From: Deltaproteobacteria bacterium
Lineage (GTDB): Bacteria > Desulfobacterota > Binatia > UTPRO1
Length of the DNA stretch: 64,000 nt
Reading direction: 5' to 3'
Assembly: GCA_020848745.1 (NCBI GenBank)
Contig: JADLHM010000141.1
Span: 38,599 to 102,598 of the forward strand
Shown: piece by piece, positions 1 to 64,000 of the stretch
Layout of the letters: the number at the start of each line of letters is the position of its first letter
How positions within the stretch are numbered: position 1 is the stretch's first letter
Program-made: the position numbers and the translations under genes
The notes under the pieces: generated by a model
What the model was told of the DNA's origin: nothing
The model's database searches: none
The model's input: the letters and a program-made list of their open reading frames with translations, nothing else

Positions 1-1
1 C

Positions 2-934
2 CTACCTTTCGGAGGGATGCGTTCGCGCGGGATCGAGCGCGGCGAGCAGTCCGTAGAGGACCCGGTTCACGGGCGTCGCCACGCCGACGGCTTCGCCGAA
101 GCGCAGGACGGCGCCGTTGATGGCGTCGTACTCGAGGCGCCGCCCGCGCTCCAGGTCCTGGAGCATCGAGGTGCGGAGCGTGTCGAGATGGTCGCGCGAG
201 AAGGCGATGGTGGTCTCGACGCGCGCCGGGTCGAGCTGGATGCCTTGCGCGCGCGCGACCGCGACGACCTCGTGCATGGCGGCGCGCAGCACGTCGGCGG
301 TCGCCGGGATCCGGGCGGCGGTTCCGGCCGTCGTGTGCGTGAGGGCGGTCACCGCGTTGTGCGCCGCGTTCCACATGAGCTTGCCCCAGAGTCCGACCGC
401 GATCTCGCGGGTGAGGCGGTGACGGATCCCGGCTTCGGTGAGCAGCGTCGCGAGAGTTCGGCCGCGCGGGCTCTCGTGGCCGGTGAGCTCGCCGAAGAAG
501 ATCGTGCCCTCGGCGACGTGGCGGACGACGCCCGGCGCCACCAGCTCGGCGCCGATCTCGGTCATGGCCCCCATGAGCGGCGGCAGGTCGAGCGCCGACG
601 CGAGCAGCGTCTCGTTCTCGACCCCGTTCTGCAGGGACAAGACGACACTGTCCTCTCGCACCACGGGCGCGATCTGCCGGGCGACGGCCGCGGTGTCGTA
701 TGACTTCACAGTGAAGAACACGAGCGCGAAGGGCTCGAGCCCGCCGACGTCGTCGACGGCCGTGAGGCGCGAGACGTGGAAGTCGCCGTCGATGCTCTCG
801 ACGGTGAGGCCGGCCGCGCGAAGGGCCGCGAGATTCGCGCCGCGCGCCAGAAAGGTCACGTCGTGGCCGGCCCGGGCGAGCGAGGCTCCGAAGAAGCCGC
901 CGACCGCGCCCGTGCCGGCGATCAGGATGCGCAC
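2..934 (-). CDS. panE: 2-dehydropantoate 2-reductase (ketopantoate reductase)
   Basis: 310-aa ORF with N-terminal Rossmann motif IAGTGAVGG and ApbA/PanE-like C-terminal domain; GTG start at 934, TAG stop at 2-4. Confidence 0.8.
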   Translation of the reverse strand: MRILIAGTGAVGGFFGASLARAGHDVTFLARGANLAALRAAGLTVESIDGDFHVSRLTAVDDVGGLEPFALVFFTVKSYDTAAVARQIAPVVREDSVVLSLQNGVENETLLASALDLPPLMGAMTEIGAELVAPGVVRHVAEGTIFFGELTGHESPRGRTLATLLTEAGIRHRLTREIAVGLWGKLMWNAAHNAVTALTHTTAGTAARIPATADVLRAAMHEVVAVARAQGIQLDPARVETTIAFSRDHLDTLRTSMLQDLERGRRLEYDAINGAVLRFGEAVGVATPVNRVLYGLLAALDPARTHPSER

Positions 935-938
935 GGCG

Positions 939-1502
939 TCAGAACTTCACTTGCGGCACCTGCTTCGCGCTCTCGGGAACCTCGAAGTACTTCTGCTCGC
1001 CGAAGCCGAACACTTTCGCCGTGAGCACCGTCGGGAAGGTCTTGGCGAGCGTGTTGTACTCCTGCACGACTTCGTTGTAGCGCCGCCGCTCCGTGGCGAT
1101 GCGGTTCTCCGTGCCGGCGAGCTCGTCGGAGAGCCGTGCGAACTGCGTGTCGGCCTTCAGGTTCGGATAGCTCTCGGCGAGCGCGAGGAGCCGCGAGAGC
1201 GCCGACGAGAGCTCGCCGGACGCCGCGATCTCCGCGTCGCGCGAGCCGCCCGCCGCCAGCATGCGGGCGCGCGCGTTCGCGACCGCTTCGAAGATCCCCT
1301 TCTCGTGGGCCGCGTAGCCTTTGGTCACCTCGATGAGGTTCGGGATCAGGTCGTTGCGCCGCTGCAGCTGGTTCTCGACCTGTGCCCAGGCGCCGTCGAT
1401 CGCTTCGCGCAGGCCGACGAGCCGGTTGTAGCCGCAACCCGAGAGCGTCGAGGCGATCAGCAGCAGCGCCACCGTCGCGAGCATCGTTCGTGAACGCGTC
1501 AT
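939..1502 (-). CDS. lemA: LemA family lipoprotein
   Basis: LemA-like sequence (…LIPNLIEVTKGYAAHEKGIFEAV…RRRYNEVVQEYN…); signal/lipobox LSGC; start chosen at internal MTRSRTML. Confidence 0.75.
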   Translation of the reverse strand: MTRSRTMLATVALLLIASTLSGCGYNRLVGLREAIDGAWAQVENQLQRRNDLIPNLIEVTKGYAAHEKGIFEAVANARARMLAAGGSRDAEIAASGELSSALSRLLALAESYPNLKADTQFARLSDELAGTENRIATERRRYNEVVQEYNTLAKTFPTVLTAKVFGFGEQKYFEVPESAKQVPQVKF

Positions 1503-1525
1503 GTCGTCTCCTCCATGCAGTGAGA

Positions 1526-2338
1526 TCACCATTTTCCACCGGCGCCGCCGCCGCCGAAGCTGCCGCCGCCGAACCCGCCGAAGCCTCCGCCACCGCTACC
1601 CCCGAAGCCGCCCCCGCCGAACGTACCGCCCCACATCGGCGGACCGACGTCCCACGCGCGCCGTCGCCGCGGCGACCCCCGCGCGCCGGGAGGCCCGTTC
1701 CAGCCGAAGAGATACGGGCCGAAGATCACGAGCAGGATGATCACGAGGACGATGAGATCACCGCGGCTGAAGTGCGCCGTCGGCGGCGCCTCCGGCGACG
1801 GCGCGCCGGTCAGCTCGACGTGGTACTCGCGGGCGATGATCGCCGCCATGCGATCGACTCCGGCCTCGATGCCGCCCGCGAGATCGCCGCTGCGGAACTT
1901 CGGCACGATGGTGCGGTCGCGGATCTCGCCGACGAGACCGTCCGGCAGGGCGCCTTCGATGCCGTAGCCGGTCGCGATGAACATCTCGCGGTCCTCGACG
2001 GCGACGAGGAAGAGCACCCCGTTGTCCTTGTCGCGGCCGCCCGGCTTCCATGCTTCGGCGAGGCGGACGGCGCGCTCCGGCACCGGGTCGGGTCGGGTCG
2101 TGGCCAGTGTGACGACGGCGATCTCGGAGCCCGTCTTCTCCTTGAGCTCTCCGATGCGCGCGGCGAGGCGCGCCTTGGTTGCACCGTCGATGACTCCCGC
2201 GAAATCGGAAACGAAGCCGAGCGGCGTCGGCAGGGGGGCCGGCGCCGCTTCGGCGCGCCACGCGGCGAACGCGAGTACGAACGCGAGCGCGAAGACCCGC
2301 CGGACGGCCGCGCCTCCCGGCGGTCGCGGATCCGTCAT
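1526..2338 (-). CDS. TPM-domain (TLP18.3/Psb32/MOLO-1 family) protein with Gly-rich C-terminus
   Basis: TPM domain signature (GFVSDFAGVI…, LFLVAVEDREMFIATGYG…), TM helix then GGGFGG repeats; typical LemA-TPM gene pair. Confidence 0.75.
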   Translation of the reverse strand: MTDPRPPGGAAVRRVFALAFVLAFAAWRAEAAPAPLPTPLGFVSDFAGVIDGATKARLAARIGELKEKTGSEIAVVTLATTRPDPVPERAVRLAEAWKPGGRDKDNGVLFLVAVEDREMFIATGYGIEGALPDGLVGEIRDRTIVPKFRSGDLAGGIEAGVDRMAAIIAREYHVELTGAPSPEAPPTAHFSRGDLIVLVIILLVIFGPYLFGWNGPPGARGSPRRRRAWDVGPPMWGGTFGGGGFGGSGGGGFGGFGGGSFGGGGAGGKW

Positions 2339-2351
2339 CGGGCCGCCGGCG

Positions 2352-3065
2352 TCATGCGTGCGGCGCGGCGTCGGCGAGCGCCGCGATCGTCTCGATCTCC
2401 GCCACGTACTCCCCGAATCGACTCTCGACGGCGCCGGGATCGCGCCCTCCGGCGAGGAGCTCGAGCACGGGGAGCGCGCACCCGAAGGCGCGGGTGAACG
2501 CCGCGACGGCGGCCGTCTCGCGCGTCTCCCACCCGAGCCCGCGGGCCCAGACCAGACCCCGCATCACGTGCAGGAACGTCTTCCGCGAGTCGATCATGAG
2601 CTCGCGGAGGTCGAGAATGGAGCCGGCGAGCTCGAGATAGAGGCCCCGCAGGCGCACCAGCTTTCCCTTGGCCTCGCGCTCGCACTCGAGACGGACCGCG
2701 TCCCTCGTGATCGGCAGGTCGCGGAAGAGCTCCTGACCGGCGAGTGTTCGATGGCGGGCCTGGATGTCGAGCATTTCGAGGGGAAACACGTCGAGGGAGC
2801 GCGTCAGGTCGCCCGGCGCCAGCAGGAGCGGGGCGGCGACTCGCTCGCCGCGCCAGCGCGCGTACCACTGGGCGACCCGTTGCAGATGCGCGAACGAGAT
2901 CGGATCGGCGACGGCGGCCAGATTGACGTCCGAGCGCTCGGGGCGGAAGTCGGGATGCCCGGCGCTGCCGTAGAGGACGACGGTGCGGAGAGCCGATCCG
3001 ACGGCCTCGGCCAGCTCGGCTCCGGCCTCGCTGGCGACGCGCTCGGGCGTGATCCGCCGCGGCAT
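2352..3065 (-). CDS. nucleotidyltransferase-domain protein (Pol-beta superfamily), function unknown
   Basis: hG[GS]…D.D-like motif ([24 protein letters not shown]); divergent from glpK; start set at MPRRITPE. Confidence 0.45.
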
Positions 3066-3186
3066 GCGCGCGGATGATAGGCACCGCGATCCGGAGGCGC
3101 AAGTCGCCGGCGGGTGTGGCTGCCCCGCCGGTGAGCTGGTAAGAGCCGCGACCGGCGCGGCGGCCACGCGCTCGGGAGGAGATCGG

Positions 3187-4683
3187 ATGGCGACGAAGCC
3201 GACCCACGTGATGGCGATCGATCAAGGGACGACGGGCTCGACAGTGCTCGTGTTCGACCGGCGGGGTCGCATCGCCGGCCGCGCCTACTCGGAGGTCTGC
3301 CAGCACTACCCGAAGCCGGGATGGGTCGAGCACGACGCCGAAGAGATTTGGCGCGTCACGCTCGCCGTCGCGCGCCAGGCGCTCCGCAAGGCCAGGGTCA
3401 AGGTCGCGTCGCTCGCGGCGATCGGCATCACGAACCAGCGCGAGACGACCGTGGTGTGGGATCGGCGCACCGGGCAACCGATCCACCGCGCGATCGTCTG
3501 GCAGGATCGCCGCACCGCCGCCGTCTGTGCGCAGCTGAAAGACGAGGGCGCCGAGGCCGCGGTGCGCGCCAAGACCGGCCTCGTGCTCGACCCCTACTTC
3601 TCGGGGACAAAGGTCGCGTGGATCCTCGACAACGTGCGTGGCGCGCGTGCCCGCGCCGCCGCCGGCGACCTCGTCTTCGGCACGATCGACAGCTGGCTCG
3701 TCTGGAAGCTCACCGCCGGCAAGGTGCACGCGACCGATCCGACGAACGCTTCGCGCACGTTGCTCTTCGACATCCATGCCCGCGGCTGGGATCCGGAGCT
3801 GCTGCGCATGTTCGACGTGCCGGCGTCGATGGTCCCCGAGGTGCGGCCGTCGAGCGGCGTCCTCGGCGAGACCGAGGCGCGTCTGCTCGGCGCGCCCGTC
3901 CTCATCGCGGGCGTCGCGGGCGATCAGCAGGCGGCGCTCTTCGGTCAAGGCTGCTTCGCGCCCGGCATGGTGAAGAATACGTACGGCACCGGCTGCTTCG
4001 TGCTGATGCAGACCGGAAGCGAGGCGGTCACCTCGGAGCGCGGCCTCGTCACCACCATCGCCTGCGGCGCCGGCGGCGCGCCGACCTACGCGCTCGAAGG
4101 GTCGGTGTTCATCGCGGGGGCCGTCGTGCAGTGGCTCCGTGACGGGCTCGAGATCCTGAAGAACGCCGCCGAGAGCGAGGCGCTCGCGCGCAAGGTCAAG
4201 TCGACACTCGGCGTCTACGTCGTGCCCGCCTTCGTCGGGCTCGGCGCGCCGTACTGGGACCCGGATGCACGCGGCGCGATTCTCGGGCTCACGCGCGGCG
4301 TCGGGCGCGAGCACCTCGTGCGAGCGGCGCTCGAGTCGCTGGCATTCCAGACCCGCGATGTCGTCGAGACGATGGCGGCCGACGCCTCGAAGCCGATCGC
4401 CGCTCTTCGCGTCGACGGCGGGGCGGCGGCGAACGACTTCCTGATGCAGTTCCAGGCGGACGTCCTCGGTACTACCGTCGACCGGCCGAAGGTAGTCGAG
4501 ACGACGGCGACCGGCGCCGCGTTCCTCGCGGGCCTCGGCACGAGCTTCTGGACCCAAGCGGAGCTCGCGCGCGTCCGCGCGGCCGACAAGGTCTTCAAGC
4601 CGAAAATGAAGGCCGAAGAGCGCGAGGCGGCGTATGCGGGGTGGCAGGACGCGGTGGCGCGAGTGCGGAGCGTGCGCCCCTGA
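3187..4683 (+). CDS. glpK: glycerol kinase
   Basis: Full-length FGGY kinase with GlpK hallmarks ([16 protein letters not shown]…, GTGCFVL…); ATG at 3187. Confidence 0.95.
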
Positions 4684-4762
4684 CGCGATCTCGTCGGGTT
4701 GCCGCCCCCGGACCCCGATGGTAAGGTCCGCGGCTTCGCACGAAACGCCGAGGAGTCACCAA

Positions 4763-4984
4763 ATGAAAGAAGGCATCCACCCGAACTACCAGCCGGCCAA
4801 GATCGTGTGCGCCTGCGGGAACGTCATCCAGACGCGCTCGACACGGCCCGAGATCCACGTCGAGCTCTGCTCCAGTTGCCACCCCTTCTACACCGGCAAG
4901 CAGAAGCTCGTGGACACCGCCGGCCGAGTCGAGCGGTTCCGGAAGAAGTTCGGCAGCGTCACCAAGGCGCCGGCGCAGCAGTAG
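4763..4984 (+). CDS. rpmE: 50S ribosomal protein L31
   Basis: [27 protein letters not shown]…; AGGAG RBS at 4751-4755. Confidence 0.95.
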
Positions 4985-5017
4985 CGCGCCGGACGTGCCC
5001 GTCGTGGTGGGGGACAC

Positions 5018-5070
5018 CGCGACGCCGGGGCAGGGGGTTCGGTCTCCCGGCCCCTTTTTTTTCGTTCGAG
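5018..5070 (+). terminator. putative intrinsic terminator after rpmE
   Basis: GC-rich dyad (gccggg…cccggc) followed by a T9 run, which is exceptional in a 70% GC background. Confidence 0.4.
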
Positions 5071-5089
5071 AGTCGGGCTCCGGGGGGCC

Positions 5090-6154
5090 ATGTTCGACAA
5101 GCTAGCCGCAGTCGAAGCGCGATACGTCGAGCTCGAGGGTCTCCTCGTCGAGCCCGACGTCATCGGCAACCGCAAGGAGTTCGCGAAGCTCGGCAAGGAG
5201 CGCTCGGGCCTCGAAGAGATCGTCCACACCTACCGGGCGTGGAAGGAGCTCCAGGACCAGATCGAGGGCAACAAGTCGCTCCTGCACGACGCCGACGAGG
5301 ACGTCCGCGCTCTCGCCCAGGAGGAGCTCCCCGGCCTGAGAGCCGAGAACGACGCGCTCGAGGCACGCCTCAAGGTGCTGCTCCTGCCGCGCGATCCGAA
5401 CGACGAGCGCAACGTGCTCCTCGAGATCCGCGCCGGAACCGGGGGCGAGGAGGCGAGCCTCTTCGCCGCCGAGCTCTTCCGGATGTACACGCGCTACGCC
5501 GAGGCGCGGCGCTGGCGGGTCGAGATCCTGAGCTCGAGCGAGACCGGCCTCGGCGGCGTGAAGGAGATCGTCGCCTCGCTCGAGGGGCAGGGCGCCTTCA
5601 GCCGCCTCAAGTTCGAGGGCGGCGTGCACCGCGTGCAGCGCGTGCCGGAGACCGAGGGCTCGGGGCGCATCCACACCTCGGCCGTGACCGTCGCGGTGCT
5701 CCCCGAGGCCGACGAGGTCGACGTGCACATCGACGAGAAGGACCTCAAGATCGACGTGTTCCGCTCCTCGGGTCCGGGCGGTCAGAGCGTCAACACGACC
5801 GACTCGGCGGTGCGGGTCACCCACATCCCGAGCGGCTTCGTGGTCTCGTGCCAGGACGAGAAGTCGCAGCTCAAGAACAAGGCGAAGGCGCTCAAGATCC
5901 TGCGTGCCCGCCTCCTCGAGCGGGCGCAGGCCGAGCAGCAGGCCGAGATCGCCGCCTCGCGGAAGAGCATGGTCGGCACCGGCGACCGCTCGGAGCGCAT
6001 CCGGACCTACAACTTCCCGCAGAGCCGCGTGTCCGACCACCGCATCAACCTCACGCTGCACGCGCTGGACAAGACCCTCGAAGGCGACCTCGACCCGTTG
6101 ATCGACGCGCTCATCACGCACTATCAAGCGGAAGCGTTGAAGGCGGCGCACTGA
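5090..6154 (+). CDS. prfA: peptide chain release factor 1
   Basis: RF1 signatures: RVQRVPETE (PxT tripeptide region) and [11 protein letters not shown] (GGQ). Confidence 0.95.
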
Positions 6155-7067
6155 TGGCGGCGGAGGGGAGGAAGGCGGCGCCGGAGACGGCGCTCGCGTA
6201 TCTGGAGCTGGCCGCGAAGTTCTTCGCGGGGCGGGGGATCGCGAGCGCCCGGCTCGACGCGGAGCTGCTCCTCGCGGAGATGCTCGGGACCGACCGCGTC
6301 GGCGTCTATCTGCGTTTCGACCGTCCGCTCGGCCGGAGCGAGGTCGACGCCTACCGCGCGCTCGTGAAGCGGCGGGGCGACGGCGAGCCGGTCGCGCATC
6401 TCACGGGCCGCCGCGAGTTCTGGTCGCGGAGCTTCGTGGTGACGCCGGACGTGCTCGTGCCGCGGCCCGAGACGGAGCTCGTGGTCGAGCGCGCGCTCGC
6501 GGCGGTCGACGCGGCCGGCGGCCGCGCGGGTGTGCTCCGCGTCCTCGATCTCGGGACCGGGAGCGGCGCGCTCGCCGTCACGCTCGCCGCCGAGCTGCCG
6601 AACGCCGACGTGACGGCGGTCGACGCGTCGCCGGCGGCGCTCGCCGTCGCCGCGCGCAACGCCGCGGCCTTCGGCGTCGCGGCCCGGATGCGGTTCCTCG
6701 CGAGCGACTGGACCGCGGCTCTTGCCGCCGGCGCGCGCTTCGACCTCGTGGTGAGCAACCCGCCCTACGTCCCCTCGGGCGACCTGGCGGGCCTCCCGGC
6801 CGAGGTGCGGCGCGAGCCCGCGCTCGCGCTCGATGGCGGCCCCGACGGCCTCGCCGCGTACCGCCGGATCGCCACCGAGGCGGCGCGCGTGCTGGCGCCG
6901 GGCGGTACGCTCCTCGTCGAGGTCGGCGCCGGCCAGGCGGCGGCCGTCGCCGCGCTTCTCACCGACGCCGGTCTCGCCGCCGTCGGCTGCTTCGCCGACC
7001 TCGCCGGCATCGAGCGCGTCGTCGTTGCGGCGGCCGCGGCTGTGCCTGCGACGCGGGCGGCGGCGTC

Positions 7068-7071
<4 letters not shown>
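6154..7071 (+). CDS. prmC: release factor glutamine N5-methyltransferase
   Basis: HemK/PrmC with [10 protein letters not shown] and NPPY motifs; start overlaps prfA stop (TGATG). Confidence 0.9.
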
Positions 7072-8320
<1,249 letters not shown>

Positions 8321-8324
<4 letters not shown>

Positions 8325-9664
8325 GCGCGGGACGCGACGTCCTGCTCGTGGTGCCGACGCGCGGCCGGGCCTTCGCGCGCCGGCTCGCGCTGCTCGAAGC
8401 GCGCGGCGAGGAGGCAACCGGCCGTGTCGAGCGGACCGTGCGGACGATCGTCGCCGACGTCCGCAAGCGCGGCGACGCGGCGCTCTTCGCGTACACGAAG
8501 CGTTTCGACGGCGTGGCGCTCGGGGCGCGCACCGTCGAGGTCCCGGCGGCGGAGCTCGCCGAGGCGGCGGCGTCGCTGCCGTCGCCGGTGCGGAGCGCGC
8601 TCGCGCTCGCGGCGCGCCGGGTGGCGGCGTTCCACCGCCGCCAGCGGCAGGGCTCGTGGAGCTTCCGTGACGCCGCCGGCGCGCGCCTCGGCCAGCAGGT
8701 GCGGCCGCTCGATCGCGTCGGAGTCTACGTGCCGGGCGGTACCGCGGCGTACCCGTCGTCGGTCCTGATGAACGTCATTCCGGCCAAGGTCGCGGGCGTC
8801 GGCGAGGTGATCGGCGTGACGCCGCCGGGGCGCGCCAGCGCCGAGGTGCTCGCGGCGGCGCACATCGCCGGCATCGACCGGCTCTTCCGGGTCGGCGGCG
8901 CCCAGGCGATCGCGGCGCTCGCCTACGGAACGCGCTCGATCCCGCGCGTCGACAAGATCTGCGGCCCCGGCAACGTGTTCGTCGCGACCGCGAAGCGGCT
9001 CGTCTTCGGTGCGGTCGACATCGACATGATCGCCGGGCCGAGCGAGGTGCTGATCGTCGCCGACGCCCGCGCGCGCGCCGACCTCGTCGCGGCCGACCTG
9101 CTCTCGCAGGCCGAGCACGACCCGCTCGCGGCGGCGATCCTCGTGACGCCGTCGGCCGCGCTCGCGGAGCGGGTGGCGCGCGCCCTCGCGGCGCAGCTCG
9201 GCGAGCTGCCGCGGCAGGCGATCGCGCGGCGCGCGCTCGCGCGCTACGGCACGGCCTTCGTGACCGCGACCCTCGCCGAGGCCGTGGAGCTCGCGAACCG
9301 CATCGCGCCCGAGCACCTCGAGCTCGCCGTCCGCCGTCCCGAGCGCTGGCTCCCGAAGGTGCGCCACGCCGGCGCGATCTTCCTCGGCGAGCACGCGCCG
9401 GAGCCCTTCGGAGACTACCTCGCCGGTCCGAACCACGTGCTGCCGACCGGCGGCAGCGCGCGCTTCTCGTCGCCGCTCGGCGTCTACGACTTCGTGAAGC
9501 GCTCGAGCGTGATCGCGGCGGGGCCGCGTACGATGGCGACGCTCGGCCCCGTGGTGGCGCGGCTCGCCCGACTCGAAGGGCTCGACGCACACGCCCGCGC
9601 GATCGAACGGCGGCTCCCGCGACGGCGTCGGGACGGCCGCATCACTCGCTCGCGACGATCGTGA
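8321..9664 (+). CDS. hisD: histidinol dehydrogenase
   Basis: HisD motifs (…[16 protein letters not shown]…, SQAEHD…); ATG overlaps murA stop (ATGA). Confidence 0.95.
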
Positions 9665-10049
9665 CGCTGATGCGGCGGTCGGTGCGGGGACCGTCGAACT
9701 CGCAGAAGAAGATGCCCTGCCAGGTCGAGAGGCCGAGCGCGCCGTCGATCACGGGGATCGTCTCCGACGGGCCGACGAGCCCGGCCTTCAGGTGCGCGTC
9801 GCCGTTGCCGTCCTGACGGTCGTGCAGCCAGACGCCGGGCGGAATCAATCGGCGCAGGAACCGCACGACGTCGGTCGGCACGCTCGCGTCCCAGTTCTCC
9901 TGGATCATGATCGCCGCCGTCGCGCCGTGGGCGTAGACGCAGCAGAGGCCGTTCGCGATCCCGCTCTCCGCGACCGCCGCGCGCACGCGCTCGGTCACGT
10001 CGACCAGGGTCTCGCGCTCGCCGGTCGCGAGCGCGATCAGCGAGCGCAT
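9642..10049 (-). CDS. YjbQ/UPF0047 family secondary thiamine-phosphate synthase-like protein
   Basis: 135-aa ORF with YjbQ-family conservation (…[21 protein letters not shown]…[15 protein letters not shown]…); convergent 23-nt overlap with hisD. Confidence 0.8.
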
Positions 10050-10106
10050 GGCGACAGCTTCGCGGCGGTGCTACGCGCCGACAGAGCCCACGACGAAGGA
10101 GTCCCG

Positions 10107-10716
10107 ATGAGCACGCTCGTGACGTACCGCACCGAGGACGGCATCGCCACCATCACGATGGACGACGGCAAACGGAACGCGCTCTCCGCCGCAATGCTCG
10201 CGGCGTTGAACGCGGCGGTCGACCGTGCGCAGACCGAGAAGGCGCCGGTGATCCTGACGGGGCGGCCGGAGACGTTCTCGGCCGGCTTCGACCTGAAGGT
10301 GATGATGGCGGGTGGGCGCGATCGCGATGGGCGCGTTTCTCCTGCTCGCCACCGACTACCGCCTCGGGGTCGCGGGGCCGTATCGCGTGGTCGCGAACGA
10401 GGTCGCGATCGGCATCACGATGCCGCACTTCGGGGTCGAGATCTGCCGGCAGCGGCTCGCGTCGGCGCACTTCCAGCGCGCGGTGATCCAGTCGGAGAGC
10501 TGCGCGCCGGCGGACGCGATCGCCGCCGGCTGGCTCGACCGCGTCGTTCCCGCCGCGGACCTCGAGACGGCGGCGCGGGCGAAGGCGGCGGAGCTCGCGA
10601 AGCTCGACGCCGGAGCCTATGCCGCGACCAAGCTCCGGGCGCGCGCTTCGGCGCTGCGGACCATCCAGGAGGCGATCGCCCGCGACGAGGACGACCGTCG
10701 TACGCTCTTTTGCTGA
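10107..10716 (+). pseudogene. enoyl-CoA hydratase/isomerase (crotonase) family gene, frameshifted and internally shortened
   Basis: N-terminal crotonase segment (…VILTGRPETFSAGFDLKVMMAGG) in frame 0 from ATG 10107, then C-terminal segment (AIAMGAFLLLATDYRLGVAGPYRVVANEVAIGITMPHFG…) in frame +1 from ~10312; stop in frame +1 at 10303; only ~5 aa where ~45 are expected. Confidence 0.6.
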
Positions 10717-10782
10717 GTCCGCCGCGCTCTCGCGGAGGACGCCGCGTTGCCGCCGAGCCGAGCCGTCTGCTACGTCGTCGCC

Positions 10783-11166
10783 ATGGACGTTGCCGCCGCG
10801 CTGAAAGGCGTTCGCGCCGCCGCCGAGACCCAGGCCGGCCTCCGAGCGCTGCTCCTCTTCGGGTCGCGGGCACGCGGCGACGCGGCAGCGACGGCGGATT
10901 GGGATTTCGGCTATCTCGGCGAGGACGGTTTCGATCCTTTGGACCTGCGGGCCGCTCTCGTCCGCCTCCTCGCGACCGACGACGACGACCTGGTCGACCT
11001 GTCGGCGGCGAGCGGTCTCTTGCGCTTTCGGGCCGCCCGTGACGGCGTCCTCGCGTGGGGCGACCCTGCGGAGGTCGCGCGGTTCCGCCTCGAAGCGGCA
11101 TCGTTCTGGTGCGAGGCGGAGCCGATCCTGCGCGCGGCCTACGACGCCGTGCTCGAGCGGCTGTGA
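10783..11166 (+). CDS. nucleotidyltransferase (MntA-like antitoxin of HepT/MntA type VII TA family)
   Basis: Minimal NTase motif LLFGSRARGDAAATADWDFGY; stop overlaps the next start (TGATG). Confidence 0.7.
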   Translation: MDVAAALKGVRAAAETQAGLRALLLFGSRARGDAAATADWDFGYLGEDGFDPLDLRAALVRLLATDDDDLVDLSAASGLLRFRAARDGVLAWGDPAEVARFRLEAASFWCEAEPILRAAYDAVLERL

Positions 11167-11374
11167 TGCCGGCTCTCGATCGCGAGATCCTGGCGGAGCG
11201 CGCCGCGGCGGTCGAACGCCACCTCACCCGCGTCGCCGAGCGGTTGCCGGCGCGCCCGGAGGACCTCGAGCCTGCCACCGACGCCTGGACATGCGCCGGA
11301 TCCACGACGCGGCGACGAACGGCTCGCCGGACCTCCGGACGTTCCTACGCCGCGTGCGAGACCTGCTCGGCTGA
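11166..11374 (+). pseudogene. probable HepT (DUF86/HEPN) toxin remnant, truncated and frameshifted
   Basis: Frame 0: MPALDREILAERAAAVERHLTRVAERLPARPEDLEPATDAW, then degenerate; frame +2 reads …LDMRRIHDAATNGSPDLRTFLRRVRDLLG* (weak Rx4HxY-like). Total <70 codons versus ~120 expected. Confidence 0.3.
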
Positions 11375-11460
11375 GCCGCCGTCGCCATAACGGGATTGCG
11401 TCTCCGAGGCGCACCTACGCCTTGCCGTCGTGACCTGAAGCCGCCATATTGAAAGCGGAA

Positions 11461-12645
11461 ATGGCGACGATAGGGAGATTATTCCAGCCGCCGAAAGGGC
11501 ACTTCTTCCTCTTCGGGCCCCGCGGCACCGGCAAATCGACCTGGCTCCGGCACGCGTTTCCCGACGCTCTGCGGATCGACCTCCTCGCGCCCGAGGTCGT
11601 GCGCGGCTACGTGGCGCGGCCGGAGCGGCTCCGCGAAGTGCTCGCCGCGCACCCGGACCGCCGCGTGATCGTCATCGACGAGGTCCAGCGCGTGCCGGCG
11701 CTGCTCGACGTCGTCCACGAGGAGATCGAAGCGCGCAAGGGGGCGCGGCGCTTCGTTCTGACGGGGTCGAGCGCGCGGAAGCTCCGGCGATCGGGGGTGA
11801 ATCTGCTCGCCGGTCGCGCCGTCCGTACGGCGCTGCATCCGTTCCTGGCGGCGGAGCTGGGGCCTGCCTTCACGCTCGATCGCGCGCTCGCGACCGGCCT
11901 CGTCCCGCTGGTCTGGGATGCCGCCGAGCCCGAGCGGACGCTCGATGGCTATCTGTCGCTGTACGTGCGCGAGGAAGTGCAGGCCGAAGGCATGGTCCGC
12001 GATCTCGGCGGGTTCGCGCGCTTTCTCGAAGCGATTAGCTTCGCGCACGCGTGCCCGCTCAACCTCGCGAACGTCGCCCGCGATTGCGACGTCAGCCGGA
12101 AGACCGCCGAAGGGTATCTCGCCATTCTCGAAGACCTGCTGCTCGCGTTTCAGGTGCCGATCTTCACCCGGCGCGCGAAACGCATCCTCCAGGCGCATCC
12201 GAAGTTCTTCTGGTTCGATGCCGGGGTCTATCGATCGGCGCGGCCTGCCGGACCGCTCGATCGCCCCGAGGAAATTGCAGGACCCGCGCTCGAGGGTCTC
12301 GTCGCCCAGCACCTGCGGGCCTGGATCGACTACACGGCGAACGACTGCCGGCTGTACTACTGGCGCACCAAGGCGGGGAGCGAGGTCGACCTCGTCGTCT
12401 ACGGGCGCGCGGGATTCTGGGCCTTCGAGGTCAAGAACACGCGCCGCGTGCAGGCGTCCGACCTCCGCGGCTTGCGCGCGTTCCGCGACGACCATCCCGC
12501 GGCCGAGCTCGCGCTGCTCCATCGCGGCGCCGAACGGCTCGCGATCGAGGGCATCCCCTGCATCCCGATCGCGGAGTTCCTGGCCGGCGTGACCCCCGGC
12601 CGCCCGCTCCCGTCGGTCGGAAGGCCGCGGCGGCCGCGCGCCTGA
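11461..12645 (+). CDS. AAA+ ATPase with DUF4143 (ATP-binding protein)
   Basis: Walker A GPRGTGKST, Walker B VIVIDEVQ, and C-terminal DUF4143-like region (…YYWRTKAGSEVDLVV…). Confidence 0.8.
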   Translation: MATIGRLFQPPKGHFFLFGPRGTGKSTWLRHAFPDALRIDLLAPEVVRGYVARPERLREVLAAHPDRRVIVIDEVQRVPALLDVVHEEIEARKGARRFVLTGSSARKLRRSGVNLLAGRAVRTALHPFLAAELGPAFTLDRALATGLVPLVWDAAEPERTLDGYLSLYVREEVQAEGMVRDLGGFARFLEAISFAHACPLNLANVARDCDVSRKTAEGYLAILEDLLLAFQVPIFTRRAKRILQAHPKFFWFDAGVYRSARPAGPLDRPEEIAGPALEGLVAQHLRAWIDYTANDCRLYYWRTKAGSEVDLVVYGRAGFWAFEVKNTRRVQASDLRGLRAFRDDHPAAELALLHRGAERLAIEGIPCIPIAEFLAGVTPGRPLPSVGRPRRPRA

Positions 12646-12980
12646 GGCGCGTCAGGTCCGTTACGTGCGGCGCCGCGTGCCCGCGACCTCGTCGATCTCG
12701 GTCCAGAGGTCGTCGAGATCCAGCACGAAACCCGGGCACCCGGGACCGCGCCCCTCGCCGGCTCCTGCGCCTCGGGCACGATGTCGAGGCGTTTCGTAAC
12801 GTCACGAGCTTCGACCACCTCGCGCGCGTGCGATCCGGATCTGCTCCTCGAGGCACGGCAGCAGATCCGCCTGATCGATCGCCGTCTCGAGCTGCCCGAT
12901 CAGATCACGCACCCGGCCGACCAAAGACGTACCATCGTCCGCCGAACTTGGTGAGGACGGGCGCGAGGGCCCGGAGCAGG

Positions 12981-13274
12981 TCAGCGGCGGTGGGGTCGGT
13001 CGACACGACGGAGCGCCTTTCCCACCCGGACGTGGGTTTCGAGGTCGGCCTCGCGGTCGGCCGCGGTGGGCCAGGTCGGCTGCTGGCGGGCGACCTGGCG
13101 TCGGAGCGCGTCGCCCACCTGAAAGCACCACGCGACGCCCCGGCGCCGGCGCTCCTCGAGCCACTGCTCGGTCTTCGCGGCTTCCAGGGTTTCCCAGTCG
13201 CGTCGCGCGAAGCGCGCGATGTCCTCCGGGCGCACGAGGGCGAGCCTATACGTTCCGTTCGCCAGCTCAAGCAA
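12981..13274 (-). CDS. hypothetical protein or gene fragment
   Basis: 97-aa ORF with protein-like composition (MLELANGTYRLALVRPEDIARFARRDWETLEAAKTEQWLEERRRRG…); neighbouring out-of-frame ORFs (12802..13164, 12399..12818) suggest a decayed gene spread over three frames. Confidence 0.2.
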   Translation of the reverse strand: MLELANGTYRLALVRPEDIARFARRDWETLEAAKTEQWLEERRRRGVAWCFQVGDALRRQVARQQPTWPTAADREADLETHVRVGKALRRVDRPHRR

Positions 13275-13392
13275 GGGTCAGGCGACGGGAGGCGTCCGTG
13301 CGCATGGAGGCCGACATCCGAGACCCCGTCGCTGCCCTTCGACCATTGCGGCGACCGCGGTTGCGCTCGTGACGGCGGTTGCGGGTAGCGGA

Positions 13393-13719
13393 TCATCCGC
13401 GCGACGGCCGGGCTCGTCGTGCCTGCGTTCGTCCTGCCCGCTTCCCGGATCGGCCTCCGGTCGGCCGCGCCGCGGCGGCCGCAAAGTGCGCCCTCACCTC
13501 GTCCAGGGAATAGGTTCGCGGATCCTTCCGGCTCGCCTCGATCATGCGCCAGAAGCGAGGGTTGGACATGAGCATCACGTCCTCCAGGTCGCGCCCTTCC
13601 ACACCGATCACGATGGCGCATGGCCGACCGTTGCGGGTGATGAGGATCCGTTCCCGTTGGGCATCTTCGAGGGTGGCGCTGAGGCCGCTCTTCGCTTCGC
13701 GAATCGCCAGCACTCTCAT
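13393..13719 (-). CDS. Phd/YefM family type II antitoxin
   Basis: MRVLAIREAKSGLSATLEDAQRERILITRNGRPCAIVIGVEGRDLEDVML…; ATG 13719 overlaps the stop of the upstream toxin gene (ATGA). Confidence 0.8.
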   Translation of the reverse strand: MRVLAIREAKSGLSATLEDAQRERILITRNGRPCAIVIGVEGRDLEDVMLMSNPRFWRMIEASRKDPRTYSLDEVRAHFAAAAARPTGGRSGKRAGRTQARRARPSRG

Positions 13720-14012
13720 AGGATCTCCTTTGTGGTCCGCCGACCCTTTCGGAGTACCGCCCGAACGATCACCAGTCTGGTCGAGCTGTCGACGTCGTAG
13801 ATCACGCGGAATTCCCCGACGCGAAGTTGCCACACCGGCTGAACGTGCTCGAACGGCGGCACCACCCCGGGCAACTGCTTGCGACGCGGCGTCTCTTGCT
13901 GGGGATCGTTGCGAAGGTGCGTCATGATCTCGTCGAGGATTCGGTTGCGGTCGTACGAGCGGATCGTCGCCAGATGATCCACAGCCAACTGCGCGATCCG
14001 AACGCCGAACAT
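13716..14012 (-). CDS. ParE/RelE family type II toxin
   Basis: 98-aa ORF with the RelE/ParE C-terminal core (…WQLRVGEFRVIYDVDSSTRLVIVRAVLRKG…); coordinates from the ORF track. Confidence 0.75.
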   Translation of the reverse strand: MFGVRIAQLAVDHLATIRSYDRNRILDEIMTHLRNDPQQETPRRKQLPGVVPPFEHVQPVWQLRVGEFRVIYDVDSSTRLVIVRAVLRKGRRTTKEIL

Positions 14013-14127
14013 CAGAGACTACAACTGTAGTCACACAGCCCCGCGGCGCGCAAGCCCGCTCGTTCATATCTTCAACAAGAGCTTCTCTGGCCATGGTTGG
14101 CCCGGGGTCGATTTCGATTGACGGGCC

Positions 14128-14215
14128 TATTTCCAACACCGCCTTTCGTGCCGTCCCCGTTGCGAAGAGTGCATCGAAGGAGGATCTCCGAGCCATTCGA
14201 ACCCTGCTCGCGATG
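14128..14215 (+). repeat. degenerate duplicate of the 5' UTR/RBS/start region of the DGR target gene
   Basis: cctttcgtgccgtccccgtt..cgaaggaggatctccgagccattcgaaccctgc vs 14415-14500 gttttcgtgccgtctcccgtt..cgaaggaggatctccgATGcgcgttccagttcgaaaccttgc; third weaker copy gtcgatagaaggaacctcatcga at ~14314-14338. Confidence 0.5.
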
Positions 14216-14380
14216 ACCGTGTCCGGACGATTTCGGCGGACTACAGCGCATCGTCGAGATCGTACCGGTTGAGGCATCGTGCCTGCCGTCCTCCGTTCGC
14301 CGCATGCCGAGTCCTCGAACGAAGTCGATAGAAGGAACCTCATCGAGGTCGGCCCGGCGGAAACGCTCGCCATTTTTCGA

Positions 14381-14407
14381 TTGACCGGGGGGGGGGGGGG
14401 GTAGGCT
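14381..14407 (+). promoter_or_regulatory. candidate sigma70-type promoter with homopolymeric G15 spacer (possible phase-variable promoter of the DGR target gene)
   Basis: TTGACC (14381-86), G x15 (14387-14401), TAGGCT (14402-07); ~67 nt before ATG 14474; AGGAGG RBS at 14461-66. Confidence 0.4.
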
Positions 14408-14473
14408 ATCGCCAAAGCCGTTTTCGTGCCGTCTCCCGTTCCGTAGATTCCGTCGATCGAAGGAGGATCTCCG

Positions 14474-15424
14474 ATGCGCGTTCCAGTTCGAAACCTTGCG
14501 CTGGCGGCGCTCGCCGTCGTCGCACTTTCCGCCAGCGCTGCGCGGGCCGCGACCCCAGCCCAGAAGTGCCAGGCCGGTAAGAACAAGGCCGCCGGGAAGT
14601 ACGCCGCCTGCCGCCACGGCGCCGAGGCCAAGCTCGCCACCACCGGCGACGGCGCGGCCTATGCAACGGCCATCGGCAAGTGCACGACCAAATATGGAGC
14701 CGCCTGGCAGAAGCTCGAAGCCAACGCCGGCGGCGCCTGCCCGAGCAACGGCGACGAGACCGCGATCGGCACCGTCGTCGACGGCTGCACGACCAACATC
14801 GCGACCGCCGTCGGGGGCGGGGTGCTGACCGATTGTCCGGCGGACCTGGCGGCGTGTCTCGCGGCTCCGCAAGGGCAGCGCCTGAAGACGGAGCAGTACG
14901 CCTGCTACGACGCCGGGGGCGTGGTGATCCCCTGTGCCGGCACCGGGCAGGACGGCGAGCTCCAGAAGGGGTTGGCGCGGAGCTATACCGACAACGGCGA
15001 CGGTACGATCACCGACGACCGGACGGGCCTCATGTGGGAGAAGCTGTCGGACGACGGCAGTCTCCACGACAAGGACAATTACTACACGTGGACGAACGCC
15101 TTCGCGGTGAAGATCGCGGGCTTGAACGCGGGTGGAGGCTTCGCCGGCCATACGGACTGGCGGTTGCCCAACGTCAACGAGCTCCAGAGCCTCGTGAGCT
15201 ATGGGGCGGTGAACCCGTCCGTAAGCGCTGCGTTCAATACGGCGTGCGCCCCGGCGTGTACCGTGACGACCTGTAGTTGTACCCAGTCGAACTTCTATTG
15301 GTCGGCTACGACGTATCAGGACAGTCCGTCGCTCGCGTGGCTCGTGTTCTTCTTCGACGGCGACGTGTACGCGGACGGTAAGCCCGACAACTACTATGTT
15401 CGCGGAGTGCGTGGCGGCTCGTGA
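14474..15424 (+). CDS. DGR target (variable) protein: secreted Cys-rich protein with C-terminal DUF1566/Lcl-C-type domain
   Basis: Sec signal MRVPVRNLALAALAVVALSASAARA; C-terminal motifs GLMWEK, WRLPNVNEL, YWSATTY, YYVRGVRGGS typical of DUF1566; last 143 nt form the VR. Confidence 0.9.
   Translation: MRVPVRNLALAALAVVALSASAARAATPAQKCQAGKNKAAGKYAACRHGAEAKLATTGDGAAYATAIGKCTTKYGAAWQKLEANAGGACPSNGDETAIGTVVDGCTTNIATAVGGGVLTDCPADLAACLAAPQGQRLKTEQYACYDAGGVVIPCAGTGQDGELQKGLARSYTDNGDGTITDDRTGLMWEKLSDDGSLHDKDNYYTWTNAFAVKIAGLNAGGGFAGHTDWRLPNVNELQSLVSYGAVNPSVSAAFNTACAPACTVTTCSCTQSNFYWSATTYQDSPSLAWLVFFFDGDVYADGKPDNYYVRGVRGGS
15282..15424 (+). repeat. DGR variable region (VR) at 3' end of target gene
   Basis: 143 nt matching the TR at 16063-16205 with 21 mismatches, all at TR adenines; the last ~30 nt (tatgttcgcggagtgcgtggcgg) are identical to the TR. 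Confidence 0.85.
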
Positions 15425-15471
15425 TCGATCATTGGATCATTTGAAGGTTTGACCATTTGATTTCGGGGGGT

Positions 15472-15493
15472 CTGGGGGGCGGGAGCCCCCCAG
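15472..15493 (+). promoter_or_regulatory. GC-rich stem-loop 48 nt downstream of VR (DGR target-recognition hairpin candidate)
   Basis: ctggggggc-ggga-gccccccag: perfect 9-bp stem with 4-nt loop. Confidence 0.55.
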
Positions 15494-15508
15494 GGAAAGC
15501 GGCTAGCA

Positions 15509-15907
15509 ATGGCGCAGACCGAGCACCTGCCGATCTACAAAGCGGCATACGACTTCTGTCTCTGGTGCGAGCAAGTCGTCCAAGGCTTCTCGCGCTACCA
15601 CAAGTACGCGCTCGGCGCCGACCTCCGCGAGGGCGCGCGCCGTGTCGTGAAGCTCGTCGTGCGGGCCAACGCACGGCGCGACAAGCGGCCGGTGTTGCTC
15701 GAGGTGCGCGAGGAAGTCGAGCAGCTGAAAGTGCTCTTGCGGCTCGGGCACGACGTCAAGGCATTTCCCAATTTCAACAGCTTCGAGCACGCCATCACCA
15801 CCGTCACCGGCATCGCCAAGCAGAACGAAGGTTGGTTGAAGAGTCAGGGCCATGGCCAGAATCGGCGGGCAATGCCGGCAGGGCTCGCCGCGCCGAGCGC
15901 GCCATGA
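15509..15907 (+). CDS. avd: DGR accessory variability determinant (Avd-like four-helix-bundle protein)
   Basis: 132-aa protein (…LPIYKAAYDFCLWCEQVVQGFSRYHKYALGADLREGARRVVKLVVRANARRDK…) resembling four-helix-bundle/23S-rRNA-IVS-family proteins; positioned between VR and TR. Confidence 0.8.
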   Translation: MAQTEHLPIYKAAYDFCLWCEQVVQGFSRYHKYALGADLREGARRVVKLVVRANARRDKRPVLLEVREEVEQLKVLLRLGHDVKAFPNFNSFEHAITTVTGIAKQNEGWLKSQGHGQNRRAMPAGLAAPSAP

Positions 15908-16062
15908 TCACGAGGTCCCGCTCCCGCCCGTCGCCGCGTCCTGGTGCCGGGCGAACGCCAAGGCCCTGTAGCGGGGCGGCGGCAGAAGGGCGTCTTCCCG
16001 CGCTGCCGCACGGCCAGGCGTCCGGGTCCGGCGGCAGCAGGCCGGGAACAAGCGGCGCGGGC

Positions 16063-16205
16063 GCCAGTCGAACAACTATTGGTCGGCTACGACGTATCAG
16101 AACAATCCGTCGAACGCGTGGAACGTGAACTTCAACGACGGCAACGTGAACGCGAACAATAAGACCAACAACAACTATGTTCGCGGAGTGCGTGGCGGAT
16201 CGTGA
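16063..16205 (+). repeat. DGR template repeat (TR)
   Basis: Encodes QSNNYWSATTYQNNPSNAWNVNFNDGNVNANNKTNNNYVRGVRGGS; AAC/AAT-rich; every VR/TR difference falls on an A here. Confidence 0.85.
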
Positions 16206-16214
16206 TCGGCCCTG

Positions 16215-16255
16215 CGGGGAGGGAGCACGGGCTCCCTCCCCGGTTCGTTTTTCTG
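16215..16255 (+). terminator. stem-loop plus T-tract immediately after TR (intrinsic terminator-like / TR-RNA 3' structure)
   Basis: cggggagggagc-acgg-gctccctccccg (12-bp perfect stem) followed by gttcgtttttctg. Confidence 0.5.
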
Positions 16256-16311
16256 TGCGCGTATCACACGACGATCAGGCGGTGGCTCGGCGCTGGCCGT
16301 GACGGTGTTGC

Positions 16312-17964
16312 GTGGACGATCTCTACGGCTTCGCGAATCTGTACCGCTGCTACCGGCGCTGTCGCCGGCACAAGCGCGGCACCGTCAATGCGCTCGCGTT
16401 CGAGATCGACGCCGAGGCGAAGCTGCTCGATTTGCAGCGGGCGCTCCGCGACCACAGCTACGTGCCCGGACGTTCGGTCTGCTTCGTCACCGAGGGGCCG
16501 AAGCCGCGCGAGGTTTTCGCGGCGGACTTCCGCGATCGCATCGTCCACCACCTGCTGGTCGAGCGGCAGGAGCGCGTCTTCGAGCCGCGCTTCATCCACG
16601 ACTCGTACGCCTGCCGTCCGGGCAAGGGCACGCTCGCCGCGAGCGATCGGCTCATGCGCTTCCTCCGCCAGCTCACCGCCAACGGCCGGCGGCCCGGCTG
16701 GGCCCTGAAGCTCGACGTCGCGAGCTTCTTCGCGTCGATCCACAAGGCGACGCTCTACGAGCTGATCGCGGCGCGCGTCCGCGACCCGGAGCTCCGCTGG
16801 CTGACGTGGACGATCCTCTTCCACGACCCGACGCGCGATTATCGCTTCCGCTCGCTCGGCGGGCACGTGCCCGGTCCGGAGACTCCCGGCTACCCGGTGC
16901 CGCCGGCGAAGAGCCTCTTTGGCGCCGGCAACGCCCGCGGCCTCCCGATCGGGAACCTCACGAGCCAGTTCTGGGCCAACGTCTATCTCGATGCGCTCGA
17001 TCAGTTCGTGAAGCGCGAGCTCCGCTGCCGCCGGTACGTCCGCTACGTCGACGACCTCGTGCTGCTGGCCGACGATCCGGAGCGGCTCCGGGGCTGGCAT
17101 GCGAAGATCGCGGGGTTCCTTGCCGAACGCTTGCACCTCGCCCTGCGGGCCGAGGCGGCGGAGCCGCGGCCGGTGGGCGCGGGCGTCATGTTCGTCGGGT
17201 GGCGGACCTGGTGGAGCCACCGCGTGCCGCGGCGCCAGACGCTCGGTAACCTCGCGCGCCGGCTCGCCGGCTTCGAGCGTGTCCTTTGTGAGCCGGCGCT
17301 GGCGGGAGCGGCGCGCGCCATCGACCTCGAGCGGCGGGTGCGTCCCGCGGCGCCGCGCGCGGGCCGGCCGGTACGCAGGGTGTCGTCGCAGTTGCAGGCG
17401 ACGCTTGCGGCCTACGGCGGGCACCTCCGTCACGGCGCCGCCTACGGTCTCTGGCTCCGGATGTGGGAGCGCCATGCGGCCTGGCTGCCGCTAGTGTGTC
17501 GCCGCACGGGGTGGCGCGCCGGCGTACGGTGGTCCGCCGCGCCGCGTGCGGTCCCGGCGCGCGGTTCACGCGCGCGACCGCTCGCCCGCGCCTATCGCCA
17601 TCTGCTGCGGGCGGCGGGCGACGACGTGCTCCTCTTTCTCCAGGTCGGGCGCTACGTCGAGCTCTACGGGCCGCAGCGCGTGCGCGGGGAACGCCTCCTC
17701 GGGCTCCGGGCCGTGCACCTGCCGCGCGCGGGGTTCGGGCTCGCGGCGGGGTTCCCGCGGAGCTGTCTCCGCGCGTTCGTCCGCCGCGCGCTCGCTTCAG
17801 GCTGGTCGGTGATCCTGGCGGTGGAGCGGCGTTCCGACCGTGCCCCGTGGTCCTTCGAACGTACGCCGGCCAGGCTCTGGGTGTCGCCATACGCGCGGTC
17901 GGCCTCAGTGGGCCAAGCGCAGCCGGCGGTGTGGGTCAGCCTCGAGGTGGCCACGGCTTCTTGA
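16312..17964 (+). CDS. DGR reverse transcriptase
   Basis: GTG start; RT motifs including LPIGNLTSQFWANVYL (IGxxxSQ, DGR-diagnostic) and RYVRYVDDLVLLADD (YxDD box); 550 aa with an Arg-rich C-terminal ~200 aa of uncertain validity. Confidence 0.9.
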   Translation: MDDLYGFANLYRCYRRCRRHKRGTVNALAFEIDAEAKLLDLQRALRDHSYVPGRSVCFVTEGPKPREVFAADFRDRIVHHLLVERQERVFEPRFIHDSYACRPGKGTLAASDRLMRFLRQLTANGRRPGWALKLDVASFFASIHKATLYELIAARVRDPELRWLTWTILFHDPTRDYRFRSLGGHVPGPETPGYPVPPAKSLFGAGNARGLPIGNLTSQFWANVYLDALDQFVKRELRCRRYVRYVDDLVLLADDPERLRGWHAKIAGFLAERLHLALRAEAAEPRPVGAGVMFVGWRTWWSHRVPRRQTLGNLARRLAGFERVLCEPALAGAARAIDLERRVRPAAPRAGRPVRRVSSQLQATLAAYGGHLRHGAAYGLWLRMWERHAAWLPLVCRRTGWRAGVRWSAAPRAVPARGSRARPLARAYRHLLRAAGDDVLLFLQVGRYVELYGPQRVRGERLLGLRAVHLPRAGFGLAAGFPRSCLRAFVRRALASGWSVILAVERRSDRAPWSFERTPARLWVSPYARSASVGQAQPAVWVSLEVATAS

Positions 17965-18079
17965 GGGCGGTGCCACGCCTGCGGAAAACTCTCGGGCACA
18001 CGGGACCCTTCGTCGTCGCCCGCATCACCCGCAGGGACCGCACTTGACCGACATCCGTACAGCCTGTACAGCATGGCCC

Positions 18080-18334
18080 GTGTCGCGAACCCATCGCAAA
18101 GGCGTCGAAGAGGCCCGCAACCAGCTGCCTGCGCTGCTCGCGGAGGCTGAGAAAGGGCGCGTCACGATCATCACGCGCCATGGTCGATCGGTTGCCGCGA
18201 TAGTCCCGGTGGCGCGCGCCATGGGTGTGCCACGCCAAAGATCGCTTGTCGGGTTGACGGGGTCCGGCAAAGGCTTGTGGGGAAAGGGCAGCACCAAGGC
18301 CCTGCGCCGCCTGCGTGACGAGTGGAGCCGCTAG
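18080..18334 (+). CDS. VapB/Phd-like type II antitoxin
   Basis: …THRKGVEEARNQLPALLAEAEKGRVTIITRHGRSVAAIVPVARA…; putative GTG start; 13-nt overlap with vapC; palindrome GTACAGcCTGTAC (18057-18069) overlapping a putative -10. Confidence 0.55.
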   Translation: MSRTHRKGVEEARNQLPALLAEAEKGRVTIITRHGRSVAAIVPVARAMGVPRQRSLVGLTGSGKGLWGKGSTKALRRLRDEWSR

Positions 18335-18747
18335 ACCTTTCGGCCCTGCCGCACGGAGGGCTGGTGCTCGTCGATACGGCCCCGATCGTCTACGTCCTCG
18401 AAGCGCATCCGCGGCTCGCCTCTCGGTTCCAACCCCTATTCGATCTCCAGGCGGCGGGGGACATTCTCTTCGCGGTGACGACGACGACCGTTGCGGAGGT
18501 CCTGACGGGACCATTGGCCGCTGGCGAGGAGGCGCTGGCACGACGCTATCGCGCCGTGATGGAGTCGTGGCAGGTGATTGACCTGACCACCGATCTCGCG
18601 GAGAGCGCAGCGCGTTTCCGGGCGGTCTTGAAGCTGAAGCTCCCCGATGCGATTCAGGTCGCGAGCGCGATCGCAGTCAACGCCGATGCGCTAGTGACGC
18701 ACGATCGCGACTTTTCGCGCGTAAAGGCGGTGACGATTCTGAGCTGA
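18322..18747 (+). CDS. vapC: PIN-domain toxin VapC
   Basis: 141-aa PIN domain (…GLVLVDTAPIVYVLEA…, …DAIQVASAIAVNADALVTHDRDF…). Confidence 0.8.
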   Translation: MEPLDLSALPHGGLVLVDTAPIVYVLEAHPRLASRFQPLFDLQAAGDILFAVTTTTVAEVLTGPLAAGEEALARRYRAVMESWQVIDLTTDLAESAARFRAVLKLKLPDAIQVASAIAVNADALVTHDRDFSRVKAVTILS

Positions 18748-18894
18748 CGGGCCGGCGACCCATTCGCTCTCGGTCGAGGCCGCGAGCACGATCCGCGCAC
18801 GGGCGCGCCCCGCGAGCTGCTTCGCGATGCCGCTCGTGGACCGGGTCGAATGACCGTTCGCGGCGCCCCGAGGCCTCGGCTATGATGCCGCGTC

Positions 18895-19557
18895 ATGGCG
18901 CGCGCACGCACGGTGAAGCGGGTCGGGGTCCTTCGCGGCACGGGACGGTCGGCGAACGTCGGGGCGGGGCGCTCGGCGACGGTCTCGCGCAAGACCAAGG
19001 AGACCGCAATCGAGCTCTCCCTGAACGTCGACGGCTCGGGCCGCTACGACATCCAGACCGGCGTTCCGTTCCTGAACCACATGCTCGAGCTCTTCACCCG
19101 CCACGGCTTCTTCGACCTCGGCATCCGGGCGACGGGCGACGTCGAGGTCGACGACCACCACACGGTCGAGGACGTCGGTCTTACGCTCGGGCAGGCGTTT
19201 CGCCGGGCGCTCGGCGGCAAGGAGGGTATCCGGCGCTTCGGGGAAGCGACGGTGCCGCTCGACGAGGCGCTGATCCAGGTGGTGGTCGATCTGAGCGGCC
19301 GGCCGTACCTCGCCTGCGGCGTCAAGACCAAGCAGAGCCGCATCGGCACCTTCGACGTGGAGCTCGTCCACGACTTCCTGCTGGCGTTCGTGAACGAGAG
19401 CGGGATGAACCTGCACGTCCGCATGCTCGCGGGACGGAACCCGCATCACATCGTCGAAGCGACCTTCAAAGGCATGGCGCGTGCGCTCGACGCCGCGACC
19501 CAGCGCGATCCGCGGGTCCGGGGCGTGCTCTCGACCAAGGGATCGCTTTCCGGATGA
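18895..19557 (+). CDS. hisB: imidazoleglycerol-phosphate dehydratase
   Basis: IGPD motifs (…RKTKETAIELSLNVDG…, HHTVEDVGLTLG…, HIVEATFKGMARAL…). Confidence 0.95.
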   Translation: MARARTVKRVGVLRGTGRSANVGAGRSATVSRKTKETAIELSLNVDGSGRYDIQTGVPFLNHMLELFTRHGFFDLGIRATGDVEVDDHHTVEDVGLTLGQAFRRALGGKEGIRRFGEATVPLDEALIQVVVDLSGRPYLACGVKTKQSRIGTFDVELVHDFLLAFVNESGMNLHVRMLAGRNPHHIVEATFKGMARALDAATQRDPRVRGVLSTKGSLSG

Positions 19558-20165
19558 ACGGCTGGCCCATCGTCGGGTGGGCGACGCTCGTGGTGGCGGC
19601 GATCGTCGCCGTGATCCTCGGCACCGTCGGCGCCGCTGAGGCGGGGATCCGGATGGTGCTGCGTGCGACCGCGCGTACGTCGGCGGTGTTCTTCACGCTC
19701 GCCTTCGCGGCGTCGGCGCTCCGCCGCCGCTGGCCGAACGCCGCGACGGGCTGGCTCCTGCGCAATCGCCGGCAGCTCGGGGTGTCGTTCGCGGTGTCGC
19801 ACTTCGTGCACCTCCTCGCGATCTTCGCGCTCGTGGGGTGGACGTGGGCCGGGTTTCGCGCCGCCGTGCCGGCGGGAACCCTCGCCGTCGGCGGGCTTGC
19901 CTATACGTTCCTCGTGCTCATGACGCTCACGTCCTTCGACGCGCCGGCCGCTCGGCTCGGGCCGCGCGCGTGGAGGCGTCTGCACACGACCGGCGCCTAC
20001 TATCTGTGGTTCGTCTTCGCGCAGAATTACTTCGTGGCGGCCACGTTTTCGGCCTTCTACTGGCCGTACGCCGCTCTCGTCGCCGGCGCGATGGCGCTCC
20101 GCTGGTTGCCGGCGCCGCGCGCCGCCCGGGCGCCCGTCGACCTGGCGCCGCGGCGGCTGGCCTGA
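19554..20165 (+). CDS. hypothetical integral membrane protein embedded in the his operon
   Basis: 203 aa with ~5 predicted TM helices; ATG overlaps hisB stop (ATGA); ends 5 nt before hisH. Confidence 0.6.
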   Translation: MNGWPIVGWATLVVAAIVAVILGTVGAAEAGIRMVLRATARTSAVFFTLAFAASALRRRWPNAATGWLLRNRRQLGVSFAVSHFVHLLAIFALVGWTWAGFRAAVPAGTLAVGGLAYTFLVLMTLTSFDAPAARLGPRAWRRLHTTGAYYLWFVFAQNYFVAATFSAFYWPYAALVAGAMALRWLPAPRAARAPVDLAPRRLA

Positions 20166-20170
20166 CCGCC

Positions 20171-20818
20171 ATGACCATCGCCGTCATCGACTACGAGATG
20201 GGGAACCTCCGGAGCGTGCAGAAGGCGCTCGAGCGCGTCGGCGCGGACGCCGTCATCACGCGCGATCCGGACGTCATCATGGGCGCGGCGGCGGCGGTGC
20301 TGCCGGGCGTCGGCGCGTTCGGGGCCTGCATGGAGAGCCTCCGGCGTCACGGGCTCGTCGAGCCGGTCAAGATCTTCGCCGCGAGCGGCCGGCCCTTCCT
20401 CGGCATCTGCGTCGGCATGCAGATCCTCTTCGAGGAGAGCGAGGAGTTCGGCCCCGTGCGCGGCCTCGGCATCCTGCCGGGCAGGATCGTGCGCTTCACG
20501 CCCGACCCCGACGGCAAGCGCAAGGTGCCGCAGATGGGGTGGAACGCGCTCCGCATCGTGAAGCGCGCGCCGCACCTCGCCGGCGTGAAGGACGGCGCCC
20601 AGGTCTACTTCGTGCATTCGTACTATCCGGAGCCGGCCGATCCCGAGCTCGTCGCGACGACGACCGACTACGGCTGCACGTTCGCGTCGTCGGTCTGGCA
20701 GGACAACGTCTTCGCGACCCAGTTCCACCCCGAGAAGAGCCAGGCGGTCGGGCTCCGTGTCCTCGCCAACTTCGCCGAGATCGCGGGCGAGACCGGCGCC
20801 GCCGCCGCGGCGCGCTGA
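20171..20818 (+). CDS. hisH: imidazole glycerol phosphate synthase, glutamine amidotransferase subunit
   Basis: MTIAVIDYEMGNLRSVQKALE…GICVGMQILFE…HSYY…FHPEKS (class I GATase triad). Confidence 0.95.
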   Translation: MTIAVIDYEMGNLRSVQKALERVGADAVITRDPDVIMGAAAAVLPGVGAFGACMESLRRHGLVEPVKIFAASGRPFLGICVGMQILFEESEEFGPVRGLGILPGRIVRFTPDPDGKRKVPQMGWNALRIVKRAPHLAGVKDGAQVYFVHSYYPEPADPELVATTTDYGCTFASSVWQDNVFATQFHPEKSQAVGLRVLANFAEIAGETGAAAAAR

Positions 20819-20828
20819 GGTCCCGGAC

Positions 20829-21562
20829 ATGCTGGTGATTCCCGCGATCGACCTGAAGGGCGGACGGTGCGTGCGCCTCGTCCAGGGCGACATGGCGCGT
20901 GAGACGGTCTACGCCGAGGACCCGGTCGCCGTCGCGCGCGGCTTCGAGGCCGCGGGCGCCGAATGGATCCACGTCGTCGACCTCGACGGCGCCGTCAGCG
21001 GCACGCCCGTCAACGAGGAGGCGATCGCCGCCGTGTGTCGCGGCGTCCGAGCCAAGGTGGAAGTCGGCGGCGGCATCCGCGACCTCGCGACGCTCGAGCG
21101 CGCGCTCGGCGCGGGGGCGGGGCGGGTCGTGCTCGGGACGGCGGCGCTCGAGGACCCGACGTTCTTCGCGACCGCGTGTCGCCGTCATCCCGGCCGAATC
21201 CTCGCCGGCATCGACGCCCGCAAGGGCAAGGTCGCGGTCGCGGGCTGGACCAAGGACAGCGCGACCGACGCGGTGGGGCTCGCGGTCGCGGTGCAGCGTG
21301 CGGGCGCTACCGCGATCGTCTTCACCGACATCGCCCGCGACGGGACGGGGGAGGGCGTGAACGCGCCCGCCGTCGACGCGATCGCCGACGCGGTCGACAT
21401 TCCGGTGATCGCTTCCGGGGGCGTGGCATCGCTCGACGACCTCCGCCGCTTGCGCGCCTTGGCGCGCCGCAACCTCGAGGCCGTGATCGTCGGCCGCGCC
21501 ATCTACACCGGCGCCGTCGACCTCGCGACGGCGCTGCGGGTCGGCCGCGGCGAGGAACCCTG

Positions 21563-21563
<1 letters not shown>
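20829..21563 (+). CDS. hisA: 1-(5-phosphoribosyl)-5-[(5-phosphoribosylamino)methylideneamino]imidazole-4-carboxamide isomerase
   Basis: [22 protein letters not shown]… typical HisA. Confidence 0.95.
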
Positions 21564-22339
<776 letters not shown>

Positions 22340-22369
22340 CGGTGAGCGCAGCGCCCGCGCACCGCCCCG

Positions 22370-23311
22370 TCAGTGCGCCTCGAGGAAGCGCTCCGCGTCG
22401 ATCGCGGCCATGCACCCGGTGCCGGCCGCGGTGATGGCCTGCCGGTACACGCGATCCTGCACGTCGCCGCACGCGAAGACGCCCGCGACGTTCGTCTTCG
22501 TCGAGCTCTTCTCGGTGACGAGGTAGCCGTACTCGTCCATCGCGAGCTTGCCCGCGAAGAGCTGCGTGTTGGGCGTGTGGCCGATCGCCATGAACACGCC
22601 GTCGGCCGCCATCTTCGTGCGCTTGCCGGTGCGGGTGTCCTTGAGCGTGACGCCGGTGACGCCGTGGCCCTGCGGCTCGCCGTGGATCTCGTCGATCGTG
22701 GCGTTCATGATCCACTGGATCTTCGGATTGGCGCGGGCGCGGTCCCGCATGATCTTCGACGCCCGGAGCTCGTCGCGCCGGTGCACGACCGTTACCTTGG
22801 CCGCGAACTTCGTGAGGAAGTTGGCCTCCTCCATCGCCGTGTCGCCGCCGCCGACCACCAGCACGTCCTTGTCCTTGAAGAAGAAGCCGTCGCAGGTGGC
22901 GCAGGCCGAGACGCCGTAGCCCATGAGCTTCGTCTCGGATGCGATGCCGAGGAGCTTCGCCTGCGCGCCGGTGGCGATGATGAGGGCGTCGCAGGTGAGC
23001 GTGCCGTCGGCGAGCGTGACGGTGAACGGCCGCTTCGAGAGGTCGACGCCGGTCACGTCGCCCGAGAGGTAGCGGGTTCCGAAACGCTCCGCCTGCTTGC
23101 GGAAGAGCTCCATCAGCTCGGGACCCTGGATGCCGGGTGGAAAGCCGGGGTAGTTCTCGACCTCGGTGGTGATCGTGAGCTGCCCGCCGGGCTGCGTGCC
23201 CTCGACGACGAGCGGCTCGAGATTGGCGCGGGCGGCGTAGAGGCCGGCCGTCGATCCGGCCGGACCGGACCCGAGGATCAACACCTTGGCGTGCGTCGGT
23301 GTGGTCATCGT
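22370..23311 (-). CDS. trxB: thioredoxin-disulfide reductase
   Basis: FAD motif [13 protein letters not shown], redox CATC, NADPH site [12 protein letters not shown]; start set at the second Met (MTTPTHAKV). Confidence 0.9.
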
Positions 23312-23394
23312 GCGACCGTAGTGACCGGCCGACCGGGATGCAAGTTCGGCGGCGGTTGTCATGCGCGCGGGCCGGCAATAGATTCGGCGCCCGC

Positions 23395-23898
23395 ATGGCG
23401 GTGCGTCCTCGACTCTCGCATGTCGACGCCGACGGGCGTGCCCGCATGGTGGACGTCGGCGACAAAGCGGTCACGACGCGCGTCGCGGTCGCCGCGGCGA
23501 CCGTCCGCATGCGGCCCGCGACGCTGCGCCTGATCGCGGCGGGCGGCATGCCGAAGGGCGACGTGCTGGCGGTCGCGCGCCTCGCCGGCGTCATGGCCGC
23601 GAAGCGCACCGCCGACCTGATTCCGCTCTGCCACCCGCTCGCGCTCTCGCACGTCGACGTGCGCCTCACGCCCCGGCCTGCGCGCGCGGCGATCGAGGTC
23701 GAAGCCACGGTGCGCTGCGAGGGAAGGACCGGCGTCGAGATGGAAGCGCTCACGGCGGCGTCGGTCGCGGCGCTCACCGTCTACGACATGTGCAAGGCGG
23801 TCGACCGCGCCATCGAGATCGGCGCCGTTCGCCTGCTCCGCAAGGAGGGTGGGAAGAGCGGAACCTGGATGCGACGCGGCGCCAAGGCGAGAGGCTGA
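23395..23898 (+). CDS. moaC: cyclic pyranopterin monophosphate synthase
   Basis: MoaC conservation (…[18 protein letters not shown]…, …[22 protein letters not shown]…). Confidence 0.9.
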
Positions 23899-23901
23899 GC
23901 C

Positions 23902-25079
<1,178 letters not shown>

Positions 25080-25083
<4 letters not shown>

Positions 25084-25880
25084 TGGACCGGACGGCGAAG
25101 ACGCTGGCCTCCTTCGGTCTCTGGGCAGTGATCCTGCTCACGTGCCCGCCGCTCTTCGTGATCGCGTTCGCGATCTGGCTCGTGACGGCGCCCTTCGATC
25201 GGCGGCTGCGCGTCCTGCACCTGTACTCGTGCGCGTGGGCCTCGCTGTACACGTACGTCTTTCCGTACTGGACGACGACGGTGCGCGATCGAGAGCGCCT
25301 GCGCGACGACCGCGCCTACGTCATCGTCTCAAATCATCAGTCGCTGCTCGACATCCTCGTGCTCTTCCGGCTCTACCGGCACTTCAAGTGGGTCTCCAAG
25401 GAGGAGATCTTCCGCGTGCCCTTCATCGGCTGGAACATGACCCTCAACCGCTACATCCGCATCCGGCGCGGGGACCGGCAGGATGCGGTCCGGATGATGG
25501 CCTCCTGCGGTGCGGCGCTCGAGAGCGGCAGCTCCGTCATGATCTTTCCGGAGGGAACCCGGTCGCTCGACGGCGAGCTGCGCGAGTTCAAGCACGGCGC
25601 CTTCACCCTGGCGCTCGGGCACGGCGTGCCGATCCTGCCGATCGTGCTCGACGGTACGCTCGACGCGCTTCCGAAGCACGGCGTCACGCTGCAGAACTCC
25701 GCCGACATCGTCATCCAGGTGCTCGATCCCATTGCGGTCGGCGGTTTCGACGACGTCGGCGCGCTCCGCGATCACGTACGGTCCGTCATGGCGGAAGCGC
25801 TGCATCGGATCCGCGCGCGGCGCCGCGGCGAGGTGGGGACGCCGTCGCGGCCGGCGCCCCGCGCGGCGCGCTCCGCCTGA
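25080..25880 (+). CDS. plsC: 1-acyl-sn-glycerol-3-phosphate acyltransferase family protein
   Basis: Acyltransferase motifs NHQSLLD and IFPEGTRS; N-terminal TM segment; start overlaps upstream stop. Confidence 0.8.
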
Positions 25881-25938
25881 GGCGCGCCCGCTACGCGTAG
25901 CGATGCGGCGGCCGGCGTGCGGCGCTACGACCGGCGGC

Positions 25939-26631
25939 ATGCCGCATCGTCGATCGCACTCCATCAAGACGTGGCCGGCCTACGAGCGACCGCGCGAGAA
26001 GATGCTCGACGCCGGCCCCGAGCGCCTGTCGGACGCGGAGCTCCTCGCCGTGGTCTTTCCAACCGCGGCACGCGGGGCGCCGAACGCCGTCGATCAAGCG
26101 CGCGTCTGGCTGGAGCGCCTCGGCTCGCTCCGCGGGCTCGTCGACGCGCCGGTGCGCGCGCTCCGCGCCACGCCCGGGATCGGCGCCGCGCGCGCCGCCA
26201 CGGTGCAGGCCCTCGGCGAGCTCGCGCGCCGCTACGGGCAGCAACGGCTCGCCCGCGGGACGCCGCTTCGCACGAGCGCCGAGGTCTACCGGCATTGCGG
26301 CGAGCGCCTGGCGGCGCTTCGCAAGGAACAGTTCCACGTCATCCTGCTCGACGGCAAGAACCGCCCCCTCAAGGACGTGCGCGTCTCGGAGGGCACGCTC
26401 ACGGCGTCGCTCGTCCACCCCCGCGAGGTGTTCGTCCCGGTGATCGAGGAGAGCGCGGCCGCCGTTATCCTCGTCCACAACCACCCGAGCGGCGATCCGA
26501 CGCCGAGCGCGGAGGACATCGCGATCACGCGGCGGCTGCGGGAGGTGGGCGAGCTCATGGGCGTGCAGGTGCTCGACCACGTCATCATCGGGCACGGGCG
26601 CTACGTCAGCTTCTCCGACGAGGGGCTCTGA
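25939..26631 (+). CDS. radC: RadC/UPF0758 family JAB-domain protein
   Basis: …ERPREKMLDAGPERLSDAELLAVV… N-terminus and JAMM-like HNHPSGDPTPSAED motif. Confidence 0.85.
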   Translation: MPHRRSHSIKTWPAYERPREKMLDAGPERLSDAELLAVVFPTAARGAPNAVDQARVWLERLGSLRGLVDAPVRALRATPGIGAARAATVQALGELARRYGQQRLARGTPLRTSAEVYRHCGERLAALRKEQFHVILLDGKNRPLKDVRVSEGTLTASLVHPREVFVPVIEESAAAVILVHNHPSGDPTPSAEDIAITRRLREVGELMGVQVLDHVIIGHGRYVSFSDEGL

Positions 26632-26705
26632 AGAAGGGACGAGGAGTCGTCGCTGGCGGCGGGCGGCGGCGTGCTTCGCGCGGCCAGGCGGACGGACGCT
26701 CCGCC

Positions 26706-27143
26706 CTAGAAGGGGATGTCGTCGTCGTCGGTGGCGGGCGCGCCGCCTCCGCCGCCGCCCATGCCCGCCGCCGGCTCCTCGGGGAATCCCGGGTCGCCGC
26801 CGGTGCCGCGACCGCCGCCGCCGCCGAGGAAGCGCACGTTCTGCGCGATGATCTCGGTGATGTAGCGCTTGTTGCCGTCCTTGTCGTCGTAGGTGCGGGT
26901 GCGGATCTCGCCCTCGACGAACACCTGGCGGCCCTTGCTCAGGAACTTGCCGCAGTTCTCGCCCTGCTTCCCCCAGACGATGACGTTGTGCCACTCGGTA
27001 CGCTCCTGGCGCGTACCCTCGTTGTCGTTCCAGCTCGTGGTGGTCGCGAGCGGGAACTTGCAGACGGCGCGGCCGGTGCCGGTGAAGCGGATCTCGGGAT
27101 CCTTGCCGAGATTGCCGACCAGGATGGCTTTGTTGACCGACAT
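26706..27143 (-). CDS. ssb: single-stranded DNA-binding protein
   Basis: [22 protein letters not shown]…WHNVIVWGK… OB fold plus Gly-rich tail ending DDDIPF. Confidence 0.95.
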
Positions 27144-27299
27144 GTGACCTCCGGGGGGCGTGGAACTCGTTGACTGCCGCGACGCTTAACAGCGGCCTCC
27201 ACGACCGTCAACGACGACGAGTAGCGGCTGCGTTCTGGCGCCGGCGCCGCCTTTGTGGGAGGCTCGCCGAGTGATGGGCGTGGTCGGCGGAGGGTGGCA

Positions 27300-28955
27300 A
27301 TGAACGACGACGTATTGCGGATCGTCCCCCTCGGTGGTCTCGGCGAGATCGGCCTCAACATGATGCTGATCGAGTACGGCGAGAGCGCCGTTGCGGTCGA
27401 CTGCGGCGTCATGTTTCCCGAGCCGTCGATGCTCGGCATCGACCTCGTCATCCCCGACCTCACGTACCTCCGCGAGCGGCCCGACCGCCTGAAGGCCATC
27501 CTCTGCACGCACGGGCACGAGGACCACGTCGGCGCGCTCCCGTTCGTGACGCGCGAGCTGCCGGTGCCGACCTACGCGACGCCCTTCGCGCACGCGCTCG
27601 TCGCGCAGAAGCTCGAGGAGCACGCGCTCGCGTCGCCGCTCGAGCGCTTCAAGGCGGGCGACACGTGGCGCGTCGGCCCCTTCGAGATCGAGGCGATCCA
27701 CATCACCCACAGCATCGTCGACGCCGTGGGGCTCGCGATCCGGACGCCGCTCGGCACGATCGTCCATACCGGCGACTTCAAGTTCGACCAGACGCCGCTC
27801 GACGGTCTGCCGTCGGACCTGCGCCGCTTCGCGGCGCTCGGCGACGCCGGGGTGCTGGCGTTGCTCTCCGACTCGACCAACGTCGACCGTCCGGGCGTGA
27901 CGCCTTCGGAGCGCAGCCTGACGGCGCGGTTCGAGGCCACCTTCCAGCGCGCGCGCGGACGCGTGCTCGTGGCGACGTTCGCGTCGCACCTGCACCGCAT
28001 CCAGCAGGTGCTCGACGTCTCGGCGAAGACCGGGCGGCGGGTCGCCGTCCTCGGCCGCGGCATGGTGCAGAACGTCCAGACCGGTCAGGAGCTCGGCTAC
28101 CTGCGCGTGCCGTCCGGGCTGATCGTCGATCTCGCGGAGGCGCGCGGCCTGCCGCCCGATCGGGTGACGCTGCTCTCGACCGGGAGCCAGGGCGAGCCGC
28201 TCTCGGCGCTCGCGCGGATCGCGATGGACGACCACAAGCAGGTGAAGATCGAGGCCGGCGACACCGTGATCATGTCGTCGCGCATCATCCCGGGAAACGA
28301 GAAGCCGATCGGCGACGTCATCAACCACCTGTGCCGTCGCGGCGCCGAGGTGCTGCACGAGCCGCTCGCGGGTCTGCACGTGTCCGGACACGCGAGCCAG
28401 TCGGAGCTCCGGCTCATGCTCCAGCTGACGCGTCCCCGCTATTTCGTGCCGGTGCACGGCGAGTACCGCCATCTCGTCCGCCATACCGCGCTCGCCGCCG
28501 AGATGGGGGTCGCGCCGTCCGAGTGCTTCCTGCTCGAGGACGGTGACGTCCTCGAGATCGACGCCGCGGGCGCGCGCCGCGCCGAGCCGGTGGCGTCGGG
28601 GCGCGTCTTCGTCGACGGCAAAGGCGTCGGCGACGTCGGCGACGTCGTGTTGCGCGATCGTCGGCACCTCTCCGACGGCGGCCTCGTGCTCGCCATCCTC
28701 GCCGTGAACCAGCACACCGGCGAGATCATCTCGGGCCCCGACCTCATCTCGCGCGGCTTCGTCTTCGAGGACGACAGCCAGCCGTATTTCGAGCGCGCCA
28801 AGGAAGCGGTCCTCGAGGCGCTGGCGGCGCTCGCCCCGGAGTCGCGCACGGTGCCCGCCGAGGTGAAGGAAGAGATGCGGAAGACCCTGCGGCGCTACTT
28901 CAAGAAGACGCTCGAGCGGCGGCCCGTGATCCTCCCGGTCGTGATGGAGCTCTGA
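27300..28955 (+). CDS. rnj: ribonuclease J (MBL/beta-CASP)
   Basis: HGHEDHVGALP metallo-beta-lactamase motif and beta-CASP region; ~550 aa. Confidence 0.9.
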   Translation: MNDDVLRIVPLGGLGEIGLNMMLIEYGESAVAVDCGVMFPEPSMLGIDLVIPDLTYLRERPDRLKAILCTHGHEDHVGALPFVTRELPVPTYATPFAHALVAQKLEEHALASPLERFKAGDTWRVGPFEIEAIHITHSIVDAVGLAIRTPLGTIVHTGDFKFDQTPLDGLPSDLRRFAALGDAGVLALLSDSTNVDRPGVTPSERSLTARFEATFQRARGRVLVATFASHLHRIQQVLDVSAKTGRRVAVLGRGMVQNVQTGQELGYLRVPSGLIVDLAEARGLPPDRVTLLSTGSQGEPLSALARIAMDDHKQVKIEAGDTVIMSSRIIPGNEKPIGDVINHLCRRGAEVLHEPLAGLHVSGHASQSELRLMLQLTRPRYFVPVHGEYRHLVRHTALAAEMGVAPSECFLLEDGDVLEIDAAGARRAEPVASGRVFVDGKGVGDVGDVVLRDRRHLSDGGLVLAILAVNQHTGEIISGPDLISRGFVFEDDSQPYFERAKEAVLEALAALAPESRTVPAEVKEEMRKTLRRYFKKTLERRPVILPVVMEL

Positions 28956-29051
28956 GCCGCGAGGGCGCCGATGCGCGGCCGGTCCGCGGACGTTCGGGAC
29001 TTGCGCCTACCGGGCCGTCCGTGACAAGTCTCAAGCGGTCCGTCGCTGGGG

Positions 29052-31400
29052 GTGGTGGTGGCTGGAAAAGCGGCACGCGTAGCCAAGGGTGGGGTACGGG
29101 AGAAGGTCGAGCAGGCGACCGGAACGCTCCGGCGTGAGGTCGAGGCGCTCTTCGCGATCGCCGGAGCCTGCTATCTCGGGCTGAGCTTCCTGAGCTACAC
29201 GCCCGGTCGGGCGGCAGGGAACGTCGGTGGCCCGGTCGGGCACCTGCTCTCCGATCTCTTCGTCCAGGCATTCGGCCTCGCCGCGTTCCTGATCCCGGCG
29301 AGCATCGTCATCGTCGCCATCGTGGTGCTGCGGGGCGGGTCGCTCGCGCTCTCGGTCGTACGCGGGGCGGTGCTGACGGCGGAGCTGCTGCTCGCCGCTA
29401 CGACCCTCGCCCTGGTGCGCGGCCCGGGCCGCGAGGCGGCGGCGGGCGGTTGGGTCGGTGGTTTCCTCGCGAGCGTGCTGGCCGGGCTCTTCAACTCGCT
29501 CGGCGCGTTCCTGATCGTCGCGACCGGTCTCGTCCTCACGACCATGGTCGTGACGGGCGGCTCGCTCGTCGGCGGCATGACCGCCGTGGCGCGTCGCGCG
29601 ACCGCCACGCGCGGCGCGATCGCCGGTGCGTTCGCGCGCTGGCGCGAACGGCACCGGCCCGACGACGACGAGGACGACGTGGTGGCCCTGCCGCCGCCGC
29701 GCGAGCGCCGCGAACGGGAGTCGAGGCCCGAGCGCGGCAAGCGGTCGGCGCTGCCGCCGCCCGAGCCCGCGCCGCCGATCGTGGTGAACGAGCCGGAACC
29801 GCGCCCCGCCAAGGCCGGCAAGGGCAGGGCTTCGAAGGCGCTCAAGCAGGAGGAGTTCCACTTCTCGTCGGGGACGGCCCAGTACGAGCTGCCGCCGCTC
29901 GGCTTCCTCGACGCGCCCGTCGACGCGGGCGTCCAGATCGACGAGGACTCGCTGATCGCGAGCTCCCGCATCCTGCAATCGAAGCTCGCCGACTTCGGCG
30001 TCGACGGGAAGGTCGTCGCCGTCCGACCGGGTCCGGTCATCACGACCTTCGAGTTCGAGCCCGCGGCGGGCGTGAAGGTGAACCGCGTCGTGAACCTCGC
30101 CGATGATCTCTCGATGGCGCTCCGCGCCCACAGCGTCCGCATCCTCGCGCCGATCCCCGGGAAGCCCGTCGTCGGCATCGAGGTGTCGAACCCGCGGCGC
30201 GAGAAGGTGTGGCTGCGCGACATCATCGCGAGCGACCAGTTCCAGCGCTCCGAGTCGAAGCTCACGCTGGCGCTCGGCAAGGACACGACCGGCAACACCT
30301 ACGTGTCGGATCTCGGCAGGATGCCGCACCTGCTCATGGCCGGCGCGACCGGAACCGGCAAGTCGGTGTCGCTGAATGCCATGATCATGAGCATCCTCTA
30401 CGAAGCGTCGCCGCACGACGTGCGCTTCATCATGATCGATCCGAAGATGCTCGAGCTTTCGGTCTACGACAACATCCCGCATCTGCTCGTGCCGGTCGTG
30501 ACCGATCCGAAGAAGTCGGCCTACGCGCTCGCCAACGTCATGCAGGAGATGGACCGGCGCTATCGGCTCCTCAAGGAGAAGGGCGTCCGCAACATCGACA
30601 GCTACAACAAGGCGATCGCGGGCGAGCAGGCCGAGAAGCAGGCCGGGGTGATCGAGCTCACCGAGCCCGAGGATCCCGAAGAGGCCGCGGCGCCCTTCGT
30701 GCCGGGGCAGCCGCTCGGCAACCAGCCGCTCGTGCACGAGCACCTGCCGCGCATCGTCATCATCGTGGACGAGCTCGCCGACCTCATGATGACGGTCGGG
30801 CGCGAGGTCGAGGAGTCGATCACCAGGCTCGCCCAGAAGGCGCGCGCCGCCGGCATCCACCTGATCCTGGCGACCCAGCGACCGTCGGTCGACGTGATCA
30901 CCGGCCTCATCAAGGCGAACTTCCCGGCGCGCATCTCGTTCCAGGTGACGTCGCGCATCGATTCACGGACGATCCTCGACGCGCAGGGCAGCGAGCGTCT
31001 CCTCGGGGCGGGCGATTGTCTCTTCCTGCCCCCGGGCACGGCGCGGCTCACGCGCGTCCACGGCGCGTTCGTCTCCGACGAGGAGGTCCAGAAGGTCGTC
31101 GAGTTCTGGCGCAAGCAGGGCGCGCCGAGCTACCGGATGGAGCTTCTCGAGGGCGGGGAGGACGAGGAGGGCGGCGACGACGAGGACGACGACCTCCATG
31201 ACGAGATGTACGACATGGCGGTGCGGGTCGTGACCGAGAGCCGCCAGGCGTCGATCTCGTGGCTGCAGCGCAAGCTGCGCGTCGGCTACAATCGCGCCGC
31301 GCGCATGATCGAGCGCATGGAGCGCGAAGGCGTGGTGTCGCGTGCCGAGGGCGCGCGTCCGCGCGAAGTGCTGGCCCGGGGCGTCGACGCGGAAGATTGA
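29052..31400 (+). CDS. ftsK: DNA translocase FtsK
   Basis: N-terminal TM helices, Pro-rich linker, motor domain with Walker A MAGATGTGKS, and C-terminal gamma (winged-helix) domain. Confidence 0.95.
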   Translation: MVVAGKAARVAKGGVREKVEQATGTLRREVEALFAIAGACYLGLSFLSYTPGRAAGNVGGPVGHLLSDLFVQAFGLAAFLIPASIVIVAIVVLRGGSLALSVVRGAVLTAELLLAATTLALVRGPGREAAAGGWVGGFLASVLAGLFNSLGAFLIVATGLVLTTMVVTGGSLVGGMTAVARRATATRGAIAGAFARWRERHRPDDDEDDVVALPPPRERRERESRPERGKRSALPPPEPAPPIVVNEPEPRPAKAGKGRASKALKQEEFHFSSGTAQYELPPLGFLDAPVDAGVQIDEDSLIASSRILQSKLADFGVDGKVVAVRPGPVITTFEFEPAAGVKVNRVVNLADDLSMALRAHSVRILAPIPGKPVVGIEVSNPRREKVWLRDIIASDQFQRSESKLTLALGKDTTGNTYVSDLGRMPHLLMAGATGTGKSVSLNAMIMSILYEASPHDVRFIMIDPKMLELSVYDNIPHLLVPVVTDPKKSAYALANVMQEMDRRYRLLKEKGVRNIDSYNKAIAGEQAEKQAGVIELTEPEDPEEAAAPFVPGQPLGNQPLVHEHLPRIVIIVDELADLMMTVGREVEESITRLAQKARAAGIHLILATQRPSVDVITGLIKANFPARISFQVTSRIDSRTILDAQGSERLLGAGDCLFLPPGTARLTRVHGAFVSDEEVQKVVEFWRKQGAPSYRMELLEGGEDEEGGDDEDDDLHDEMYDMAVRVVTESRQASISWLQRKLRVGYNRAARMIERMEREGVVSRAEGARPREVLARGVDAED

Positions 31401-31522
31401 ATCGGTCGGCGCGCTCCCGCCGCGTCGGCCGGAGGCCGCCACGACCGCGCCGCCGCTCGTGGCGGCGCCCGCCGGCGCGACCCGGCTGGCGGCTCCCGCG
31501 CCGCGCTGTTAGAGAGCGCCGC

Positions 31523-32236
31523 ATGTCACGCGCCGCCGTCGCCGTCGTGCTCTTGCTCGCGCTCGCTCCGCTGCCGGATCGGGGCGGGGCGGCCCGCGCC
31601 GAGACGAGGCCAGGCGGCGCCGCCGCGTGTCCCGACCCGGCGACGATCGTGCGGAAGCTCCAGGAGCGGTACGACGGGACGCGCACGTTCCGCGCGAACG
31701 TCCGGCAGGAGATGAAGGTGAAGTCGCTCGACGTGAGCGACGTCTCCGAGGGCACCGTCGTCTTCAAGAAGCCCGGCAAGATGCGTTGGGATTTTCAGAC
31801 GCCGCGCGCGCAGCAGATCGTTTCCGACGGGGATCTTCTCTGGATCTATCAGCCCGACGACCGCCAGGTGTTGAAGGCGCCGTTTCGCGCCGCCTTCGTG
31901 TCGACGACGCCGGTGTCCTTCCTCCTCGGGGTCGGGCGCATCACGGACGACTTCCGGCCGGAGGCCGACGCGCGCGGCTGCACGGCGGAGCGCCTCTACG
32001 TGGCGCTCGCGTCAAAGCGTGGCGACGAGGTGGGCGCGCTCGCCTTCGGCGTCGACCCCGCGACCTACGACATCGTCGAGGCGTCCGTCACCGACCCGCT
32101 CGGCAACGTGACCACGCTCGGCTTCAGCGCCATCGCGCGGAACGTCGACGTTCCCGACGCGACCTTCGCGTTCACCGTGCCGAGCGGGGTCGACGTGATC
32201 ACGCCGCCCGGCGCCGCGGCCGCGCCGCCGCCGTAG
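31523..32236 (+). CDS. lolA: outer-membrane lipoprotein carrier protein LolA
   Basis: Signal peptide then LolA-like sequence (…FRANVRQEMKVKSLDVSDVSEGTVVFKKPGKMRWDF…). Confidence 0.8.
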   Translation: MSRAAVAVVLLLALAPLPDRGGAARAETRPGGAAACPDPATIVRKLQERYDGTRTFRANVRQEMKVKSLDVSDVSEGTVVFKKPGKMRWDFQTPRAQQIVSDGDLLWIYQPDDRQVLKAPFRAAFVSTTPVSFLLGVGRITDDFRPEADARGCTAERLYVALASKRGDEVGALAFGVDPATYDIVEASVTDPLGNVTTLGFSAIARNVDVPDATFAFTVPSGVDVITPPGAAAAPPP

Positions 32237-32317
32237 AGGAGCTCCGTCGTCGATCCGTCGCGATGCGCATGGACGGCGCACTGGCAAGGGGCCGACCGTC
32301 TTGCTACGAAGCGCCGC

Positions 32318-32803
32318 ATGCCTTCGTTCGACGTGGTCTCTCGCATCGACCTGCAGGAGGTCGACAACGCGCTCAACCAGACGCGGAAAGAGGTCGCCCA
32401 GCGCTACGATCTCAAGGACAGCAAGACCGAGATCGGCTGGGACCAGAAGGAGATCATCGTCACCTCGGCGGACGACTTCAAGGTGAAGGCCGTCGTCGAC
32501 GTCCTCCAATCGAAGCTCGTCAAACGGAACGTGCCCATCAAGAATCTCGACTACGGAGCGATGGAGCCGGCGCAGGGCGGCCGGGCGCGCCAGAAGATCA
32601 CGGTGCAGCAGGGCATCGAGACGGAGAAGGCGCGCGAGATCGTCAAGTTCATCAAGGGCACCGGCGTCAAGGCGCAGGCGCAGATCATGGATGACGAGGT
32701 GCGGGTGTCGGGGAAGAAGCGCGACGATCTCCAGGACGTGATCGCCAAGCTCCGTGGCGCCGACCTCGGCCTCGCGCTCCAGTTCGTCAACTTCCGCGAC
32801 TGA
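32318..32803 (+). CDS. yajQ: YajQ family cyclic-di-GMP-binding protein (UPF0234)
   Basis: MPSFDVVSRIDLQEVDNALNQTRKEVAQRYDLKDSK… full-length YajQ. Confidence 0.85.
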   Translation: MPSFDVVSRIDLQEVDNALNQTRKEVAQRYDLKDSKTEIGWDQKEIIVTSADDFKVKAVVDVLQSKLVKRNVPIKNLDYGAMEPAQGGRARQKITVQQGIETEKAREIVKFIKGTGVKAQAQIMDDEVRVSGKKRDDLQDVIAKLRGADLGLALQFVNFRD

Positions 32804-32807
32804 CGTC

Positions 32808-33791
32808 GTGGCCGCCCGCTCGGCGCCGCGGTCGCGGCAGCGCCCGCACGTGAAGGACGGCCGCCCCGAGAACACGCACCCGCTGAACCGGGGCGTCTAT
32901 CAGGACCGCATTCCGCTCTTCGAGTCGTTCCTGCGCTTCGCCGAGGCGTTGGCGCGTTGCTCGCCCGCGGCCGCGCACCGGACGGGCTGCGTGCTCGTGA
33001 GCTTCAACCTCGAGCGCGTGCTCGGCGCCGGCTTCTCGGGCGGCGCGGTGAGCGCGCGCGGCGTTGCCGGCAACGCGCGGCCGCGCGACAGCCATCTCCA
33101 CGCCGAAGAGCACGCCCTCCTCATCGCCGGCGCCGTCGAGAAGGACAAGCTGATGTTCGTCACCGAGGCGCCGTGCCTCCTCTGCGCGGTGCGCGCGATC
33201 AACAGCGGCGTGAGCCACGTCTATTACCGCACGACGAGCGCGCGCGGCCGCAAGGGCCTCGATCTCCTGCGCCGCGCGGGCAAGGCGGTGATCCACTACC
33301 CGCGCTGGCGGCCGCGCGGCGCGGGGCCGCATCCGCCCGGGCTCGTCGCCGGACGTCTGCCGGTGGCGATGACGCTGCCCGAGGCGTACCAGCGCTTCGC
33401 CGAGGCGCTCGCGCTGCGCTCGACGGACGGTTCGCAGAAGGTCGGGTGCGTGGTCGTCTCCGCCGACCTCGAGCGCGTGCTCGGCGTCGGCTACAACGGG
33501 GGCGCGGCCGGCATGAATGATCGCGACTTCATCCCGGCCGACCGCAGCGGCTACGTGCACGCCGAGGAGAACGCGCTCCTCAAGGCGGGCGCGATCGAGA
33601 AAGACAAGGTCATGTTCCTCACGCACACGCCGTGCGTCATGTGCGCGAAGCGGGCGATCAACAGCGGGGTGGCGCGGGTCCATTGCCGACAGCCGAATCA
33701 GCGCGGCGACGCGATGGGCCTGGCGCTGCTCAAGCAGGCCGGCAAGCGGGTCGTGTGGTGGCGGGGCGAGCCGAGGAGGCCGCGGCGATGA
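32808..33791 (+). CDS. tandem (duplicated) CMP/dCMP deaminase zinc-binding domain protein
   Basis: Two complete deaminase modules: HAEEHALL…PCLLCAVRAINSGVSHVYY and HAEENALL…PCVMCAKRAINSGVARVHC, each preceded by a similar ~50-aa leader; GTG start assumed just after the yajQ stop. Confidence 0.65.
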   Translation: MAARSAPRSRQRPHVKDGRPENTHPLNRGVYQDRIPLFESFLRFAEALARCSPAAAHRTGCVLVSFNLERVLGAGFSGGAVSARGVAGNARPRDSHLHAEEHALLIAGAVEKDKLMFVTEAPCLLCAVRAINSGVSHVYYRTTSARGRKGLDLLRRAGKAVIHYPRWRPRGAGPHPPGLVAGRLPVAMTLPEAYQRFAEALALRSTDGSQKVGCVVVSADLERVLGVGYNGGAAGMNDRDFIPADRSGYVHAEENALLKAGAIEKDKVMFLTHTPCVMCAKRAINSGVARVHCRQPNQRGDAMGLALLKQAGKRVVWWRGEPRRPRR

Positions 33792-33835
33792 GCGTGGCCT
33801 TGACCGCCCCGCCGCCGCTCTGAAAGATCGCGTCG

Positions 33836-34267
33836 ATGCTCACCGTCCGCATCACCAGGCGCGACCCGCGCGCGCAGATCCCGGACTACCAGACCGAGGG
33901 CTCCGCGGCCTTCGATCTCGCGATCCTCGACGACGCGACGGTGCCGGCACGCGGCCACGCGCTCCTGCCGACGGGACTGGTGATCGGCGTGCCGGCCGAC
34001 CACGTGTTCCACGTCTACGCGCGGTCCTCGCTCTTCAAGAAGTTCGGGCTCGTGCTGGCCAACGGCGTCGGCGTGATCGACCCCGACTACTGCGGTCCGG
34101 ACGACGAGGTGCTGATCTCGGTCTGGAACCCCGGCGGCCGCGACGTGCGGGTGCCGGCGGGGACGCGGATCGCGCAGGGCATCGTGTTCCCGCGGCCGCG
34201 CGTGCGATGGGTGGTGGCCGAGGCGACCGGTCCCGGGCGCGGAGGCTTCGGCTCGACGGGCCACTGA
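33836..34267 (+). CDS. dut: dUTP diphosphatase
   Basis: Trimeric dUTPase motifs (…AAFDL…, …RSSL…, GVIDPDY…). Confidence 0.9.
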   Translation: MLTVRITRRDPRAQIPDYQTEGSAAFDLAILDDATVPARGHALLPTGLVIGVPADHVFHVYARSSLFKKFGLVLANGVGVIDPDYCGPDDEVLISVWNPGGRDVRVPAGTRIAQGIVFPRPRVRWVVAEATGPGRGGFGSTGH

Positions 34268-34283
34268 GGAGGGGACGCGGAGC

Positions 34284-35156
34284 GTGCAGGCGTATCTCGA
34301 CATCGTCCGGCGCATCCTCGCGGAGGGCGAGCGCAAGCCGACGCGCACCGGCGTCGACACGATCGCGATCGCCGGCGCGACCTTCGAGCACGACATGGCG
34401 AAGGGCTTCCCGCTGCTCACCACCAAGCGGACGCCGTTCCGGCTCGTCGCGACCGAGCTCGAATTCTTCGTGCGCGGCATCACCGACAAGCGTTGGCTCC
34501 AGGCCCGCGACAACCACATCTGGGACGAGTGGGCGCATCCGCGAAAAGCCGCCTACGGACACGACGAAGCCGCGAAGCGGCGCATGCGCGAAGAGCCGGA
34601 CCTCGGGCCGATCTACGGCTTCCAGTGGCGTCACTTCGGCGCGGCCTACGTGGACCACGAGGCCGACTACGCCGGACGCGGGGTCGACCAGCTGCGCGGC
34701 GTCGTCGACACCCTGAGATCGAATCCCGACGATCGCCGCATGATCGTGAGCGCGTGGAATCCGCAGCAACTCGGCGAACAAGGGCTACCACCGTGCCATT
34801 TCGTGTTCCAGGTGACGGTGATCGGGGGCAGGCTCAATCTGCTCTGGAACCAGCGCTCGGTCGACGTCCCGCTCGGCCTGCCGTTCAACATCGCGAGCTA
34901 CGGGCTGCTGCTGCATCTGCTCGCGAAGGAGGCGGGCCTCAGGGAAGGGACGCTCATCGGCTTCCTCGCCGACACGCACGTCTACGTGAACCAGATCGAC
35001 GGCGTCCGCGAGCAGCTGACGCGCGACCCCGAGCGCTATCCGCTGCCGCGTGTCGTGACCGGGCCGTTCACCTCGATCTGGGACTGGACGGCCGAGCACA
35101 GCCGCGTCGAGGGCTACGAGAGCTACCCGAAGATCGACTTCCCGATCGCGGTCTGA
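34284..35156 (+). CDS. thyA: thymidylate synthase
   Basis: Classical ThyA (…PLLTTKR…, …PPCH…, …LPFNIASYGLLLHL…). Confidence 0.95.
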   Translation: MQAYLDIVRRILAEGERKPTRTGVDTIAIAGATFEHDMAKGFPLLTTKRTPFRLVATELEFFVRGITDKRWLQARDNHIWDEWAHPRKAAYGHDEAAKRRMREEPDLGPIYGFQWRHFGAAYVDHEADYAGRGVDQLRGVVDTLRSNPDDRRMIVSAWNPQQLGEQGLPPCHFVFQVTVIGGRLNLLWNQRSVDVPLGLPFNIASYGLLLHLLAKEAGLREGTLIGFLADTHVYVNQIDGVREQLTRDPERYPLPRVVTGPFTSIWDWTAEHSRVEGYESYPKIDFPIAV

Positions 35157-35160
35157 GGCC

Positions 35161-35631
35161 ATGATCACGATCGTGGCGGCGGTCGCGCGCAACGGGTGCA
35201 TCGGCAGGGACGGCGGCCTGCCGTGGCGCATCGCCGAGGACATGAAGCGCTATCGGGCGATCACGATGGGCAAGGTCGTCGTGATGGGTCGCCGGACCTG
35301 GGAGTCGATCCCGGAGCGCTTCCGCCCCCTGCCGGGCCGCACCAACGTCGTCGTGACGCGCCAGGCCGGCTATCCGCTGCCGGCGGGCGTCGAGCGCTTC
35401 GGGTCGCTCGCGGAGGCGCTCGCGGCGCACGCCGGCGACGCCGTCGTCGTCAACGGCGGCGGCGCGGTGTACGCCGAGGCGATGGAACGTGCCGACGTGC
35501 TCGACCTGACTCACGTGCACCGCGAGGTCGCCGGGGACACGTTCTTTCCGGCGATCGATCCGTCGGTCTGGAAGGAGACGGCGCGGGAGGACCACGAGGG
35601 GTTCTCCTTCGTCACCTACCGGCGCAGATGA
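35161..35631 (+). CDS. folA: dihydrofolate reductase
   Basis: MITIVAAVARNGCIGRDGGLPWR…VMGRRTWESIP… type-I DHFR. Confidence 0.9.
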   Translation: MITIVAAVARNGCIGRDGGLPWRIAEDMKRYRAITMGKVVVMGRRTWESIPERFRPLPGRTNVVVTRQAGYPLPAGVERFGSLAEALAAHAGDAVVVNGGGAVYAEAMERADVLDLTHVHREVAGDTFFPAIDPSVWKETAREDHEGFSFVTYRRR

Positions 35632-36332
35632 GCGGCGTCTTCGTCGTCGTCGACGGCACCGACGGATCGGGGAAGGGCACCCAGACGACCCGGCTCGAGC
35701 GGCGCCTGCGCGCCGAAGGGCGAGACGTCGTGCTCGTCGACTTCCCGCGCTACGGCGCGCCGTCGGCCTACTTCGTCGAGCGCTACCTGCACGGCGAGTA
35801 CGGCGACCTCGCCGGCGTCGACGCGTATCGCGCCTCCATGTTCTACGCGCTCGACCGCTTCGATGCGTCGTTCGAGATCCGGGCGGCGCTGGCGCGCGGC
35901 GCGATCGTGATCTCGAACCGTTACGTCTCGGCCAACAAGGGGCACCAGATGGCGAAGCTCGCCGACCCCGGCGAGCGCGAGCGGTTTCTCGCCTGGCTGA
36001 ACCATCTCGAGTACGGGCTGCTCGGGATTCCGAAGCCCGACCTCACCATTCTGCTCCACGTGCCCGCCGACGTCGGGTTCGAGCTCGTGGCCCGGAAGGA
36101 CGAGCGCGCCTACCTGCGGGGCAAGGTGCGCGACATCCACGAGGACGACCGCGCGCATCTGCGGGCGGCGGAAGCCGCTTACCTGGAGCTCGTCACGCTC
36201 GACCGGAGCGAACGGTGGGAGTCCGTCGACTGCATGGAGGACGGGCGGCTGCTCGCGATCGAGGAGGTGGAGCGCCGGGTGTGGGCGCTCGTGGCGCCGC
36301 TCGTCGGCGCCGCGCCGGCAAGCCGGCCATAG
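35628..36332 (+). CDS. thymidylate/deoxynucleoside-monophosphate kinase family protein
   Basis: P-loop VVDGTDGSGKGTQ, LID-like region; ATG overlaps folA stop (ATGA), completing a dut-thyA-folA-kinase cluster. Confidence 0.7.
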   Translation: MSGVFVVVDGTDGSGKGTQTTRLERRLRAEGRDVVLVDFPRYGAPSAYFVERYLHGEYGDLAGVDAYRASMFYALDRFDASFEIRAALARGAIVISNRYVSANKGHQMAKLADPGERERFLAWLNHLEYGLLGIPKPDLTILLHVPADVGFELVARKDERAYLRGKVRDIHEDDRAHLRAAEAAYLELVTLDRSERWESVDCMEDGRLLAIEEVERRVWALVAPLVGAAPASRP

Positions 36333-36427
36333 CCGTACGCTGATATTCCGCGATGTTCGCGTTTTCGGCTCCGAGAGTTGACACCGTGGGTACCAGCCCT
36401 TACCATCCGCCGCCTTTCGAGGAGACC

Positions 36428-36853
36428 ATGCGCAAAGCCTTCCTGAAAACCGCTCGCGAAACACTCGAAACCATGAAGCGGCAGTTGCTCGCCGAGATCC
36501 AACAGGACCTCAAGCAGGGCCGCGAATCGTCCAAGGACGAGGGCATGGACACCTACGATCTCGCCAGCGAGGAGCGCGAGCGCGAGATCAACTTCATCCT
36601 CACCGACCGCGATCGCGGCAAGCTCCAGGCGATCGAGGACGCGCTCGACCGCATCGCGGAAGGATCCTACGGGATCTGCGAGAGCTGCGAGCAGGAGGTC
36701 GCCGAGGGGCGGCTCCAGGCGATGCCGTTCACCCGCCTCTGCGTGCAATGTCAGGCCGACCGGGAGACGGAGGCCAAGCAGAACCGGCGTGGGGATGACG
36801 ATCGCGCGTATCGGCGGCTCGGCGCCACCGACCTCGACGAAGAAGGTCAGTAA
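36428..36853 (+). CDS. dksA: DksA/TraR family C4-type zinc-finger RNA polymerase-binding protein
   Basis: Coiled-coil N-terminus and C4 finger CESCEQEV…CVQCQ. Confidence 0.85.
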   Translation: MRKAFLKTARETLETMKRQLLAEIQQDLKQGRESSKDEGMDTYDLASEEREREINFILTDRDRGKLQAIEDALDRIAEGSYGICESCEQEVAEGRLQAMPFTRLCVQCQADRETEAKQNRRGDDDRAYRRLGATDLDEEGQ

Positions 36854-37002
36854 AAGTCCGTGGCACCGCAGGTCGCTGAAAACGGCCGGTCTGCGTCGGT
36901 GCGCGGTCGACTCGCTTGTGCGGCGTAGCTCCGTGCCGGTCGCGTAACGCCTCGAAAAGCTTGGTTGGGGGCTTCGCTTCGCTCGCCCCTTCCCCGCGGG
37001 CT

Positions 37003-37562
37003 CTACCGGTGGCAGCCGGGGAGGCCGTGGGAGGGGACGCCGTGGTGATAGGAGGCGTGGCCGTGGAGGCCGAGGGCCCAGCCGAGCGTGACGATGACCA
37101 GGCCCGCGAGGAGGACCGTGAGGACGGACTTCACGGCGTCGAAGCCGTTGACGCGCTCGAGGCCGACGATGACGAGGAAGAGCGTGTAGAGAAACGTGAG
37201 GCCGCCGACGAGGGGGAGGAACATGAAGGCCATCGGCGCGGTCGCGTAGGCGATCACGCGATAGGTCGCCTCGAAGTCCGCACTCCCCGAGAAGATCTGG
37301 CGGGCGACGAGGAGGAAGACGGCGGCGTAGAGGAACGAGCGGAGCATCCCCCAGAAGACGAGGCTCAGGCCGAAGCCGCGCGGGCCGAGCACGAGGTAGC
37401 CGAGCGCCGCCACGACGAGGCACCCCATCAGGAAGAGCAGCGGCGCCTGGATGCCGCCGCGGGTCGGCATGTCCTGGAAGAAGCCGCGCGGATCGGTGAC
37501 CACGCGCTTCCAGACTCCGACGAAGCTCTCGGCGAATTGCTCGGTGCGAAACTCCTCGTGCA
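37003..37562 (-). CDS. Yip1-domain-like integral membrane protein (hypothetical)
   Basis: ~5 TM helices after a soluble N-terminal stretch; start set at MHEEFRTEQF. Confidence 0.45.
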
Positions 37563-37631
37563 TCGCGTCCTCCGGGGTGTTCAGGCACGGCGCACGGCCG
37601 CGCACTTCGCGGGACGCTACAGAAAGCTCCG

Positions 37632-39065
37632 ATGCCAGGCAAGGTGATACGCGGCACGCGTCTGCCACGACGAGCGCCGCGTGCGGTACGCGCCGTGCTC
37701 GTCGCCGCGTATCGCGCCGCGGTCGCCGCCGTCGATCCGCGGACCGTCGCGGCGAGCGCGCTCGCGCTCGATCGAGAGCGCGAACGACTCGTCGTGCGCG
37801 CTCGCGGTCGGCGCGTGGTGCTGCCGCTCGGCGGAGGGCTCGTCGTGATCGGCGCGGGGAAGGGCGCGGCCGGCCTCGCGGCCGGCGCCGAGGCGGTCGT
37901 CGGATCGCGCGTCGTCGACGGCTGCGTGATCGTGCCGCCAGGCTACGAGCGTCCGCTCGCGCGGGTCGCGATCGCTCACGGGAGTCATCCGGTACCCGGC
38001 GCGGCCAGCGTCGCCGCGACCCGCCGGATGCTCGCGACGCTCGCCCGCCATCCGCGCGCCGCCGTGCTGGTCGTGCTCACCGGCGGCGCATCGAGCCTGC
38101 TCGTGCTGCCGGCGGCGGGTCTCTCGCTCGCCGACGTACGACGCGCGGGCGCCTGGCTCCTCGCGAGCGGCATCGACATCGCGGGCGCCAACGCGATCCG
38201 GAAGCACCTCTCGGCGGTCACGGGAGGGCGGCTCGCGGCGCGTCTGGTCGGGCGCGCCGCCGCCGCGGTCGTCGTCTCGGACGTGCCCGGCGACGACCTC
38301 GCGGTGATCGGCTCGGGACCGACGGTCGCCGATCCGAGCACCTTCCGGTGCGCCACCGTGCTCGCGCGCCGGATCGGGTTGGCGCCGGAATTGCCTGCGG
38401 CGGTCCGGCGGCACCTGGCGCGCGGCGCGCGGGGGGAGATCGCGGAGACGCCGAAACCGGGCTCGCCCGCCGGCCGTGCGTGTCCGACGATCCTCCTCGC
38501 GGGGAACGCGACGGCATGCGCGCACGCGGCCGCCTGGGGACGACACGCGGGGTTTTCGCGGATCGTCGTGCGGCGCGCTCCCCTCGTCGGCGCGACGGCC
38601 GACGCGGCGCGCGCCGTCGTCCGCGGCCTGCGCACCGCCGCGGCCCGCGCCCGCGCGGGGTCGCCGGTGCTCTGGATCGCCGGGGGCGAGACCACCGTGC
38701 GGCTCGGCGGCGCGTCCGGGAAGGGCGGCCGCAACCAGGCCCTCGCGCTCGCGGTCGCGCGCGAGCTCGCCGACGTCGACGGCTGGGCGCTCCTCGCGGC
38801 GGGCACGGACGGGATCGACGGGCCCACGGACGCCGCGGGCGGCTTCGTGGACGGGGCGAGCGCCGGGCGCGCGATGCGCCTCGGCCGGACGCTCGCACGG
38901 GCGCTCGATCGCCACGACGCGTATCCGCTGCTCGCCGCGCTCGGCGACCTCTTCCGGCCCGGACCGACCGGGACGAACGTCGCGGACCTCGTGATCGCGA
39001 TCGTGTGGAAGGATCGCGGATGGCGGCTCCCCGGTCGTGTGATAGAAGCGAAGAGCCGCCGATGA
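37632..39065 (+). CDS. glycerate kinase (MOFRL/GckA-type)
   Basis: DUF4147-like N-terminus plus MOFRL C-terminus (…VLWIAGGETTV…, LAAGTDGIDGPTDAAGG…). Confidence 0.75.
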   Translation: MPGKVIRGTRLPRRAPRAVRAVLVAAYRAAVAAVDPRTVAASALALDRERERLVVRARGRRVVLPLGGGLVVIGAGKGAAGLAAGAEAVVGSRVVDGCVIVPPGYERPLARVAIAHGSHPVPGAASVAATRRMLATLARHPRAAVLVVLTGGASSLLVLPAAGLSLADVRRAGAWLLASGIDIAGANAIRKHLSAVTGGRLAARLVGRAAAAVVVSDVPGDDLAVIGSGPTVADPSTFRCATVLARRIGLAPELPAAVRRHLARGARGEIAETPKPGSPAGRACPTILLAGNATACAHAAAWGRHAGFSRIVVRRAPLVGATADAARAVVRGLRTAAARARAGSPVLWIAGGETTVRLGGASGKGGRNQALALAVARELADVDGWALLAAGTDGIDGPTDAAGGFVDGASAGRAMRLGRTLARALDRHDAYPLLAALGDLFRPGPTGTNVADLVIAIVWKDRGWRLPGRVIEAKSRR

Positions 39066-39095
39066 CGACGTCGCGCGCATTCCGGAGGCAGCTCC

Positions 39096-40826
39096 GTGTC
39101 TGACGGACGCCGCGCCGCTCTCGGCGAAGCGCTCGCCCGGGACTGCTTCGACCTTCTCGTGATCGGGGGCGGGATCAACGGCGCGGGCATCGCCCGTGAC
39201 GCCGCCATGCGCGGACTCACGGTCGCGCTCGTCGAACAGGGAGACTTCGCGAGCGGCACGAGCAGCAAGTCGAGCAAGCTCGTCCATGGCGGCCTCCGCT
39301 ATCTCGAGAACTACGAGTTCGCGCTGGTGCTGGAGGCGAGCCGCGAGCGCGATCACCTGCGGCGCCATCTCGCGCCCCACCTCGTGCACCCGATGCCATT
39401 CGTGTTCCCGATCTTCCGCGGCGACCCCGTGGGACGCTTGCGATTGTCGGCGGGGCTCTGGGTCTACGACGGACTCTCGGCGTTCCGGAACATCGCGCGG
39501 CATCGCTCCTGGGGGCACAAGACGACGCTCCGCCACGAACCGGCGCTGCGCGCCGAGGGGTTGCGCGGCGCGATGCACTACTACGATTGCTGGACCGACG
39601 ACGCGCGGCTCACCCTCGAGACGATCCAGTCCGCGACGGCGGAGGGGACGGTCGCCTGTAACCATGTCGGCGTGACCGGGCTCCTGCGCGACGGCGACCG
39701 GCTCTGCGGAGCGCGCGTCCTCGATCGCGTGAGCGGCGCCTCGTTCGCGATCGCGGCCCGTCAGATCGTGAACGCGACCGGGCCGTGGCTCGACCGCGTG
39801 CGCCGCCTCGACGATCCGGCGGCGGCGCCCGTCCTGCGGCTCACCAAGGGCGCGCACATCGTCGTGCCGCGCGAGCGTCTCGGCAACCGGAACGCGATCG
39901 TGCTGCGGGCGCCGCGCGACGGCCGCGTGATGTTCGCGATCCCGTGGGAAGATCAGACGCTCGTCGGTACGACCGACACGGACTACGAGGCCCGTCCCGA
40001 GGACGTCGCCGCCGACGCCGACGACGTGCGCTACCTGCTCGAGGCGGTGAACGCCTACTTCCCCGCGGCGCGTCTCGAGGAGCGTGACGTGATCGGCGCG
40101 TACGCCGGCCTGCGGCCGCTCGTCGCGCCGCCGGCGACGGAGGACGAGACGCCCTCCGAGACCTCGCGCGAGGAAGAGATCTTCGAGAGTCCGTCGGGAC
40201 TCCTGTCGCTCGGCGGCGGCAAGCTCACGACCTATCGGCGCGTCGCGGAGAGGGTCGTGGACCGGGTGGCCGAGCGCCTCGCCGAGCGCGAGCCCGGGCG
40301 TCGGTTCGCGGCCTGCCGGACCGGCGAGGTCCCCTTGCCCGGTGCGCGCGTGGAGGACCCGGACCGGGGCGGATTCGGCGGCTTTGCGAAGCGGCTGCGG
40401 GCGCGCGCCACGACCGGCGTCGACGAGGGGCTCGTCCGTCACCTCCTCTATCGCTATGGGATCGCCGCCATGGGGATCGTCGACCGGCTCGGCGCCGCCC
40501 CGGACGCGGCCCGGCGCGTGGTCGCGGGACTGCCGTATCGGCGGATCGAGGTGACGCGCGCCGCCGAGTCGGAGATGGCGGCGACCATCGACGACGTGCT
40601 CCGTCGACGGGTGCCGATCTCGTTCCGCCGGGAGGACGGCGGCGCCGAGGCGGCCGCCGACGTCGGTCGGCTCATGGCCGACGCGCTCGGGTGGGATGCC
40701 GAGGAGACGGTGCGCGCGGTCGAACGCTACCGCACCGGCGTCGCCGACGAGCGGCGCCGGCGCCTGCATCCGCCGGCCGCGCCGGTCGCGCCGGCCACGC
40801 CGGTCGCGTCGCGGCGCCGCGCATGA
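39096..40826 (+). CDS. glpD: FAD-dependent glycerol-3-phosphate dehydrogenase
   Basis: FAD motif DLLVIGGGINGAGIARD and GlpD-specific segments (…SSKLVHGGLRYLE…); GTG start. Confidence 0.9.
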   Translation: MSDGRRAALGEALARDCFDLLVIGGGINGAGIARDAAMRGLTVALVEQGDFASGTSSKSSKLVHGGLRYLENYEFALVLEASRERDHLRRHLAPHLVHPMPFVFPIFRGDPVGRLRLSAGLWVYDGLSAFRNIARHRSWGHKTTLRHEPALRAEGLRGAMHYYDCWTDDARLTLETIQSATAEGTVACNHVGVTGLLRDGDRLCGARVLDRVSGASFAIAARQIVNATGPWLDRVRRLDDPAAAPVLRLTKGAHIVVPRERLGNRNAIVLRAPRDGRVMFAIPWEDQTLVGTTDTDYEARPEDVAADADDVRYLLEAVNAYFPAARLEERDVIGAYAGLRPLVAPPATEDETPSETSREEEIFESPSGLLSLGGGKLTTYRRVAERVVDRVAERLAEREPGRRFAACRTGEVPLPGARVEDPDRGGFGGFAKRLRARATTGVDEGLVRHLLYRYGIAAMGIVDRLGAAPDAARRVVAGLPYRRIEVTRAAESEMAATIDDVLRRRVPISFRREDGGAEAAADVGRLMADALGWDAEETVRAVERYRTGVADERRRRLHPPAAPVAPATPVASRRRA

Positions 40827-41515
40827 CGCGCAAGACCCCGGCCATCGGACCCGAGACCCCGGAAGCCCGGCGGACGCGCGCCCGCAAGATCGACCGCGCG
40901 CTCGCCGACGCCTACCCCGACGCCTGGTGCGCCCTACGCCACGACGATGCCTGGCAGCTGCTCGTCGCGACCATCCTTTCGGCGCAGTGCACCGACGAGC
41001 GCGTCAACATGGTCACGCCGACGCTCTTCGCGCGCTATCCGACGCCGCGCGCGCTCGCCGACGCCGACCCGCGCGAGCTCGAGCGGATCATCCATTCGAC
41101 CGGATTCTTCCGGCAGAAGGCGAAGTCGCTGCGGGGGGTCGCGGCGGCCACGGCCGGTGAGTTCGGAGGCGAGCTGCCGCGCGACCTCGAGACCCTGGTC
41201 ACCCTGCCGGGCATCGGTCGTAAGACCGCCAACGTGGTGCTCGGGACCGCCTACGGCGTGCCGTCGATCGTCGTCGACACCCACGTACGCCGGGTCGCGA
41301 ACCGCCTCGGACTCACCGGCGAGGACGACCCCACCAAGATCGAGATGGACCTGCGAGCCCTCGTGCCTGCCGCGTCATGGACCCGCTTCACGCACCGGCT
41401 GATCCATCACGGCCGGCGGATCTGCCACGCCCGCAAGCCGCGCTGCCCGGACTGCCCGCTCCTCGCCATCTGCCCCCGGATCGGCGTCACCGATGCCGTG
41501 AAATCGCCGACATAG
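40823..41515 (+). CDS. nth: endonuclease III
   Basis: HhH-GPD (LPGIGRKTANVVL) and 4Fe-4S FCL motif CHARKPRCPDCPLLAIC; ATG overlaps glpD stop. Confidence 0.95.
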   Translation: MTRKTPAIGPETPEARRTRARKIDRALADAYPDAWCALRHDDAWQLLVATILSAQCTDERVNMVTPTLFARYPTPRALADADPRELERIIHSTGFFRQKAKSLRGVAAATAGEFGGELPRDLETLVTLPGIGRKTANVVLGTAYGVPSIVVDTHVRRVANRLGLTGEDDPTKIEMDLRALVPAASWTRFTHRLIHHGRRICHARKPRCPDCPLLAICPRIGVTDAVKSPT

Positions 41516-41595
41516 GGGAAGCGTCCTACCCGGGATCGCGCGCGCTCTCGGCTTCGCCATATTCGGATCCGCATCACATGATTGCCAGAAAAGTA

Positions 41596-41623
41596 TTGAC
41601 TATCGCGGGGTTAGAGATATAAC
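41596..41623 (+). promoter_or_regulatory. sigma70-like promoter in unusually AT-rich intergenic region
   Basis: TTGACT-16 nt-TATAAC upstream of the kinase-like gene at 41651/41666. Confidence 0.4.
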
Positions 41624-41665
41624 CGAACGGATCTCAACGTTCCTCAGCGGGTGGCGGGCGTACAT

Positions 41666-42700
41666 ATGGCGGCGTACACGAATCTCGATAGGCGGCAATT
41701 GGCGGAGCTGGTCGAGGAGTTCGGTCTCGGCAAGTTGCAGGCTGCCAACGGCAACGGTGGCGGGACGGACGGCAATTGTCGCCTCGACACCGCCAAAGGT
41801 CGCTTCTGGCTCCGCATCGACGAAGAGCGGAGCGAGATGGAGGTGAAGCGGGAGATCGACCTCCTGCTCTATCTCCGCAAGCACGGCTTTCCGTGTCCGC
41901 AGCTCATGATCGACCGCAAGGGCCGCCAGTACCACGAGCTCGGCGGCAAGTGCATCTCGCTCTTCAAGTACATCGACGGCCACAAGCGCGAAGGCGCGAG
42001 CCTCACGCTGACGCAGATCGAGAACGCGGGCCGCGTGCTCGCCGACCTGCACGTCATCGGCAAGGGCTACAAGAAGGGCGTCGACAACCGCTTCAACTTC
42101 GAGCGCGTGGCCGACGTCTACCAGGAGGTGCGCGACCGCCTGCCGGCGTACTTCAAGAAGATCACGCGCACGCTCGACGAGGAGGTCGGCTACCTCGAGC
42201 ACTATCTCGAGTGCAAGCTGCCGAAGGGCATCATCCACGGCGACCTCTACCTCGACAACATCCTGTTCCGCGGCGAGAAGGTCGTCGGCGTGCTCGACTT
42301 CGAGACCGCCTCCCGCGGCAAGTACATCTTCGACCTCGCGACCGCCGTGAACGCGCTCTGCTACGACGGCGAGCGCTACGACCTGAAGCGATTCGAGGTG
42401 CTGATCGGCGGCTACGAGTCGCTCCGTACGTTGTCGCTCGCGGAGTGGGACGCGTTCCCGAACGAGCTCCGCTTCTCGGCCCTCCGCTTCACCGTGAACC
42501 GCCTGCGCGCCTTCTACCTGAATCCCGTCGATGAGGCGCATCGCATCAACCGCGACTTCCGCGAGTTCTACGATCGACTCATGATCCTCCGCCGCGAGCG
42601 CGAGGGCGGGATGGAAGGTCTCTTGATGGCGATGGCGACGGGCTACGACTACCGGAAGTACCAGAAGGTCCGCGCCATCGAGAAGAAAGGCAAGTCTTGA
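41666..42700 (+). CDS. phosphotransferase (APH/homoserine kinase type II-like) family protein
   Basis: Brenner/APH motif [13 protein letters not shown] and DFE; noticeably lower GC than its neighbours; alternative upstream GTG at 41651. Confidence 0.7.
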
Positions 42701-43257
42701 GCAGTGCGGACCTCGTCCGCGGGCTGCTGCGCGCGATCGGCGAAGACCCCGGGCGCGAAGGACTGCTGAAAACGCCGGATCGCGTCGCCCGCGCCCTCCA
42801 GTTCCTCACGAAAGGCTACCACGAGGATCCCTCCGCGATCCTGAACTCGGCGCTCTTCAATGAAGAGTACTCCGAGATGATCGTGTTGAAGGATCTCGAC
42901 TTCTTCTCGCTCTGCGAGCACCACATGCTGCCGTTCTTCGGAAAGGCGCACGTCGCCTACATCCCGAGCAAGAAGATCCTCGGCTTGAGCAAGCTCGCCC
43001 GTCTCTTCGAGGTGTTCGCCCGCCGCTTGCAGGTCCAGGAGCGGCTGACGACCCAGGTCGCGACCTCGCTCATGGAGGCCATCGAGCCACAGGGCGTCGG
43101 CGTCGTCGTGGAGGCCGAGCACCTGTGCATGCGGATGCGCGGCGTCGAGAAGCAGAACTCCGTCGTGGTGACGAGCTGCATGCTCGGAACGTTCCGCACC
43201 CGGCAGGAGACGCGCGAGGAGTTCATGACGCTGATCCGCAGCCGGAACGGCCGGTAG
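42697..43257 (+). CDS. folE: GTP cyclohydrolase I
   Basis: …[23 protein letters not shown]… canonical FolE; TTG start overlapping the upstream stop. Confidence 0.9.
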
Positions 43258-43270
43258 CAGCACGGCGCCG

Positions 43271-43822
43271 GTGCCTGGCGTGCCGCGCTGGCGGCGGGAG
43301 GCCGAGACGCTCGTCGCCGCCGAGCTCGGCGGCGACACGGAGGCCGCCTGGATCGCGTGGGACGCGCTCCGGGCGTCGCGGGTCGACTCGGCGACGCCGC
43401 TCGTCGTCTCGGTCGTCGGCCACGCGCCGTCCCCGCAGGAGCGCGCGGAGGTCCTGGGAGCGCTCGCCGCCCGTACGCCGGCCGGAACGCGGCTCGTCGT
43501 GGTCGATCACAACCGGCCGCGCCGGCTCGCGGCGGCGCTTCGCGCGCTGCTCGGACCGCCCCGGGTTCGCGGCGGCTCTCCGGCGGTGCGCTGGCGCCGC
43601 CTTGCCGACCCGACCGCGCGCGCGACCCAGGCGGCCGGCTTTCGCGTCGATCGCCTGCGGCTCGTCGCGGACGAGCGCGTGCAGGTCGTGCTGGCGACCC
43701 GCGAGCACTCGTCCGCCGGGGACGATCGGGACGACGTCGACGGGACGCAGAGATCGCGCGACCCGCTGCGCGATCGTGTCGGAGGTCCGCAGCCCGTCAG
43801 AAGCGCGCCCACCACGGAGTGA
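43271..43822 (+). CDS. hypothetical protein (possible methyltransferase-like remnant)
   Basis: 183-aa ORF in the same orientation as folE; no firm family assignment; 25-nt convergent overlap with tolC. Confidence 0.3.
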   Translation: MPGVPRWRREAETLVAAELGGDTEAAWIAWDALRASRVDSATPLVVSVVGHAPSPQERAEVLGALAARTPAGTRLVVVDHNRPRRLAAALRALLGPPRVRGGSPAVRWRRLADPTARATQAAGFRVDRLRLVADERVQVVLATREHSSAGDDRDDVDGTQRSRDPLRDRVGGPQPVRSAPTTE

Positions 43823-45566
43823 AGCGCTTGCCAGGGACCTCGATCACGACCGAGTACTCGTCGAGCAGCGTCCCCTGGGAGCGTGCGAGCTCGGCGAGCG
43901 AGACGTTGTAGTCGGTCGCGGCCCGCAGCTCGACGCCGCGGGCCTGCGTCAGGTCGTCCTGGAAGTCGAGGACGTCCTTGGTCGTGGCGATGCCGACCTC
44001 GAGCCGCTTCTGCTGGTTGCGCAGGTTCTCCTCGGCGAGCTCGCGCGCGATCCGCGACGCCTCGATGCGTTTGATGTTGGCGACGACGTCGTTCACCGCG
44101 GTCGAGACCTCGAGGCTGATGTCGGAGAACAGCTGGCGGCGCGTGAGCTCGGACTGCGAGACGTCGATCTTGGCCTTCGCGTACTCGCTCTTGGCGGCGG
44201 CGTTGCCGAGCGGGATCTCCACCTCGACGCCGGCCTGGTACGAGTAGAACTTCTTGCTCGTGAGGCGGTCGAGCGCTTCCCAGTACGGGCCGTCGTAGGG
44301 CGTTTGCACCTGCTGCCCCGTGCTCGGATCGAGCACGGTGACCGCGTCGCCCGAGAGGCCGTTGAGTCCGAAGTTGCCGACGAAATCGAGGCGCGGGAGC
44401 AGCTGGTTCTCGCGGACGCGGGCCGTCACCTGCTTGCTCTTGAGGTCGTAGGTTTGCGCCTGGACCTCGGGCCGCCTTTCGAGGGCGAGGTTGAGGGCCG
44501 TCTTGGCGTCGACCACGACCGGCGTCGTGCGCGGCCGGTCGATCGGTTCGATCGGGCGGGGGATGAAGGCCTCGCCCTTCTGGAGGTAGACGATCTGTCG
44601 CAGGGTGCGGAGCGCGTTGTCGAGCTGGTTGTTGGCGACGATCACCTCCTGCTCGCGCGCGGCGGCCTGGCTCTCGGCCTCCTTCACCGCGACCGGCGCG
44701 AGCAGGCCGACCCGCACGCGCTCCTGGTTCTCGCGCAGCGTCTGGCGCGCGAGCTCGAGCGATTCCTGCTGCACGACGAGGTTCTGACGCGTGTAGACGA
44801 CGATCCAGTAGGCCGCGATCACGCGCTTCACGAAGTTCGCGAGGTCGGCGCGGTACTGCCAGGCCGCCGCTTCGGACTGCAGCTTGGTGACGTCGACGAG
44901 GAGGTAGGCGAAGTTCAGGCCGAAGTTCCTGAGCAGCGGCTGGTTCAGCGAGAACAGGAGCTCGGGCTCGTATTGCGGGATCAAGCCCTGGAAGCGGGCG
45001 TTCGAGACGAAGCGGTTGTTCGTGAAGTCGATGCGGAAATCGCCGCCGGTGCGGAGCGTCTTCGCGAACGACGCATTGACGTTGACGTTCTCCTGCACGT
45101 TGATGAGCACGCCGGCGAGCGCCGAGGAGTTCGGCGCCTTGCGGCGGTCCTTGTTCACGGCGCCGGAGATGATCGGGTCGAAGATGGCCTCGGCGGTGCG
45201 GACGTCCTCGCGCTGGCGGAGCGGCGTCAGGCGCTGCGCGGCGATGCCGGGATTGTGCAGCAGGGCCTGGTGGACGGCTTCGGCCACCGTCAGGCGGGCG
45301 GTGTCGGTCTCCTCGACGGAGGCGTCGGGCGTCTCGACGGCGGGCGCGCGGTACGCCCATTGGTGCGCGAACACCTGCGGCATGTAGGGCGTCTCGTCGA
45401 ACTCGGCCTCGCGACGGGCCGATGTCTCGGTGTCGATGATGGCGCGGCCGTTGGGATCGCCGCTCATCGCGGCCGTCGGCTGGGCGGCGTCCTCGGCCCA
45501 GGCGCGACCGGCCAGCGCCGCGAGCCCCACCACCACGGCGATCCCGATTCGTCGACACGTCTTCAT
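43797..45566 (-). CDS. tolC: TolC-family outer membrane efflux protein
   Basis: Signal peptide, two-repeat OEP architecture, ~590 aa. Confidence 0.85.
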   Translation of the reverse strand: MKTCRRIGIAVVVGLAALAGRAWAEDAAQPTAAMSGDPNGRAIIDTETSARREAEFDETPYMPQVFAHQWAYRAPAVETPDASVEETDTARLTVAEAVHQALLHNPGIAAQRLTPLRQREDVRTAEAIFDPIISGAVNKDRRKAPNSSALAGVLINVQENVNVNASFAKTLRTGGDFRIDFTNNRFVSNARFQGLIPQYEPELLFSLNQPLLRNFGLNFAYLLVDVTKLQSEAAAWQYRADLANFVKRVIAAYWIVVYTRQNLVVQQESLELARQTLRENQERVRVGLLAPVAVKEAESQAAAREQEVIVANNQLDNALRTLRQIVYLQKGEAFIPRPIEPIDRPRTTPVVVDAKTALNLALERRPEVQAQTYDLKSKQVTARVRENQLLPRLDFVGNFGLNGLSGDAVTVLDPSTGQQVQTPYDGPYWEALDRLTSKKFYSYQAGVEVEIPLGNAAAKSEYAKAKIDVSQSELTRRQLFSDISLEVSTAVNDVVANIKRIEASRIARELAEENLRNQQKRLEVGIATTKDVLDFQDDLTQARGVELRAATDYNVSLAELARSQGTLLDEYSVVIEVPGKRFTPWWARF

Positions 45567-45850
45567 GCAGCCGCTCCTCGCTCCGACGCCATGACCGCGC
45601 GCGCCGCCTCGCTGTTCCGACGCCGCGGCGACGCCGTTCGCGTCGCCGCCGCGGTCCTTCGTCCGGCGCTATTTACGACGTGCGCGCCGGCGGTACCAGT
45701 ACCGCGAGGCGCGCGCGCGGAGCCGCGGTTCACCTTGACACTCCAGGGGTGCTTCGTTACGCTCCGCGGCCTTCATACGACTGTTTGGGTATCGCACGAC
45801 TGGCGTTTGCGTGGAGCACCACGAGGAAGTGCGACCTTCAGGAGCCGAAC

Positions 45851-45887
45851 GCCTGGGCCTCTGACTAGGAGGGGTCCAGGCTTTTTT
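45851..45887 (+). terminator. intrinsic terminator-like hairpin inside the 5' leader of serC (candidate attenuator)
   Basis: gcctgggcc…ggtccaggc stem (one mismatch) followed by TTTTTT, 39 nt upstream of the serC ATG; TTGACA at 45735 with TACGCT 17 nt downstream. Confidence 0.35.
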
Positions 45888-45925
45888 GCGACCGCCGGCC
45901 CCCCGCACGACAGGTAGGTACGACG

Positions 45926-47083
45926 ATGATCAAGAAATACTTGCTCGCCCCGGGTCCGACCCCCGTTCCCGAGTCCGTGCTGCTGGCGATGGCCCAGCCG
46001 ATCTTCCATCACCGCACGCCCCAGTTCGAAGCCCTGTTCGCCGACACCGCGAAGTCGCTGCGGGCGCTCTTCAAGACCGGCCAGGACGTCGTCATCCTGG
46101 CGTCGTCGGGCACCGGCGCGATGGAGGCGGCGGTCACCAACACGACCTCGCCCGGAGATCGCGTGCTCGTGGTGAACGGCGGCAAGTTCGGCGAGCGCTG
46201 GGGCAAGATCGCCGTCGGCTGCGGCCTCGTCGTCACCGAGATCAAGGTCGAGTGGGGAACCGCGGTCGATCCGGCGGCGATCGCGAAGGCGCTGCAGGCG
46301 CATCCCGAGACGAAGCTCGTGCTGATGCAGGGCAGCGAGACGTCGACGACCGTGCTGCACCCGGTGGCGGAGGTCGCGAAGATCACGCGCGAGACCGATG
46401 CGCTGCTCGTCGTGGACGGCATCACGGCGGTCGGCGTGCTCGACCTGCCGATGGACGCGCTCGGCATCGACGTGCTGCTCACCGGCTCGCAGAAGGCGCT
46501 CATGCTGCCGCCGGGCCTCGCGTTCGTCGCGCTCTCCGAGAAGGCCTGGAAGGCGGTCGCCGCGTCGAAGCAACCGCGCTTCTACTTCGATCTCAAGCGC
46601 GAGCGCGACAACCAGCAGAAGCACACGACGGCGTGGACGCCGGCGATCTCGTTGATCTTCGGCTTGCACGAGGCGCTCCGCCTGATGTTCGCCGAAGGCC
46701 TCGACAACGTCTTCGCCCGCCACGATCGCCTCGCGCGCGCGACCCGCGCCGGCGCCGAGGCGCTCGGCTTGAAGCTCGTCGCGCCGACGGCGCCGAGCCC
46801 GGCAACGACCGGCATCTTCCTGCCCGAGGGCGTGCCCGGGAAGCTCGTCGGCTATCTCCGCGACCAGGTCGGCATCACGTTCGCCGGCGGCCAGGACCAG
46901 CTGAAGGGAAAGATCTGCCGGGTTGCGCACCTCGGCTACATCGGCAGCTTCGACATCGTGACCGCCCTGGCGGCTCTGGAGATGGGGATGGCGGCCTTCG
47001 GGCGTCCGGTGGAGCTCGGGAAGGGCGTCGGCGCCGCGCAGAAGATCCTCATGGAAGGCATGCCCGCCACGCCGGCGGCCTGA
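45926..47083 (+). CDS. serC: class V aminotransferase (phosphoserine/serine-glyoxylate aminotransferase type)
   Basis: PLP-fold class V (…SGTGAMEAA…, …TGSQKALMLPPG…); adjacent serA supports a phosphoserine aminotransferase role. Confidence 0.8.
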   Translation: MIKKYLLAPGPTPVPESVLLAMAQPIFHHRTPQFEALFADTAKSLRALFKTGQDVVILASSGTGAMEAAVTNTTSPGDRVLVVNGGKFGERWGKIAVGCGLVVTEIKVEWGTAVDPAAIAKALQAHPETKLVLMQGSETSTTVLHPVAEVAKITRETDALLVVDGITAVGVLDLPMDALGIDVLLTGSQKALMLPPGLAFVALSEKAWKAVAASKQPRFYFDLKRERDNQQKHTTAWTPAISLIFGLHEALRLMFAEGLDNVFARHDRLARATRAGAEALGLKLVAPTAPSPATTGIFLPEGVPGKLVGYLRDQVGITFAGGQDQLKGKICRVAHLGYIGSFDIVTALAALEMGMAAFGRPVELGKGVGAAQKILMEGMPATPAA

Positions 47084-49972
<2,889 letters not shown>

Positions 49973-49994
49973 TCGTTCCCGGTTCGGACTCGCC

Positions 49995-51041
49995 ATGCGA
50001 CGTCTCGCGCCGCTCGTGCTGCTGCTTGCGAGCCTCGCGGTCACGGCGGGTGTCCTGGAGCTCGCGCTTCGCGTCCTGCCGATCGACGCGTCGTCGCACC
50101 ACTCGATCGCGGGCTTCACGGTCTACGACCCGGTTCTCGGCTGGAAGCTCGCGCCGTCACGGTCGCTGGTGTTCCGCGGGGCGCACTTTGCCGTCCGGGT
50201 GACGCACGACGCGGAGGGCCTGCGAGACGACCACGTCGATCATGCGCGCGCGCCCGGCCGCCGCCGCGTGCTCGTCCTCGGCGACTCGGTCGTGTGGTGT
50301 TGGGGCGTCGAGCACGCCGAGTGCTTCACGGAGCTCGTCGAGCGCGCGCTCGGCGACACCGACGTCGTGAACGCCGGCGTTCCGGGCTACTCGACCGCGC
50401 AGGAGCTGCTCTTCTACGAGAATCAAGGACGGCGTTACCGACCCGACGTGGTCGTGCTCGTCGTGTCGCCGAACGACGCGGACGACAACGTCGACCGGCG
50501 CGGACCGCGCTTCCGGCTGGCCGGAGAGCGCCTGGTGTACGACCCGGCGCCGCCCCCGCGGCGGAAGTCGGCGGCGCAGGAGTGGCTGCAGGAGCATTCC
50601 CGGCTCTTCACGTGGCTCGACTACGTGGGCACGGTGCTGCGGCGAGCCGCGCGCTCGACGGTCGCGGAGAACCCGCCGGCGGCGCCCGGGCCCATGGCTG
50701 CCGAGGCGCCGGCGCCCGGGCCCCGCCCCACTCCCGCGGCGTGGGCGCTTACCGAGGCGCTCTTCGACCGTTTCCGGCGCGACGTGGCGACGGACGGCGC
50801 GGAGCTCGTCGTGGTGCTGGAGATGATGTCCGAGCGGCTGCGCGCCTGGCAGCGCGGATACTGGGCCGCGCACGGCGTGCCGTGTCTCGAGCTCGCTCCG
50901 GCGCTGCTCGCGGCGGAGGCGCGCGGCGAGCAGGTCCGGCTCGAGGGCGACCCGCATCTCGCCCCGGCGGGCCAGATTGTGCTCGCGGCCGAGCTCGGGC
51001 GCGTGCTGCGCGGGCTACCAGGCTTCGGTCGAATTCGTTAG
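49995..51041 (+). CDS. SGNH/GDSL hydrolase family protein
   Basis: Signal/TM N-terminus; GDS block VLVLGDSVVW; SGNH-like downstream blocks. Confidence 0.65.
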   Translation: MRRLAPLVLLLASLAVTAGVLELALRVLPIDASSHHSIAGFTVYDPVLGWKLAPSRSLVFRGAHFAVRVTHDAEGLRDDHVDHARAPGRRRVLVLGDSVVWCWGVEHAECFTELVERALGDTDVVNAGVPGYSTAQELLFYENQGRRYRPDVVVLVVSPNDADDNVDRRGPRFRLAGERLVYDPAPPPRRKSAAQEWLQEHSRLFTWLDYVGTVLRRAARSTVAENPPAAPGPMAAEAPAPGPRPTPAAWALTEALFDRFRRDVATDGAELVVVLEMMSERLRAWQRGYWAAHGVPCLELAPALLAAEARGEQVRLEGDPHLAPAGQIVLAAELGRVLRGLPGFGRIR

Positions 51042-51070
51042 AGAAGCGGCCCGCCGTGGAACGTTCGCCG

Positions 51071-52312
51071 ATGCCGCCGGCCCTCCGGGTCGTGATCGCG
51101 TTGCTCGTGATGACGATCGTCGTCGCCTGGTCGGGCGCGCCCCGTGACGCCTACGCCTGGGGGGGCGTGGGGCTGACGCTCTGGTCGGCGTCGCGCCGGC
51201 CGCTCGCGCTGCGCGACAACCCGGCGCTGGTCCTGCTCCTGCTCTTCGTCGCGTGGACGCTTCTCGGGACGCTCTGGGCGCCGGAGCCGGCGCGCGCGTT
51301 CCGCGACTGGGTGAAGCTCGCGACGCTCGCGGCGTTCGCGTGGAGCACGGCGCAGCTCATGGCGACCCGCGACGACGGCACGCACGTCGCGTACGTCCTG
51401 CGCTGCCTCTGCGTGGCGCTCACGGTCGTCTACCTCGTCGAGGTGGCCGTGTGGCTCCGGACCGTCGGGCGCGAGTGGCACTTCGGCGATCGCGTCATGG
51501 ATCCCTTCAGCTTCCAGCACATCAACACGTTCGCCGGCATGATCGTCGCGTCGTTCGCGCTCGGCTGGCTCGTGCTCCGCAGCGACTGGGCGTTCCGCAG
51601 GACGATCGTGGCGATCCAGCTCGCGACCGGGATCGTGCTGCTCTGGCTCTTCGCGTCGCGCACGGCGCAGGTGAGCCTCGTCGCGCTCGTGACGGTAGCG
51701 CTCCTCGCGCAGCGGCGGCCGCTCATGCGCTGGCTCGCCGTCGCGGCGCTCGTCGCGGCGGCGGTCGCGGGGCCGGTCGTGAATCCGCGCTTCCGCGACG
51801 CGACCATGTGGACCCTTCACAACCGCGTGCAGCTCTGGCGCGGCACGGTCGAGCTGATCTCGGCGCGACCGCTGTTCGGCTACGGCTGGGGGGACAAGAC
51901 CTTCCAGCCGATCCACGCCGCGCACGACCCGAATCGCCCGGAGGATTGGCCGCACGCGCACAACTTGGCGCTCCAGGTCGCGTTCGGCGCCGGCGTGATC
52001 GGGCTCGGGCTGTACGTCGCGACGTTCTGGTTCGCGCTCGCGCCGCTCTGGCGCGCGCGGCGGTCCGCCGATCCCGTCCGTGCGCGTCTCGCCCGTGTCC
52101 TGCTGCTCTCGGCCGCGGGGGTCGGCATCTTCTCGCTTGCCGACGTGCCGCGCGGACCGCTGCACCTCTATCTCTGGACGTGGTGGGCGGCCGGGGTCGC
52201 GCTCACGGGTACGCGGCGTCCGCCGGCCGGGCTCGATCAGGTGTCGTCGTCGAGCCGCGGCACGCCGTCCGAGCGGCGCGCTCCGCGGCCTGCCGCCAGC
52301 ATCGCCCGGTAG
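51071..52312 (+). CDS. O-antigen ligase (Wzy_C) family membrane protein
   Basis: ~10 TM helices with a large periplasmic loop (…PLFGYGWGD…HAHNLALQVAFGAG…). Confidence 0.75.
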   Translation: MPPALRVVIALLVMTIVVAWSGAPRDAYAWGGVGLTLWSASRRPLALRDNPALVLLLLFVAWTLLGTLWAPEPARAFRDWVKLATLAAFAWSTAQLMATRDDGTHVAYVLRCLCVALTVVYLVEVAVWLRTVGREWHFGDRVMDPFSFQHINTFAGMIVASFALGWLVLRSDWAFRRTIVAIQLATGIVLLWLFASRTAQVSLVALVTVALLAQRRPLMRWLAVAALVAAAVAGPVVNPRFRDATMWTLHNRVQLWRGTVELISARPLFGYGWGDKTFQPIHAAHDPNRPEDWPHAHNLALQVAFGAGVIGLGLYVATFWFALAPLWRARRSADPVRARLARVLLLSAAGVGIFSLADVPRGPLHLYLWTWWAAGVALTGTRRPPAGLDQVSSSSRGTPSERRAPRPAASIAR

Positions 52313-53178
52313 TGATACCAGCGCGCGAGCGCGCGCCGGTGCGGCTCGCCGCGGCCCCCGAGGCTGGTGAGCGCCACGCCGACGGCGGCCCGCGCCGCGT
52401 CGGGAAACACGCGGAGCGCGACCGCGAGCGGCGAGCGGTGGGCGTCGAACTTGTAGTGGACGCGGCTTCGGCCGCGCGCTTCGTGGAGCGCGCGGAAGTA
52501 CGCGGGGCCGAGGCGGTCCGGCTCGACGGCGTGGTAGGCGATCGCGTCCGCGACGTAGCCGATGCGCTCTCCGGCGGCGCGGATGCGGAGCGCCAGCTCC
52601 GTGTCCTCCGACGCGCCCGCGGCGCCCGGCCCGAGGCGCTCGTCGAACAGCCCGACGCGCGCGAAGGTCCGGCGCGCGATGAGCATGTTGGCGCCGATCA
52701 GCGACGGCGCCTCGACGGCCGTCGGCCCGTAGTCGCAGCGCGGAATGGTGTGCCAGCGCTCGATCGCGGCGACCACGCTCGGCTGCGCCTCGGCCTCGGG
52801 CGCGATCCGGATCGTGCCCTGCGCGGCGGCGAACGCCGGGTGCCGCGCGCCGTACGCTTCGATCGCGACGAGCCACTGGGGATCGAGCGCGACGTCATCG
52901 TCGACGAAGGCATAGCGCTCGGCTGCTGTCCGGCGGATCGCGACGTTGAGCGCCCGGCTCTTGCCGCCGGCCGGCACGGCGAGGTGGCGGACGGTCGGAT
53001 GGGCGGCGGCAGTCGCCCGCGCGAGCGCGGCGGTGCCGTCGGTCGAGCCGTCGTCGACGACGACGACCGCCGGCCGGACGCGGTCGAAGCCGGCGAGCGC
53101 GACGACGCTCGCCAGCAGCCGCCGCAGGTGCGGCTCGCGGTCCCGGGTGGCGACGAGGATGGCGAGACCGGACGCCAT
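52237..53178 (-). CDS. family 2 glycosyltransferase
   Basis: GT-A motifs (VVVVDDGSTDGT…, FVDDDV…); start set at MASGLAILVATRD. Confidence 0.85.
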   Translation of the reverse strand: MASGLAILVATRDREPHLRRLLASVVALAGFDRVRPAVVVVDDGSTDGTAALARATAAAHPTVRHLAVPAGGKSRALNVAIRRTAAERYAFVDDDVALDPQWLVAIEAYGARHPAFAAAQGTIRIAPEAEAQPSVVAAIERWHTIPRCDYGPTAVEAPSLIGANMLIARRTFARVGLFDERLGPGAAGASEDTELALRIRAAGERIGYVADAIAYHAVEPDRLGPAYFRALHEARGRSRVHYKFDAHRSPLAVALRVFPDAARAAVGVALTSLGGRGEPHRRALARWYHYRAMLAAGRGARRSDGVPRLDDDT

Positions 53179-54992
53179 CAGCGGGCGGCCGCGCCACCGT
53201 TCTTCCTCGGGTCGGCGGCGGCGATCAGCGTGCCGTCGCGCGCCACCACGACCTGGACGGCGCCGGCGAACGGGAGGCGCCGCAGCACGTGGCCGCGCGC
53301 CGTCAGGTCGGCGGCCGTCGCCGGGTCGAGCTCGACCTCGCTGATGAGCGAGGGGGGCGCCCACTGCTGGTGGATGCGGGGTGCCGCGATCGCGGCCGCG
53401 GGGTCGAGCCCGAAGTCGAGGATGCCGAGCAACGTCTGCAGGGTCGCCGAGACGATGAGCGGCCCGCCCGAGCCGCCGGCCACGACGCGCGGCCGGCCGT
53501 CGGCGCGCACGATGATCGGCGTCATGGAACTCAGCGGCCGCTTGCCGGCGGCGATGCTGTTGGCCTCGCCGCCGACCAGGCCGAAGCTGTTCGGCACGCC
53601 GGGGGCGAGCGAGAAGTCGTCCATCTCGTTGTTGAGGATGACGCCCGTCGAGCCCGCGACCAGCATGGCCCCGAAGGCGGTGTTGACGGTGCTCGTGCAG
53701 GCCACCGCCATGCCCTCGGCGTCGACGACCGAGACGTGGGTCGTGCCGGCGTCGGGCGCCGTGCCGTAGCGGTCCTGCGGCAGCGTCTTGTCCGGCGTGA
53801 TGCGGGCGCGCAGCATCGCGCCGTACGCGGGCGAGGTGAGCCGCTCGATCGGGACCGGGGTGAACTCGGGGTCGCCGTACCAGCGCGCGCGGTCGGCGAA
53901 GCCGTTTCCCATCGCCTCGGCGAGCAGGTGGTAGTAGGCGGGGCTCGTCGCGCCGAGCGCCGCGAGGTCGTCGCCGGCGAGGATGTTCAGGATCTCGATG
54001 ATGACGCCGCCCGAGCTCGGCGGCGGCATGGTGAAGACCTCGAAGCCGCGGTACGTGCCGCGCAGCGGATGGCGCCAGTGCGGGTGGTAGCTCGCGAGGT
54101 CCTGGGTCGAGAGCATGCCCCCGGCGTCGCGGACCGCGCGCGCGATCTCCTGTGCGACCGGGCCGCGGTAGAAGCCGTCCGCGCCTTCACGCGCGACGCG
54201 CTCGAGCGTCGCGGCCAGATCCGGCAGCCGGACGAGGTCGCCCTGCGGTCGAGGATTGCCGGCGGCGTCGAGGAAGAGGAGGGCGAGGGCCGGCGTGGCG
54301 CGGAGAGCGGTCAGGTTCTGCGCGATCTCCTTCGCGAGGTGGGGGCCGAGGGGGAAGCCGTCGCGCGCGAGCGCGATCGCGGGCGCCATGAGCACGTCGC
54401 GCGGAAGCCGCGCGAAGCGCTCACGCGCCGCTTCGAGGCCGGCGACCTCGCCGGGCACGGCGACGGCGAGCCCGCCGCGTCGCGAGAGCTCGGGCAGGAC
54501 CTCGTCGCCGCGGCGATAGAGGTCGCGGTGGGCGAGGGCGGGCGCGGTTTCGCGGTAGTCGAGCGCGCTCACGGTCCCGTCGGGGCGGTTCACCAGCATG
54601 AAGCCGCCGCCGCCGACGCCGCACGACGACGCGTTCAGCACGCACACGGCCCAGGTGGTGGCGATCGCGGCATCGGCCGCGTTGCCGCCGCGCTCCATCA
54701 CGGCGAGCCCGATCTCGGCGGCACGCGGGTGCTCCGCCGCGATGGCGCCCAAACGGCCTTCGGCGCGCGTGGCCTCCGGCGTCGGCGAGGCGGACGGCTT
54801 CGCCGCGAGCGCCATCGAGAGGCCGCGGCGTTGCGTGCGTCCGCCACCGTCGGGCGCGACGCAGGCGCTCGTCACGAGCAACGCGGCGACGACGAGCGCG
54901 CGCCAGAACCCCGAGCCGATCACGCGGGCTCTCCTACGAGGCACGTGGGGCAAAAGCAACTTCGCGCCCGCACTTTCGCCCTGCTCGCGCAT
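53178..54992 (-). CDS. ggt: gamma-glutamyltransferase
   Basis: Ntn-hydrolase GGT (…TTHVSVVDAEGMAVACTSTVN… catalytic Thr region, GG oxyanion); lipoprotein-like N-terminus. Confidence 0.9.
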   Translation of the reverse strand: MREQGESAGAKLLLPHVPRRRARVIGSGFWRALVVAALLVTSACVAPDGGGRTQRRGLSMALAAKPSASPTPEATRAEGRLGAIAAEHPRAAEIGLAVMERGGNAADAAIATTWAVCVLNASSCGVGGGGFMLVNRPDGTVSALDYRETAPALAHRDLYRRGDEVLPELSRRGGLAVAVPGEVAGLEAARERFARLPRDVLMAPAIALARDGFPLGPHLAKEIAQNLTALRATPALALLFLDAAGNPRPQGDLVRLPDLAATLERVAREGADGFYRGPVAQEIARAVRDAGGMLSTQDLASYHPHWRHPLRGTYRGFEVFTMPPPSSGGVIIEILNILAGDDLAALGATSPAYYHLLAEAMGNGFADRARWYGDPEFTPVPIERLTSPAYGAMLRARITPDKTLPQDRYGTAPDAGTTHVSVVDAEGMAVACTSTVNTAFGAMLVAGSTGVILNNEMDDFSLAPGVPNSFGLVGGEANSIAAGKRPLSSMTPIIVRADGRPRVVAGGSGGPLIVSATLQTLLGILDFGLDPAAAIAAPRIHQQWAPPSLISEVELDPATAADLTARGHVLRRLPFAGAVQVVVARDGTLIAAADPRKNGGAAAR

Positions 54993-55009
54993 TCGTGGTA
55001 ACGACGCGC

Positions 55010-56227
55010 ATGGCGCCGAGACGCCCCGCGGTCGTCTTCACCGAGAAGGAGTTCTACCTCGACGAGTTCCGCGGGCGGACGCTGCTCTTCGTCGTCCATC
55101 ACGACGGTCCCGCCGATCGGTTGCGCGCGCTCGGCGAGCTGACGCGCGACCTCCTCGTGAACGACACGCGGGTGCTGATTCTGCTCGGCGGCGCGGCGGC
55201 CCGCGAGCGGAGCGCGCTCCGCGCCCTCGAGCGTCCGCTCGCCGGCGTGCCTTCGGCGGCCCAGGTGCCGCTGCCGCTGCCGCAGCTGCGCCTCGTGCCG
55301 AACGGAGGCGGCGGGCCGGTCCTGCAGCTGTCGGCCGAAGATCTCGCCGCGCCGGCGATCGCCGACGCGCTGCTGGTCCGGTTCTGGGACGTCGTGCGCG
55401 GTACGCCCTTCGTCCTCGGGCTCTGTGACGACGACACGCCCGAGCGCCTCGCCGCCTTCGCGGCGCGCCTCGGCGCGCGCCTCCGGGTCCACAAGCTCGT
55501 CGTCGCCGACCCGGAGGGCGGCATCCAGCCCGCCGGAGTCGAGCGCGCGCTCTCGTTCATGGACGAGGGCATGGCGGCCCAGCTCCTGGCGGCGGGCGAG
55601 GCGGAGTCGAGCGGGCTCGGCGGGCGGCGCGCGCTCCTCCAGGCGGTGCGGACGGGCCTCGTCGACGGGATCAGCTCGATCAACGTCTGCACGCTCGACG
55701 GCATCGCGCGCGAGCTGTTCACCTACGAGGGCTCGGGGACGCTCTTCACCCGCGAGGACTACTGCAAGGTCGAGCGCCTGTCCCTCGACGACTTCCACGA
55801 GGTCGAGAAGGTCCTCGAGCGCGGGCAGCGCGAGGGCTATCTCAAGGTCCGGACACCGGCCGAGATCGCGCCCATCCTCTTCGCGGGGTACGGCGCGACC
55901 ATCGGACAGCACCATCTGGCCGGCGTGTGCTCTCTCCAGACCGAGCGGTACGAGGCGGAACGCGCCGGGGAGATCGTCGGGCTCTACACGATCACGCGGT
56001 TCAAGGGCGAGGGCGTGGGCGTGAAGCTCGTCGACTGCATGAAGGCGGTCGGTCGCGAGCGCGGGCTCGCCTATCTCTTCGCGTGCACGACGCAGGAGCG
56101 GGTCGGTCAGTTCTTCGAGCGCCAGGGCTTCCATGCCATCGAGCAGGGCGAGGCGCCGCCCGCGAAGTGGGCCGGGTACGACGCCGAGCGGCGCCGGGGC
56201 CTGCGCTGCTTCAAGCTCGAGTTGTGA
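55010..56227 (+). CDS. amino-acid N-acetyltransferase-like protein (ArgA-type AAK + GNAT architecture)
   Basis: N-terminal carbamate/amino-acid kinase-like fold and C-terminal GNAT (…GLYTITRFKGEGVGVKLV…). Confidence 0.7.
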   Translation: MAPRRPAVVFTEKEFYLDEFRGRTLLFVVHHDGPADRLRALGELTRDLLVNDTRVLILLGGAAARERSALRALERPLAGVPSAAQVPLPLPQLRLVPNGGGGPVLQLSAEDLAAPAIADALLVRFWDVVRGTPFVLGLCDDDTPERLAAFAARLGARLRVHKLVVADPEGGIQPAGVERALSFMDEGMAAQLLAAGEAESSGLGGRRALLQAVRTGLVDGISSINVCTLDGIARELFTYEGSGTLFTREDYCKVERLSLDDFHEVEKVLERGQREGYLKVRTPAEIAPILFAGYGATIGQHHLAGVCSLQTERYEAERAGEIVGLYTITRFKGEGVGVKLVDCMKAVGRERGLAYLFACTTQERVGQFFERQGFHAIEQGEAPPAKWAGYDAERRRGLRCFKLEL

Positions 56228-56377
56228 CCACCCCGTTGTCGCGCGTGGCGCGTCCGGCGTATGGTTGCGACGTGCGGACACGTCGCATCGTCGGAATGAC
56301 CGTGGTTCTCGGGTTCGCCGCGCTCGTGGTGCGCGCCTGGGCCGCCAACCAGTGTCCGGCGAGCGGGCGGAGCTGAC

Positions 56378-56695
56378 GTGCGGGCCGCTCTGCGCGTACT
56401 CGGCCTGCTGTTGTTGATCGGCGGCCTCGCGACGTGCGCGGTCGCGGCGACGCTCGCGATCGGCGACGAGGCGTTCTTCAGGGCCGGGGAAGCCCTCGAA
56501 CGGCACCCCGACCACGTGCTCTTCCAGGGCGAGTACTACGCGGCGCTCCTGCGCCACATCGCGTACATCCTGACGGCGATCGTCGGCGGGCTGCTCGGGA
56601 TCGTCGGCAGCGCCGTGCTCTTCGGCATCCACGCGATCCTCGTGCGGCTCGACCGCCTCGAAGCCTCGGGCGCGGCCGTGCCGCGCGCTTCTTGA
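56378..56695 (+). CDS. small hypothetical membrane protein
   Basis: 105 aa, two hydrophobic helices; GTG start. Confidence 0.3.
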   Translation: MRAALRVLGLLLLIGGLATCAVAATLAIGDEAFFRAGEALERHPDHVLFQGEYYAALLRHIAYILTAIVGGLLGIVGSAVLFGIHAILVRLDRLEASGAAVPRAS

Positions 56696-56699
56696 AGGC

Positions 56700-57437
56700 G
56701 TGCTCGCCGCGCTCGGGCATGCGCTCGCGCCGTTCGGCCTGAACCTGATCGGCGTCACGACGCCCGCCGCCTACGACGCGCTCGCGCCCGCCACGCACCG
56801 GCTGGGCGCGGTCGATGCCGGGGCGATCGTGGTGATCGGGAACGGCGGGGCGGCGTTCTGGCGGGCCCATCGCGCGCGCCTCGCGCGCCGTCCGGAGGCG
56901 GCGGCGCCGCACCCGCTCGACGCGTTCACGACCGAGGTGCTGCGGCGACATGCCCTGCCGGTCGCGGCCCGCGCCGGCGGACGAGCGGCACTGCGCCTGC
57001 CCTTCGAGGACACGGAGCGGCCGCTGTCGTTCGTGCATCTCGCGGAGGCGGCGGGGCTCGGCCGCCGGAGCCTCCTCGGCGTGCTCGTGCATCCCGAGTT
57101 CGGGCCGTGGATGGCGCTCCGCGGCGCCCTTCTCGTCGCCGCCGCGCCGCCCGCGCCGCGGCCGGCGGAGGGATTCGATCCCTGTCCGTCGTGCCGGGAC
57201 CGTCCGTGCGTCGGCGCCTGCCCGGCCGCGGCCGTCTCGTTCCCCGCCGGTTGGGATGTGCCGGCGTGCGTCGGCCATCGCGTCGAACGCGAGGACGCCG
57301 GCGCGAATCCGTGTCCCGATCGCTGTCATGCCCGCGTGGCCTGCATCTACGGCCGCGCCCACCGCTATCCGGACGACGCTCTCGGGTACCACCACCGGCG
57401 CGCCTTCGCGGCCGTTCGCGCTAGATCGGCAGGGTGA
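56700..57437 (+). CDS. hypothetical Cys-rich protein with ferredoxin-like CxxCx4Cx3CP motif
   Basis: CPSCRDRPCVGACP cluster near the C-terminus; GTG start. Confidence 0.35.
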   Translation: MLAALGHALAPFGLNLIGVTTPAAYDALAPATHRLGAVDAGAIVVIGNGGAAFWRAHRARLARRPEAAAPHPLDAFTTEVLRRHALPVAARAGGRAALRLPFEDTERPLSFVHLAEAAGLGRRSLLGVLVHPEFGPWMALRGALLVAAAPPAPRPAEGFDPCPSCRDRPCVGACPAAAVSFPAGWDVPACVGHRVEREDAGANPCPDRCHARVACIYGRAHRYPDDALGYHHRRAFAAVRARSAG

Positions 57438-58467
57438 CGTGGATGGCGGTGCCGCGGCGCACCCCCGTCCGGATGCGGAGCTCGCCACCCATCATCTCGA
57501 CGCGCTCGCGCATCGTCGTGAGGCCGAGCCCGGCGAGGCGAGGCTCGGCGGCGTCGAAGCCGACGCCGTCGTCGACGATCGTGAGCACGATACGGTGGCG
57601 CCGGCGCGCCAGGTTCACGCCCACCTGCGAGGCGCGCGCGTGGCGCGCGACGTTGGTCAGCGCCTCCTGGACGATCCGATAGAGGTGCAGCTCGTACTCG
57701 GTCGTGAGCGCGTCGCCGACCGGAACCGTCGTGAGCCGGAGCGCGAGTCCGTGGCGGAGCGCGAAGGCCTCGGCGTGCCGGCGGATCGTCGACTCGAGCC
57801 CCTCCGCGAGGAGCTCCGCCGGATGCGTGTGGTCGACCAGGCGGGCGACCGACTCGGTGATCTGCCGCACCGTGGCGTGCGTCGCCGCGAGGGTCGGTCG
57901 GACGTCGTCCTCGACCGCGCCGGGGGTGCGCTCGAGCGTCTCGAGCAGCGCGTCGATCGTGCCGACGGCGCGGCCGATGTCCTCGTGCAGCTCGCGCGCG
58001 AGGCGCCGGCGCTCGGCGTCCAGCAGCTCGAGCATGCGCTGTCCGAATTGCCGCTGCGCGGCCTCCATGTGCGTGCGCTCGGTGACGTCGCGGGCGACGC
58101 CGAACACGTACGACTCGCCGCCGATCTCGAGCCGCGCGAAGCTCACCTCGCTCGGGAAGAGGGAGCCGTCCTTGCGCCGCGCGCGCACCGACAGCACCAT
58201 CCCCGGTCCGAGCGGCATCGTGGCGATCGCCTGGCGATAGAGGGCGAGCGGGACGTCGGGATTGACGTCGGCGATCGTCATCCCCTGTAGCTCCTCCCAG
58301 CTCCACCCGCCGAGCTCGAAGCCGCGTTGATTGACGTAGCGGAAACGGCCGGCCTGATCGGTGAGGAAGAAGGCTTCGCTCGACATGTCGGCCATCTGGC
58401 GGAAGACGGCGAGATCGAGCGCGGGAGGAATCGCCTGAGCGACCGGCGGGTCGTGGGAGGCGGGCAC
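57421..58467 (-). CDS. cytoplasmic PAS-sensor histidine kinase (HisKA_3/HATPase_c), paralog 1
   Basis: PAS domain; H-box LARELHEDIGRAV; G-box DDGVGF…GLGLTTMRERVE. Confidence 0.85.
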   Translation of the reverse strand: MPASHDPPVAQAIPPALDLAVFRQMADMSSEAFFLTDQAGRFRYVNQRGFELGGWSWEELQGMTIADVNPDVPLALYRQAIATMPLGPGMVLSVRARRKDGSLFPSEVSFARLEIGGESYVFGVARDVTERTHMEAAQRQFGQRMLELLDAERRRLARELHEDIGRAVGTIDALLETLERTPGAVEDDVRPTLAATHATVRQITESVARLVDHTHPAELLAEGLESTIRRHAEAFALRHGLALRLTTVPVGDALTTEYELHLYRIVQEALTNVARHARASQVGVNLARRRHRIVLTIVDDGVGFDAAEPRLAGLGLTTMRERVEMMGGELRIRTGVRRGTAIHVTLPI

Positions 58468-58499
58468 GGCGGTCGCTTAACGTCGGCGCCGCGCCAGCG

Positions 58500-59591
58500 T
58501 CAAGTCGCGGCCGCGCGCGCGTCCGCGCCAGCGCCGCGCGGTGCGCCGATCGGCAGCACGACGCGGACTTCGGTGCCGCCCCGAGGACGGCTCCGGATGG
58601 TGAAGACGGCGCCCATGATCTCGGCTCGCTCGCGCATCGTCGCGAGCCCGAGGCCCCGCGACTCGCTCTCCGCCCCCGCCGGGGAGAAGCCGACTCCGTC
58701 GTCGTGGACGGTGAGAAGCAAGCGCTGGCCGCGGCGCGCGAGCCGGACCACGACCTCGCGCGCCCGCGCGTGGCGCGCGACGTTGGCGAGCGCCTCCTGC
58801 GCGATGCGATAGAGGTGGAGCTCGTGCTCGTCGTCGAGCGGCTCGGCGAGCGGCGGCGTCGAGATGCGGGAAGCGAGGCCGTGGCGGCGCGCGAACTCGC
58901 GTACGTACGCCCGCAGGCCGTCCTCGAGGCCGAGCCCGAGCAGCTCGGCGGGGTGGTACTCGCGGCAGAGCCGGGCCACCGACTCGGTCATGCCGCCGAT
59001 GGTCGTGAGCGTCGTCGAGAGCGCCGGGCGCATCGCCTCCGCAACGGCGCCGGGCGTCTGGGCGAGGGCGTGGAGGAGCACGCCGACGGTCGCCACCGCC
59101 TGACCGACGTCGTCGTGCAGCTCGCGGGCCACGCGCTGGCGCTCGGCCTCGAGGTTCTCCAGCATCCGCCGCGCGAAGCTCCGTTGCTCCGCCTCGGCCT
59201 GCTTCCGCTCGCTGACGTCGCGGACGACGCCGAAGAGGTAGGCGGCGCCGCCGAAGTCGATCCGCGCCAGGCTCACGTCGGTCGGGACGTAGACGCCGTC
59301 GCGCCGGAGCGTGCGCGCCTCGAACGGCGGGATCGGGCCCCGCACCGCGGCTTCCAGCATGTCGAACAAGCGGACCCGCGGAAACTCGGGCTCGAGGTCG
59401 AAGAGGGTCATGCCGAGGAGCTGTTCGCGCGCATAACCGGTCAACGTGAGCGCGCGCTCGTTCACGTAGCGCAGGTGGGCGGCGGCGTCGGTGAGGAAGA
59501 ACGCCTCGTTCGACATGTCGGCCATGCGACGGAAGACCTCGAGATCGAGCGGCGCGGAGAGGCCCGAGAGCGGGGCGGCCGGTCGGCTCAT
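58500..59591 (-). CDS. cytoplasmic PAS-sensor histidine kinase, paralog 2
   Basis: Same architecture ([15 protein letters not shown]…, HDDGVGFS…[12 protein letters not shown]); ATG at 59591 overlaps the stop of paralog 3. Confidence 0.85.
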
Positions 59592-60745
59592 CGGCTCCGG
59601 GCCTTGGCGGCGCGCGGGACGCGGCGTGGGCTGCGCGCCGGCGTCGGCGCCGCCGTCGACGGCGCGCGTGCGGCGAGCGGCAGCGGGCGGGTGGCGTCGA
59701 CCCGCAGCTCGACGCGGACCTCGGTCCCCCGGCGCGCTGCGGACCGGACGGCGAGCGTCGCGTGCATCAGCTCGGCGCGCTCGCGCATCGTGACGAGACC
59801 GAGCCCCGCACCGGCCGCCGCGTCGGCCGAGAACCCGACGCCGTCGTCGCGGATCGAAAGGACGAGCTGCCCGAGTCGCGTACGGAGACGCACGATCACC
59901 CGACGCGCGCGCGCGTGGCGGGCGACGTTGAGGAGCGCCTCCTGCGCGATGCGATAGAGGTGCAGCTCCCGCTCGTGGTCGAGGAGGCCGGTGGTCGACG
60001 TCGTCGCGAGCTCGAGCGCGAGCCGGTGGCGTTGGGTGAACTGTACGACGTGCGAGCGCAGCGTGCCCTCGAAGCCGACCTCGAGCAGCTCCGAGGGATG
60101 ATAGTCGCGCACCATCCGCGCCACCGACTCGGTGATCTGCCGGATGCTCGCGTGCGTCTCGGCGAGCGCCGGACGGACGACGGGGGCGATCGAGTCCGGC
60201 GTCTGTTCGAGCGCGTGCAGCAGTACGCCGACCGTCGCGATCGCCTGGCCGACGTCGTCGTGCAGCTCGCGCGCGACCCGCTGGCGCTCGGCTTCGAGCG
60301 TCCGCAGCATGCGCTGCGTGAAGGTCTTGCGTGTCGCCTCGAGCTGTTTCCGCTGACTGATGTCCTGCACGACGCCGAACATGAAGCTCGCCCCGTCGAT
60401 CTCGAGGCGCGCGACGCTGACCTCGACCGGCACGATCGTGCCGTCCTTGTGGCGGCTGATCGTCTCGAACGGCGGGACGGGACCGTGACGGAGGTTCCGC
60501 ACGAGCGCCGCGAGCCGGTCGGGCGGAAAGTCCGGGTTGACGTCGGAGATCGTGAGGCCGAGGAGCTCCTCGCGGGTGTAGCCGCTCCACCCCGAGCTGC
60601 GATCGTTCACGTAGAGGAAGCGGCCGCGCGCGTCGCAGAGGTAGAACCCTTCGTTCGACATGTCCGCCATCTGGCGGAACACGGCGAGATCGAGGGCCGG
60701 GTTCGGGGTCGGCTCGGGAAGCGGACGAAGGAGGCGCGTCGCCAC
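59588..60745 (-). CDS. cytoplasmic PAS-sensor histidine kinase, paralog 3
   Basis: Same architecture ([15 protein letters not shown]…, RDDGVGFS…[12 protein letters not shown]) with an Ala/Pro/Arg-rich C-terminal tail. Confidence 0.85.
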
Positions 60746-60820
60746 GAGCGGACGCTACTGCCGTCCGTTTCCGAGGGTCAAGGCGGGCCGGACGGAGCCC
60801 GGACGGCGCGTCGGCGCTGG

Positions 60821-61048
60821 CTATTTCTCGAGCACGATCACCCAGCGTGCCGCCCCGGCCTCCTCGGAGACGACGTGGTGGCCCTCCGCTTCCGCGGCGC
60901 GCGGTAGGTCCCGGGCGCCGCGCGGGTCGTCGAGGACGAGCTCGAGCAGGTCTCCGGGCGCCAGGTCGGCGAGGACCACCTTCGTCTTCGCCCACGAGAG
61001 CGGGCAGGGAACTCCGCTCAGATCGAGTCGACGCGGCACCGTCATCAC
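60821..61048 (-). CDS. tusA: TusA/SirA family sulfurtransferase
   Basis: 75 aa with CPxP motif ([10 protein letters not shown]). Confidence 0.8.
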
Positions 61049-61149
61049 GATTCTTCCCTAGCAAAGTCGAGAGGATGCCGCGACCGCACGGCTTGCCGCG
61101 GCGGCCCCGCGCGCTTGACAGGTCAGCGGTCGGCCGGGATAACCCGTCG

Positions 61150-63015
<1,866 letters not shown>

Positions 63016-63093
63016 TCCGCGTCCCGCCCCGCACCGAGCGCGATGCGCCGAGGGGCCGCTGCCCCGCGGGCATGCGGAGCTCGCCTCGTCGCT

Positions 63094-63156
63094 CGGTCGG
63101 GAATCCCCAGCGCCTCAAACCCGCCGCAGCCTCTCCGACTTGCGCACGACGCGAGC
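63094..63156 (+). repeat. REP/MITE-like repeat unit, copy A
   Basis: ggtcgggaatccccagcgcctcaaacccgccgcagcctctccgacttgcgcacgacgcgagc; ~85% identical to the reverse complement of 63300-63365. Confidence 0.6.
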
Positions 63157-63275
63157 CGTGCTCGCTCCTCACCGACTCCCCACGCCCGCGGAACGAGGCT
63201 CGCTGCGCATCGCGCTTCGGCATGGCGCTGGACGCACGAGGGCAGATCCGGCGTGCGACGCGGACCGCGTTGGGG

Positions 63276-63391
63276 CGGGTCGGGGATCGCTTCGGGGAGC
63301 GCCAGCTCGCGTGTGCGCAAGTCGGAGAAGCTGGGTCGGGCTTTAGGCGCTGGGGACCACGTGCCGCGCGACCGTAGAAGCGATCCCCGAC
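63276..63391 (-). repeat. REP/MITE-like repeat unit, copy B, bracketed by 17-bp perfect inverted repeats
   Basis: Inverted repeats gggtcggggatcgcttc (63276-92) and gaagcgatccccgaccc (63375-91); the internal segment 63300-63365 is the reverse complement of copy A. Confidence 0.55.
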
Positions 63392-63456
63392 CCGGCCCAT
63401 GGCAGCGGCGGTTGCTTCGCCGAATCGGCACCTACGTGCACGTTGCGTGACCGTCG

Positions 63457-64000
63457 CTACCCGACCGCGCGCTCGAGCGCGGCGCGCAGGTGGCGCTCGA
63501 AGTCGAGGTACGTCATGCCGAGCGCCTGCTTGAAGGCGGCGTCGCTGCCGTCGGCGGTCGCCATGGCTTCGAGGAGGCGGCGGACGTTGTAGGCGCCCTT
63601 GTGATCGAGGAGGTACTTCGCGGCGAAGTACGCCTGCGAGTACGCGAGGCTCGCCTGGTCGCGATCGAAGCGGGTGAAGCCGTTCTCGAGGTCGCCGAGG
63701 GCGAGGAGGTTGCCGTCGGCGACCGCCATCCGGAGCCGGTTGGTGCGGCCCGCGTCGTCGGTCTCCTCGGCCACCTGGGCCAGGCCCTCGTTCAGCCACA
63801 CCGGCGCCTTGCCCTTCGAGAGCGTGACGATCGCGGCATGGGCGTACTCGTGACGGACGGTGCGCGCGAGCCGCTCGTTGCCGCGCGCGAGTCCGCCGAT
63901 CGGCATCTTGATGCGGCCGTCGTAGATGCCGCCGCTCCAGTGCGGCGAGCCGGTGACTTCGCGGAAGGTTTCGTCGGGGTAGAGGACGACCTCGAGGCGT
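63457..64000 (-). CDS. putative zinc metalloprotease (HExxH), 5'-truncated by window edge
   Basis: HEYAHA motif; the reading frame continues upstream to the end of the window without a stop (…SGGIYDGRIKMPIGG…). Confidence 0.45.
   Translation of the reverse strand, partial: RLEVVLYPDETFREVTGSPHWSGGIYDGRIKMPIGGLARGNERLARTVRHEYAHAAIVTLSKGKAPVWLNEGLAQVAEETDDAGRTNRLRMAVADGNLLALGDLENGFTRFDRDQASLAYSQAYFAAKYLLDHKGAYNVRRLLEAMATADGSDAAFKQALGMTYLDFERHLRAALERAVG

Follow-up and report, generated by a model that had tools for sequence, protein, structure and literature searches.

A variable and probably layered accessory segment between hisD and hisB in a Binatia-like bacterium

The hisD–hisB interval described here, from a 64,000-nt stretch of a Deltaproteobacteria bacterium contig (the window), is real and lineage-specific, and it varies among close relatives. 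We consider it likely, at a probability of roughly 0.7, that in this Binatia-like lineage the junction between hisD and hisB is a variable hotspot that has been filled in at least two layers. It is an ordinary hotspot carrying known module types (toxin–antitoxin (TA) pairs, an ATPase and a DGR), and not a new kind of element.

Results

The hisD–hisB interval is derived and varies among close relatives

The interval is flanked on the left by hisD (8321–9664, + strand; Pfam Histidinol_dh, E = 2.9e-167, and translation) and on the right by hisB (18895–19557, + strand; IGPD, E = 7e-63), which is followed by hisH, hisA and hisF; 9.2 kb lie between the end of hisD at 9664 and the start of hisB at 18895. 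The analysis bore out these borders and, with the corrections given below, the contents of the interval as first described in a sequence-only reading. The his cluster lacks hisG, hisC and hisIE, in relatives as well, and several relatives carry an extra gene of ~200 aa between hisB and hisH. A gap of 24–204 bp, with no hisC in it, separates the hisD and hisB genes in 11 of 11 loci at 62–72% HisD identity, and the two genes are directly adjacent in many more distant loci. This makes the interval a derived feature and bears out the proposal that it is non-ancestral; its content also varies among close relatives. No aminotransferase gene (hisC) was found between hisD and hisB in the window; this lack did not result from the insertion, since adjacent-type relatives likewise run from hisD straight to hisB, and the missing hisC is thus ancestral.

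Relatives with an occupied junction differ in what they carry. Locus L171 reads hisD, yjbQ, marR, an intact enoyl-CoA hydratase (crotonase, ECH) gene, an ATP-dependent DNA ligase gene and hisB; L170 has the same order minus marR and plus an IS110-type transposase gene; and L040 reads hisD, ligase, hisB, lacking both yjbQ and ECH here but carrying a yjbQ elsewhere. The three ligases are orthologous (78–95% amino acid identity). In the closest relative, L083 (91%), 149 bp take the place of 9,026 bp (window 9823–18848) and yjbQ is cut down to its 3' 59 codons, so a deletion occurred in that genome. Elsewhere the interval holds a TIR gene (L001), a gene for a 530-aa secreted protein (L002), or a DUF1330 gene with another ORF (L085), and none of this cargo is homologous to that of the window.

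An older left part and a conserved block upstream of hisB

Nucleotide homology on the hisD side to L040, L001, L002, L082, L084 and L085 ends at 9600–9621, and the last ~16 codons of hisD (from ~9616) are unlike those of relatives without yjbQ. The intact yjbQ gene (UPF0047; 9642–10049, − strand; PF01894, E = 2.5e-38; TIGR00149, 132.8 bits; GC3 0.95), also identified by synteny, converges on hisD with a 23-nt overlap. The ECH gene that follows (10107–10716, + strand) is a pseudogene, as judged from the ECH_1 profile, tblastn with the intact L171 ECH and frame translations. Its N-terminal part (10107–10301) and C-terminal part (10315–10716) lie in different frames, in which profile positions 2–71 and 99–220 are matched separately, and the loss of ~92 nt inside the gene has removed aa 66–100 of the intact orthologue (about 35 codons). 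Both genes have native-looking codon usage (GC3 0.93–0.95), and the stretch from 9616 to 10716 is host-like in composition and common to L170, L171 and, in part, L083. This left 1.1 kb is the older part, since yjbQ and the crotonase gene are also present in the L170/L171 interval.

The match to L170 and L171 breaks off at 10678–10710, by the ECH stop codon, and restarts at 18847–18849, 46 nt before hisB. The part specific to the window is therefore a mosaic of only about 8.1 kb (10717–18848), and the claim of one 9.2-kb insertion has to be given up. The mosaic sits where L040, L170 and L171 carry the ligase gene on the − strand, and no ligase remnant was found in the window. Alignments and junction sequences place the conserved 46-nt block directly 5' of hisB (18849–18894, + strand); it is common to L040, L083, L170 and L171, and its counterpart in relatives is the intergenic region between the divergent ligase and hisB genes. 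Within it, 8 nt upstream of the hisB ATG, is a TATGAT (TAYRAT) motif. No Shine–Dalgarno sequence precedes hisB, and a strict sigma-70 scan of the block found no promoter; the block may have a promoter role.

Composition and signs of mobility

Island-like composition had been claimed for the whole interval, and it holds for one part of it: deviation is confined to about 12.5–17 kb (tetranucleotide z up to 6, GC 0.64), and 9.6–12.5 kb cannot be told apart from the remainder of the window (z about 0). Genes of the 8.1-kb block have GC3 values of 0.83–0.89, still in the range of a very GC-rich host. As first read, the borders carry no integrase, tRNA or direct repeats: no tRNA was detected in the whole window, no repeats flank the interval borders, and no integrase/recombinase, phage structural or terminase domain occurs in any ORF scanned. 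The 8.1-kb block has no plasmid match, and its matches to phage DNA are limited to the RT core, 3–5% of the block.

Accessory genes of the window-specific block

The block opens with an MntA-type nucleotidyltransferase gene of the type VII antitoxin family (10747–11166, + strand; Polbeta, E = 1.1e-8; NF047752 MntA_antitoxin, 60.2 bits against a cutoff of 60), apparently orphaned from its toxin partner. A HepT remnant had been proposed in the stretch that would be expected to hold the toxin gene (11167–11448, + strand) on an N-terminal resemblance seen by eye only, and was not recovered by Pfam, NCBIfam or tblastn with the HepT of the related locus L163. An AAA_14 + DUF4143 ATPase gene follows (11449–12645, + strand, with ATG at 11461 the probable start; DUF4143, E = 2.6e-29; AAA_14, E = 2.8e-17; PADLOC PDC-S01, E = 2e-53). 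Its homologues, up to 82% identical, are single genes in unrelated neighbourhoods, and we regard it as a stand-alone accessory gene and a candidate defence gene.

The region from 12646 to 13392 had been read as ORF debris, a description that fits part of it. A decayed fragment of the C-terminal half of bAvd (12762–12845, + strand) has 58 nt at 79% identity to 15733–15790; in tblastn it matches Avd aa 76–103 (57% identity, E = 2e-5) and shows synonymous differences, and it matches the L165 Avd too. It is what remains of a second copy of Avd or of the DGR. The same region also holds an intact small gene (12981–13274, − strand; GC3 0.86) of an uncharacterised ~84-aa family without a Pfam entry, which has 350 cluster representatives at E ≤ 1e-3. 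The product keeps the family's conserved RDW/W/PxWP/R/D/H columns; members are rarely fused to Xre HTH or NTP_transf_2 domains, and the gene is possibly a TA-like partner.

Two TA pairs complete this cargo. A ParE toxin gene (13716–14012, − strand; ParE_toxin, E = 2.9e-7, with a weak RelE_StbE match) precedes its Phd/YefM antitoxin gene (13393–13719, − strand; PhdYeFM, E = 4.8e-9) with a 4-nt overlap. Near the right border, a Phd-type antitoxin gene (~18080–18334, + strand; PhdYeFM, E = 3.9e-8) is paired with a PIN-domain VapC toxin gene (18322–18747, + strand; PIN, E = 4.2e-13), and the palindrome GTACAGCCTGTAC lies upstream of the antitoxin.

The DGR

The DGR of the window is complete, and it is chromosomal and cellular rather than phage-borne. 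Its type, with Avd and a MutS-like domain, is a known one. Its target gene (14474–15424, + strand) encodes a protein whose N-terminus resembles a signal peptide and whose C-terminal domain is Lcl_C (DUF1566; aa 177–313, E = 2.7e-28), and the VR (15283–15427) occupies the 3' end of this gene. The bAvd accessory gene (15509–15907, + strand; PF22296, E = 8.5e-14; NF033474, E = 2e-14) is followed by the TR (16064–16208, + strand). TR and VR form a 145-nt repeat with 86% identity; every one of the 21 mismatches between them lies at an adenine of the TR, 20 of these in codon position 1 or 2. A GC-rich hairpin of 12 bp and a T run (16215–16242) follow the TR. The RT gene (16312–17964, + strand; RVT_1, E = 5e-12; IGNLTSQ and YVDD motifs) has an in-frame C-terminal extension resembling MutS domain I (aa ~423–503; MutS_I, E = 3.9e-5, 24.3 bits against a cutoff of 20.6). 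An identical 550-aa RT ORF occurs in the independent assembly L162, and many homologues of 510–550 aa carry both the RT and MutS-like domains, a fusion common in metagenomes. Viral RTs are at most 44–56% identical and lack the MutS part, whereas cellular homologues are 55–77% identical over the full length. The DGRs of L163, L165 and L167 are shared with the window only from the C-terminal part of the target through the RT; in L165, from a related Binatia, a small ORF and a PIN gene come after a DGR of the same type.

Discussion

Comparative genomic work on horizontal gene transfer has described variable regions between conserved core genes as chromosomal integration hotspots, or 'genomic islets'. 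The hisD–hisB junction resembles them in its conserved flanks, non-homologous cargo in each relative, near-empty site in L083 and enrichment in TA and defence-type genes. It differs in lying inside a biosynthetic operon, in the partial overwriting of an older yjbQ/ECH/ligase set and in having no integrase or tRNA.

The modules can be set beside known systems. MutS-like MSL proteins are a described DGR accessory class (PMC5758913); 'Architecture D' DGRs combine avd with an MSL accessory gene (Wu et al. 2018, Nucleic Acids Res 46:11, PMC5758913), in which MSL is a separate small protein of 112–283 aa. The window DGR shares with them the order of target, avd, TR and RT, a MutS-like module alongside avd, a C-terminal variable lectin-type target domain and adenine-specific TR/VR differences. 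Unlike them, it has its MutS-like part fused in frame to the RT (550 aa); it also stands apart in being chromosomal and cellular rather than phage-borne. The TA genes agree with type II/VII modules (ParE/Phd, VapBC, MntA/HepT) in domains, small size, overlapping pairs and the operator-like palindrome ahead of the antitoxin in the VapB position. They depart from the usual forms in that ParE precedes Phd, VapC is paired with a Phd-type antitoxin and MntA has no verifiable HepT partner. The ATPase matches PDC-S01, a single-gene AAA_14/DUF4143 system, over nearly its full length, and its close homologues also stand alone; PDC-S01 is a candidate system only, with no known mechanism, to which the window gene may be assigned by this match.

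That one mobile element of ~9.2 kb, a defence/variation island, entered between hisD and hisB in one insertion, as the sequence-only reading had it, is improbable. Such an island would be absent from adjacent-type relatives, as the interval is, and its deviant centre, wealth of TA genes, PADLOC candidate ATPase and DGR speak for it. The name 'defence island', however, claims more than the evidence allows: the PADLOC search yielded only candidate PDC-S01 and no validated defence system, and the DGR would diversify a secreted Lcl_C protein. Against a single event, L170 and L171 share yjbQ and ECH and have the ligase gene in place of the remainder, 9.6–12.5 kb is host-like, integrase, tRNA and repeats were not found, related DGRs and ATPases lie apart among other neighbours, and neither plasmids nor phages offer a counterpart. 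The idea that the DGR and TA genes survive from a prophage or integrative element whose structural and integration genes have decayed is very unlikely. Many DGRs are carried by phages, and decayed pieces do occur (the bAvd fragment, broken crotonase and orphan MntA), but the scanned ORFs hold no structural, terminase or integrase domain, and both the RT comparisons and the small share of phage-matching DNA speak against it.

At the other extreme, the his genes could be naturally dispersed and the interval vertically inherited chromosome with no insertion at all. The absence of hisG, hisC and hisIE from the cluster in relatives too, the extra gene between hisB and hisH and the native codon usage of yjbQ and ECH would fit, but all 11 loci keep hisD next to hisB, and interval content differs in each close relative, one of which has a near-empty site; this alternative, named beforehand as one that would overturn an insertion, fails for the hisD–hisB junction, and we give it very little weight. 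A chimeric contig, with part of the 8.1 kb drawn from another organism or locus, is kept as a rival because the junctions of the block (10716/10717 and 18848/18849) fall outside the independent assemblies, which cover 8138–10220 (L081) and 16130–18269 (L162); the source is a metagenome-assembled genome (MAG), and GC drops in mid-block. We think it unlikely, given that L081 (JGI sample 3300009873) exactly reproduces hisD–yjbQ–ECH start, L162 (Logan SRR11294019) exactly reproduces TR–RT–antitoxin start, the GC3 of block genes fits a very GC-rich host, L165 has a similar DGR–PIN arrangement, and both junctions fall exactly at gene ends and never inside genes.

We therefore favour a hotspot filled in layers. 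The older layer, in genomes at about 85% or more HisD identity, would have placed the ligase (−), yjbQ (−) and crotonase (+) genes between hisD and hisB, leaving hisB behind its own short conserved upstream block and divergent from the ligase gene. In the window genome a second layer (10717–18848) would then have taken the place of the ligase gene with small self-contained accessory modules: the orphan MntA, DUF4143 ATPase, small orphan gene, bAvd fragment, ParE–Phd, DGR and Phd–VapC. Decay of the crotonase gene would have followed. This order relies on a few MAG contigs and no species tree, and other orders are possible because L040 has the ligase but no yjbQ or ECH at the site, and yjbQ elsewhere. 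Entry and loss most likely proceeded by homologous recombination in the conserved his genes on either side, together with illegitimate recombination or deletion, rather than by a site-specific integrase, and the DGR and ATPase modules appear, from their distribution, to move independently.

For the host, expression of hisB through hisF would be independent of read-through from hisD, and may start in the conserved block next to hisB or reach it by read-through of the VapBC pair, which has the same orientation. From their families, the TA pairs are predicted to be addiction or stress modules that may slow loss of the segment, and the DGR is predicted to direct adenine-specific mutagenic retrohoming to the last ~48 codons of its Lcl_C target.

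Results

The relatives compared were loci around HisD homologues from species-representative genomes and metagenomes, assigned to Candidatus Binatia and to 'Deltaproteobacteria' metagenome-assembled genomes (MAGs). The genes prmC, murA and hisD are conserved in them on one side of the junction, and hisB, hisH, hisA, hisF and trxB on the other. In the window, prmC ends at 7071 and is followed by murA (7068-8324) and hisD (8321-9664); on the right, hisB (18895-19557), hisH (ending at 20818), hisA (20757-21563) and hisF (about 21560-22339) precede a convergent trxB-like gene. Eleven loci at 62-72% HisD identity extend to hisB, and in all 11 only 24-204 bp separate it from hisD, so the 9.2-kb interval of the window is derived; the two genes are also adjacent in many loci more distant than these. 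The interval had already been viewed as non-ancestral from the sequence alone, and the his genes are indeed not naturally dispersed at this junction. No hisC was found between hisD and hisB in any of the adjacent-type loci, so its absence is ancestral and unrelated to the insertion.

In every locus with at least 75% HisD identity whose contig reaches far enough, the junction is open. The gap is 0.37 kb in L083, the closest relative (91% HisD identity, collinear with the window across more than 20 kb), 1.76 kb in L040 (86%), 2.1 kb in L002, 3.4 kb in L171 (Binatia MAG GCA_039917665.1), 5.3 kb in L170 (ERZ25039463 contig_113839) and 9.2 kb in the window; L082, L001 and L085 carry other genes, with no hisB within the remaining 1-1.4 kb of contig. 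A further ORF of ~200 amino acids, with good coding signal and no Pfam match, lies between hisB and hisH (about 19560-20165, + strand). It is common to the window, L083 and L040 and is missing from L086, L002 and L170; a 203-residue ORF, also with no Pfam match, at the same position in L171 is probably the same one. This ORF interrupts the his cluster at a second place and is the older of the two interruptions.

Relatives bearing yjbQ were found through a YjbQ homologue search and genome-context comparison. The order in L171 is hisD, yjbQ (-), marR (-), an intact crotonase (enoyl-CoA hydratase, ECH) gene (+), an ATP-dependent DNA ligase gene (-) and hisB. L170 follows this order but lacks marR, and a Transposase_20 gene and another ORF stand between its ECH and ligase genes; in L040 the ligase gene is alone in the interval. 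The ligases of L171, L170 and L040 are orthologues. At the nucleotide level the window is homologous to L170 and L171 across hisD, yjbQ and ECH as far as 10678-10710, and again from 18847-18849, 46 nt upstream of the hisB ATG, so the window-specific DNA is the ~8.1 kb at 10717-18848, exactly at the place of the relatives' ligase gene and its start region. Comparison with the relatives' ligase found no remnant of it in the window; the sole match, antisense to the start of hisB, was discarded because it traced to an L040 ORF whose N-terminal extension is spurious.

Genes in the window (~71% GC) were called by third-position GC (GC3) frame analysis together with domain searches of selected ORFs, and the coordinates and gene list of the sequence-only reading for the interval proved correct. 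On the left are yjbQ (9642-10049, -) and the ECH gene, which runs in two frames (10107-10301 and 10315-10716, +). Compared with intact orthologues, the latter lacks amino acids 66-100 (a net deletion of ~92 nt) and carries a frameshift; it is a pseudogene. An MntA-type nucleotidyltransferase gene follows (10747-11166; NCBIfam score 60.2 against a cutoff of 60). The HepT remnant formerly placed after it could not be substantiated: neither Pfam, NCBIfam nor tblastn gave a HepT (DUF86) signal downstream, and MntA has no detectable HepT partner here. After 280 nt without a verifiable gene comes an AAA_14/DUF4143 ATPase gene (11449-12645). The 750-nt stretch 3' of it, earlier described as debris (12650-13390), is so only in part. 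On the + strand, the 28 codons at 12762-12845 are left over from a second Avd gene: they share 57% identity, with synonymous differences, with the C-terminal half of bAvd in the diversity-generating retroelement (DGR) farther right. Two bAvd genes occur in the related DGR locus L163. On the - strand, 12981-13274 is an intact small gene of an uncharacterised family of ~84 residues that lacks a Pfam model. It is matched by 350 cluster representatives at E ≤ 1e-3, and its conserved columns (RDW..W..PxWP..R..D..H) are intact. An Xre-type HTH is the fusion partner in one member of the family and an NTP_transf_2 domain in another, hinting at a toxin-antitoxin (TA)-like partner role. A weak NTase-like trace in another frame lies upstream of this gene, at 13235-13345.

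Two TA pairs are complete by domain content. The genes for Phd (PhdYeFM, 13393-13719, -) and ParE (ParE_toxin, 13716-14012, -) overlap by 4 nt; those for a Phd-type antitoxin (PhdYeFM, about 18080-18334) and a PIN toxin (18322-18747) overlap by 13 nt.

Between the two pairs, after a 460-nt spacer, lies the DGR. Its target gene, with an Lcl_C domain (14474-15424), ends in the variable repeat (VR, 15283-15427), the end of which is the stop codon of the gene. A bAvd gene (15509-15907; bAvd and DivGenRetAVD matches) stands beside the template repeat (TR, 16064-16208), which is followed by a hairpin and by the reverse transcriptase (RT) gene (16312-17964). The TR and VR, each of 145 nt, show 21 differences, every one at a TR adenine (10 to T, 7 to G and 4 to C) and 20 of them at codon position 1 or 2. 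The RT has an RVT_1 domain, with the IGNLTSQ and YVDD motifs in its translation, and a C-terminal in-frame extension (amino acids 423-503) that matches MutS_I (24.3 bits against a Pfam cutoff of 20.6). An independent assembly, L162, also contains this 550-aa ORF. Scoring at E ≤ 1e-20 gave 3,197 RT homologues; among the 120 listed, many are 510-550 amino acids long with both domains, Binatia proteins included. Viral relatives reach at best 44-56% identity, without the MutS part. The DGR is apparently complete, is cellular and belongs to a known type. A MutS-like (MSL) class of DGR accessory genes, found together with avd, has been described (Wu et al. 2018, PMC5758913). As in Architecture D of that study, the window combines a MutS-like module with avd; there the MSL proteins are separate, in contrast to the RT fusion of the window.

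A conserved 46-nt block (18849-18894) is the common right-hand limit of the window, L083, L040, L170 and L171, and in the last three it forms the divergent ligase/hisB intergenic region. It contains TAYRAT 8 nt upstream of the hisB ATG (TATGAT in the window) and no Shine-Dalgarno sequence; relatives with tightly coupled hisD and hisB have a GGAGG site instead. L086 has the GGCTACAATG motif alone, some 20 nt farther from hisB on the upstream side, and L002 showed no detectable conservation upstream of the hisB coding region. A strict sigma-70 scan found no promoter. The arrangement suggests a hisB transcript that is leaderless or has a very short leader; we propose that the block holds the promoter of hisB, which would account for the tolerance of insertions upstream.

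Although the window comes from a MAG contig, parts of it are reproduced exactly by independent assemblies: 8138-10220 by L081, a short JGI contig, and 16130-18269 by L162, neither stretch including a junction of the 8.1-kb block or the VR.

Discussion

The sequence-only reading described a single ~9.2-kb defence/variation island of island-like composition. Several of its observations hold. Its lack of an integrase, a tRNA or direct repeats at the borders was borne out: no recombinase, transposase or integrase domain was found with Pfam, NCBIfam or PADLOC in ORFs with coding signal at 9642-18747, there is no tRNA or tmRNA in the 64-kb window, and no direct repeat of at least 7 nt occurs at 10717/18848. 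A single 7-mer repeat at 9616/18809 is consistent with chance, and a perfect 16-nt repeat (10023 and 18657), considered as a border repeat, was dismissed, its copies lying inside yjbQ and vapC and ~0.2 such matches being expected by chance. A single insertion, however, does not fit the relatives, since yjbQ and ECH are common to L170 and L171, which have the ligase in place of the rest. Instead, the window has an older yjbQ/ECH(/ligase) layer in common with relatives, and a species-specific 8.1-kb mosaic at the ligase place; this order of events is read from few contigs without a tree. The composition agrees with a partition into a shared left part and window-specific DNA: compared with the remainder of the window, the tetranucleotide distance is unremarkable at 9.6-12.5 kb (z -0.7 to 0.4), high at 12.5-17 kb (z 3.2-6.0, GC 0.64-0.67) and 1.3-1.6 at 15.5-19 kb. 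Thus only 12.5-17 kb deviates, not the whole interval, and the composition described as island-like is confined to that part. A second outlier at 41000-43500 (GC 0.65, z 2.4-3.2) holds genes for an APH-family phosphotransferase (41651-42700) and for GTP cyclohydrolase I (42697-43257), both ordinary and without a mobility signature.

The defence label is plausible but not demonstrated. Two complete TA pairs, a candidate ATPase and the DGR speak for it; against it, PADLOC returned candidate families only, PDC-S01 (strong; the ATPase, E=2e-53) and PDC-S09 (weak), without a validated defence system, and the best PADLOC match of the DGR RT was a generic RT model, not a DRT class. We also considered whether cellular DGRs with an RT::MutS-like fusion are functionally coupled to a TA pair directly downstream of the RT. 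The pair in that position is TA-like at every locus inspected, the window and three related ones, and its family differs each time: Phd/PIN in the window (17964-18747), MntA/HepT in L163 (9666-10288), a small ORF with PIN in L165 (2708-3390) and DUF6932 with a small ORF in L167 (10012-10697). Four loci including the window are too small a sample to call, and we regard such coupling as improbable. The window pair is not detectably homologous to that of L165, and we therefore rejected the idea that DGR and VapBC were inherited together. If coupling did exceed co-residence in hotspots, the TA pair could stabilise or gate the retroelement, and the hisD|hisB junction of the Binatia clade would offer a natural series for gain and loss of DGR-TA units.

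How the cargo arrived is best accounted for by piecemeal gain and loss, which would proceed by recombination via the conserved flanks together with illegitimate events. The modules of the 8.1-kb block have separate histories. The DGR-related loci L163, L165 and L167 (RT 55-61% identical) have only the C-terminal part of the target, avd, TR and RT in common with the window, and close homologues of the ATPase (80-81% identical) are solitary among metabolic genes. A plasmid DNA search gave no match, a phage DNA search gave short RT-core matches only, and Rfam gave nothing at 9400-19200 but one sub-threshold chance match.

Turnover is most evident in L083, where 149 bp replace 9823-18848 of the window (9,026 bp). 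Of its yjbQ, the 3' 59 codons alone are left (95% amino acid identity); a truncated gene of this kind cannot be the primitive state, and L083 therefore underwent deletion. Its 149 bp have no homology to any part of the window, so the lost cargo was probably different. A resemblance of the ORF tail in these 149 bp to the C-terminus of a DUF4143 ATPase was seen by eye only, and remained speculation. Elsewhere the cargo is a TIR-domain gene (L001), a 530-aa secreted protein (L002) or a DUF1330 gene with another ORF (L085). Among the sequences that occupy the interval in the relatives and the window, homology was detected only between the orthologous ligases of L040, L170 and L171. The IS110-type (Transposase_20) gene in L170, which lies with a 263-aa ORF between ECH and ligase, indicates that insertion sequences also use the site; hisD and murA are broken up on this contig, for which frameshift errors in long reads are the probable cause. 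L040 has no yjbQ at its his locus, and elsewhere in its genome (L169, contig_1259, 1781547-1797954) an 80% identical yjbQ lies beside Endo_dU and an aldehyde dehydrogenase gene, so yjbQ has moved, or exists as paralogues, within the clade. With conserved flanks, an uninterrupted ancestral state, non-homologous contents and a near-empty site in L083, the region is an ordinary chromosomal variable hotspot of a known kind, with layered content.

In conclusion, the value of these findings is descriptive, and current understanding is unchanged by them. A first-pass island call made from gene content can lump recent cargo together with older genes that are conserved in the lineage. For an apparently complete cellular DGR with an RT-MutS-like fusion, a defined chromosomal context is given here. 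The junction offers a natural series of states, from adjacent genes through ligase only and yjbQ-ECH-ligase to the DGR/TA mosaic and deletion, and documents, for the Binatia as a little-studied lineage, a case in which an operon junction became a hotspot of gene turnover without site-specific recombination machinery.

Follow-up and report, generated by a model that had tools for sequence, protein, structure and literature searches.

A G15 homopolymer between promoter-like hexamers upstream of a DGR target gene, and poly-G tracts at related loci

The DGR cassette and the G tract upstream of its target gene

The window, by which we mean the whole analysed stretch of 64,000 nucleotides, comes from an uncultivated 'Deltaproteobacteria bacterium' MAG (GC 71%) and carries a DGR cassette with a G homopolymer upstream of its target gene. 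The features of the region are as follows.

13393-14012, minus strand: divergent ParE/Phd toxin-antitoxin pair
14112-14205, plus strand: degenerate copy of the promoter region, 5′ UTR and first codons, with 82/93 aligned positions identical to 14375-14496
14370-14380, plus strand: A/T-rich CCATTTTTCGA block directly 5′ of the -35-like hexamer, kept in the closest relatives, which may be an UP-like element
14381-14386, plus strand: -35-like hexamer TTGACC, with TTGAC[C/A/G] kept in the related loci L089, L166 and L167
14387-14401, plus strand: G15 homopolymer, putative hypermutable promoter spacer
14402-14407, plus strand: -10-like hexamer TAGGCT (TAnnnT)
14408-14473, plus strand: predicted 5′ UTR (from a putative TSS), including the conserved motif TTTCGTGCCGTCTCCCGT
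14474-15424, plus strand: DGR target gene, encoding a 316-aa Lcl_C/DUF1566 protein (Pfam Lcl_C, E = 2.7e-28)
15283-15427, plus strand: VR, at the 3′ end of the target gene
15509-15907, plus strand: avd accessory gene (Pfam bAvd, E = 8.5e-14)
16064-16208, plus strand: TR, from the VR/TR comparison
16215-16242: strong hairpin and T-run 3′ of the TR
16312-17964, plus strand: DGR reverse transcriptase (RT) gene (Pfam RVT_1, E = 5.3e-12)

VR and TR were 86% identical and all their mismatches were located at TR adenines. Together with the Pfam matches to Lcl_C, bAvd and RVT_1, this bears out what an earlier sequence-only reading had proposed, namely that the gene 3′ of the tract is a DGR target. Judged from its sequence, the 14474-17964 cassette is a bona fide DGR with the tract upstream of its target. 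The RT, which had in addition a weak MutS_I-like match at its C-terminus (Pfam, E = 3e-4), was 35-69% identical to the best 80 of 553 related RT stretches in genome contigs, and the nearest RTs in GTDB representatives (54-69% identical, 69% being the best) belonged to Binatia, Dadabacteria, Myxococcales and 'delta proteobacterium' MAGs. The N-terminus of the target protein (MRVPVRNLALAALAVVALSASAARA) reads as a Sec signal-peptide-like sequence, its Lcl_C domain is a ligand-binding fold, and the NCBI record for the exact protein is named 'DUF1566 domain-containing protein'. The 90% cluster of this protein has a single member, and a scan of viral contigs with it revealed no phage relatives.

Since the divergent ParE/Phd genes extend to 14012, a 461-nt intergenic region (14013-14473) precedes the target gene. 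Control of the ParE/Phd operon by the tract is unlikely, as the tract lies 375 nt from the parE start. Within this region, positions 14381-14407 (plus strand) read TTGACC GGGGGGGGGGGGGGG TAGGCT, the G run occupying exactly 14387-14401 (15 nt), and an AGGAGG ribosome-binding site was located at 14461-14466, ahead of the target ATG at 14474. When the coordinates were re-read, both the TTGACC-G15-TAGGCT layout and the ribosome-binding site were found as previously described, with a distance of 66 nt from TAGGCT to the ATG compared to the ~67 nt claimed. A 15-nt run had also been called highly unusual at 70% GC, which agrees with our counts: G15 is the sole homopolymer of at least 9 nt in the window, T8 is the only other run of 8 or more, and the G runs of 5, 6 and 7 nt numbered 35, 9 and 1, respectively, followed by the single G15. 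Based on the base composition, about 0.006 G15 runs would be expected per window (hand calculation from base counts); G15 is far beyond chance.

In-frame (translational) phase variation was ruled out for the window, because the nearest stop in the target frame is situated 27 nt 5′ of the ATG, so that this frame is closed between the tract and the start codon and the tract is out of the target reading frame. It was also noticed that in L089 the gene caller had run an ORF (P0006) through the tract, which looks like a high-GC artefact.

The degenerate copy lies 263 nt 5′ of the main copy and possesses neither the G tract nor a start codon. It reads TTGAC-GG-GCCTAT where the main copy reads TTGACC-G15-TAGGCTAT, and the tract thus amounts to a length change of ~16 nt relative to this upstream paralogous copy. 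Without the tract, too little space would be left between the two boxes for them to function. The upstream copy itself, with a promoter-like site at 14118, is not a plausible promoter, because TTGACG and TATTTC are separated by only 4 nt.

Tract length in same-strain assemblies and in a relative

Exact-protein look-ups yielded independent same-strain contigs from at least 7 samples. Those that reach the tract or its upstream flank are listed below.

L004 (SRR24928204): tract crossed, G15; 100% identical to the window over 4575 nt
L006 (SRR24928203): tract crossed, G14; one gap in 1601 nt, located inside the tract
L001 (JGI 3300009873): contig begins 'C G14 TAGGCT'; 100% identical over 2536 nt, VR included
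L002 (SRR6032603): contig begins 'G14 TAGGCT'; 100% identical over 1105 nt
L007 (SRR11294031): contig ends 14 nt 5′ of the tract; 100% identical over 1512 nt

The tract was internal in the window and in L004 and L006, with the same unique sequence on each side; of these two flanks, L001 and L002 have the downstream one as well, and L007 the upstream one. Since independent assemblies agree on both flanks, a chimeric join or an artefact peculiar to a single assembly was rejected. A poly-G read artefact of two-colour chemistry does not fit a tract that is internal and reproducible between unique flanks. Assembly artefact and an invariant tract length had been named beforehand as findings that would speak against the proposal, and neither was observed: the tract was recovered between identical unique flanks, and it had more than one length both within the strain (G14 and G15) and in a 77%-identical relative (G10 and G11).

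The length data were taken from consensus assemblies, not from reads, and they gave G15 for the window and L004 versus G14 for L006 and L001, in sequences otherwise identical over 1.6-4.6 kb. This 1-nt difference could be an Illumina or consensus error. In the relative, the orthologous tract was G11 in L174 and G10 in L089 and L175, L174 and L089 differing by 0 mismatches and 1 gap over 2339 nt; a technical homopolymer error is less likely here than for G14/G15. Three contigs break off at the tract or no more than 14 nt from it (L001 and L002 begin inside it, L007 terminates before it), and these breaks are suggestive only as a sign of heterogeneity.

One alternative is that a genuine tract keeps a constant length and that the contig breaks, like the G14/G15 and G10/G11 differences, have technical causes (Illumina phasing, quality collapse, consensus noise). 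The length differences are all of exactly 1 nt, breaks at or next to the tract are expected from low-quality poly-G reads, and the contig-end tract of another DGR locus, L014 ('G10 AT G13 A G9'), seems riddled with errors. Further contig ends in the same intergenic region, at 14045, 14103 and 14423, lie off the tract. However, the G10/G11 tract also differs in length, where consensus errors should be rare, and the lengths of 10, 11, 15 and 18 across related loci differ so widely that tract length evolves fast. Moreover, this explanation bears on the polymorphism evidence alone and leaves the recurrence of tracts, described below, unexplained. We consider it unlikely. With regard to the diversification of the target, its protein was the same on three further contigs, each from a different sample, and the VR was 100% identical in the three contigs spanning it (L001, L002 and L003). 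No sign of ongoing VR diversification was thus seen among the sampled copies, which are consensus assemblies and could hide minor variants.

Promoter-like elements and recurrence of poly-G tracts

A sigma-70 scan of 13000-18500, requiring a spacer of 16-18 and at least 9/12 hexamer positions, found no promoter. The TTGACC + TAGGCT pair was missed because its spacer of 15 and its 8/12 consensus positions fall short of these values, and a canonical sigma-70 promoter is therefore rejected for the region, the site being promoter-like as it stands. By eye, no convincing match to sigma-54 or ECF-type elements was found in the region. As the scan returned nothing, the promoter call rests on homology instead of a consensus score.

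The closest relatives (the L089, L166 and L167 group) have targets 74-77% identical to that of the window. Alignment of their upstream sequences (alignment A3) revealed 'ATTTTtCG' directly before TTGAC in the window, L089, L166 and L167, followed by a G-rich segment of different composition in each: 1) G15 in the window, 2) tcccc-G10 in L089, 3) ccc-GGCGGGGGGAGGG-tgt and then TACACG (19 nt) in L166, and 4) gtcggcgtggtcc in L167. In L169, 'gcattttgcgg' precedes TTGTAA. Six more distant members of the family that lack a tract (L011, L106, L120, L154, L137 and L169) share the arrangement TTGACC/TTGGCC/TTGTAA-N18-TA(G)nnT, located 45-70 nt 5′ of the ATG, and the -10-like hexamers found 18 nt after the -35 in homologous loci, mostly of the TAG type, were TAGTCT, TAGTAT, TAGCCA, TAGAAG, TAACTT and TACTCT. 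TTGAC was present in 15/54 target-upstream windows versus 9% of control windows, an approximately threefold enrichment. It is credible that TTGACC and TAGGCT represent -35 and -10 elements, and we infer that they form the working promoter, with a TSS near 14414. Since G14 and G15 are shorter than the family spacing of 18, these alleles are predicted to be low or off, and G17-G18, which would restore the family geometry, are predicted to be on. The alleles seen at the window locus were all short (14 and 15), with none at the predicted optimum of 17-18.

The sequence-only reading, which had proposed a phase-variable promoter, is thus partly supported: the tract is real and length-polymorphic, the TTGAC box is conserved and related loci have tracts, whereas the geometry is not uniform in the relatives, only short alleles were seen and the site fails the consensus scan.

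That reading had also suggested looking for the tract at related DGR loci, and poly-G was found at the same place in several. In the 932 kb covered by 165 related loci, internal runs of at least 10 G or C were all situated within ~110 nt upstream of a DGR gene. The tract-bearing loci are as follows.

L017: TTTACA-tccccc-G18-TAGAGG, 46-63 nt 5′ of the target ATG; implied spacer of 24 nt
L089: G10 5′ of the target; no credible -10; DGR decayed (avd-RT deletion, frameshifted start)
L128: TTGCCT-tc-G11-agggga-TACTTT, ~85 nt 5′ of the ATG
L030: G11-ca-TTGACC-N17-AACCAT, 71-81 nt 5′ of the ATG; unrelated small target, Burkholderiales MAG
L082: G12, 3′ of a perfect TATAAT and ~25 nt before a second RT gene
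L014: G10-AT-G13-A-G9, at a contig end, 62-107 nt 5′ of the target ATG

G runs of at least 10 were present in 5/51 target-upstream windows of 120 nt (L017, L089, L128, L030 and L014) versus 0/1748 control windows of the same loci; L014 and L030 joined the set after their tracts had been noticed, giving an unbiased count of 3/49. Only a minority of the loci (a few percent) have a poly-G tract, yet such tracts are very strongly enriched at DGR targets. VR/TR pairs were confirmed for L017, L030 and L014. The L030 target had no tblastn similarity to that of the window, and its tract is therefore probably of independent origin. The tracts of L030 and L014 are located outside the spacer, just 5′ of the -35.

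The recurrence bears on a non-adaptive origin, in which runaway slippage would have expanded a G-rich spacer at a locus under relaxed selection, the result being a promoter lesion or a neutral run with no role as a switch. An interrupted G-rich spacer such as that of the close relative L166 (GGCGGGGGGAGGG) could seed such an expansion, and spacings of 14 and 15 as well as the 24 of L017 are all non-functional by sigma-70 rules. In agreement with relaxed selection, the G10/11 of L089 persists at a locus whose DGR is dead and whose start is frameshifted, no VR variation was seen across samples, and the window also contains pieces of decayed DGR sequence, namely an avd remnant and the promoter copy upstream. 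Against it stand the distribution of tracts of at least 10 between target-upstream and control windows, their presence at the probably independent L030 and at intact DGRs (L017, L014 and L030), and the state of the window locus, where target ORF, RBS, avd, TR and RT are all intact. In addition, long uninterrupted tracts decay fast without selection. Taken together, a non-adaptive origin seems improbable to us.

It was also found that the G residues are on the sense (non-template) strand in all six tract loci, and no C run of at least 9 occurred in the 51 target-upstream windows. Such a bias could point to a strand-specific DNA structure, i.e. a G-quadruplex or an R-loop-prone non-template strand, that modulates initiation or insulates in a largely length-independent manner; G15 is the shortest pure G run from which a three-tetrad quadruplex with 1-nt loops can be built (4 × 3 + 3, by arithmetic). 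When the quadruplex motif (G3+ N1-7)x4 was compared across the homologous tracts, however, G15 reached the minimum and the G10/G11 tracts of L089, L128 and L030 were too short for a three-tetrad quadruplex on their own. The strand bias, too, comes down to ~3-4 independent events, because several loci share ancestry (L089 and L017: 'ACAtcccc-Gn'). We regard a structural role of this kind as very unlikely.

A still fainter prospect is that the real promoter is further upstream and the tract lies in the transcribed 5′ UTR, where poly-G RNA would affect stability, translation or attenuation. The promoter-like copy upstream (14118), the G12 of L082 downstream of a perfect TATAAT and the position of the L014 tract upstream of its -35-equivalent sequence would be in line with it. 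Against this, the RNA fold of 14345-14480 was no better than shuffles (z = 0.16) and Rfam at E ≤ 1 gave no credible match, the only hit being a chance-level CRISPR-DR elsewhere in the region (E = 0.96), so that a known RNA element or structured leader is not supported. The conserved TTGAC box, moreover, abuts the tract on its 5′ side, and the upstream copy, with its 4-nt gap, is implausible as a promoter.

A possible slippage-prone promoter at a DGR target

On balance we lean, if modestly, towards a PorA/fim-type promoter tract that is liable to slip and would tune or switch expression of the target. G15 would be a simple-sequence repeat in the core promoter, prone to slippage and filling the whole gap between -35 and -10. 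Replication slippage (slipped-strand mispairing) would add or remove G residues and thereby shift the spacing of the two elements, and the change in spacing would alter transcription of the target, with G14/G15 low or off and G17-G18 on. Transcription of a putatively secreted ligand-binding protein would then be switched or graded in a heritable, reversible and stochastic manner, while the C-terminal VR of this protein would be diversified separately by the retroelement. In L030 and L014, since the tract is 5′ of the -35, a change in its length would instead alter phasing to upstream elements. We infer that the length differences are biological and that length controls expression.

In Neisseria meningitidis, transcription of porA follows the number of G residues in the spacer between -35 and -10 (PMC3899988), and in Bordetella, poly-C tracts of the fim promoters switch expression (PMC2562373); small indels there toggle the surface-structure genes fim2 and fim3 of Bordetella pertussis between high and low expression (PMC2562373). 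The window resembles porA in that poly-G fills the putative spacer, porA being the gene of a surface-exposed protein in which a single-G change alters transcription (PMC3899988; PMC2562373). It differs from porA in that 1) the tract is longer (14-15 G) and would make up the entire spacer, 2) the host is an uncultivated 71%-GC 'Deltaproteobacteria bacterium' MAG, not a host-adapted pathogen, and 3) the gene is a DGR target. With fim2/fim3 it shares a G:C homopolymer of ~13-15 nt in the promoter region of a high-GC bacterium. The fim tracts lie between the activator (BvgA) site and the -10. In this respect they are closer to L030 and L014, with a tract 5′ of the -35, than to the window.

The cassette itself is similar to known DGRs (the mtd type of Bordetella phage BPP-1 and chromosomal Lcl_C/DUF1566 targets) in its RT, Avd and adenine-specific TR/VR, and in having the VR at the 3′ end of a target with a C-type-lectin fold. 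It departs from them in the homopolymer of its putative promoter, which is not among the known layers of DGR control. Full-text literature searches turned up no DGR target promoter described as carrying a homopolymer or simple-sequence repeat, and on that account we regard the context as unreported. Most likely, the tract would represent a switch of the porA/fim kind, i.e. a known mechanism, placed in a context for which no report was found and recurring there.

A G-rich element upstream of a gene undergoing programmed hypervariation also recalls the pilE-upstream element of Neisseria gonorrhoeae, a 16-nt quadruplex of the G3TG3TTG3TG3 type that is needed for recombination. In contrast to that element, which does not act by promoter spacing, the tract here is a pure homopolymer; diversification takes place ~900 nt away by retrohoming, and the G10-11 tracts of the relatives cannot form a quadruplex.

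A broader proposal is that poly-G promoter tracts constitute a recurrent, independently evolved layer of DGR control that gates the whole cassette and makes retrohoming phase-variable. Target, avd, TR and RT are all on one strand, and the sigma-70 scan revealed no promoter-like site between the genes; we nevertheless regard this extension as doubtful. If it were true, the hypermutation machine would be under a stochastic on/off switch, and only a subpopulation would pay for diversifying and displaying the variable protein.

DGRs change the sequence of a binding protein, and a phase-variable promoter decides if a protein is produced at all. If a single gene is confirmed to have both layers, this would amount to bet-hedging on display and specificity at once in uncultivated high-GC lineages, and contingency loci, known mainly from host-adapted pathogens, would extend to environmental Binatia-/Deltaproteobacteria-like MAGs. 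A homopolymer upstream of VR-bearing genes would then be a genomic marker for DGR targets under fluctuating selection. Finally, the tract breaks short-read assemblies between the DGR target and its upstream neighbours, which biases the recovery of such loci.

Possible DGR remnants upstream of the target gene

Two stretches of the window resembled parts of the DGR cassette further downstream, and a pyrimidine-rich leader motif, TTTCGTGCCGTCYCCCGT, recurred in the upstream copy in the window and in the 5′ UTRs of the genes most closely homologous to the target. Their positions were as follows.

Cassette-like stretches and leader motif
12761-12818, window: 58-nt avd-like stretch, 79% identical to the avd segment 15733-15790
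14112-14205, window: degenerate direct copy, identical at 82 of 93 aligned positions, of the first codons of the target gene together with its 5′ UTR and promoter
14145-14162 and 14423-14440, window: leader motif
about 125-150, L168 (contig of a related locus): leader motif
about 1185-1205, L089 (contig of a relative's locus): leader motif

The degenerate copy, from which both the G tract and the ATG were missing, may be what is left of a target gene that was duplicated or deleted. The avd-like stretch, translated as LRLGHDVEAFRNVTSFDH, looks like an avd remnant, which suggests that a second, decayed DGR copy lies upstream. The leader motif itself gave neither a fold signal nor an Rfam signal.

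Target genes and homopolymer tracts at related loci

The DGR of the relative carrying the G10 or G11 tract (L089, with L174 and L175 as further copies) was decayed, the avd N-terminus being joined to a C-terminal remnant of the RT. At 1233-1260, a 1-nt frameshift directly followed the ancestral ATG, giving the reading ATG AAA CCC TGA, and an internal ATG is probably where translation starts again. The target associated with the G18 tract at another related locus (L017, 2599-3427) was much longer, at about 610 aa, and its N-terminal region was separated from the Lcl_C/VR domain by three tandem copies of a 243-nt repeat, 61-95% identical to one another.

The low-GC locus L082 has two RT genes in divergent orientation. 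There a G12 run (3082-3093, minus-strand sense) was located, in the sense orientation, about 25 nt 5′ of the start of one RT, and a perfect TATAAT preceded the run by about 40 nt. This run adjoins a DGR gene, yet it would be transcribed. Long homopolymers were also present at the ends of three contigs carrying DGR cassettes, immediately 5′ of avd or target; they are either real tracts at which the assembly broke or poly-G read artefacts.

Homopolymer contig ends
L054, 1-17: C17
L069, 12-54: C43
L014, 26-60: G10-AT-G13-A-G9

Hairpins, MutS-like modules and neighbouring genes

A G6-loop-C6 hairpin (15474-15491) was situated about 50 nt past VR and the stop codon, and a second, strong hairpin of 12 bp, accompanied by a T-run (16215-16242), lay directly 3′ of TR, ahead of the RT gene. 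The two probably represent target-recognition and TR-RNA structures of the DGR, or a terminator. Another TTGACC, followed by G-rich G6-tct-G6, was noticed between the target stop and avd (15449-15480), a layout loosely echoing that of the target promoter, with no -10 evident.

The RT C-terminus (residues 423-503, window 17578-17820) gave a weak match to MutS domain I, whose E value of 3e-4 was slightly above the Pfam cutoff. A MutS-like accessory module may have a bearing on how mismatches are handled in a DGR. A stand-alone ORF upstream of avd in L069 (125-415) was MutS_I-like as read by eye.

It was also observed that the DGR of the window sits among toxin-antitoxin-like pairs.

Toxin-antitoxin-like pairs in the window
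10747-11390: Polbeta nucleotidyltransferase and putative HEPN partner, by reading or neighbour annotations only
13393-14012: ParE/Phd pair, Pfam-confirmed
17840-18747: VapB-like/PIN pair directly 3′ of the RT, by reading or neighbour annotations only

Follow-up and report, generated by a model that had tools for sequence, protein, structure and literature searches.

Two hairpins flank the repeats of an intact DGR in the 64-kb stretch of DNA analyzed here (the window), one just downstream of TR and one downstream of VR. We put the odds at about even that these represent the pair of structured cis elements known from DGRs, with the TR-side one acting as RNA and the VR-side one as DNA. Taken in this way, the locus is a fairly ordinary new example of both known structured DGR control elements. 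The short tandem repeat lying beside the VR-side hairpin is unreported; a literature search for such 8-nt repeats returned nothing.

Layout of the DGR

The DGR components are arranged in the order target gene with VR, avd (accessory variability determinant), TR, and RT (reverse transcriptase). The features referred to below, with the basis of their assignment, are

14474-15424, + strand: DGR target gene, 316 aa (ORF list; Pfam PF07603, E = 2.7e-28)
15283-15427, + strand: VR (145-nt repeat compared with TR)
15428-15467, + strand: tandem 8-nt units ATCATTGG / ATCATTTG / AAGGTTTG / ACCATTTG / ATTTCGGG (direct reading)
15467-15479, + strand: GGGGTCTGGGGGG motif, G-run plus T plus G-rich 5′ arm of the hairpin (kept in relatives)
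15472-15493, unstranded: VR-side inverted repeat, 9-bp perfect stem of 8 G-C pairs and 1 T-A pair, loop GGGA (direct reading, folding)
15509-15907, + strand: avd, 132 aa (PF22296 bAvd, E = 8.5e-14)
15908-16063, + strand: leader between avd and TR (read by eye in the window and in the relatives' sequences)
16064-16208, + strand: TR (145-nt repeat compared with VR)
16202-16214, + strand: GTGATCGGCCCTG, left over from the ancestral RT start (M-I-G-P), here out of frame with RT (relatives' RT starts)
16215-16242, + strand: TR-side stem-loop, 12 perfect pairs, loop ACGG (direct reading, folding)
16243-16255, + strand: U-rich tail GTTCGTTTTTCTG (terminator-pattern scan)
16256-16311, + strand: remaining spacer (missing in the related loci L161 and L167)
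16312-17964, + strand: RT, 550 aa, with YVDD motif and C-terminal MutS_I-like region (PF00078, E = 5e-12; PF01624, E = 3e-4)
16353-16368, + strand: hairpin CCGGCG CTGT CGCCGG inside RT codons 14-19 (comparison with relatives)

VR is carried by the C-terminal Lcl_C/DUF1566 C-type-lectin-like domain of the target gene product. Over 145 nt, VR and TR are 86% identical, and 21/21 mismatches fall at TR adenines. With an Lcl_C target, a bAvd protein, and an RT all present, the DGR is complete, and with every difference at a TR adenine, it has been active. The avd match to PF22296 is above Pfam's cut-off; that to NF033474 (DivGenRetAVD; E = 2.1e-14) reaches 53.7 bits and is below the curated NCBIfam cut-off of 80. 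RT starts with GTG at 16312 and has more than 3000 homologues, and TR is 75-97% identical to the TRs at related loci. Many of the homologous loci are visibly decaying (truncated RT, deleted avd). By eye, a variable hairpin can be made out in the leader ahead of TR, as can motifs shared with relatives, one of them GGGAACAAGCGG (16034-16045).

Over its last ∼35 nt, VR is IMH-like and departs from TR at a single position (C15418 vs A16199). Homology stops 3 nt beyond the stop codon of the target gene (TGA, 15422-15424; shared TGATCG), which agrees with the 3′ boundary that a preliminary description of the sequence had placed at the stop codon. As the two repeats are identical over this stretch bar one base, the distinction between donor and recipient must come from sequence immediately downstream.

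The stem-loop downstream of TR

The arms of the TR-side stem, CGGGGAGGGAGC (16215-16226) and GCTCCCTCCCCG (16231-16242), begin 7 nt past the end of TR, and 56 nt separate the end of the U-rich tail from the RT start. The 12-bp stem, ACGG loop, T-rich tail, and ∼55-nt distance to RT were thus found as previously described. When folded tightly as RNA, the hairpin was more stable than each of 200 shuffles (0/200 as stable; z = −3.7), and as DNA its z was −5.4; over the wider segment originally proposed for this comparison, z was only −2.3. No perfect stem in the window is longer, and no other reaches 12 bp, against an expectation of 0.33; for the 100-nt interval concerned, the expectation is ∼5e-4.

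Comparison of the junction between TR and RT revealed how the hairpin came to be there. In about 45 of 73 related loci, TR abuts RT without any spacer, and in such compact relatives the RT start overlaps the end of TR, reading GTG ATC GGC CCT GAC CTC TAT... The N-termini of RT homologues accordingly begin with MIGP or VIGP in 12/30 cases, and with close variants in 3 more. In the window, the ORF that continues from this ancestral start (16202-16708) is in a frame other than that of RT. These comparisons show that the TR-side hairpin lies within a lineage-specific insertion, by which RT was split from its ancestral start inside the end of TR. The remainder of the spacer (16256-16311) is specific to the lineage of the window because it is missing from L161 and L167.

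In both of the latter loci the stem is kept, with one G-C pair changed to G-U, the loops are AAGT and AGGG instead of ACGG, and a T-run follows the stem (L161, TCGTTTTTGCG; L167, TCGTTTTTTCG), 6-7 nt ahead of the RT ATG. A sister hairpin with a 15-bp stem in L125 and L169 carries a compensatory change on both sides (G-C to A-U). Conservation of the stem with variable loops in L161 and L167, together with this compensatory change, argues that the structure is selected at the RNA level. G-U pairs occur in several post-TR stems, an observation pointing to RNA rather than DNA. Among loci with a TR-RT spacer of at least 45 nt, 11/19 have an 11-16-bp stem starting 6-17 nt past TR, among them a covarying set from DGRs of Bacteroidales type, with RTs only 33-35% identical (42% for L159). 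Across 82 related loci, the 60 nt after TR showed no unusual structure (median z = +0.5). The spacer hairpins of different lineages are non-homologous, which would fit repeated neutral insertion as well.

Other origins and relationships were considered for this element. Only one copy exists in the window (≤3 mismatches) and none in viral contigs, and a dispersed repeat or mobile palindrome was rejected on this basis. Replacement of the conserved in-ORF RT hairpin by the new one gained weak support: the hairpin in RT codons 14-19 is shifted in register relative to the one kept in relatives, and the window and L161 have lost the usual register, yet L081 and L125 possess both hairpins. The sole Rfam match in the window at gathering score was a ZTP riboswitch; matches at permissive E-values within 15300-16500 (CRISPR-DR29, M23, blv_FSE) were dismissed as noise. 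A literature search found nothing on terminator-like stems after TR.

A precedent not considered in the preliminary description, and matching the element in position, stem length, and tetraloop, is the stem-loop in the DGR spacer RNA. In BPP-1, it comprises Sp3-33, with 11 bp and a tetraloop, and binds Avd; such stem-loops occur in 207/278 Avd-containing DGRs, commonly with a stem of ∼9-11 bp and a UNCG or GNRA tetraloop (Handa et al., bioRxiv 10.1101/2023.10.23.563531). The TR-side hairpin resembles that of BPP-1 in lying just 3′ of TR (by 7 nt, compared with 3 nt), in consisting of 12 bp capped by a tetraloop, in being followed by a pyrimidine-rich stretch, in belonging to a DGR that encodes Avd, and probably, judging from L161, L167, L125, and L169, in the conservation of its pairing at the RNA level. 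It differs in that its stem is fully paired, with none of the flipped-out or bulged bases contacted by Avd in BPP-1, and in that it is a lineage-specific insertion missing in most relatives. The loops (ACGG, AAGT, AGGG) vary among relatives and are neither UNCG nor GNRA, and the U5 run lends the element of the window a terminator-like look. On our preferred reading, the stem-loop would form the 5′ end of the spacer following TR in the avd-TR-RT transcript and would correspond in position and geometry to the stem-loop that Avd binds in the Bordetella phage; it may likewise bind Avd. The described stem-loop is followed by a primer strand, which pairs with the 3′ end of TR, and by a stop duplex formed with sequence upstream of TR. 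A partner for the primer strand did not emerge: in RNAduplex comparisons of the last 38 nt of TR with the downstream 150-250 nt, pairing was no better than in shuffles, and no partner was consistent across 16 loci. Candidate pairings (CGATCA 16272-16277 with TGATCG 16203-16208; 16010-16018 with 16294-16302) were not above shuffles and are missing in L161, and a stop duplex suggested by the full-length fold (16003-16021 with 16291-16308) was dropped because L161 and L167 lack the 3′ half of the pairing.

Alternatively, the hairpin and its U-run could primarily be an intrinsic terminator or attenuator that ends most avd-TR transcripts and keeps RT low, with no role in a reverse-transcription RNP; we regard this as possible, if doubtful. 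The hairpin was the top match of a terminator scan (12 pairs, 10 of them G-C, 5 T in 8), and among the first 60 kb, the only other strong terminator-like site was the ZTP riboswitch platform (45851-45881), which shows that the host uses such signals. TTTTT is rare on the + strand of the window (8 occurrences), yet is kept after the stem in L161 and L167; conservation of the stem with varying loops is what would be expected of a terminator, and most relatives function without such a hairpin. Both the ZTP platform and the TR-side hairpin have a GC-rich, 12-pair stem followed by a U-run. In the riboswitch, however, UUUUUU follows directly, whereas the run in the DGR is offset and interrupted (GUUCGUUUUU, with 2 U among the first 5 nt), the interrupted tract (GTTCGTTTTT) beginning within 0-2 nt of the GC stem. 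Moreover, the hairpin does not end a transcription unit but lies inside an operon with RT downstream. In L161 and L167, the RT start follows the T-run so closely that no room is left for a promoter, which means that the hairpin is not the 3′ end of a functional unit and that efficient termination would be incompatible with making RT. Sister hairpins occupy the same place without a T-run (L125, L169, L163, L003), and in the Bordetella phage DGR, RNA downstream of the equivalent spacer stem-loop is essential for priming. Thus, the TR-side hairpin cannot be a full terminator but may be an attenuator. Of the original proposal, a terminator or structured 3′ end of the TR RNA, the selected RNA structure with terminator-like features is retained and the 3′ end of a functional unit is not; that RT must be either read through or separately initiated was sound reasoning. 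As RT starts just past the T-run in L161 and L167, it must still be made from read-through transcripts. Within the favored RNA-element reading, the conserved U-run probably stops a fraction of transcripts before RT, and less RT would then be made in proportion to Avd and TR RNA.

The hairpin and tandem repeats downstream of VR

The arms of the VR-side stem are CTGGGGGGC (15472-15480) and GCCCCCCAG (15485-15493), the loop occupies 15481-15484, and the stem starts 47-48 nt past the stop codon (44 nt past the end of VR homology), preceded by GGGGGG (15465-15470). The 9-bp GC stem, its GGGA tetraloop, the distance of ∼48 nt, and the preceding G-run all correspond to what had been noted before. The expected stability was borne out in part: none of 200 shuffles was as stable in a tight RNA fold (z = −2.9), and DNA folds gave z = −3.8 and −4.0, but over the wider segment proposed for this comparison the effect was weak (z = −0.9). 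Perfect stems of 9 bp or more number 14 in the window (71% GC), compared with 8.9 ± 3.2 in shuffles, which makes a 9-bp stem alone unremarkable; what makes this hairpin significant is where it lies and that it is conserved, rather than its folding energy. A G-quadruplex at 15465-15496 was rejected upon reading the sequences because the four G-tracts that it needs are not kept in relatives.

Conservation of the structure at orthologous DGR targets was found as anticipated. A GC hairpin is present 33-62 nt past VR in 6/6 loci that have a detectable VR and an RT identity of 56% or more; the stems, which differ in sequence, have 9-15 bp in five loci and 6 bp in one. L163 is a further locus with such a hairpin. 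Within 70 nt of the repeat module (see below), a hairpin of at least 7 bp is found in 41% of relatives compared with 3.2% of control windows (13-fold enrichment; Mann-Whitney p = 1e-4). In L006, an identical small hairpin follows both targets, only one of which precedes avd; thus, the element tracks the target, not avd.

The gap between VR and the hairpin is filled by four or five tandem copies of an 8-nt unit, NNCATTTG, which the preliminary description had overlooked. This tract has 36% GC in a genome of 71% GC, is not present after TR, and has no second occurrence in the window. The GGGGTCTGGGGGG motif that joins it to the stem has one match on the + strand of the window and a near-match (GGGGTCCGGGGG) on the − strand near 4716; the same motif is found in L083, L082, L163, and L158, and L100, L087, and L004 have variants of it. 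In relatives, the module likewise follows the target stop codon, in the order tandem NNCATTTG units, GGGGTCTGGGGG, stem. For the clade with RTs that align through the MutS_I-like region at their C-terminus, ATTTG was observed 30 times in the 60 nt past the target stop, with 1.9 expected. As several relatives (L005, L007, L009, L093) have the repeats without a hairpin of 6 bp or more, the hairpin is the less constant part of the module.

Inverted repeats (hairpins or cruciforms) at the target sites of the DGRs of Bordetella phage BPP-1 and other phages have a GC-rich stem of 7-10 bp and a 4-nt GRNA loop and lie 4-34 bp from VR, a distance termed "quite flexible" (Guo et al, 2011, PMC3240598). 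Their deletion impairs retrohoming in Bordetella and E. coli (including Guo et al, 2011), and a model of lagging-strand opening has been proposed; high-confidence inverted repeats were assigned to only 34% of DGRs (Wu et al). The element of the window resembles them in lying downstream of the VR of a genuine DGR target, in its GC-rich stem of 9 bp, and in the retention of pairing among relatives while the stem sequence varies. It differs in its distance from the end of VR (44 nt), which is outside that range; the BPP-1 hairpin starts directly after the stop codon, whereas that of the window starts 47 nt past it, and the conserved tandem repeats in this gap have no described counterpart in BPP-1. 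The GGGA loop fits GRNA on the sense strand, but the loops of relatives (3-7 nt; GTGC, TCCT, GCA, TTT, CGATAA, TGT) do not, and the match may be due to chance. In addition, the 5′ arm in this clade is always G-rich and shares GGGGTCTGGGGG. The proposed match to the Bordetella target hairpin stands with respect to stem and position in relatives, but not with respect to distance (44 vs 4-34) and loop conservation. Acting as DNA, the VR-side hairpin or cruciform would mark VR, not TR, as the recipient of mutagenized cDNA, and by analogy with the Bordetella phage, may help to hold the 3′ flank of the target open so that cDNA can pair with and replace VR.

That the VR-side hairpin is a mere terminator, or a stem stabilizing the 3′ end of the target mRNA, unrelated to retrohoming, appears unlikely to us. 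It lies between the target gene and avd, GC stems of 9 bp are nothing unusual in this genome (see above), and about half of the hairpins in relatives are followed by T-runs (L082, GGATTTTTTATT; L103, AATTTTTGG; L134, TCGCGTTTTTTT; L100) and could simply be terminators, a possibility also weighed by Wu et al. However, the hairpin of the window lacks a T-run on either strand (tail, GGAAAGCGGC) and is therefore not a canonical terminator, T-runs are also missing in L002, L003, L163, L127, and L158, and the hairpin always follows the conserved repeat module. The G-rich 5′ arm and GGGGTCTGGGGG are kept where RT identity is only 40-57%, which is not expected of a generic terminator.

With a similarly low probability, the recipient site in the clade with MutS_I-like RTs would be set by a composite DNA element past the target stop rather than by the IMH/IMH* difference. 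This element would consist of three to five tandem NNCATTTG units, GGGGTCTGGGGG, and a hairpin whose 5′ arm is G-rich, and would be read by a DGR protein, possibly through the MutS-I-like domain of RT; the hairpin of the window would then be only a variable auxiliary part.

That one or both hairpins are functionless, either chance GC-rich palindromes or inserted palindromic remnants at the TR/RT junction, is very improbable: the weaker z values in wider windows (−0.9, −2.3), the ∼9 stems of at least 9 bp expected by chance per 64 kb, the non-homologous spacer hairpins and the lack of a spacer in most relatives, and the decay of many homologous loci would suit it, but the compensatory change in L125/L169 and the wobble-only change among the window, L161, and L167 (alongside loop turnover), the rarity of a 12-bp stem (0.33 per window, ∼5e-4 per 100-nt interval), the 13-fold enrichment of hairpins after the repeat module, and the absence of dispersed copies of the hairpin sequence all stand against it.

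Significance

The means by which DGR cDNA locates VR and takes its place are an unsolved problem in the field, and RNA elements directing cDNA synthesis beyond the Bordetella phage system are known from predictions only. The locus adds a chromosomal, GC-rich example. Because donor and recipient repeats are near-identical at their 3′ ends, target recognition must use the downstream flank, and the flank of VR carries a conserved module of tandem repeats plus hairpin that is directly testable. Some lineages can acquire the stem-loop after TR through an insertion, whereas most lack it, which bears on the generality of the "Avd-binding stem-loop." Current DGR models are not overturned; rather, the locus supplies concrete, mutable elements with which these models can be tested.

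Organization of the retroelement and its repeats

The interval 15425–16311 sits within a complete diversity-generating retroelement (DGR), comprising a target gene with its variable repeat (VR), the accessory variability determinant gene (avd), a template repeat (TR), and a reverse transcriptase (RT) gene.

Features of the DGR locus (window positions)
14474–15424: DGR target gene; product with Lcl_C/DUF1566 domain
15283–15427: VR, 145 nt
15428–15467: tandem 8-nt units ATCATTGG, ATCATTTG, AAGGTTTG, ACCATTTG, ATTTCGGG, filling the gap from the VR stop to the GC hairpin
15472–15493: VR-side hairpin, 9-bp stem, GGGA loop
15509–15907: avd; PF22296; NF033474 match (E = 2.1e-14), score under the curated cut-off
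16064–16208: TR, 145 nt
16215–16242: TR-side hairpin, 12-bp stem, ACGG loop
16312–17964: DGR RT; YVDD motif, weak MutS_I match at the C-terminus
16353–16368: shifted 6-bp hairpin, CCGGCG CTGT CGCCGG

VR and TR are 86% identical, and 21 of the 21 differences fall on TR adenines. The boundary drawn in the preliminary description was borne out: homology stops 3 nt beyond the stop codon, at TGATCG. Because the final ∼35 nt of the repeats differ only at A16199/C15418, the distinction between IMH and IMH* (the 3′ ends of VR and TR) is essentially absent.

Some further sequences were observed. Approximately 70 nt 5′ of the target gene start, positions 14381–14407 (TTGACC, a 15-G run at 14387–14401, and TAGGCT) look like a promoter with a homopolymer −35/−10 spacer, which slippage could make phase-variable; this site was not picked up by the promoter scan. 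The leader between avd and TR (15908–16063) has motifs in common with the related loci L161, L163, L086, L001, and L125 (e.g., GGGAACAAGCGG at 16034–16045). Those common to relatives include CGAACGCCAAGG, GCA(C/G)AAGGGC, and CCGGGTC-hairpin-CCGGGAACAAGCGG; the similar AACAAGCG is also present in the RT 5′ coding region, and together they may be additional DGR RNA elements. Region 57400–60700 contains three tandem copies (unit ∼1.13–1.15 kb, 66–74% identical), which are probably three adjacent paralogous genes.

Stability of the two hairpins

The preliminary observation of two hairpins was confirmed, in position and in that both stems are perfect, and its interpretation was partly supported. 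Tight-window RNA folds gave z = −2.9 (VR side) and −3.7 (TR side), compared with −0.9 and −2.3 in the wider windows initially proposed; DNA folds gave −3.8/−4.0 and −5.4, respectively. Perfect stems of 9 bp or longer number 14 in the window (71% GC) and 8.9 ± 3.2 in its dinucleotide shuffles, so the VR-side stem does not stand out by itself. The window's longest perfect stem is the 12-bp one on the TR side (0.33 expected). An Rfam search returned no family for either hairpin.

A composite flank follows the VR

DGR target hairpins have a GC-rich stem of 7–10 bp, acting by structure, and a 4-nt GRNA loop, acting by sequence, and are placed 4–34 bp after VR (Guo et al, PMC3240598). The proposal that the VR-side hairpin is such a Bordetella phage-type element was supported in kind by its 9-bp stem and its conserved position. 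Its GGGA loop has the GRNA pattern, a match that may be chance, and its distance of 44 nt from VR exceeds the published range. Among ∼170 related loci gathered via RT, each of the six in which VR is detectable and RT is at least 56% identical carries a GC hairpin 33–62 nt after VR (stems of 9–15 bp in five and 6 bp in one, unlike in sequence), and L163 is a further example. The relatives' loops (GTGC, TCCT, GCA, TTT, CGATAA, and TGT) are not GRNA, and the G-rich arm is the 5′ arm in every case. GGGGTCTGGGGG was found again in loci whose RT is just 40–57% identical. Since a T-run is absent on both strands, the hairpin is not a canonical terminator.

The preceding repeat module, four to five 8-nt units (NNCATTTG), is found once in the window and has 36% GC in a 71% GC genome. 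Many related DGRs also have it 3′ of the stop codon of their target, and most of these encode an RT with a MutS_I-like C-terminus; in the clade with RTs aligning through this C-terminus, ATTTG was counted 30 times within the first 60 nt 3′ of the stop (1.9 expected). Where VR is internal to the gene (L087 and L004), the repeats, as read from the printed sequences, appear to track the stop codon, not VR. In L006, each of the two targets is followed by the repeats and a small hairpin, and avd comes after just one of these targets. A hairpin of 7 bp or more was found after the module in 41% of cases versus 3.2% of control windows (p = 1e-4), and in several relatives the repeats occur with no hairpin. 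Judged from these comparisons, the VR-side hairpin is a real, conserved, target-associated element and, of the two halves of a composite flank, the more variable one; we infer a role of its stem in homing. As IMH and IMH* are nearly identical here, a case foreseen by Wu et al, this flank is the obvious candidate for discriminating donor from recipient. No description of the module was found in the literature searched.

The TR-side hairpin lies in an insertion at the RT start

Of 73 loci with a similar TR, 45 have the TR directly against the RT start or overlapping it. The GTG in TCGTGATCG (GTG ATC GGC CCT GAC..., M-I-G-P-D) is the ancestral start, which overlaps the TR end in compact relatives; it is directly visible in L083 and L001 and present in 12 of 30 homologue N-termini, plus three close variants. 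The window has kept GTGATCGGCCCTG (16202–16214), a remnant of this start (M-I-G-P), followed by a 97-nt insert and an RT restart at GTG 16312 in a different frame. The hairpin begins 13 nt past the GTG of GTGATCGGCCCTG, and comparison with the relatives shows it to lie in an insertion. The same GTG opens an out-of-frame 168-codon ORF (16202–16708) across the RT 5′ region.

The same hairpin recurs in L161 (RT 77% identical) and L167, with one G-C to G-U change and loops AAGT and AGGG versus ACGG; the T-run is kept, the RT ATG lies 6–7 nt further on, and 16256–16311 has no counterpart. Other lineages carry unlike hairpins at the TR/RT junction (L125/L169, 15 bp; L163, 16 bp with G-U pairs; L003; L081; L170), with a both-sided G-C to A-U change between L125 and L169. 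Bacteroidales-type DGRs (RT 33–35% identical; L159, 42%) have covarying 11–14-bp stems starting 7–16 nt after TR, frequently with U-rich tails, and then a conserved motif ahead of RT. Overall, of the 19 loci whose spacer measures 45 nt or more, 11 have a stem of 11–16 bp that starts 6–17 nt after TR.

Compact relatives share a hairpin within RT codons 11–19 (WRQ/xCRR; alignment A3 columns 17–25/32–40), ∼27–50 nt after TR. Paired cells amount to 68% versus 63.6% in shuffles (0/500 reach the observed value) and 27–55% in slid registers; the covariation score is 0.172 versus 0.135 (3/500), and two pairs show G-C/C-G switches. In compact elements, this hairpin may represent the spacer stem-loop. 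It is not formed in the relatives' register in the window, which has the shifted hairpin at 16353–16368, or in L161.

Many homologous loci are decayed DGRs (L167 1–540; L171 2640–3000; L163, L164, L165, and L166), with RT cut to 135–200 aa. In L167 and L171, the target gene continues directly into the TR-side flank, avd and leader being missing; the upstream repeat of L167 is a VR/TR hybrid, and it looks as if avd was deleted there by VR–TR recombination.

Function of the TR-side hairpin

The preliminary description offered a terminator or a structured 3′ end of the TR RNA. Positions 16215–16242 with GTTCGTTTTT are indeed the best terminator-like site in the scan, and over the scanned first 60 kb the only site like it is a ZTP riboswitch platform. 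In that riboswitch (Rfam RF01750, 56.5 bits; 45786–45881), the terminator-like platform has 12 pairs and there is a T6 run. However, complete termination is not tenable, because L161 and L167 leave no space for an RT promoter. Attenuation of RT by partial termination is a plausible second function, as the U-run is conserved in a T-poor genome.

Structure, insertion, conservation, and compensatory changes were all observed on the TR side, and we conclude from these sequence data that selection acts on the hairpin as an RNA structure, located at the 5′ end of the spacer. In Bordetella phage DGR RNA, Sp3-33, an 11-bp stem with a tetraloop, makes contact with each of the five protomers of Avd, and similar stem-loops are predicted in 207 of 278 Avd-containing DGRs (Handa et al, bioRxiv 10.1101/2023.10.23.563531). 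The TR-side arrangement matches Sp3-33, although its stem lacks bulges, its loop is neither UNCG nor GNRA, and most of the window's relatives lack a spacer. Across relatives, the sequence 3′ of TR shows no general tendency to be structured, and neither a primer strand nor a stop duplex was found. By analogy, an architectural role in docking Avd would be most likely. Both hairpins represent kinds of DGR cis element that are already known; the novelty is modest and limited to the unreported module of 8-nt repeats and to the origin of the TR-side stem-loop by insertion.

Follow-up and report, generated by a model that had tools for sequence, protein, structure and literature searches.

What occupies the interval between two convergent genes near one end of the 64-kb stretch of DNA analysed here (the window), and how did it come to be there? 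The interval runs from 63016 to 63456, a length of 441 nt at 72-75% G+C, between the stop codons of typA on the plus strand (63013-63015) and Peptidase_MA_2 on the minus strand (63457-63459). The original prediction placed a MITE- or REP-like inverted repeat pair there, between convergently transcribed typA and metalloprotease genes. That setting is confirmed by the stop-codon positions, by the 92% identity of the TypA product to a 621-aa 'GTP-binding protein TypA [Polyangiaceae bacterium UTPRO1]', and by the match of the other product to Pfam PF13485 (E = 1.4e-18), with a HEYAH motif in its translation and 86% identity to the UTPRO1 ortholog. UTPRO1, the source of the closest TypA, is the name of a MAG and also of an order of the uncultured phylum Binatota (PMC8262859); the window probably comes from a Binatota relative of that MAG. 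The two genes are annotated as follows, the typA start codon having been set by length match.

61150-63015, plus strand: typA/bipA translational GTPase gene, upstream of copy A of the repeat; 621-aa product
63457-64000, minus strand: 3' part of the Peptidase_MA_2 (HEYAH) gene, upstream of copy B of the repeat; continues beyond the window

The inverted repeat pair proved to be real. Its arms (63088-63147 and 63313-63372) are 60 nt long, 80% complementary and separated by 165 nt, and they make up the longest inverted repeat within 400 nt anywhere in the window. Within them, a core at 63104-63156 matches 63305-63356 at 88.7% over 53 nt (blastn, E = 7e-9 in the window search space), and a 20-nt core motif was found at two sites only, the two copies, against 0.04 expected by chance in the window. 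The repeated unit had been described as about 60 nt long; that unit exists, but the homology is wider and extends over about 145 nt, with 63056-63200 aligned to the reverse complement of 63264-63408. Perfect 17-bp inverted repeats were likewise present at the second copy, and they lengthen to arms of 23 nt with 96% complementarity (22/23 pairs; 63271-63293 and 63377-63399), which stand 83 nt apart rather than at the claimed distance of about 100 nt. The motif GGTCGGGAATC was also there (63095-63105), inside copy A and not flanking it as claimed; its exact matches fall in three places only, all within the intergenic region. The two copies stand inverted, 63 nt apart, and the features of the interval can be listed in order.

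63037-63048, plus strand: copy A outer stem, left arm AGCGCGATGCGC; pairs with 63205-63216, 12/12
63056-63200, plus strand: copy A, a hairpin-forming repeat of about 145 nt delimited by alignments; 40 nt past the typA stop
63064-63079, plus strand: copy A closing stem, left arm; pairs with 63176-63191 (16 nt, 88%, 14/16)
63104-63156, plus strand: copy A conserved core; 88.7% to the reverse complement of 63305-63356
63176-63191, plus strand: copy A closing stem, right arm; pairs with 63064-63079
63205-63216, plus strand: copy A outer stem, right arm GCGCATCGCGCT; homology to the related locus L023 stops here
63217-63263, no strand: spacer between the copies; no homolog found
63264-63408, minus strand: copy B, a repeat of about 145 nt delimited by alignments; 48 nt past the peptidase stop
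63271-63293, plus strand: copy B closing stem, left arm; 96% complementary to 63377-63399
63305-63356, minus strand: copy B conserved core, from blastn
63377-63399, plus strand: copy B closing stem, right arm; pairs with 63271-63293

The region thus described consists of two diverged, inverted members of one non-coding imperfect-palindrome repeat of about 145 nt, each with a conserved core of about 55 nt within a long G+C-rich closing stem. Covariance-model scores were 144 bits for copy A and 118.6 bits for copy B. The closing stem of copy A is weaker than the 23-bp stem that copy B has at the equivalent position, and the outer 12-bp stem of copy A is kept in L023 (11/12 pairs) and missing from copy B. 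A foldback artefact of assembly was rejected because the copies are only 70-80% identical.

A protein-coding gene across the region, for example the 135-aa plus-strand ORF at 63043-63450, is scarcely credible as an alternative. Long ORFs do stand open on both strands, as is usual at 72% G+C, but a search of 5.8 billion proteins at E <= 10 yielded no homolog of the 135-aa ORF, a 137-aa minus-strand ORF has no match among 1.84 billion representative proteins, and the long ORFs across the intergenic region have no Pfam match. Moreover, 1-nt indels separate the copies and shift every reading frame, and the ORF would have to cross two inverted copies of one sequence. The absence of homologs and of a Pfam match and the 1-nt indels bear out the earlier judgment that the ORFs here are spurious; a real gene supported by homology across 63043-63450, the finding that would have overturned it, did not emerge. 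The idea that copies of the repeat are mis-called as genes elsewhere was also rejected, since neither ORF matched the large protein collections. Very long ORFs on the minus strand at 58500-61397, 62766-63431 and 62987-63799 (965, 221 and 270 aa, respectively) also overlap real genes of the opposite strand; such overlapping long ORFs are usual at about 70% G+C and are a trap for gene callers.

Searches for known RNAs and transcription signals gave similarly negative results. Rfam 15 placed no family at gathering score in 62900-63600, and the only match at E <= 10 was ivy-DE, which lay outside the repeat core and reached 16.6 bits (E = 4.6) where the gathering score is 41.4. A tRNA or tmRNA origin of the GGTCGGGAATCCCC motif was rejected when ARAGORN found no gene in the window. 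A consensus scan of 62900-63600 for a hairpin followed by a U tract returned 0 terminator sites on either strand, and the region scanned for sigma-70-like promoters held none. The sole Rfam family over threshold in the whole window is a ZMP/ZTP riboswitch aptamer (pfl motif) at 45786-45865 on the plus strand (56.5 bits; gathering score 39).

Comparison with related genomes shows how variable this junction is. Between the window and UTPRO1, the blastn alignment breaks off at 63017 and picks up again at 63474, so the window holds about 400 nt extra relative to UTPRO1. The loci compared are given below by what lies downstream of typA, with TypA identities in brackets.

Window: Peptidase_MA_2, 441-nt spacer; copies A and B
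UTPRO1 (TypA 92%): same peptidase, 32-nt spacer with one 9-bp hairpin; no repeat
P0003 contigs (TypA 90%): convergent gene, likely the peptidase, 48-nt spacer; no repeat (gene map only)
L027 (TypA 88%): convergent gene, spacer of about 1 nt; no repeat
L028 (TypA 85%): same peptidase, 42-nt spacer; no repeat
L050 (TypA 85%): same peptidase, 6-nt spacer; no repeat
L052 (TypA 83%): same peptidase, 2-nt spacer; no repeat
L023-L025 (TypA 90%): a different plus-strand ORF without a Pfam match; one A-like copy
L026 (TypA 83%): cytochrome genes between typA and the peptidase; no repeat
L051 (TypA 84%): another gene, 203-nt spacer (6878-7080); no repeat

A filled site of 441 nt in the window therefore stands against empty sites of 1-48 nt in six relatives, a contrast of the kind that has been used as an argument for the mobility of MITEs (PMC3184786). 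In L023, a positional homolog of copy A lies in forward orientation after typA (11932-12076), and it was recovered by nhmmer at E = 7.7e-16 with a model built without L023 sequence. Its closing stem is retained through a double change from C-G to U-A. These comparisons show a homolog of the repeat at the equivalent place in a non-sister genome, and they show an ancestral junction with a convergent spacer of 1-48 nt, the repeat having been gained, or repeatedly lost, during the divergence of UTPRO1-like Binatota. In the typA tree the pairs are (window,UTPRO1), (L023,L027) and (L026,L028), and about 10 kb of flanking DNA likewise places the window nearer UTPRO1 (80-86%) than L023 (78%). Since the repeat occurs in two non-sister lineages and is missing from the sister of each, at least two gain or loss events are required; since it is absent from the sister and from most relatives that retain both genes, neither typA nor the peptidase needs it.

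Two smaller hairpins were seen at these junctions. The 32-nt spacer of UTPRO1 (L019 11867-11898) is almost entirely one 9-bp G+C hairpin without a U tract, CGCCGGCGC-CCGCA-GCGCCGGCG, which is a candidate bidirectional terminator common to the convergent genes. Between the typA stop and the repeat of L023 (11885-11913) there is a perfect 9-bp hairpin, GCTCGCGTC-GGTCGGT-GACGCGAGC, and the left arm of the outer stem shares bases with it, which allows alternative pairings. The ORF downstream of the L023 copy (12092 onward) has no Pfam match and looks, from its sequence, like an ordinary multi-pass membrane glycosyltransferase; a role for it as transposase or cargo of a larger element was rejected on the lack of a Pfam match and on this membrane-protein appearance.

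The typA / Peptidase_MA_2 junction is in addition a recurrent synteny breakpoint in the clade. L026 has a multihaem cytochrome / cytochrome b cluster of about 3.5 kb inserted at the junction (11858-15425), and the neighbours are different again in L023, L051 and the P0121 contig; in P0121, by its gene map, a peptidase 88% identical to that of the window is separated by a 26-nt spacer from a different convergent gene.

These rearrangements are consistent with a segment that never moved: one that arose once after typA, underwent inverted duplication in place (by template switching at the palindrome, for example) and was later deleted, through slippage in UTPRO1 and L027 and through partial loss by rearrangement in L023, with no mobility and possibly no function. 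All three known copies stand at this one junction, and none was found elsewhere in the sequences searched, so a locus-bound history is compatible with the data. The homology between the window and L023 (blastn) ends exactly at 63216, the right end of the copy A outer stem, before the different downstream gene. Long palindromes are also prone to deletion, which would favour such losses. The same history nevertheless requires at least three independent clean losses down to spacers of 1-48 nt. It further requires copy B, which is more diverged from A than the L023 copy is, to predate the split and then to have been lost in L023, where its remnant was not detectable in the downstream DNA (best local match 10 nt, equalled in 113/500 shuffles). 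We consider this account possible but rather unlikely.

The three copies differ in where they resemble each other. Core identity was 87% between A and B, 72% between A and L023 and 70% between B and L023, while in the flanks A and B are about 60% identical, A and L023 71-86%, and B and L023 42-59%. Copy B is thus no recent local duplicate of A, because the flanks of A and B are more diverged than those of A and L023; the closest cores, on the other hand, are those of the two copies within one genome. Gene conversion between the inverted copies is a possible source of the similar A and B cores, as is a constraint on the core that was relaxed in L023; under the first of these, conversion would keep the A and B cores alike.

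The potential to form long hairpins, part of the original prediction, was supported by RNA folding of copy B and of the whole region. Fold z-scores were -4.7 (plus strand) and -6.1 (minus strand) for copy B and -5.1 and -7.2 for the whole region, and copy A alone gave -1.1 and -1.8. The A, B and L023 copies fit one hairpin architecture in an RNAalifold consensus, in which 88% of pair cells are standard pairs, compared with 30-49% when the partners were slid by 1-3 columns, and in which 8 pairs are double-changed, compared with 0-4 in the slid controls. Of these compensatory pairs, 5 fall in the 20-bp closing helix, where one position reads C-G in A, G-C in B and U-A in L023. Covariation statistics are limited here by a sample of three sequences and an uncertain stem alignment, and a DNA palindrome gives its signal equally on both strands; our conclusion is therefore confined to one shared feature of the three copies, a long closing stem at a fixed position relative to the core. 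A comparison of G-U with A-C pairs as a test for the transcribed strand was discarded, as the structure had been predicted on the tested strand.

Could the repeat be a functional structured RNA, either a 3'-UTR element or a 3'-UTR-derived sRNA, with one module for each convergent gene? The core would then be an active protein- or RNA-binding site, and the closing stem would be selected for pairing only. The 87% identity of the A and B cores, closing stems that vary yet pair (5-8 compensatory pairs), the fold z-scores of copy B and of the whole region (about -5 and -7 for the latter), and the forward orientation of all three copies relative to the gene immediately upstream are in line with such a role. 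Against it, the repeat is absent from the sister and most relatives that have both genes, and its core is least conserved precisely in the positional homolog in L023 (72%). It has no Rfam match and no promoter-like site in the regions scanned, three sequences are too few for covariation statistics on a DNA palindrome that signals on both strands, and one orientation in 3/3 copies has a chance probability of 0.25. Taken together, these observations make a functional RNA of this kind unlikely.

Copy number bears on whether the repeat has moved. A third copy was sought in the window by nhmmer, blastn and an unfiltered covariance-model search, and none was found (the best non-training match of the covariance model reached 20 bits, E of about 0.1). 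In about 110 kb of the relatives' loci there were no copies beyond the typA site. In the public collections, where the window's TypA has no exact record and the source genome is thus absent, a scan of genome contigs with a 21-nt core pattern gave 3 chance matches (in Agathobacter, Hyphomicrobiales and Bacteroidaceae), a scan of metagenome contigs with a two-block pattern gave 15 matches, all in unrelated coding DNA and without flank similarity, scans of viral contigs with a core 16-mer and the 17-mer of the copy B stem gave only single chance matches, and distant blastn of a plasmid collection gave nothing. The lack of a further copy in 64 kb excludes a REP-like density of about one per 10 kb and is compatible with a low copy number. 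The proposal of a REP/BIME or miniature transposable element is accordingly supported in part: the repeat is non-coding, forms strong hairpins and appears as an insertion relative to related genomes, but dispersed copies were not found in the sequences searched.

Other marks of transposition gave mixed results. MITEs are defined by terminal inverted repeats, direct-repeat target duplications and stable folds (PMC3184786). Both copies have terminal inverted repeats around a non-coding core. Target-site duplications were not visible by eye in the 10-nt flanks of either copy, whether these were taken from the ends of the stems or from those of the homology; the boundaries of the repeat are fuzzy, and a duplication of 2-3 nt is compatible with the absence of a visible one. 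As for the ends of a parent IS, the 17-mer of the copy B stem was matched only singly and by chance, in viral contigs. REPINs are mobilised by RAYT transposases, and no RAYT gene was noticed in the window. Neither a recombinase nor a transposase was found near the repeat in the loci examined. A dif/Xer site, an integron attC site, a retron msr/msd and an invertible promoter switch were dropped as candidates for want of an adjoining recombinase, integrase or reverse transcriptase gene in the loci, and for the position of the repeat at the 3' ends of both genes.

The inverted arrangement of A and B could instead mark the long terminal inverted repeats of a single foldback unit of about 350 nt (63056-63408), the remnant of a larger transposon or integrated element with its interior deleted. 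The copies are indeed inverted, only 63 nt apart, and form the longest inverted repeat in the window. However, L023 has A alone, followed by a membrane-protein ORF without a Pfam match and with no second end within 0.5-1.1 kb; identity between the two ends drops to about 60% outside the core; and there is no recombinase or transposase nearby at any locus. This makes such a remnant very improbable.

How does the repeat compare with known families? Bacterial MITEs such as Correia/NEMIS of Neisseria, Nezha of cyanobacteria and RUP of pneumococcus likewise consist of 100-400 nt of non-coding intergenic DNA in which terminal inverted repeats (23 bp, 22/23, in copy B) enclose a core; they too form very stable stem-loops and show filled and empty sites among relatives (PMC3184786). 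In contrast to MITEs, the repeat described here came with no target-site duplication, dispersed copies or parent IS in the searches above, and its terminal stems vary between copies, whereas TIRs recognised by a transposase are normally conserved. The ERIC/IRU sequences of enterobacteria are imperfect palindromes of about 127 bp, present in tens to hundreds of copies. They are alike in size, in being imperfect palindromes with a conserved centre, in their transcribed intergenic setting and in their patchy presence at orthologous sites; they differ in having no sequence relation to the repeat and belonging to a different phylum, and in that one locus is known here.

REP/BIME sequences resemble the repeat as G+C-rich palindromes that often occur in inverted pairs and are enriched between convergent genes (PMC3184786; bioRxiv 10.64898/2026.03.23.713779), and the repeat shares this extragenic, convergent-gene, inverted-pair position. 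REP units, on the other hand, are 20-40 nt long and present in hundreds of copies, while the unit here has about 145 nt, with no other in 64 kb. The identity as a REP proposed in the original prediction is not upheld, the unit being far longer than a REP and its fold branched. The U-tract-less ('I-shaped') terminators of high-G+C bacteria are likewise stable G+C hairpins right after convergent stop codons, but the element here is far larger, branched, duplicated and dispensable in relatives, and a terminator role for it is putative. The closest resemblance of the repeat is to MITEs and to imperfect palindromes of the ERIC type; it is a proven member of neither the MITEs nor the REP/BIME family.

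Of the explanations considered, we favour a palindromic element of the MITE/ERIC type, low in copy number and either non-autonomous or once mobile, over a conserved regulator, with each copy transcribed as a 3' UTR, and we put the chances of this being correct at about even. Transcription as 3' UTR is inferred from the placement of the copies, which are forward and 40-48 nt past the stop codon of the gene upstream. Such a 3'-UTR copy would fold into a stable stem-loop, which may act as a U-tract-less terminator or as a barrier to 3' exonucleases. The likeness of the A and B cores would, on this reading, be due to gene conversion between the inverted copies. REPs between convergent genes serve as terminators and stabilisers (bioRxiv 10.64898/2026.03.23.713779), and SPRITE repeats have a similar positional bias (PMC3184786). 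One point against this reading is that the closing stems vary in sequence from copy to copy, as is not usual for TIRs recognised by a transposase. Stated plainly, the repeat is of an ordinary kind, either inserted or unstable, and only putatively mobile.

A bolder version of this idea is a portable, orientation-specific 3'-UTR RNA module of the Binatota that moves between gene ends, which we hold to be very unlikely. Its conserved core would bind a protein or RNA partner and be presented by a freely varying closing stem, and the module would install a ready-made terminator or stabiliser, or a 3'-UTR-derived sRNA. Read-through transcripts of the pair might then form dsRNA of about 60 bp that would couple the convergent genes.

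To our knowledge, no small repeats or 3'-end signals have been described in the Binatota, a widespread uncultured phylum, and the repeat is probably a new example, in this phylum, of a known kind of small palindromic repeat. If confirmed as a family, it would be a marker of genome plasticity, several lineages having rearrangements at this junction, would account for spurious ORF calls in Binatota genomes of 70% G+C, and would provide a candidate natural terminator or stabiliser module. For now it amounts to an insertion polymorphism of a common sort that is well documented locally, and not to a new mechanism.

The DNA upstream of tusA-typA is also variable in this clade. Paralogous PAS/HisKA_3 histidine-kinase genes stand in tandem at 57427-60700 on the minus strand of the window, with blastn self-matches at 66-70%. 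L023 has three such genes (6295-9635) and UTPRO1 a single 714-aa kinase (L019 7396-9540), and the histidine-kinase copy number thus differs across the clade.
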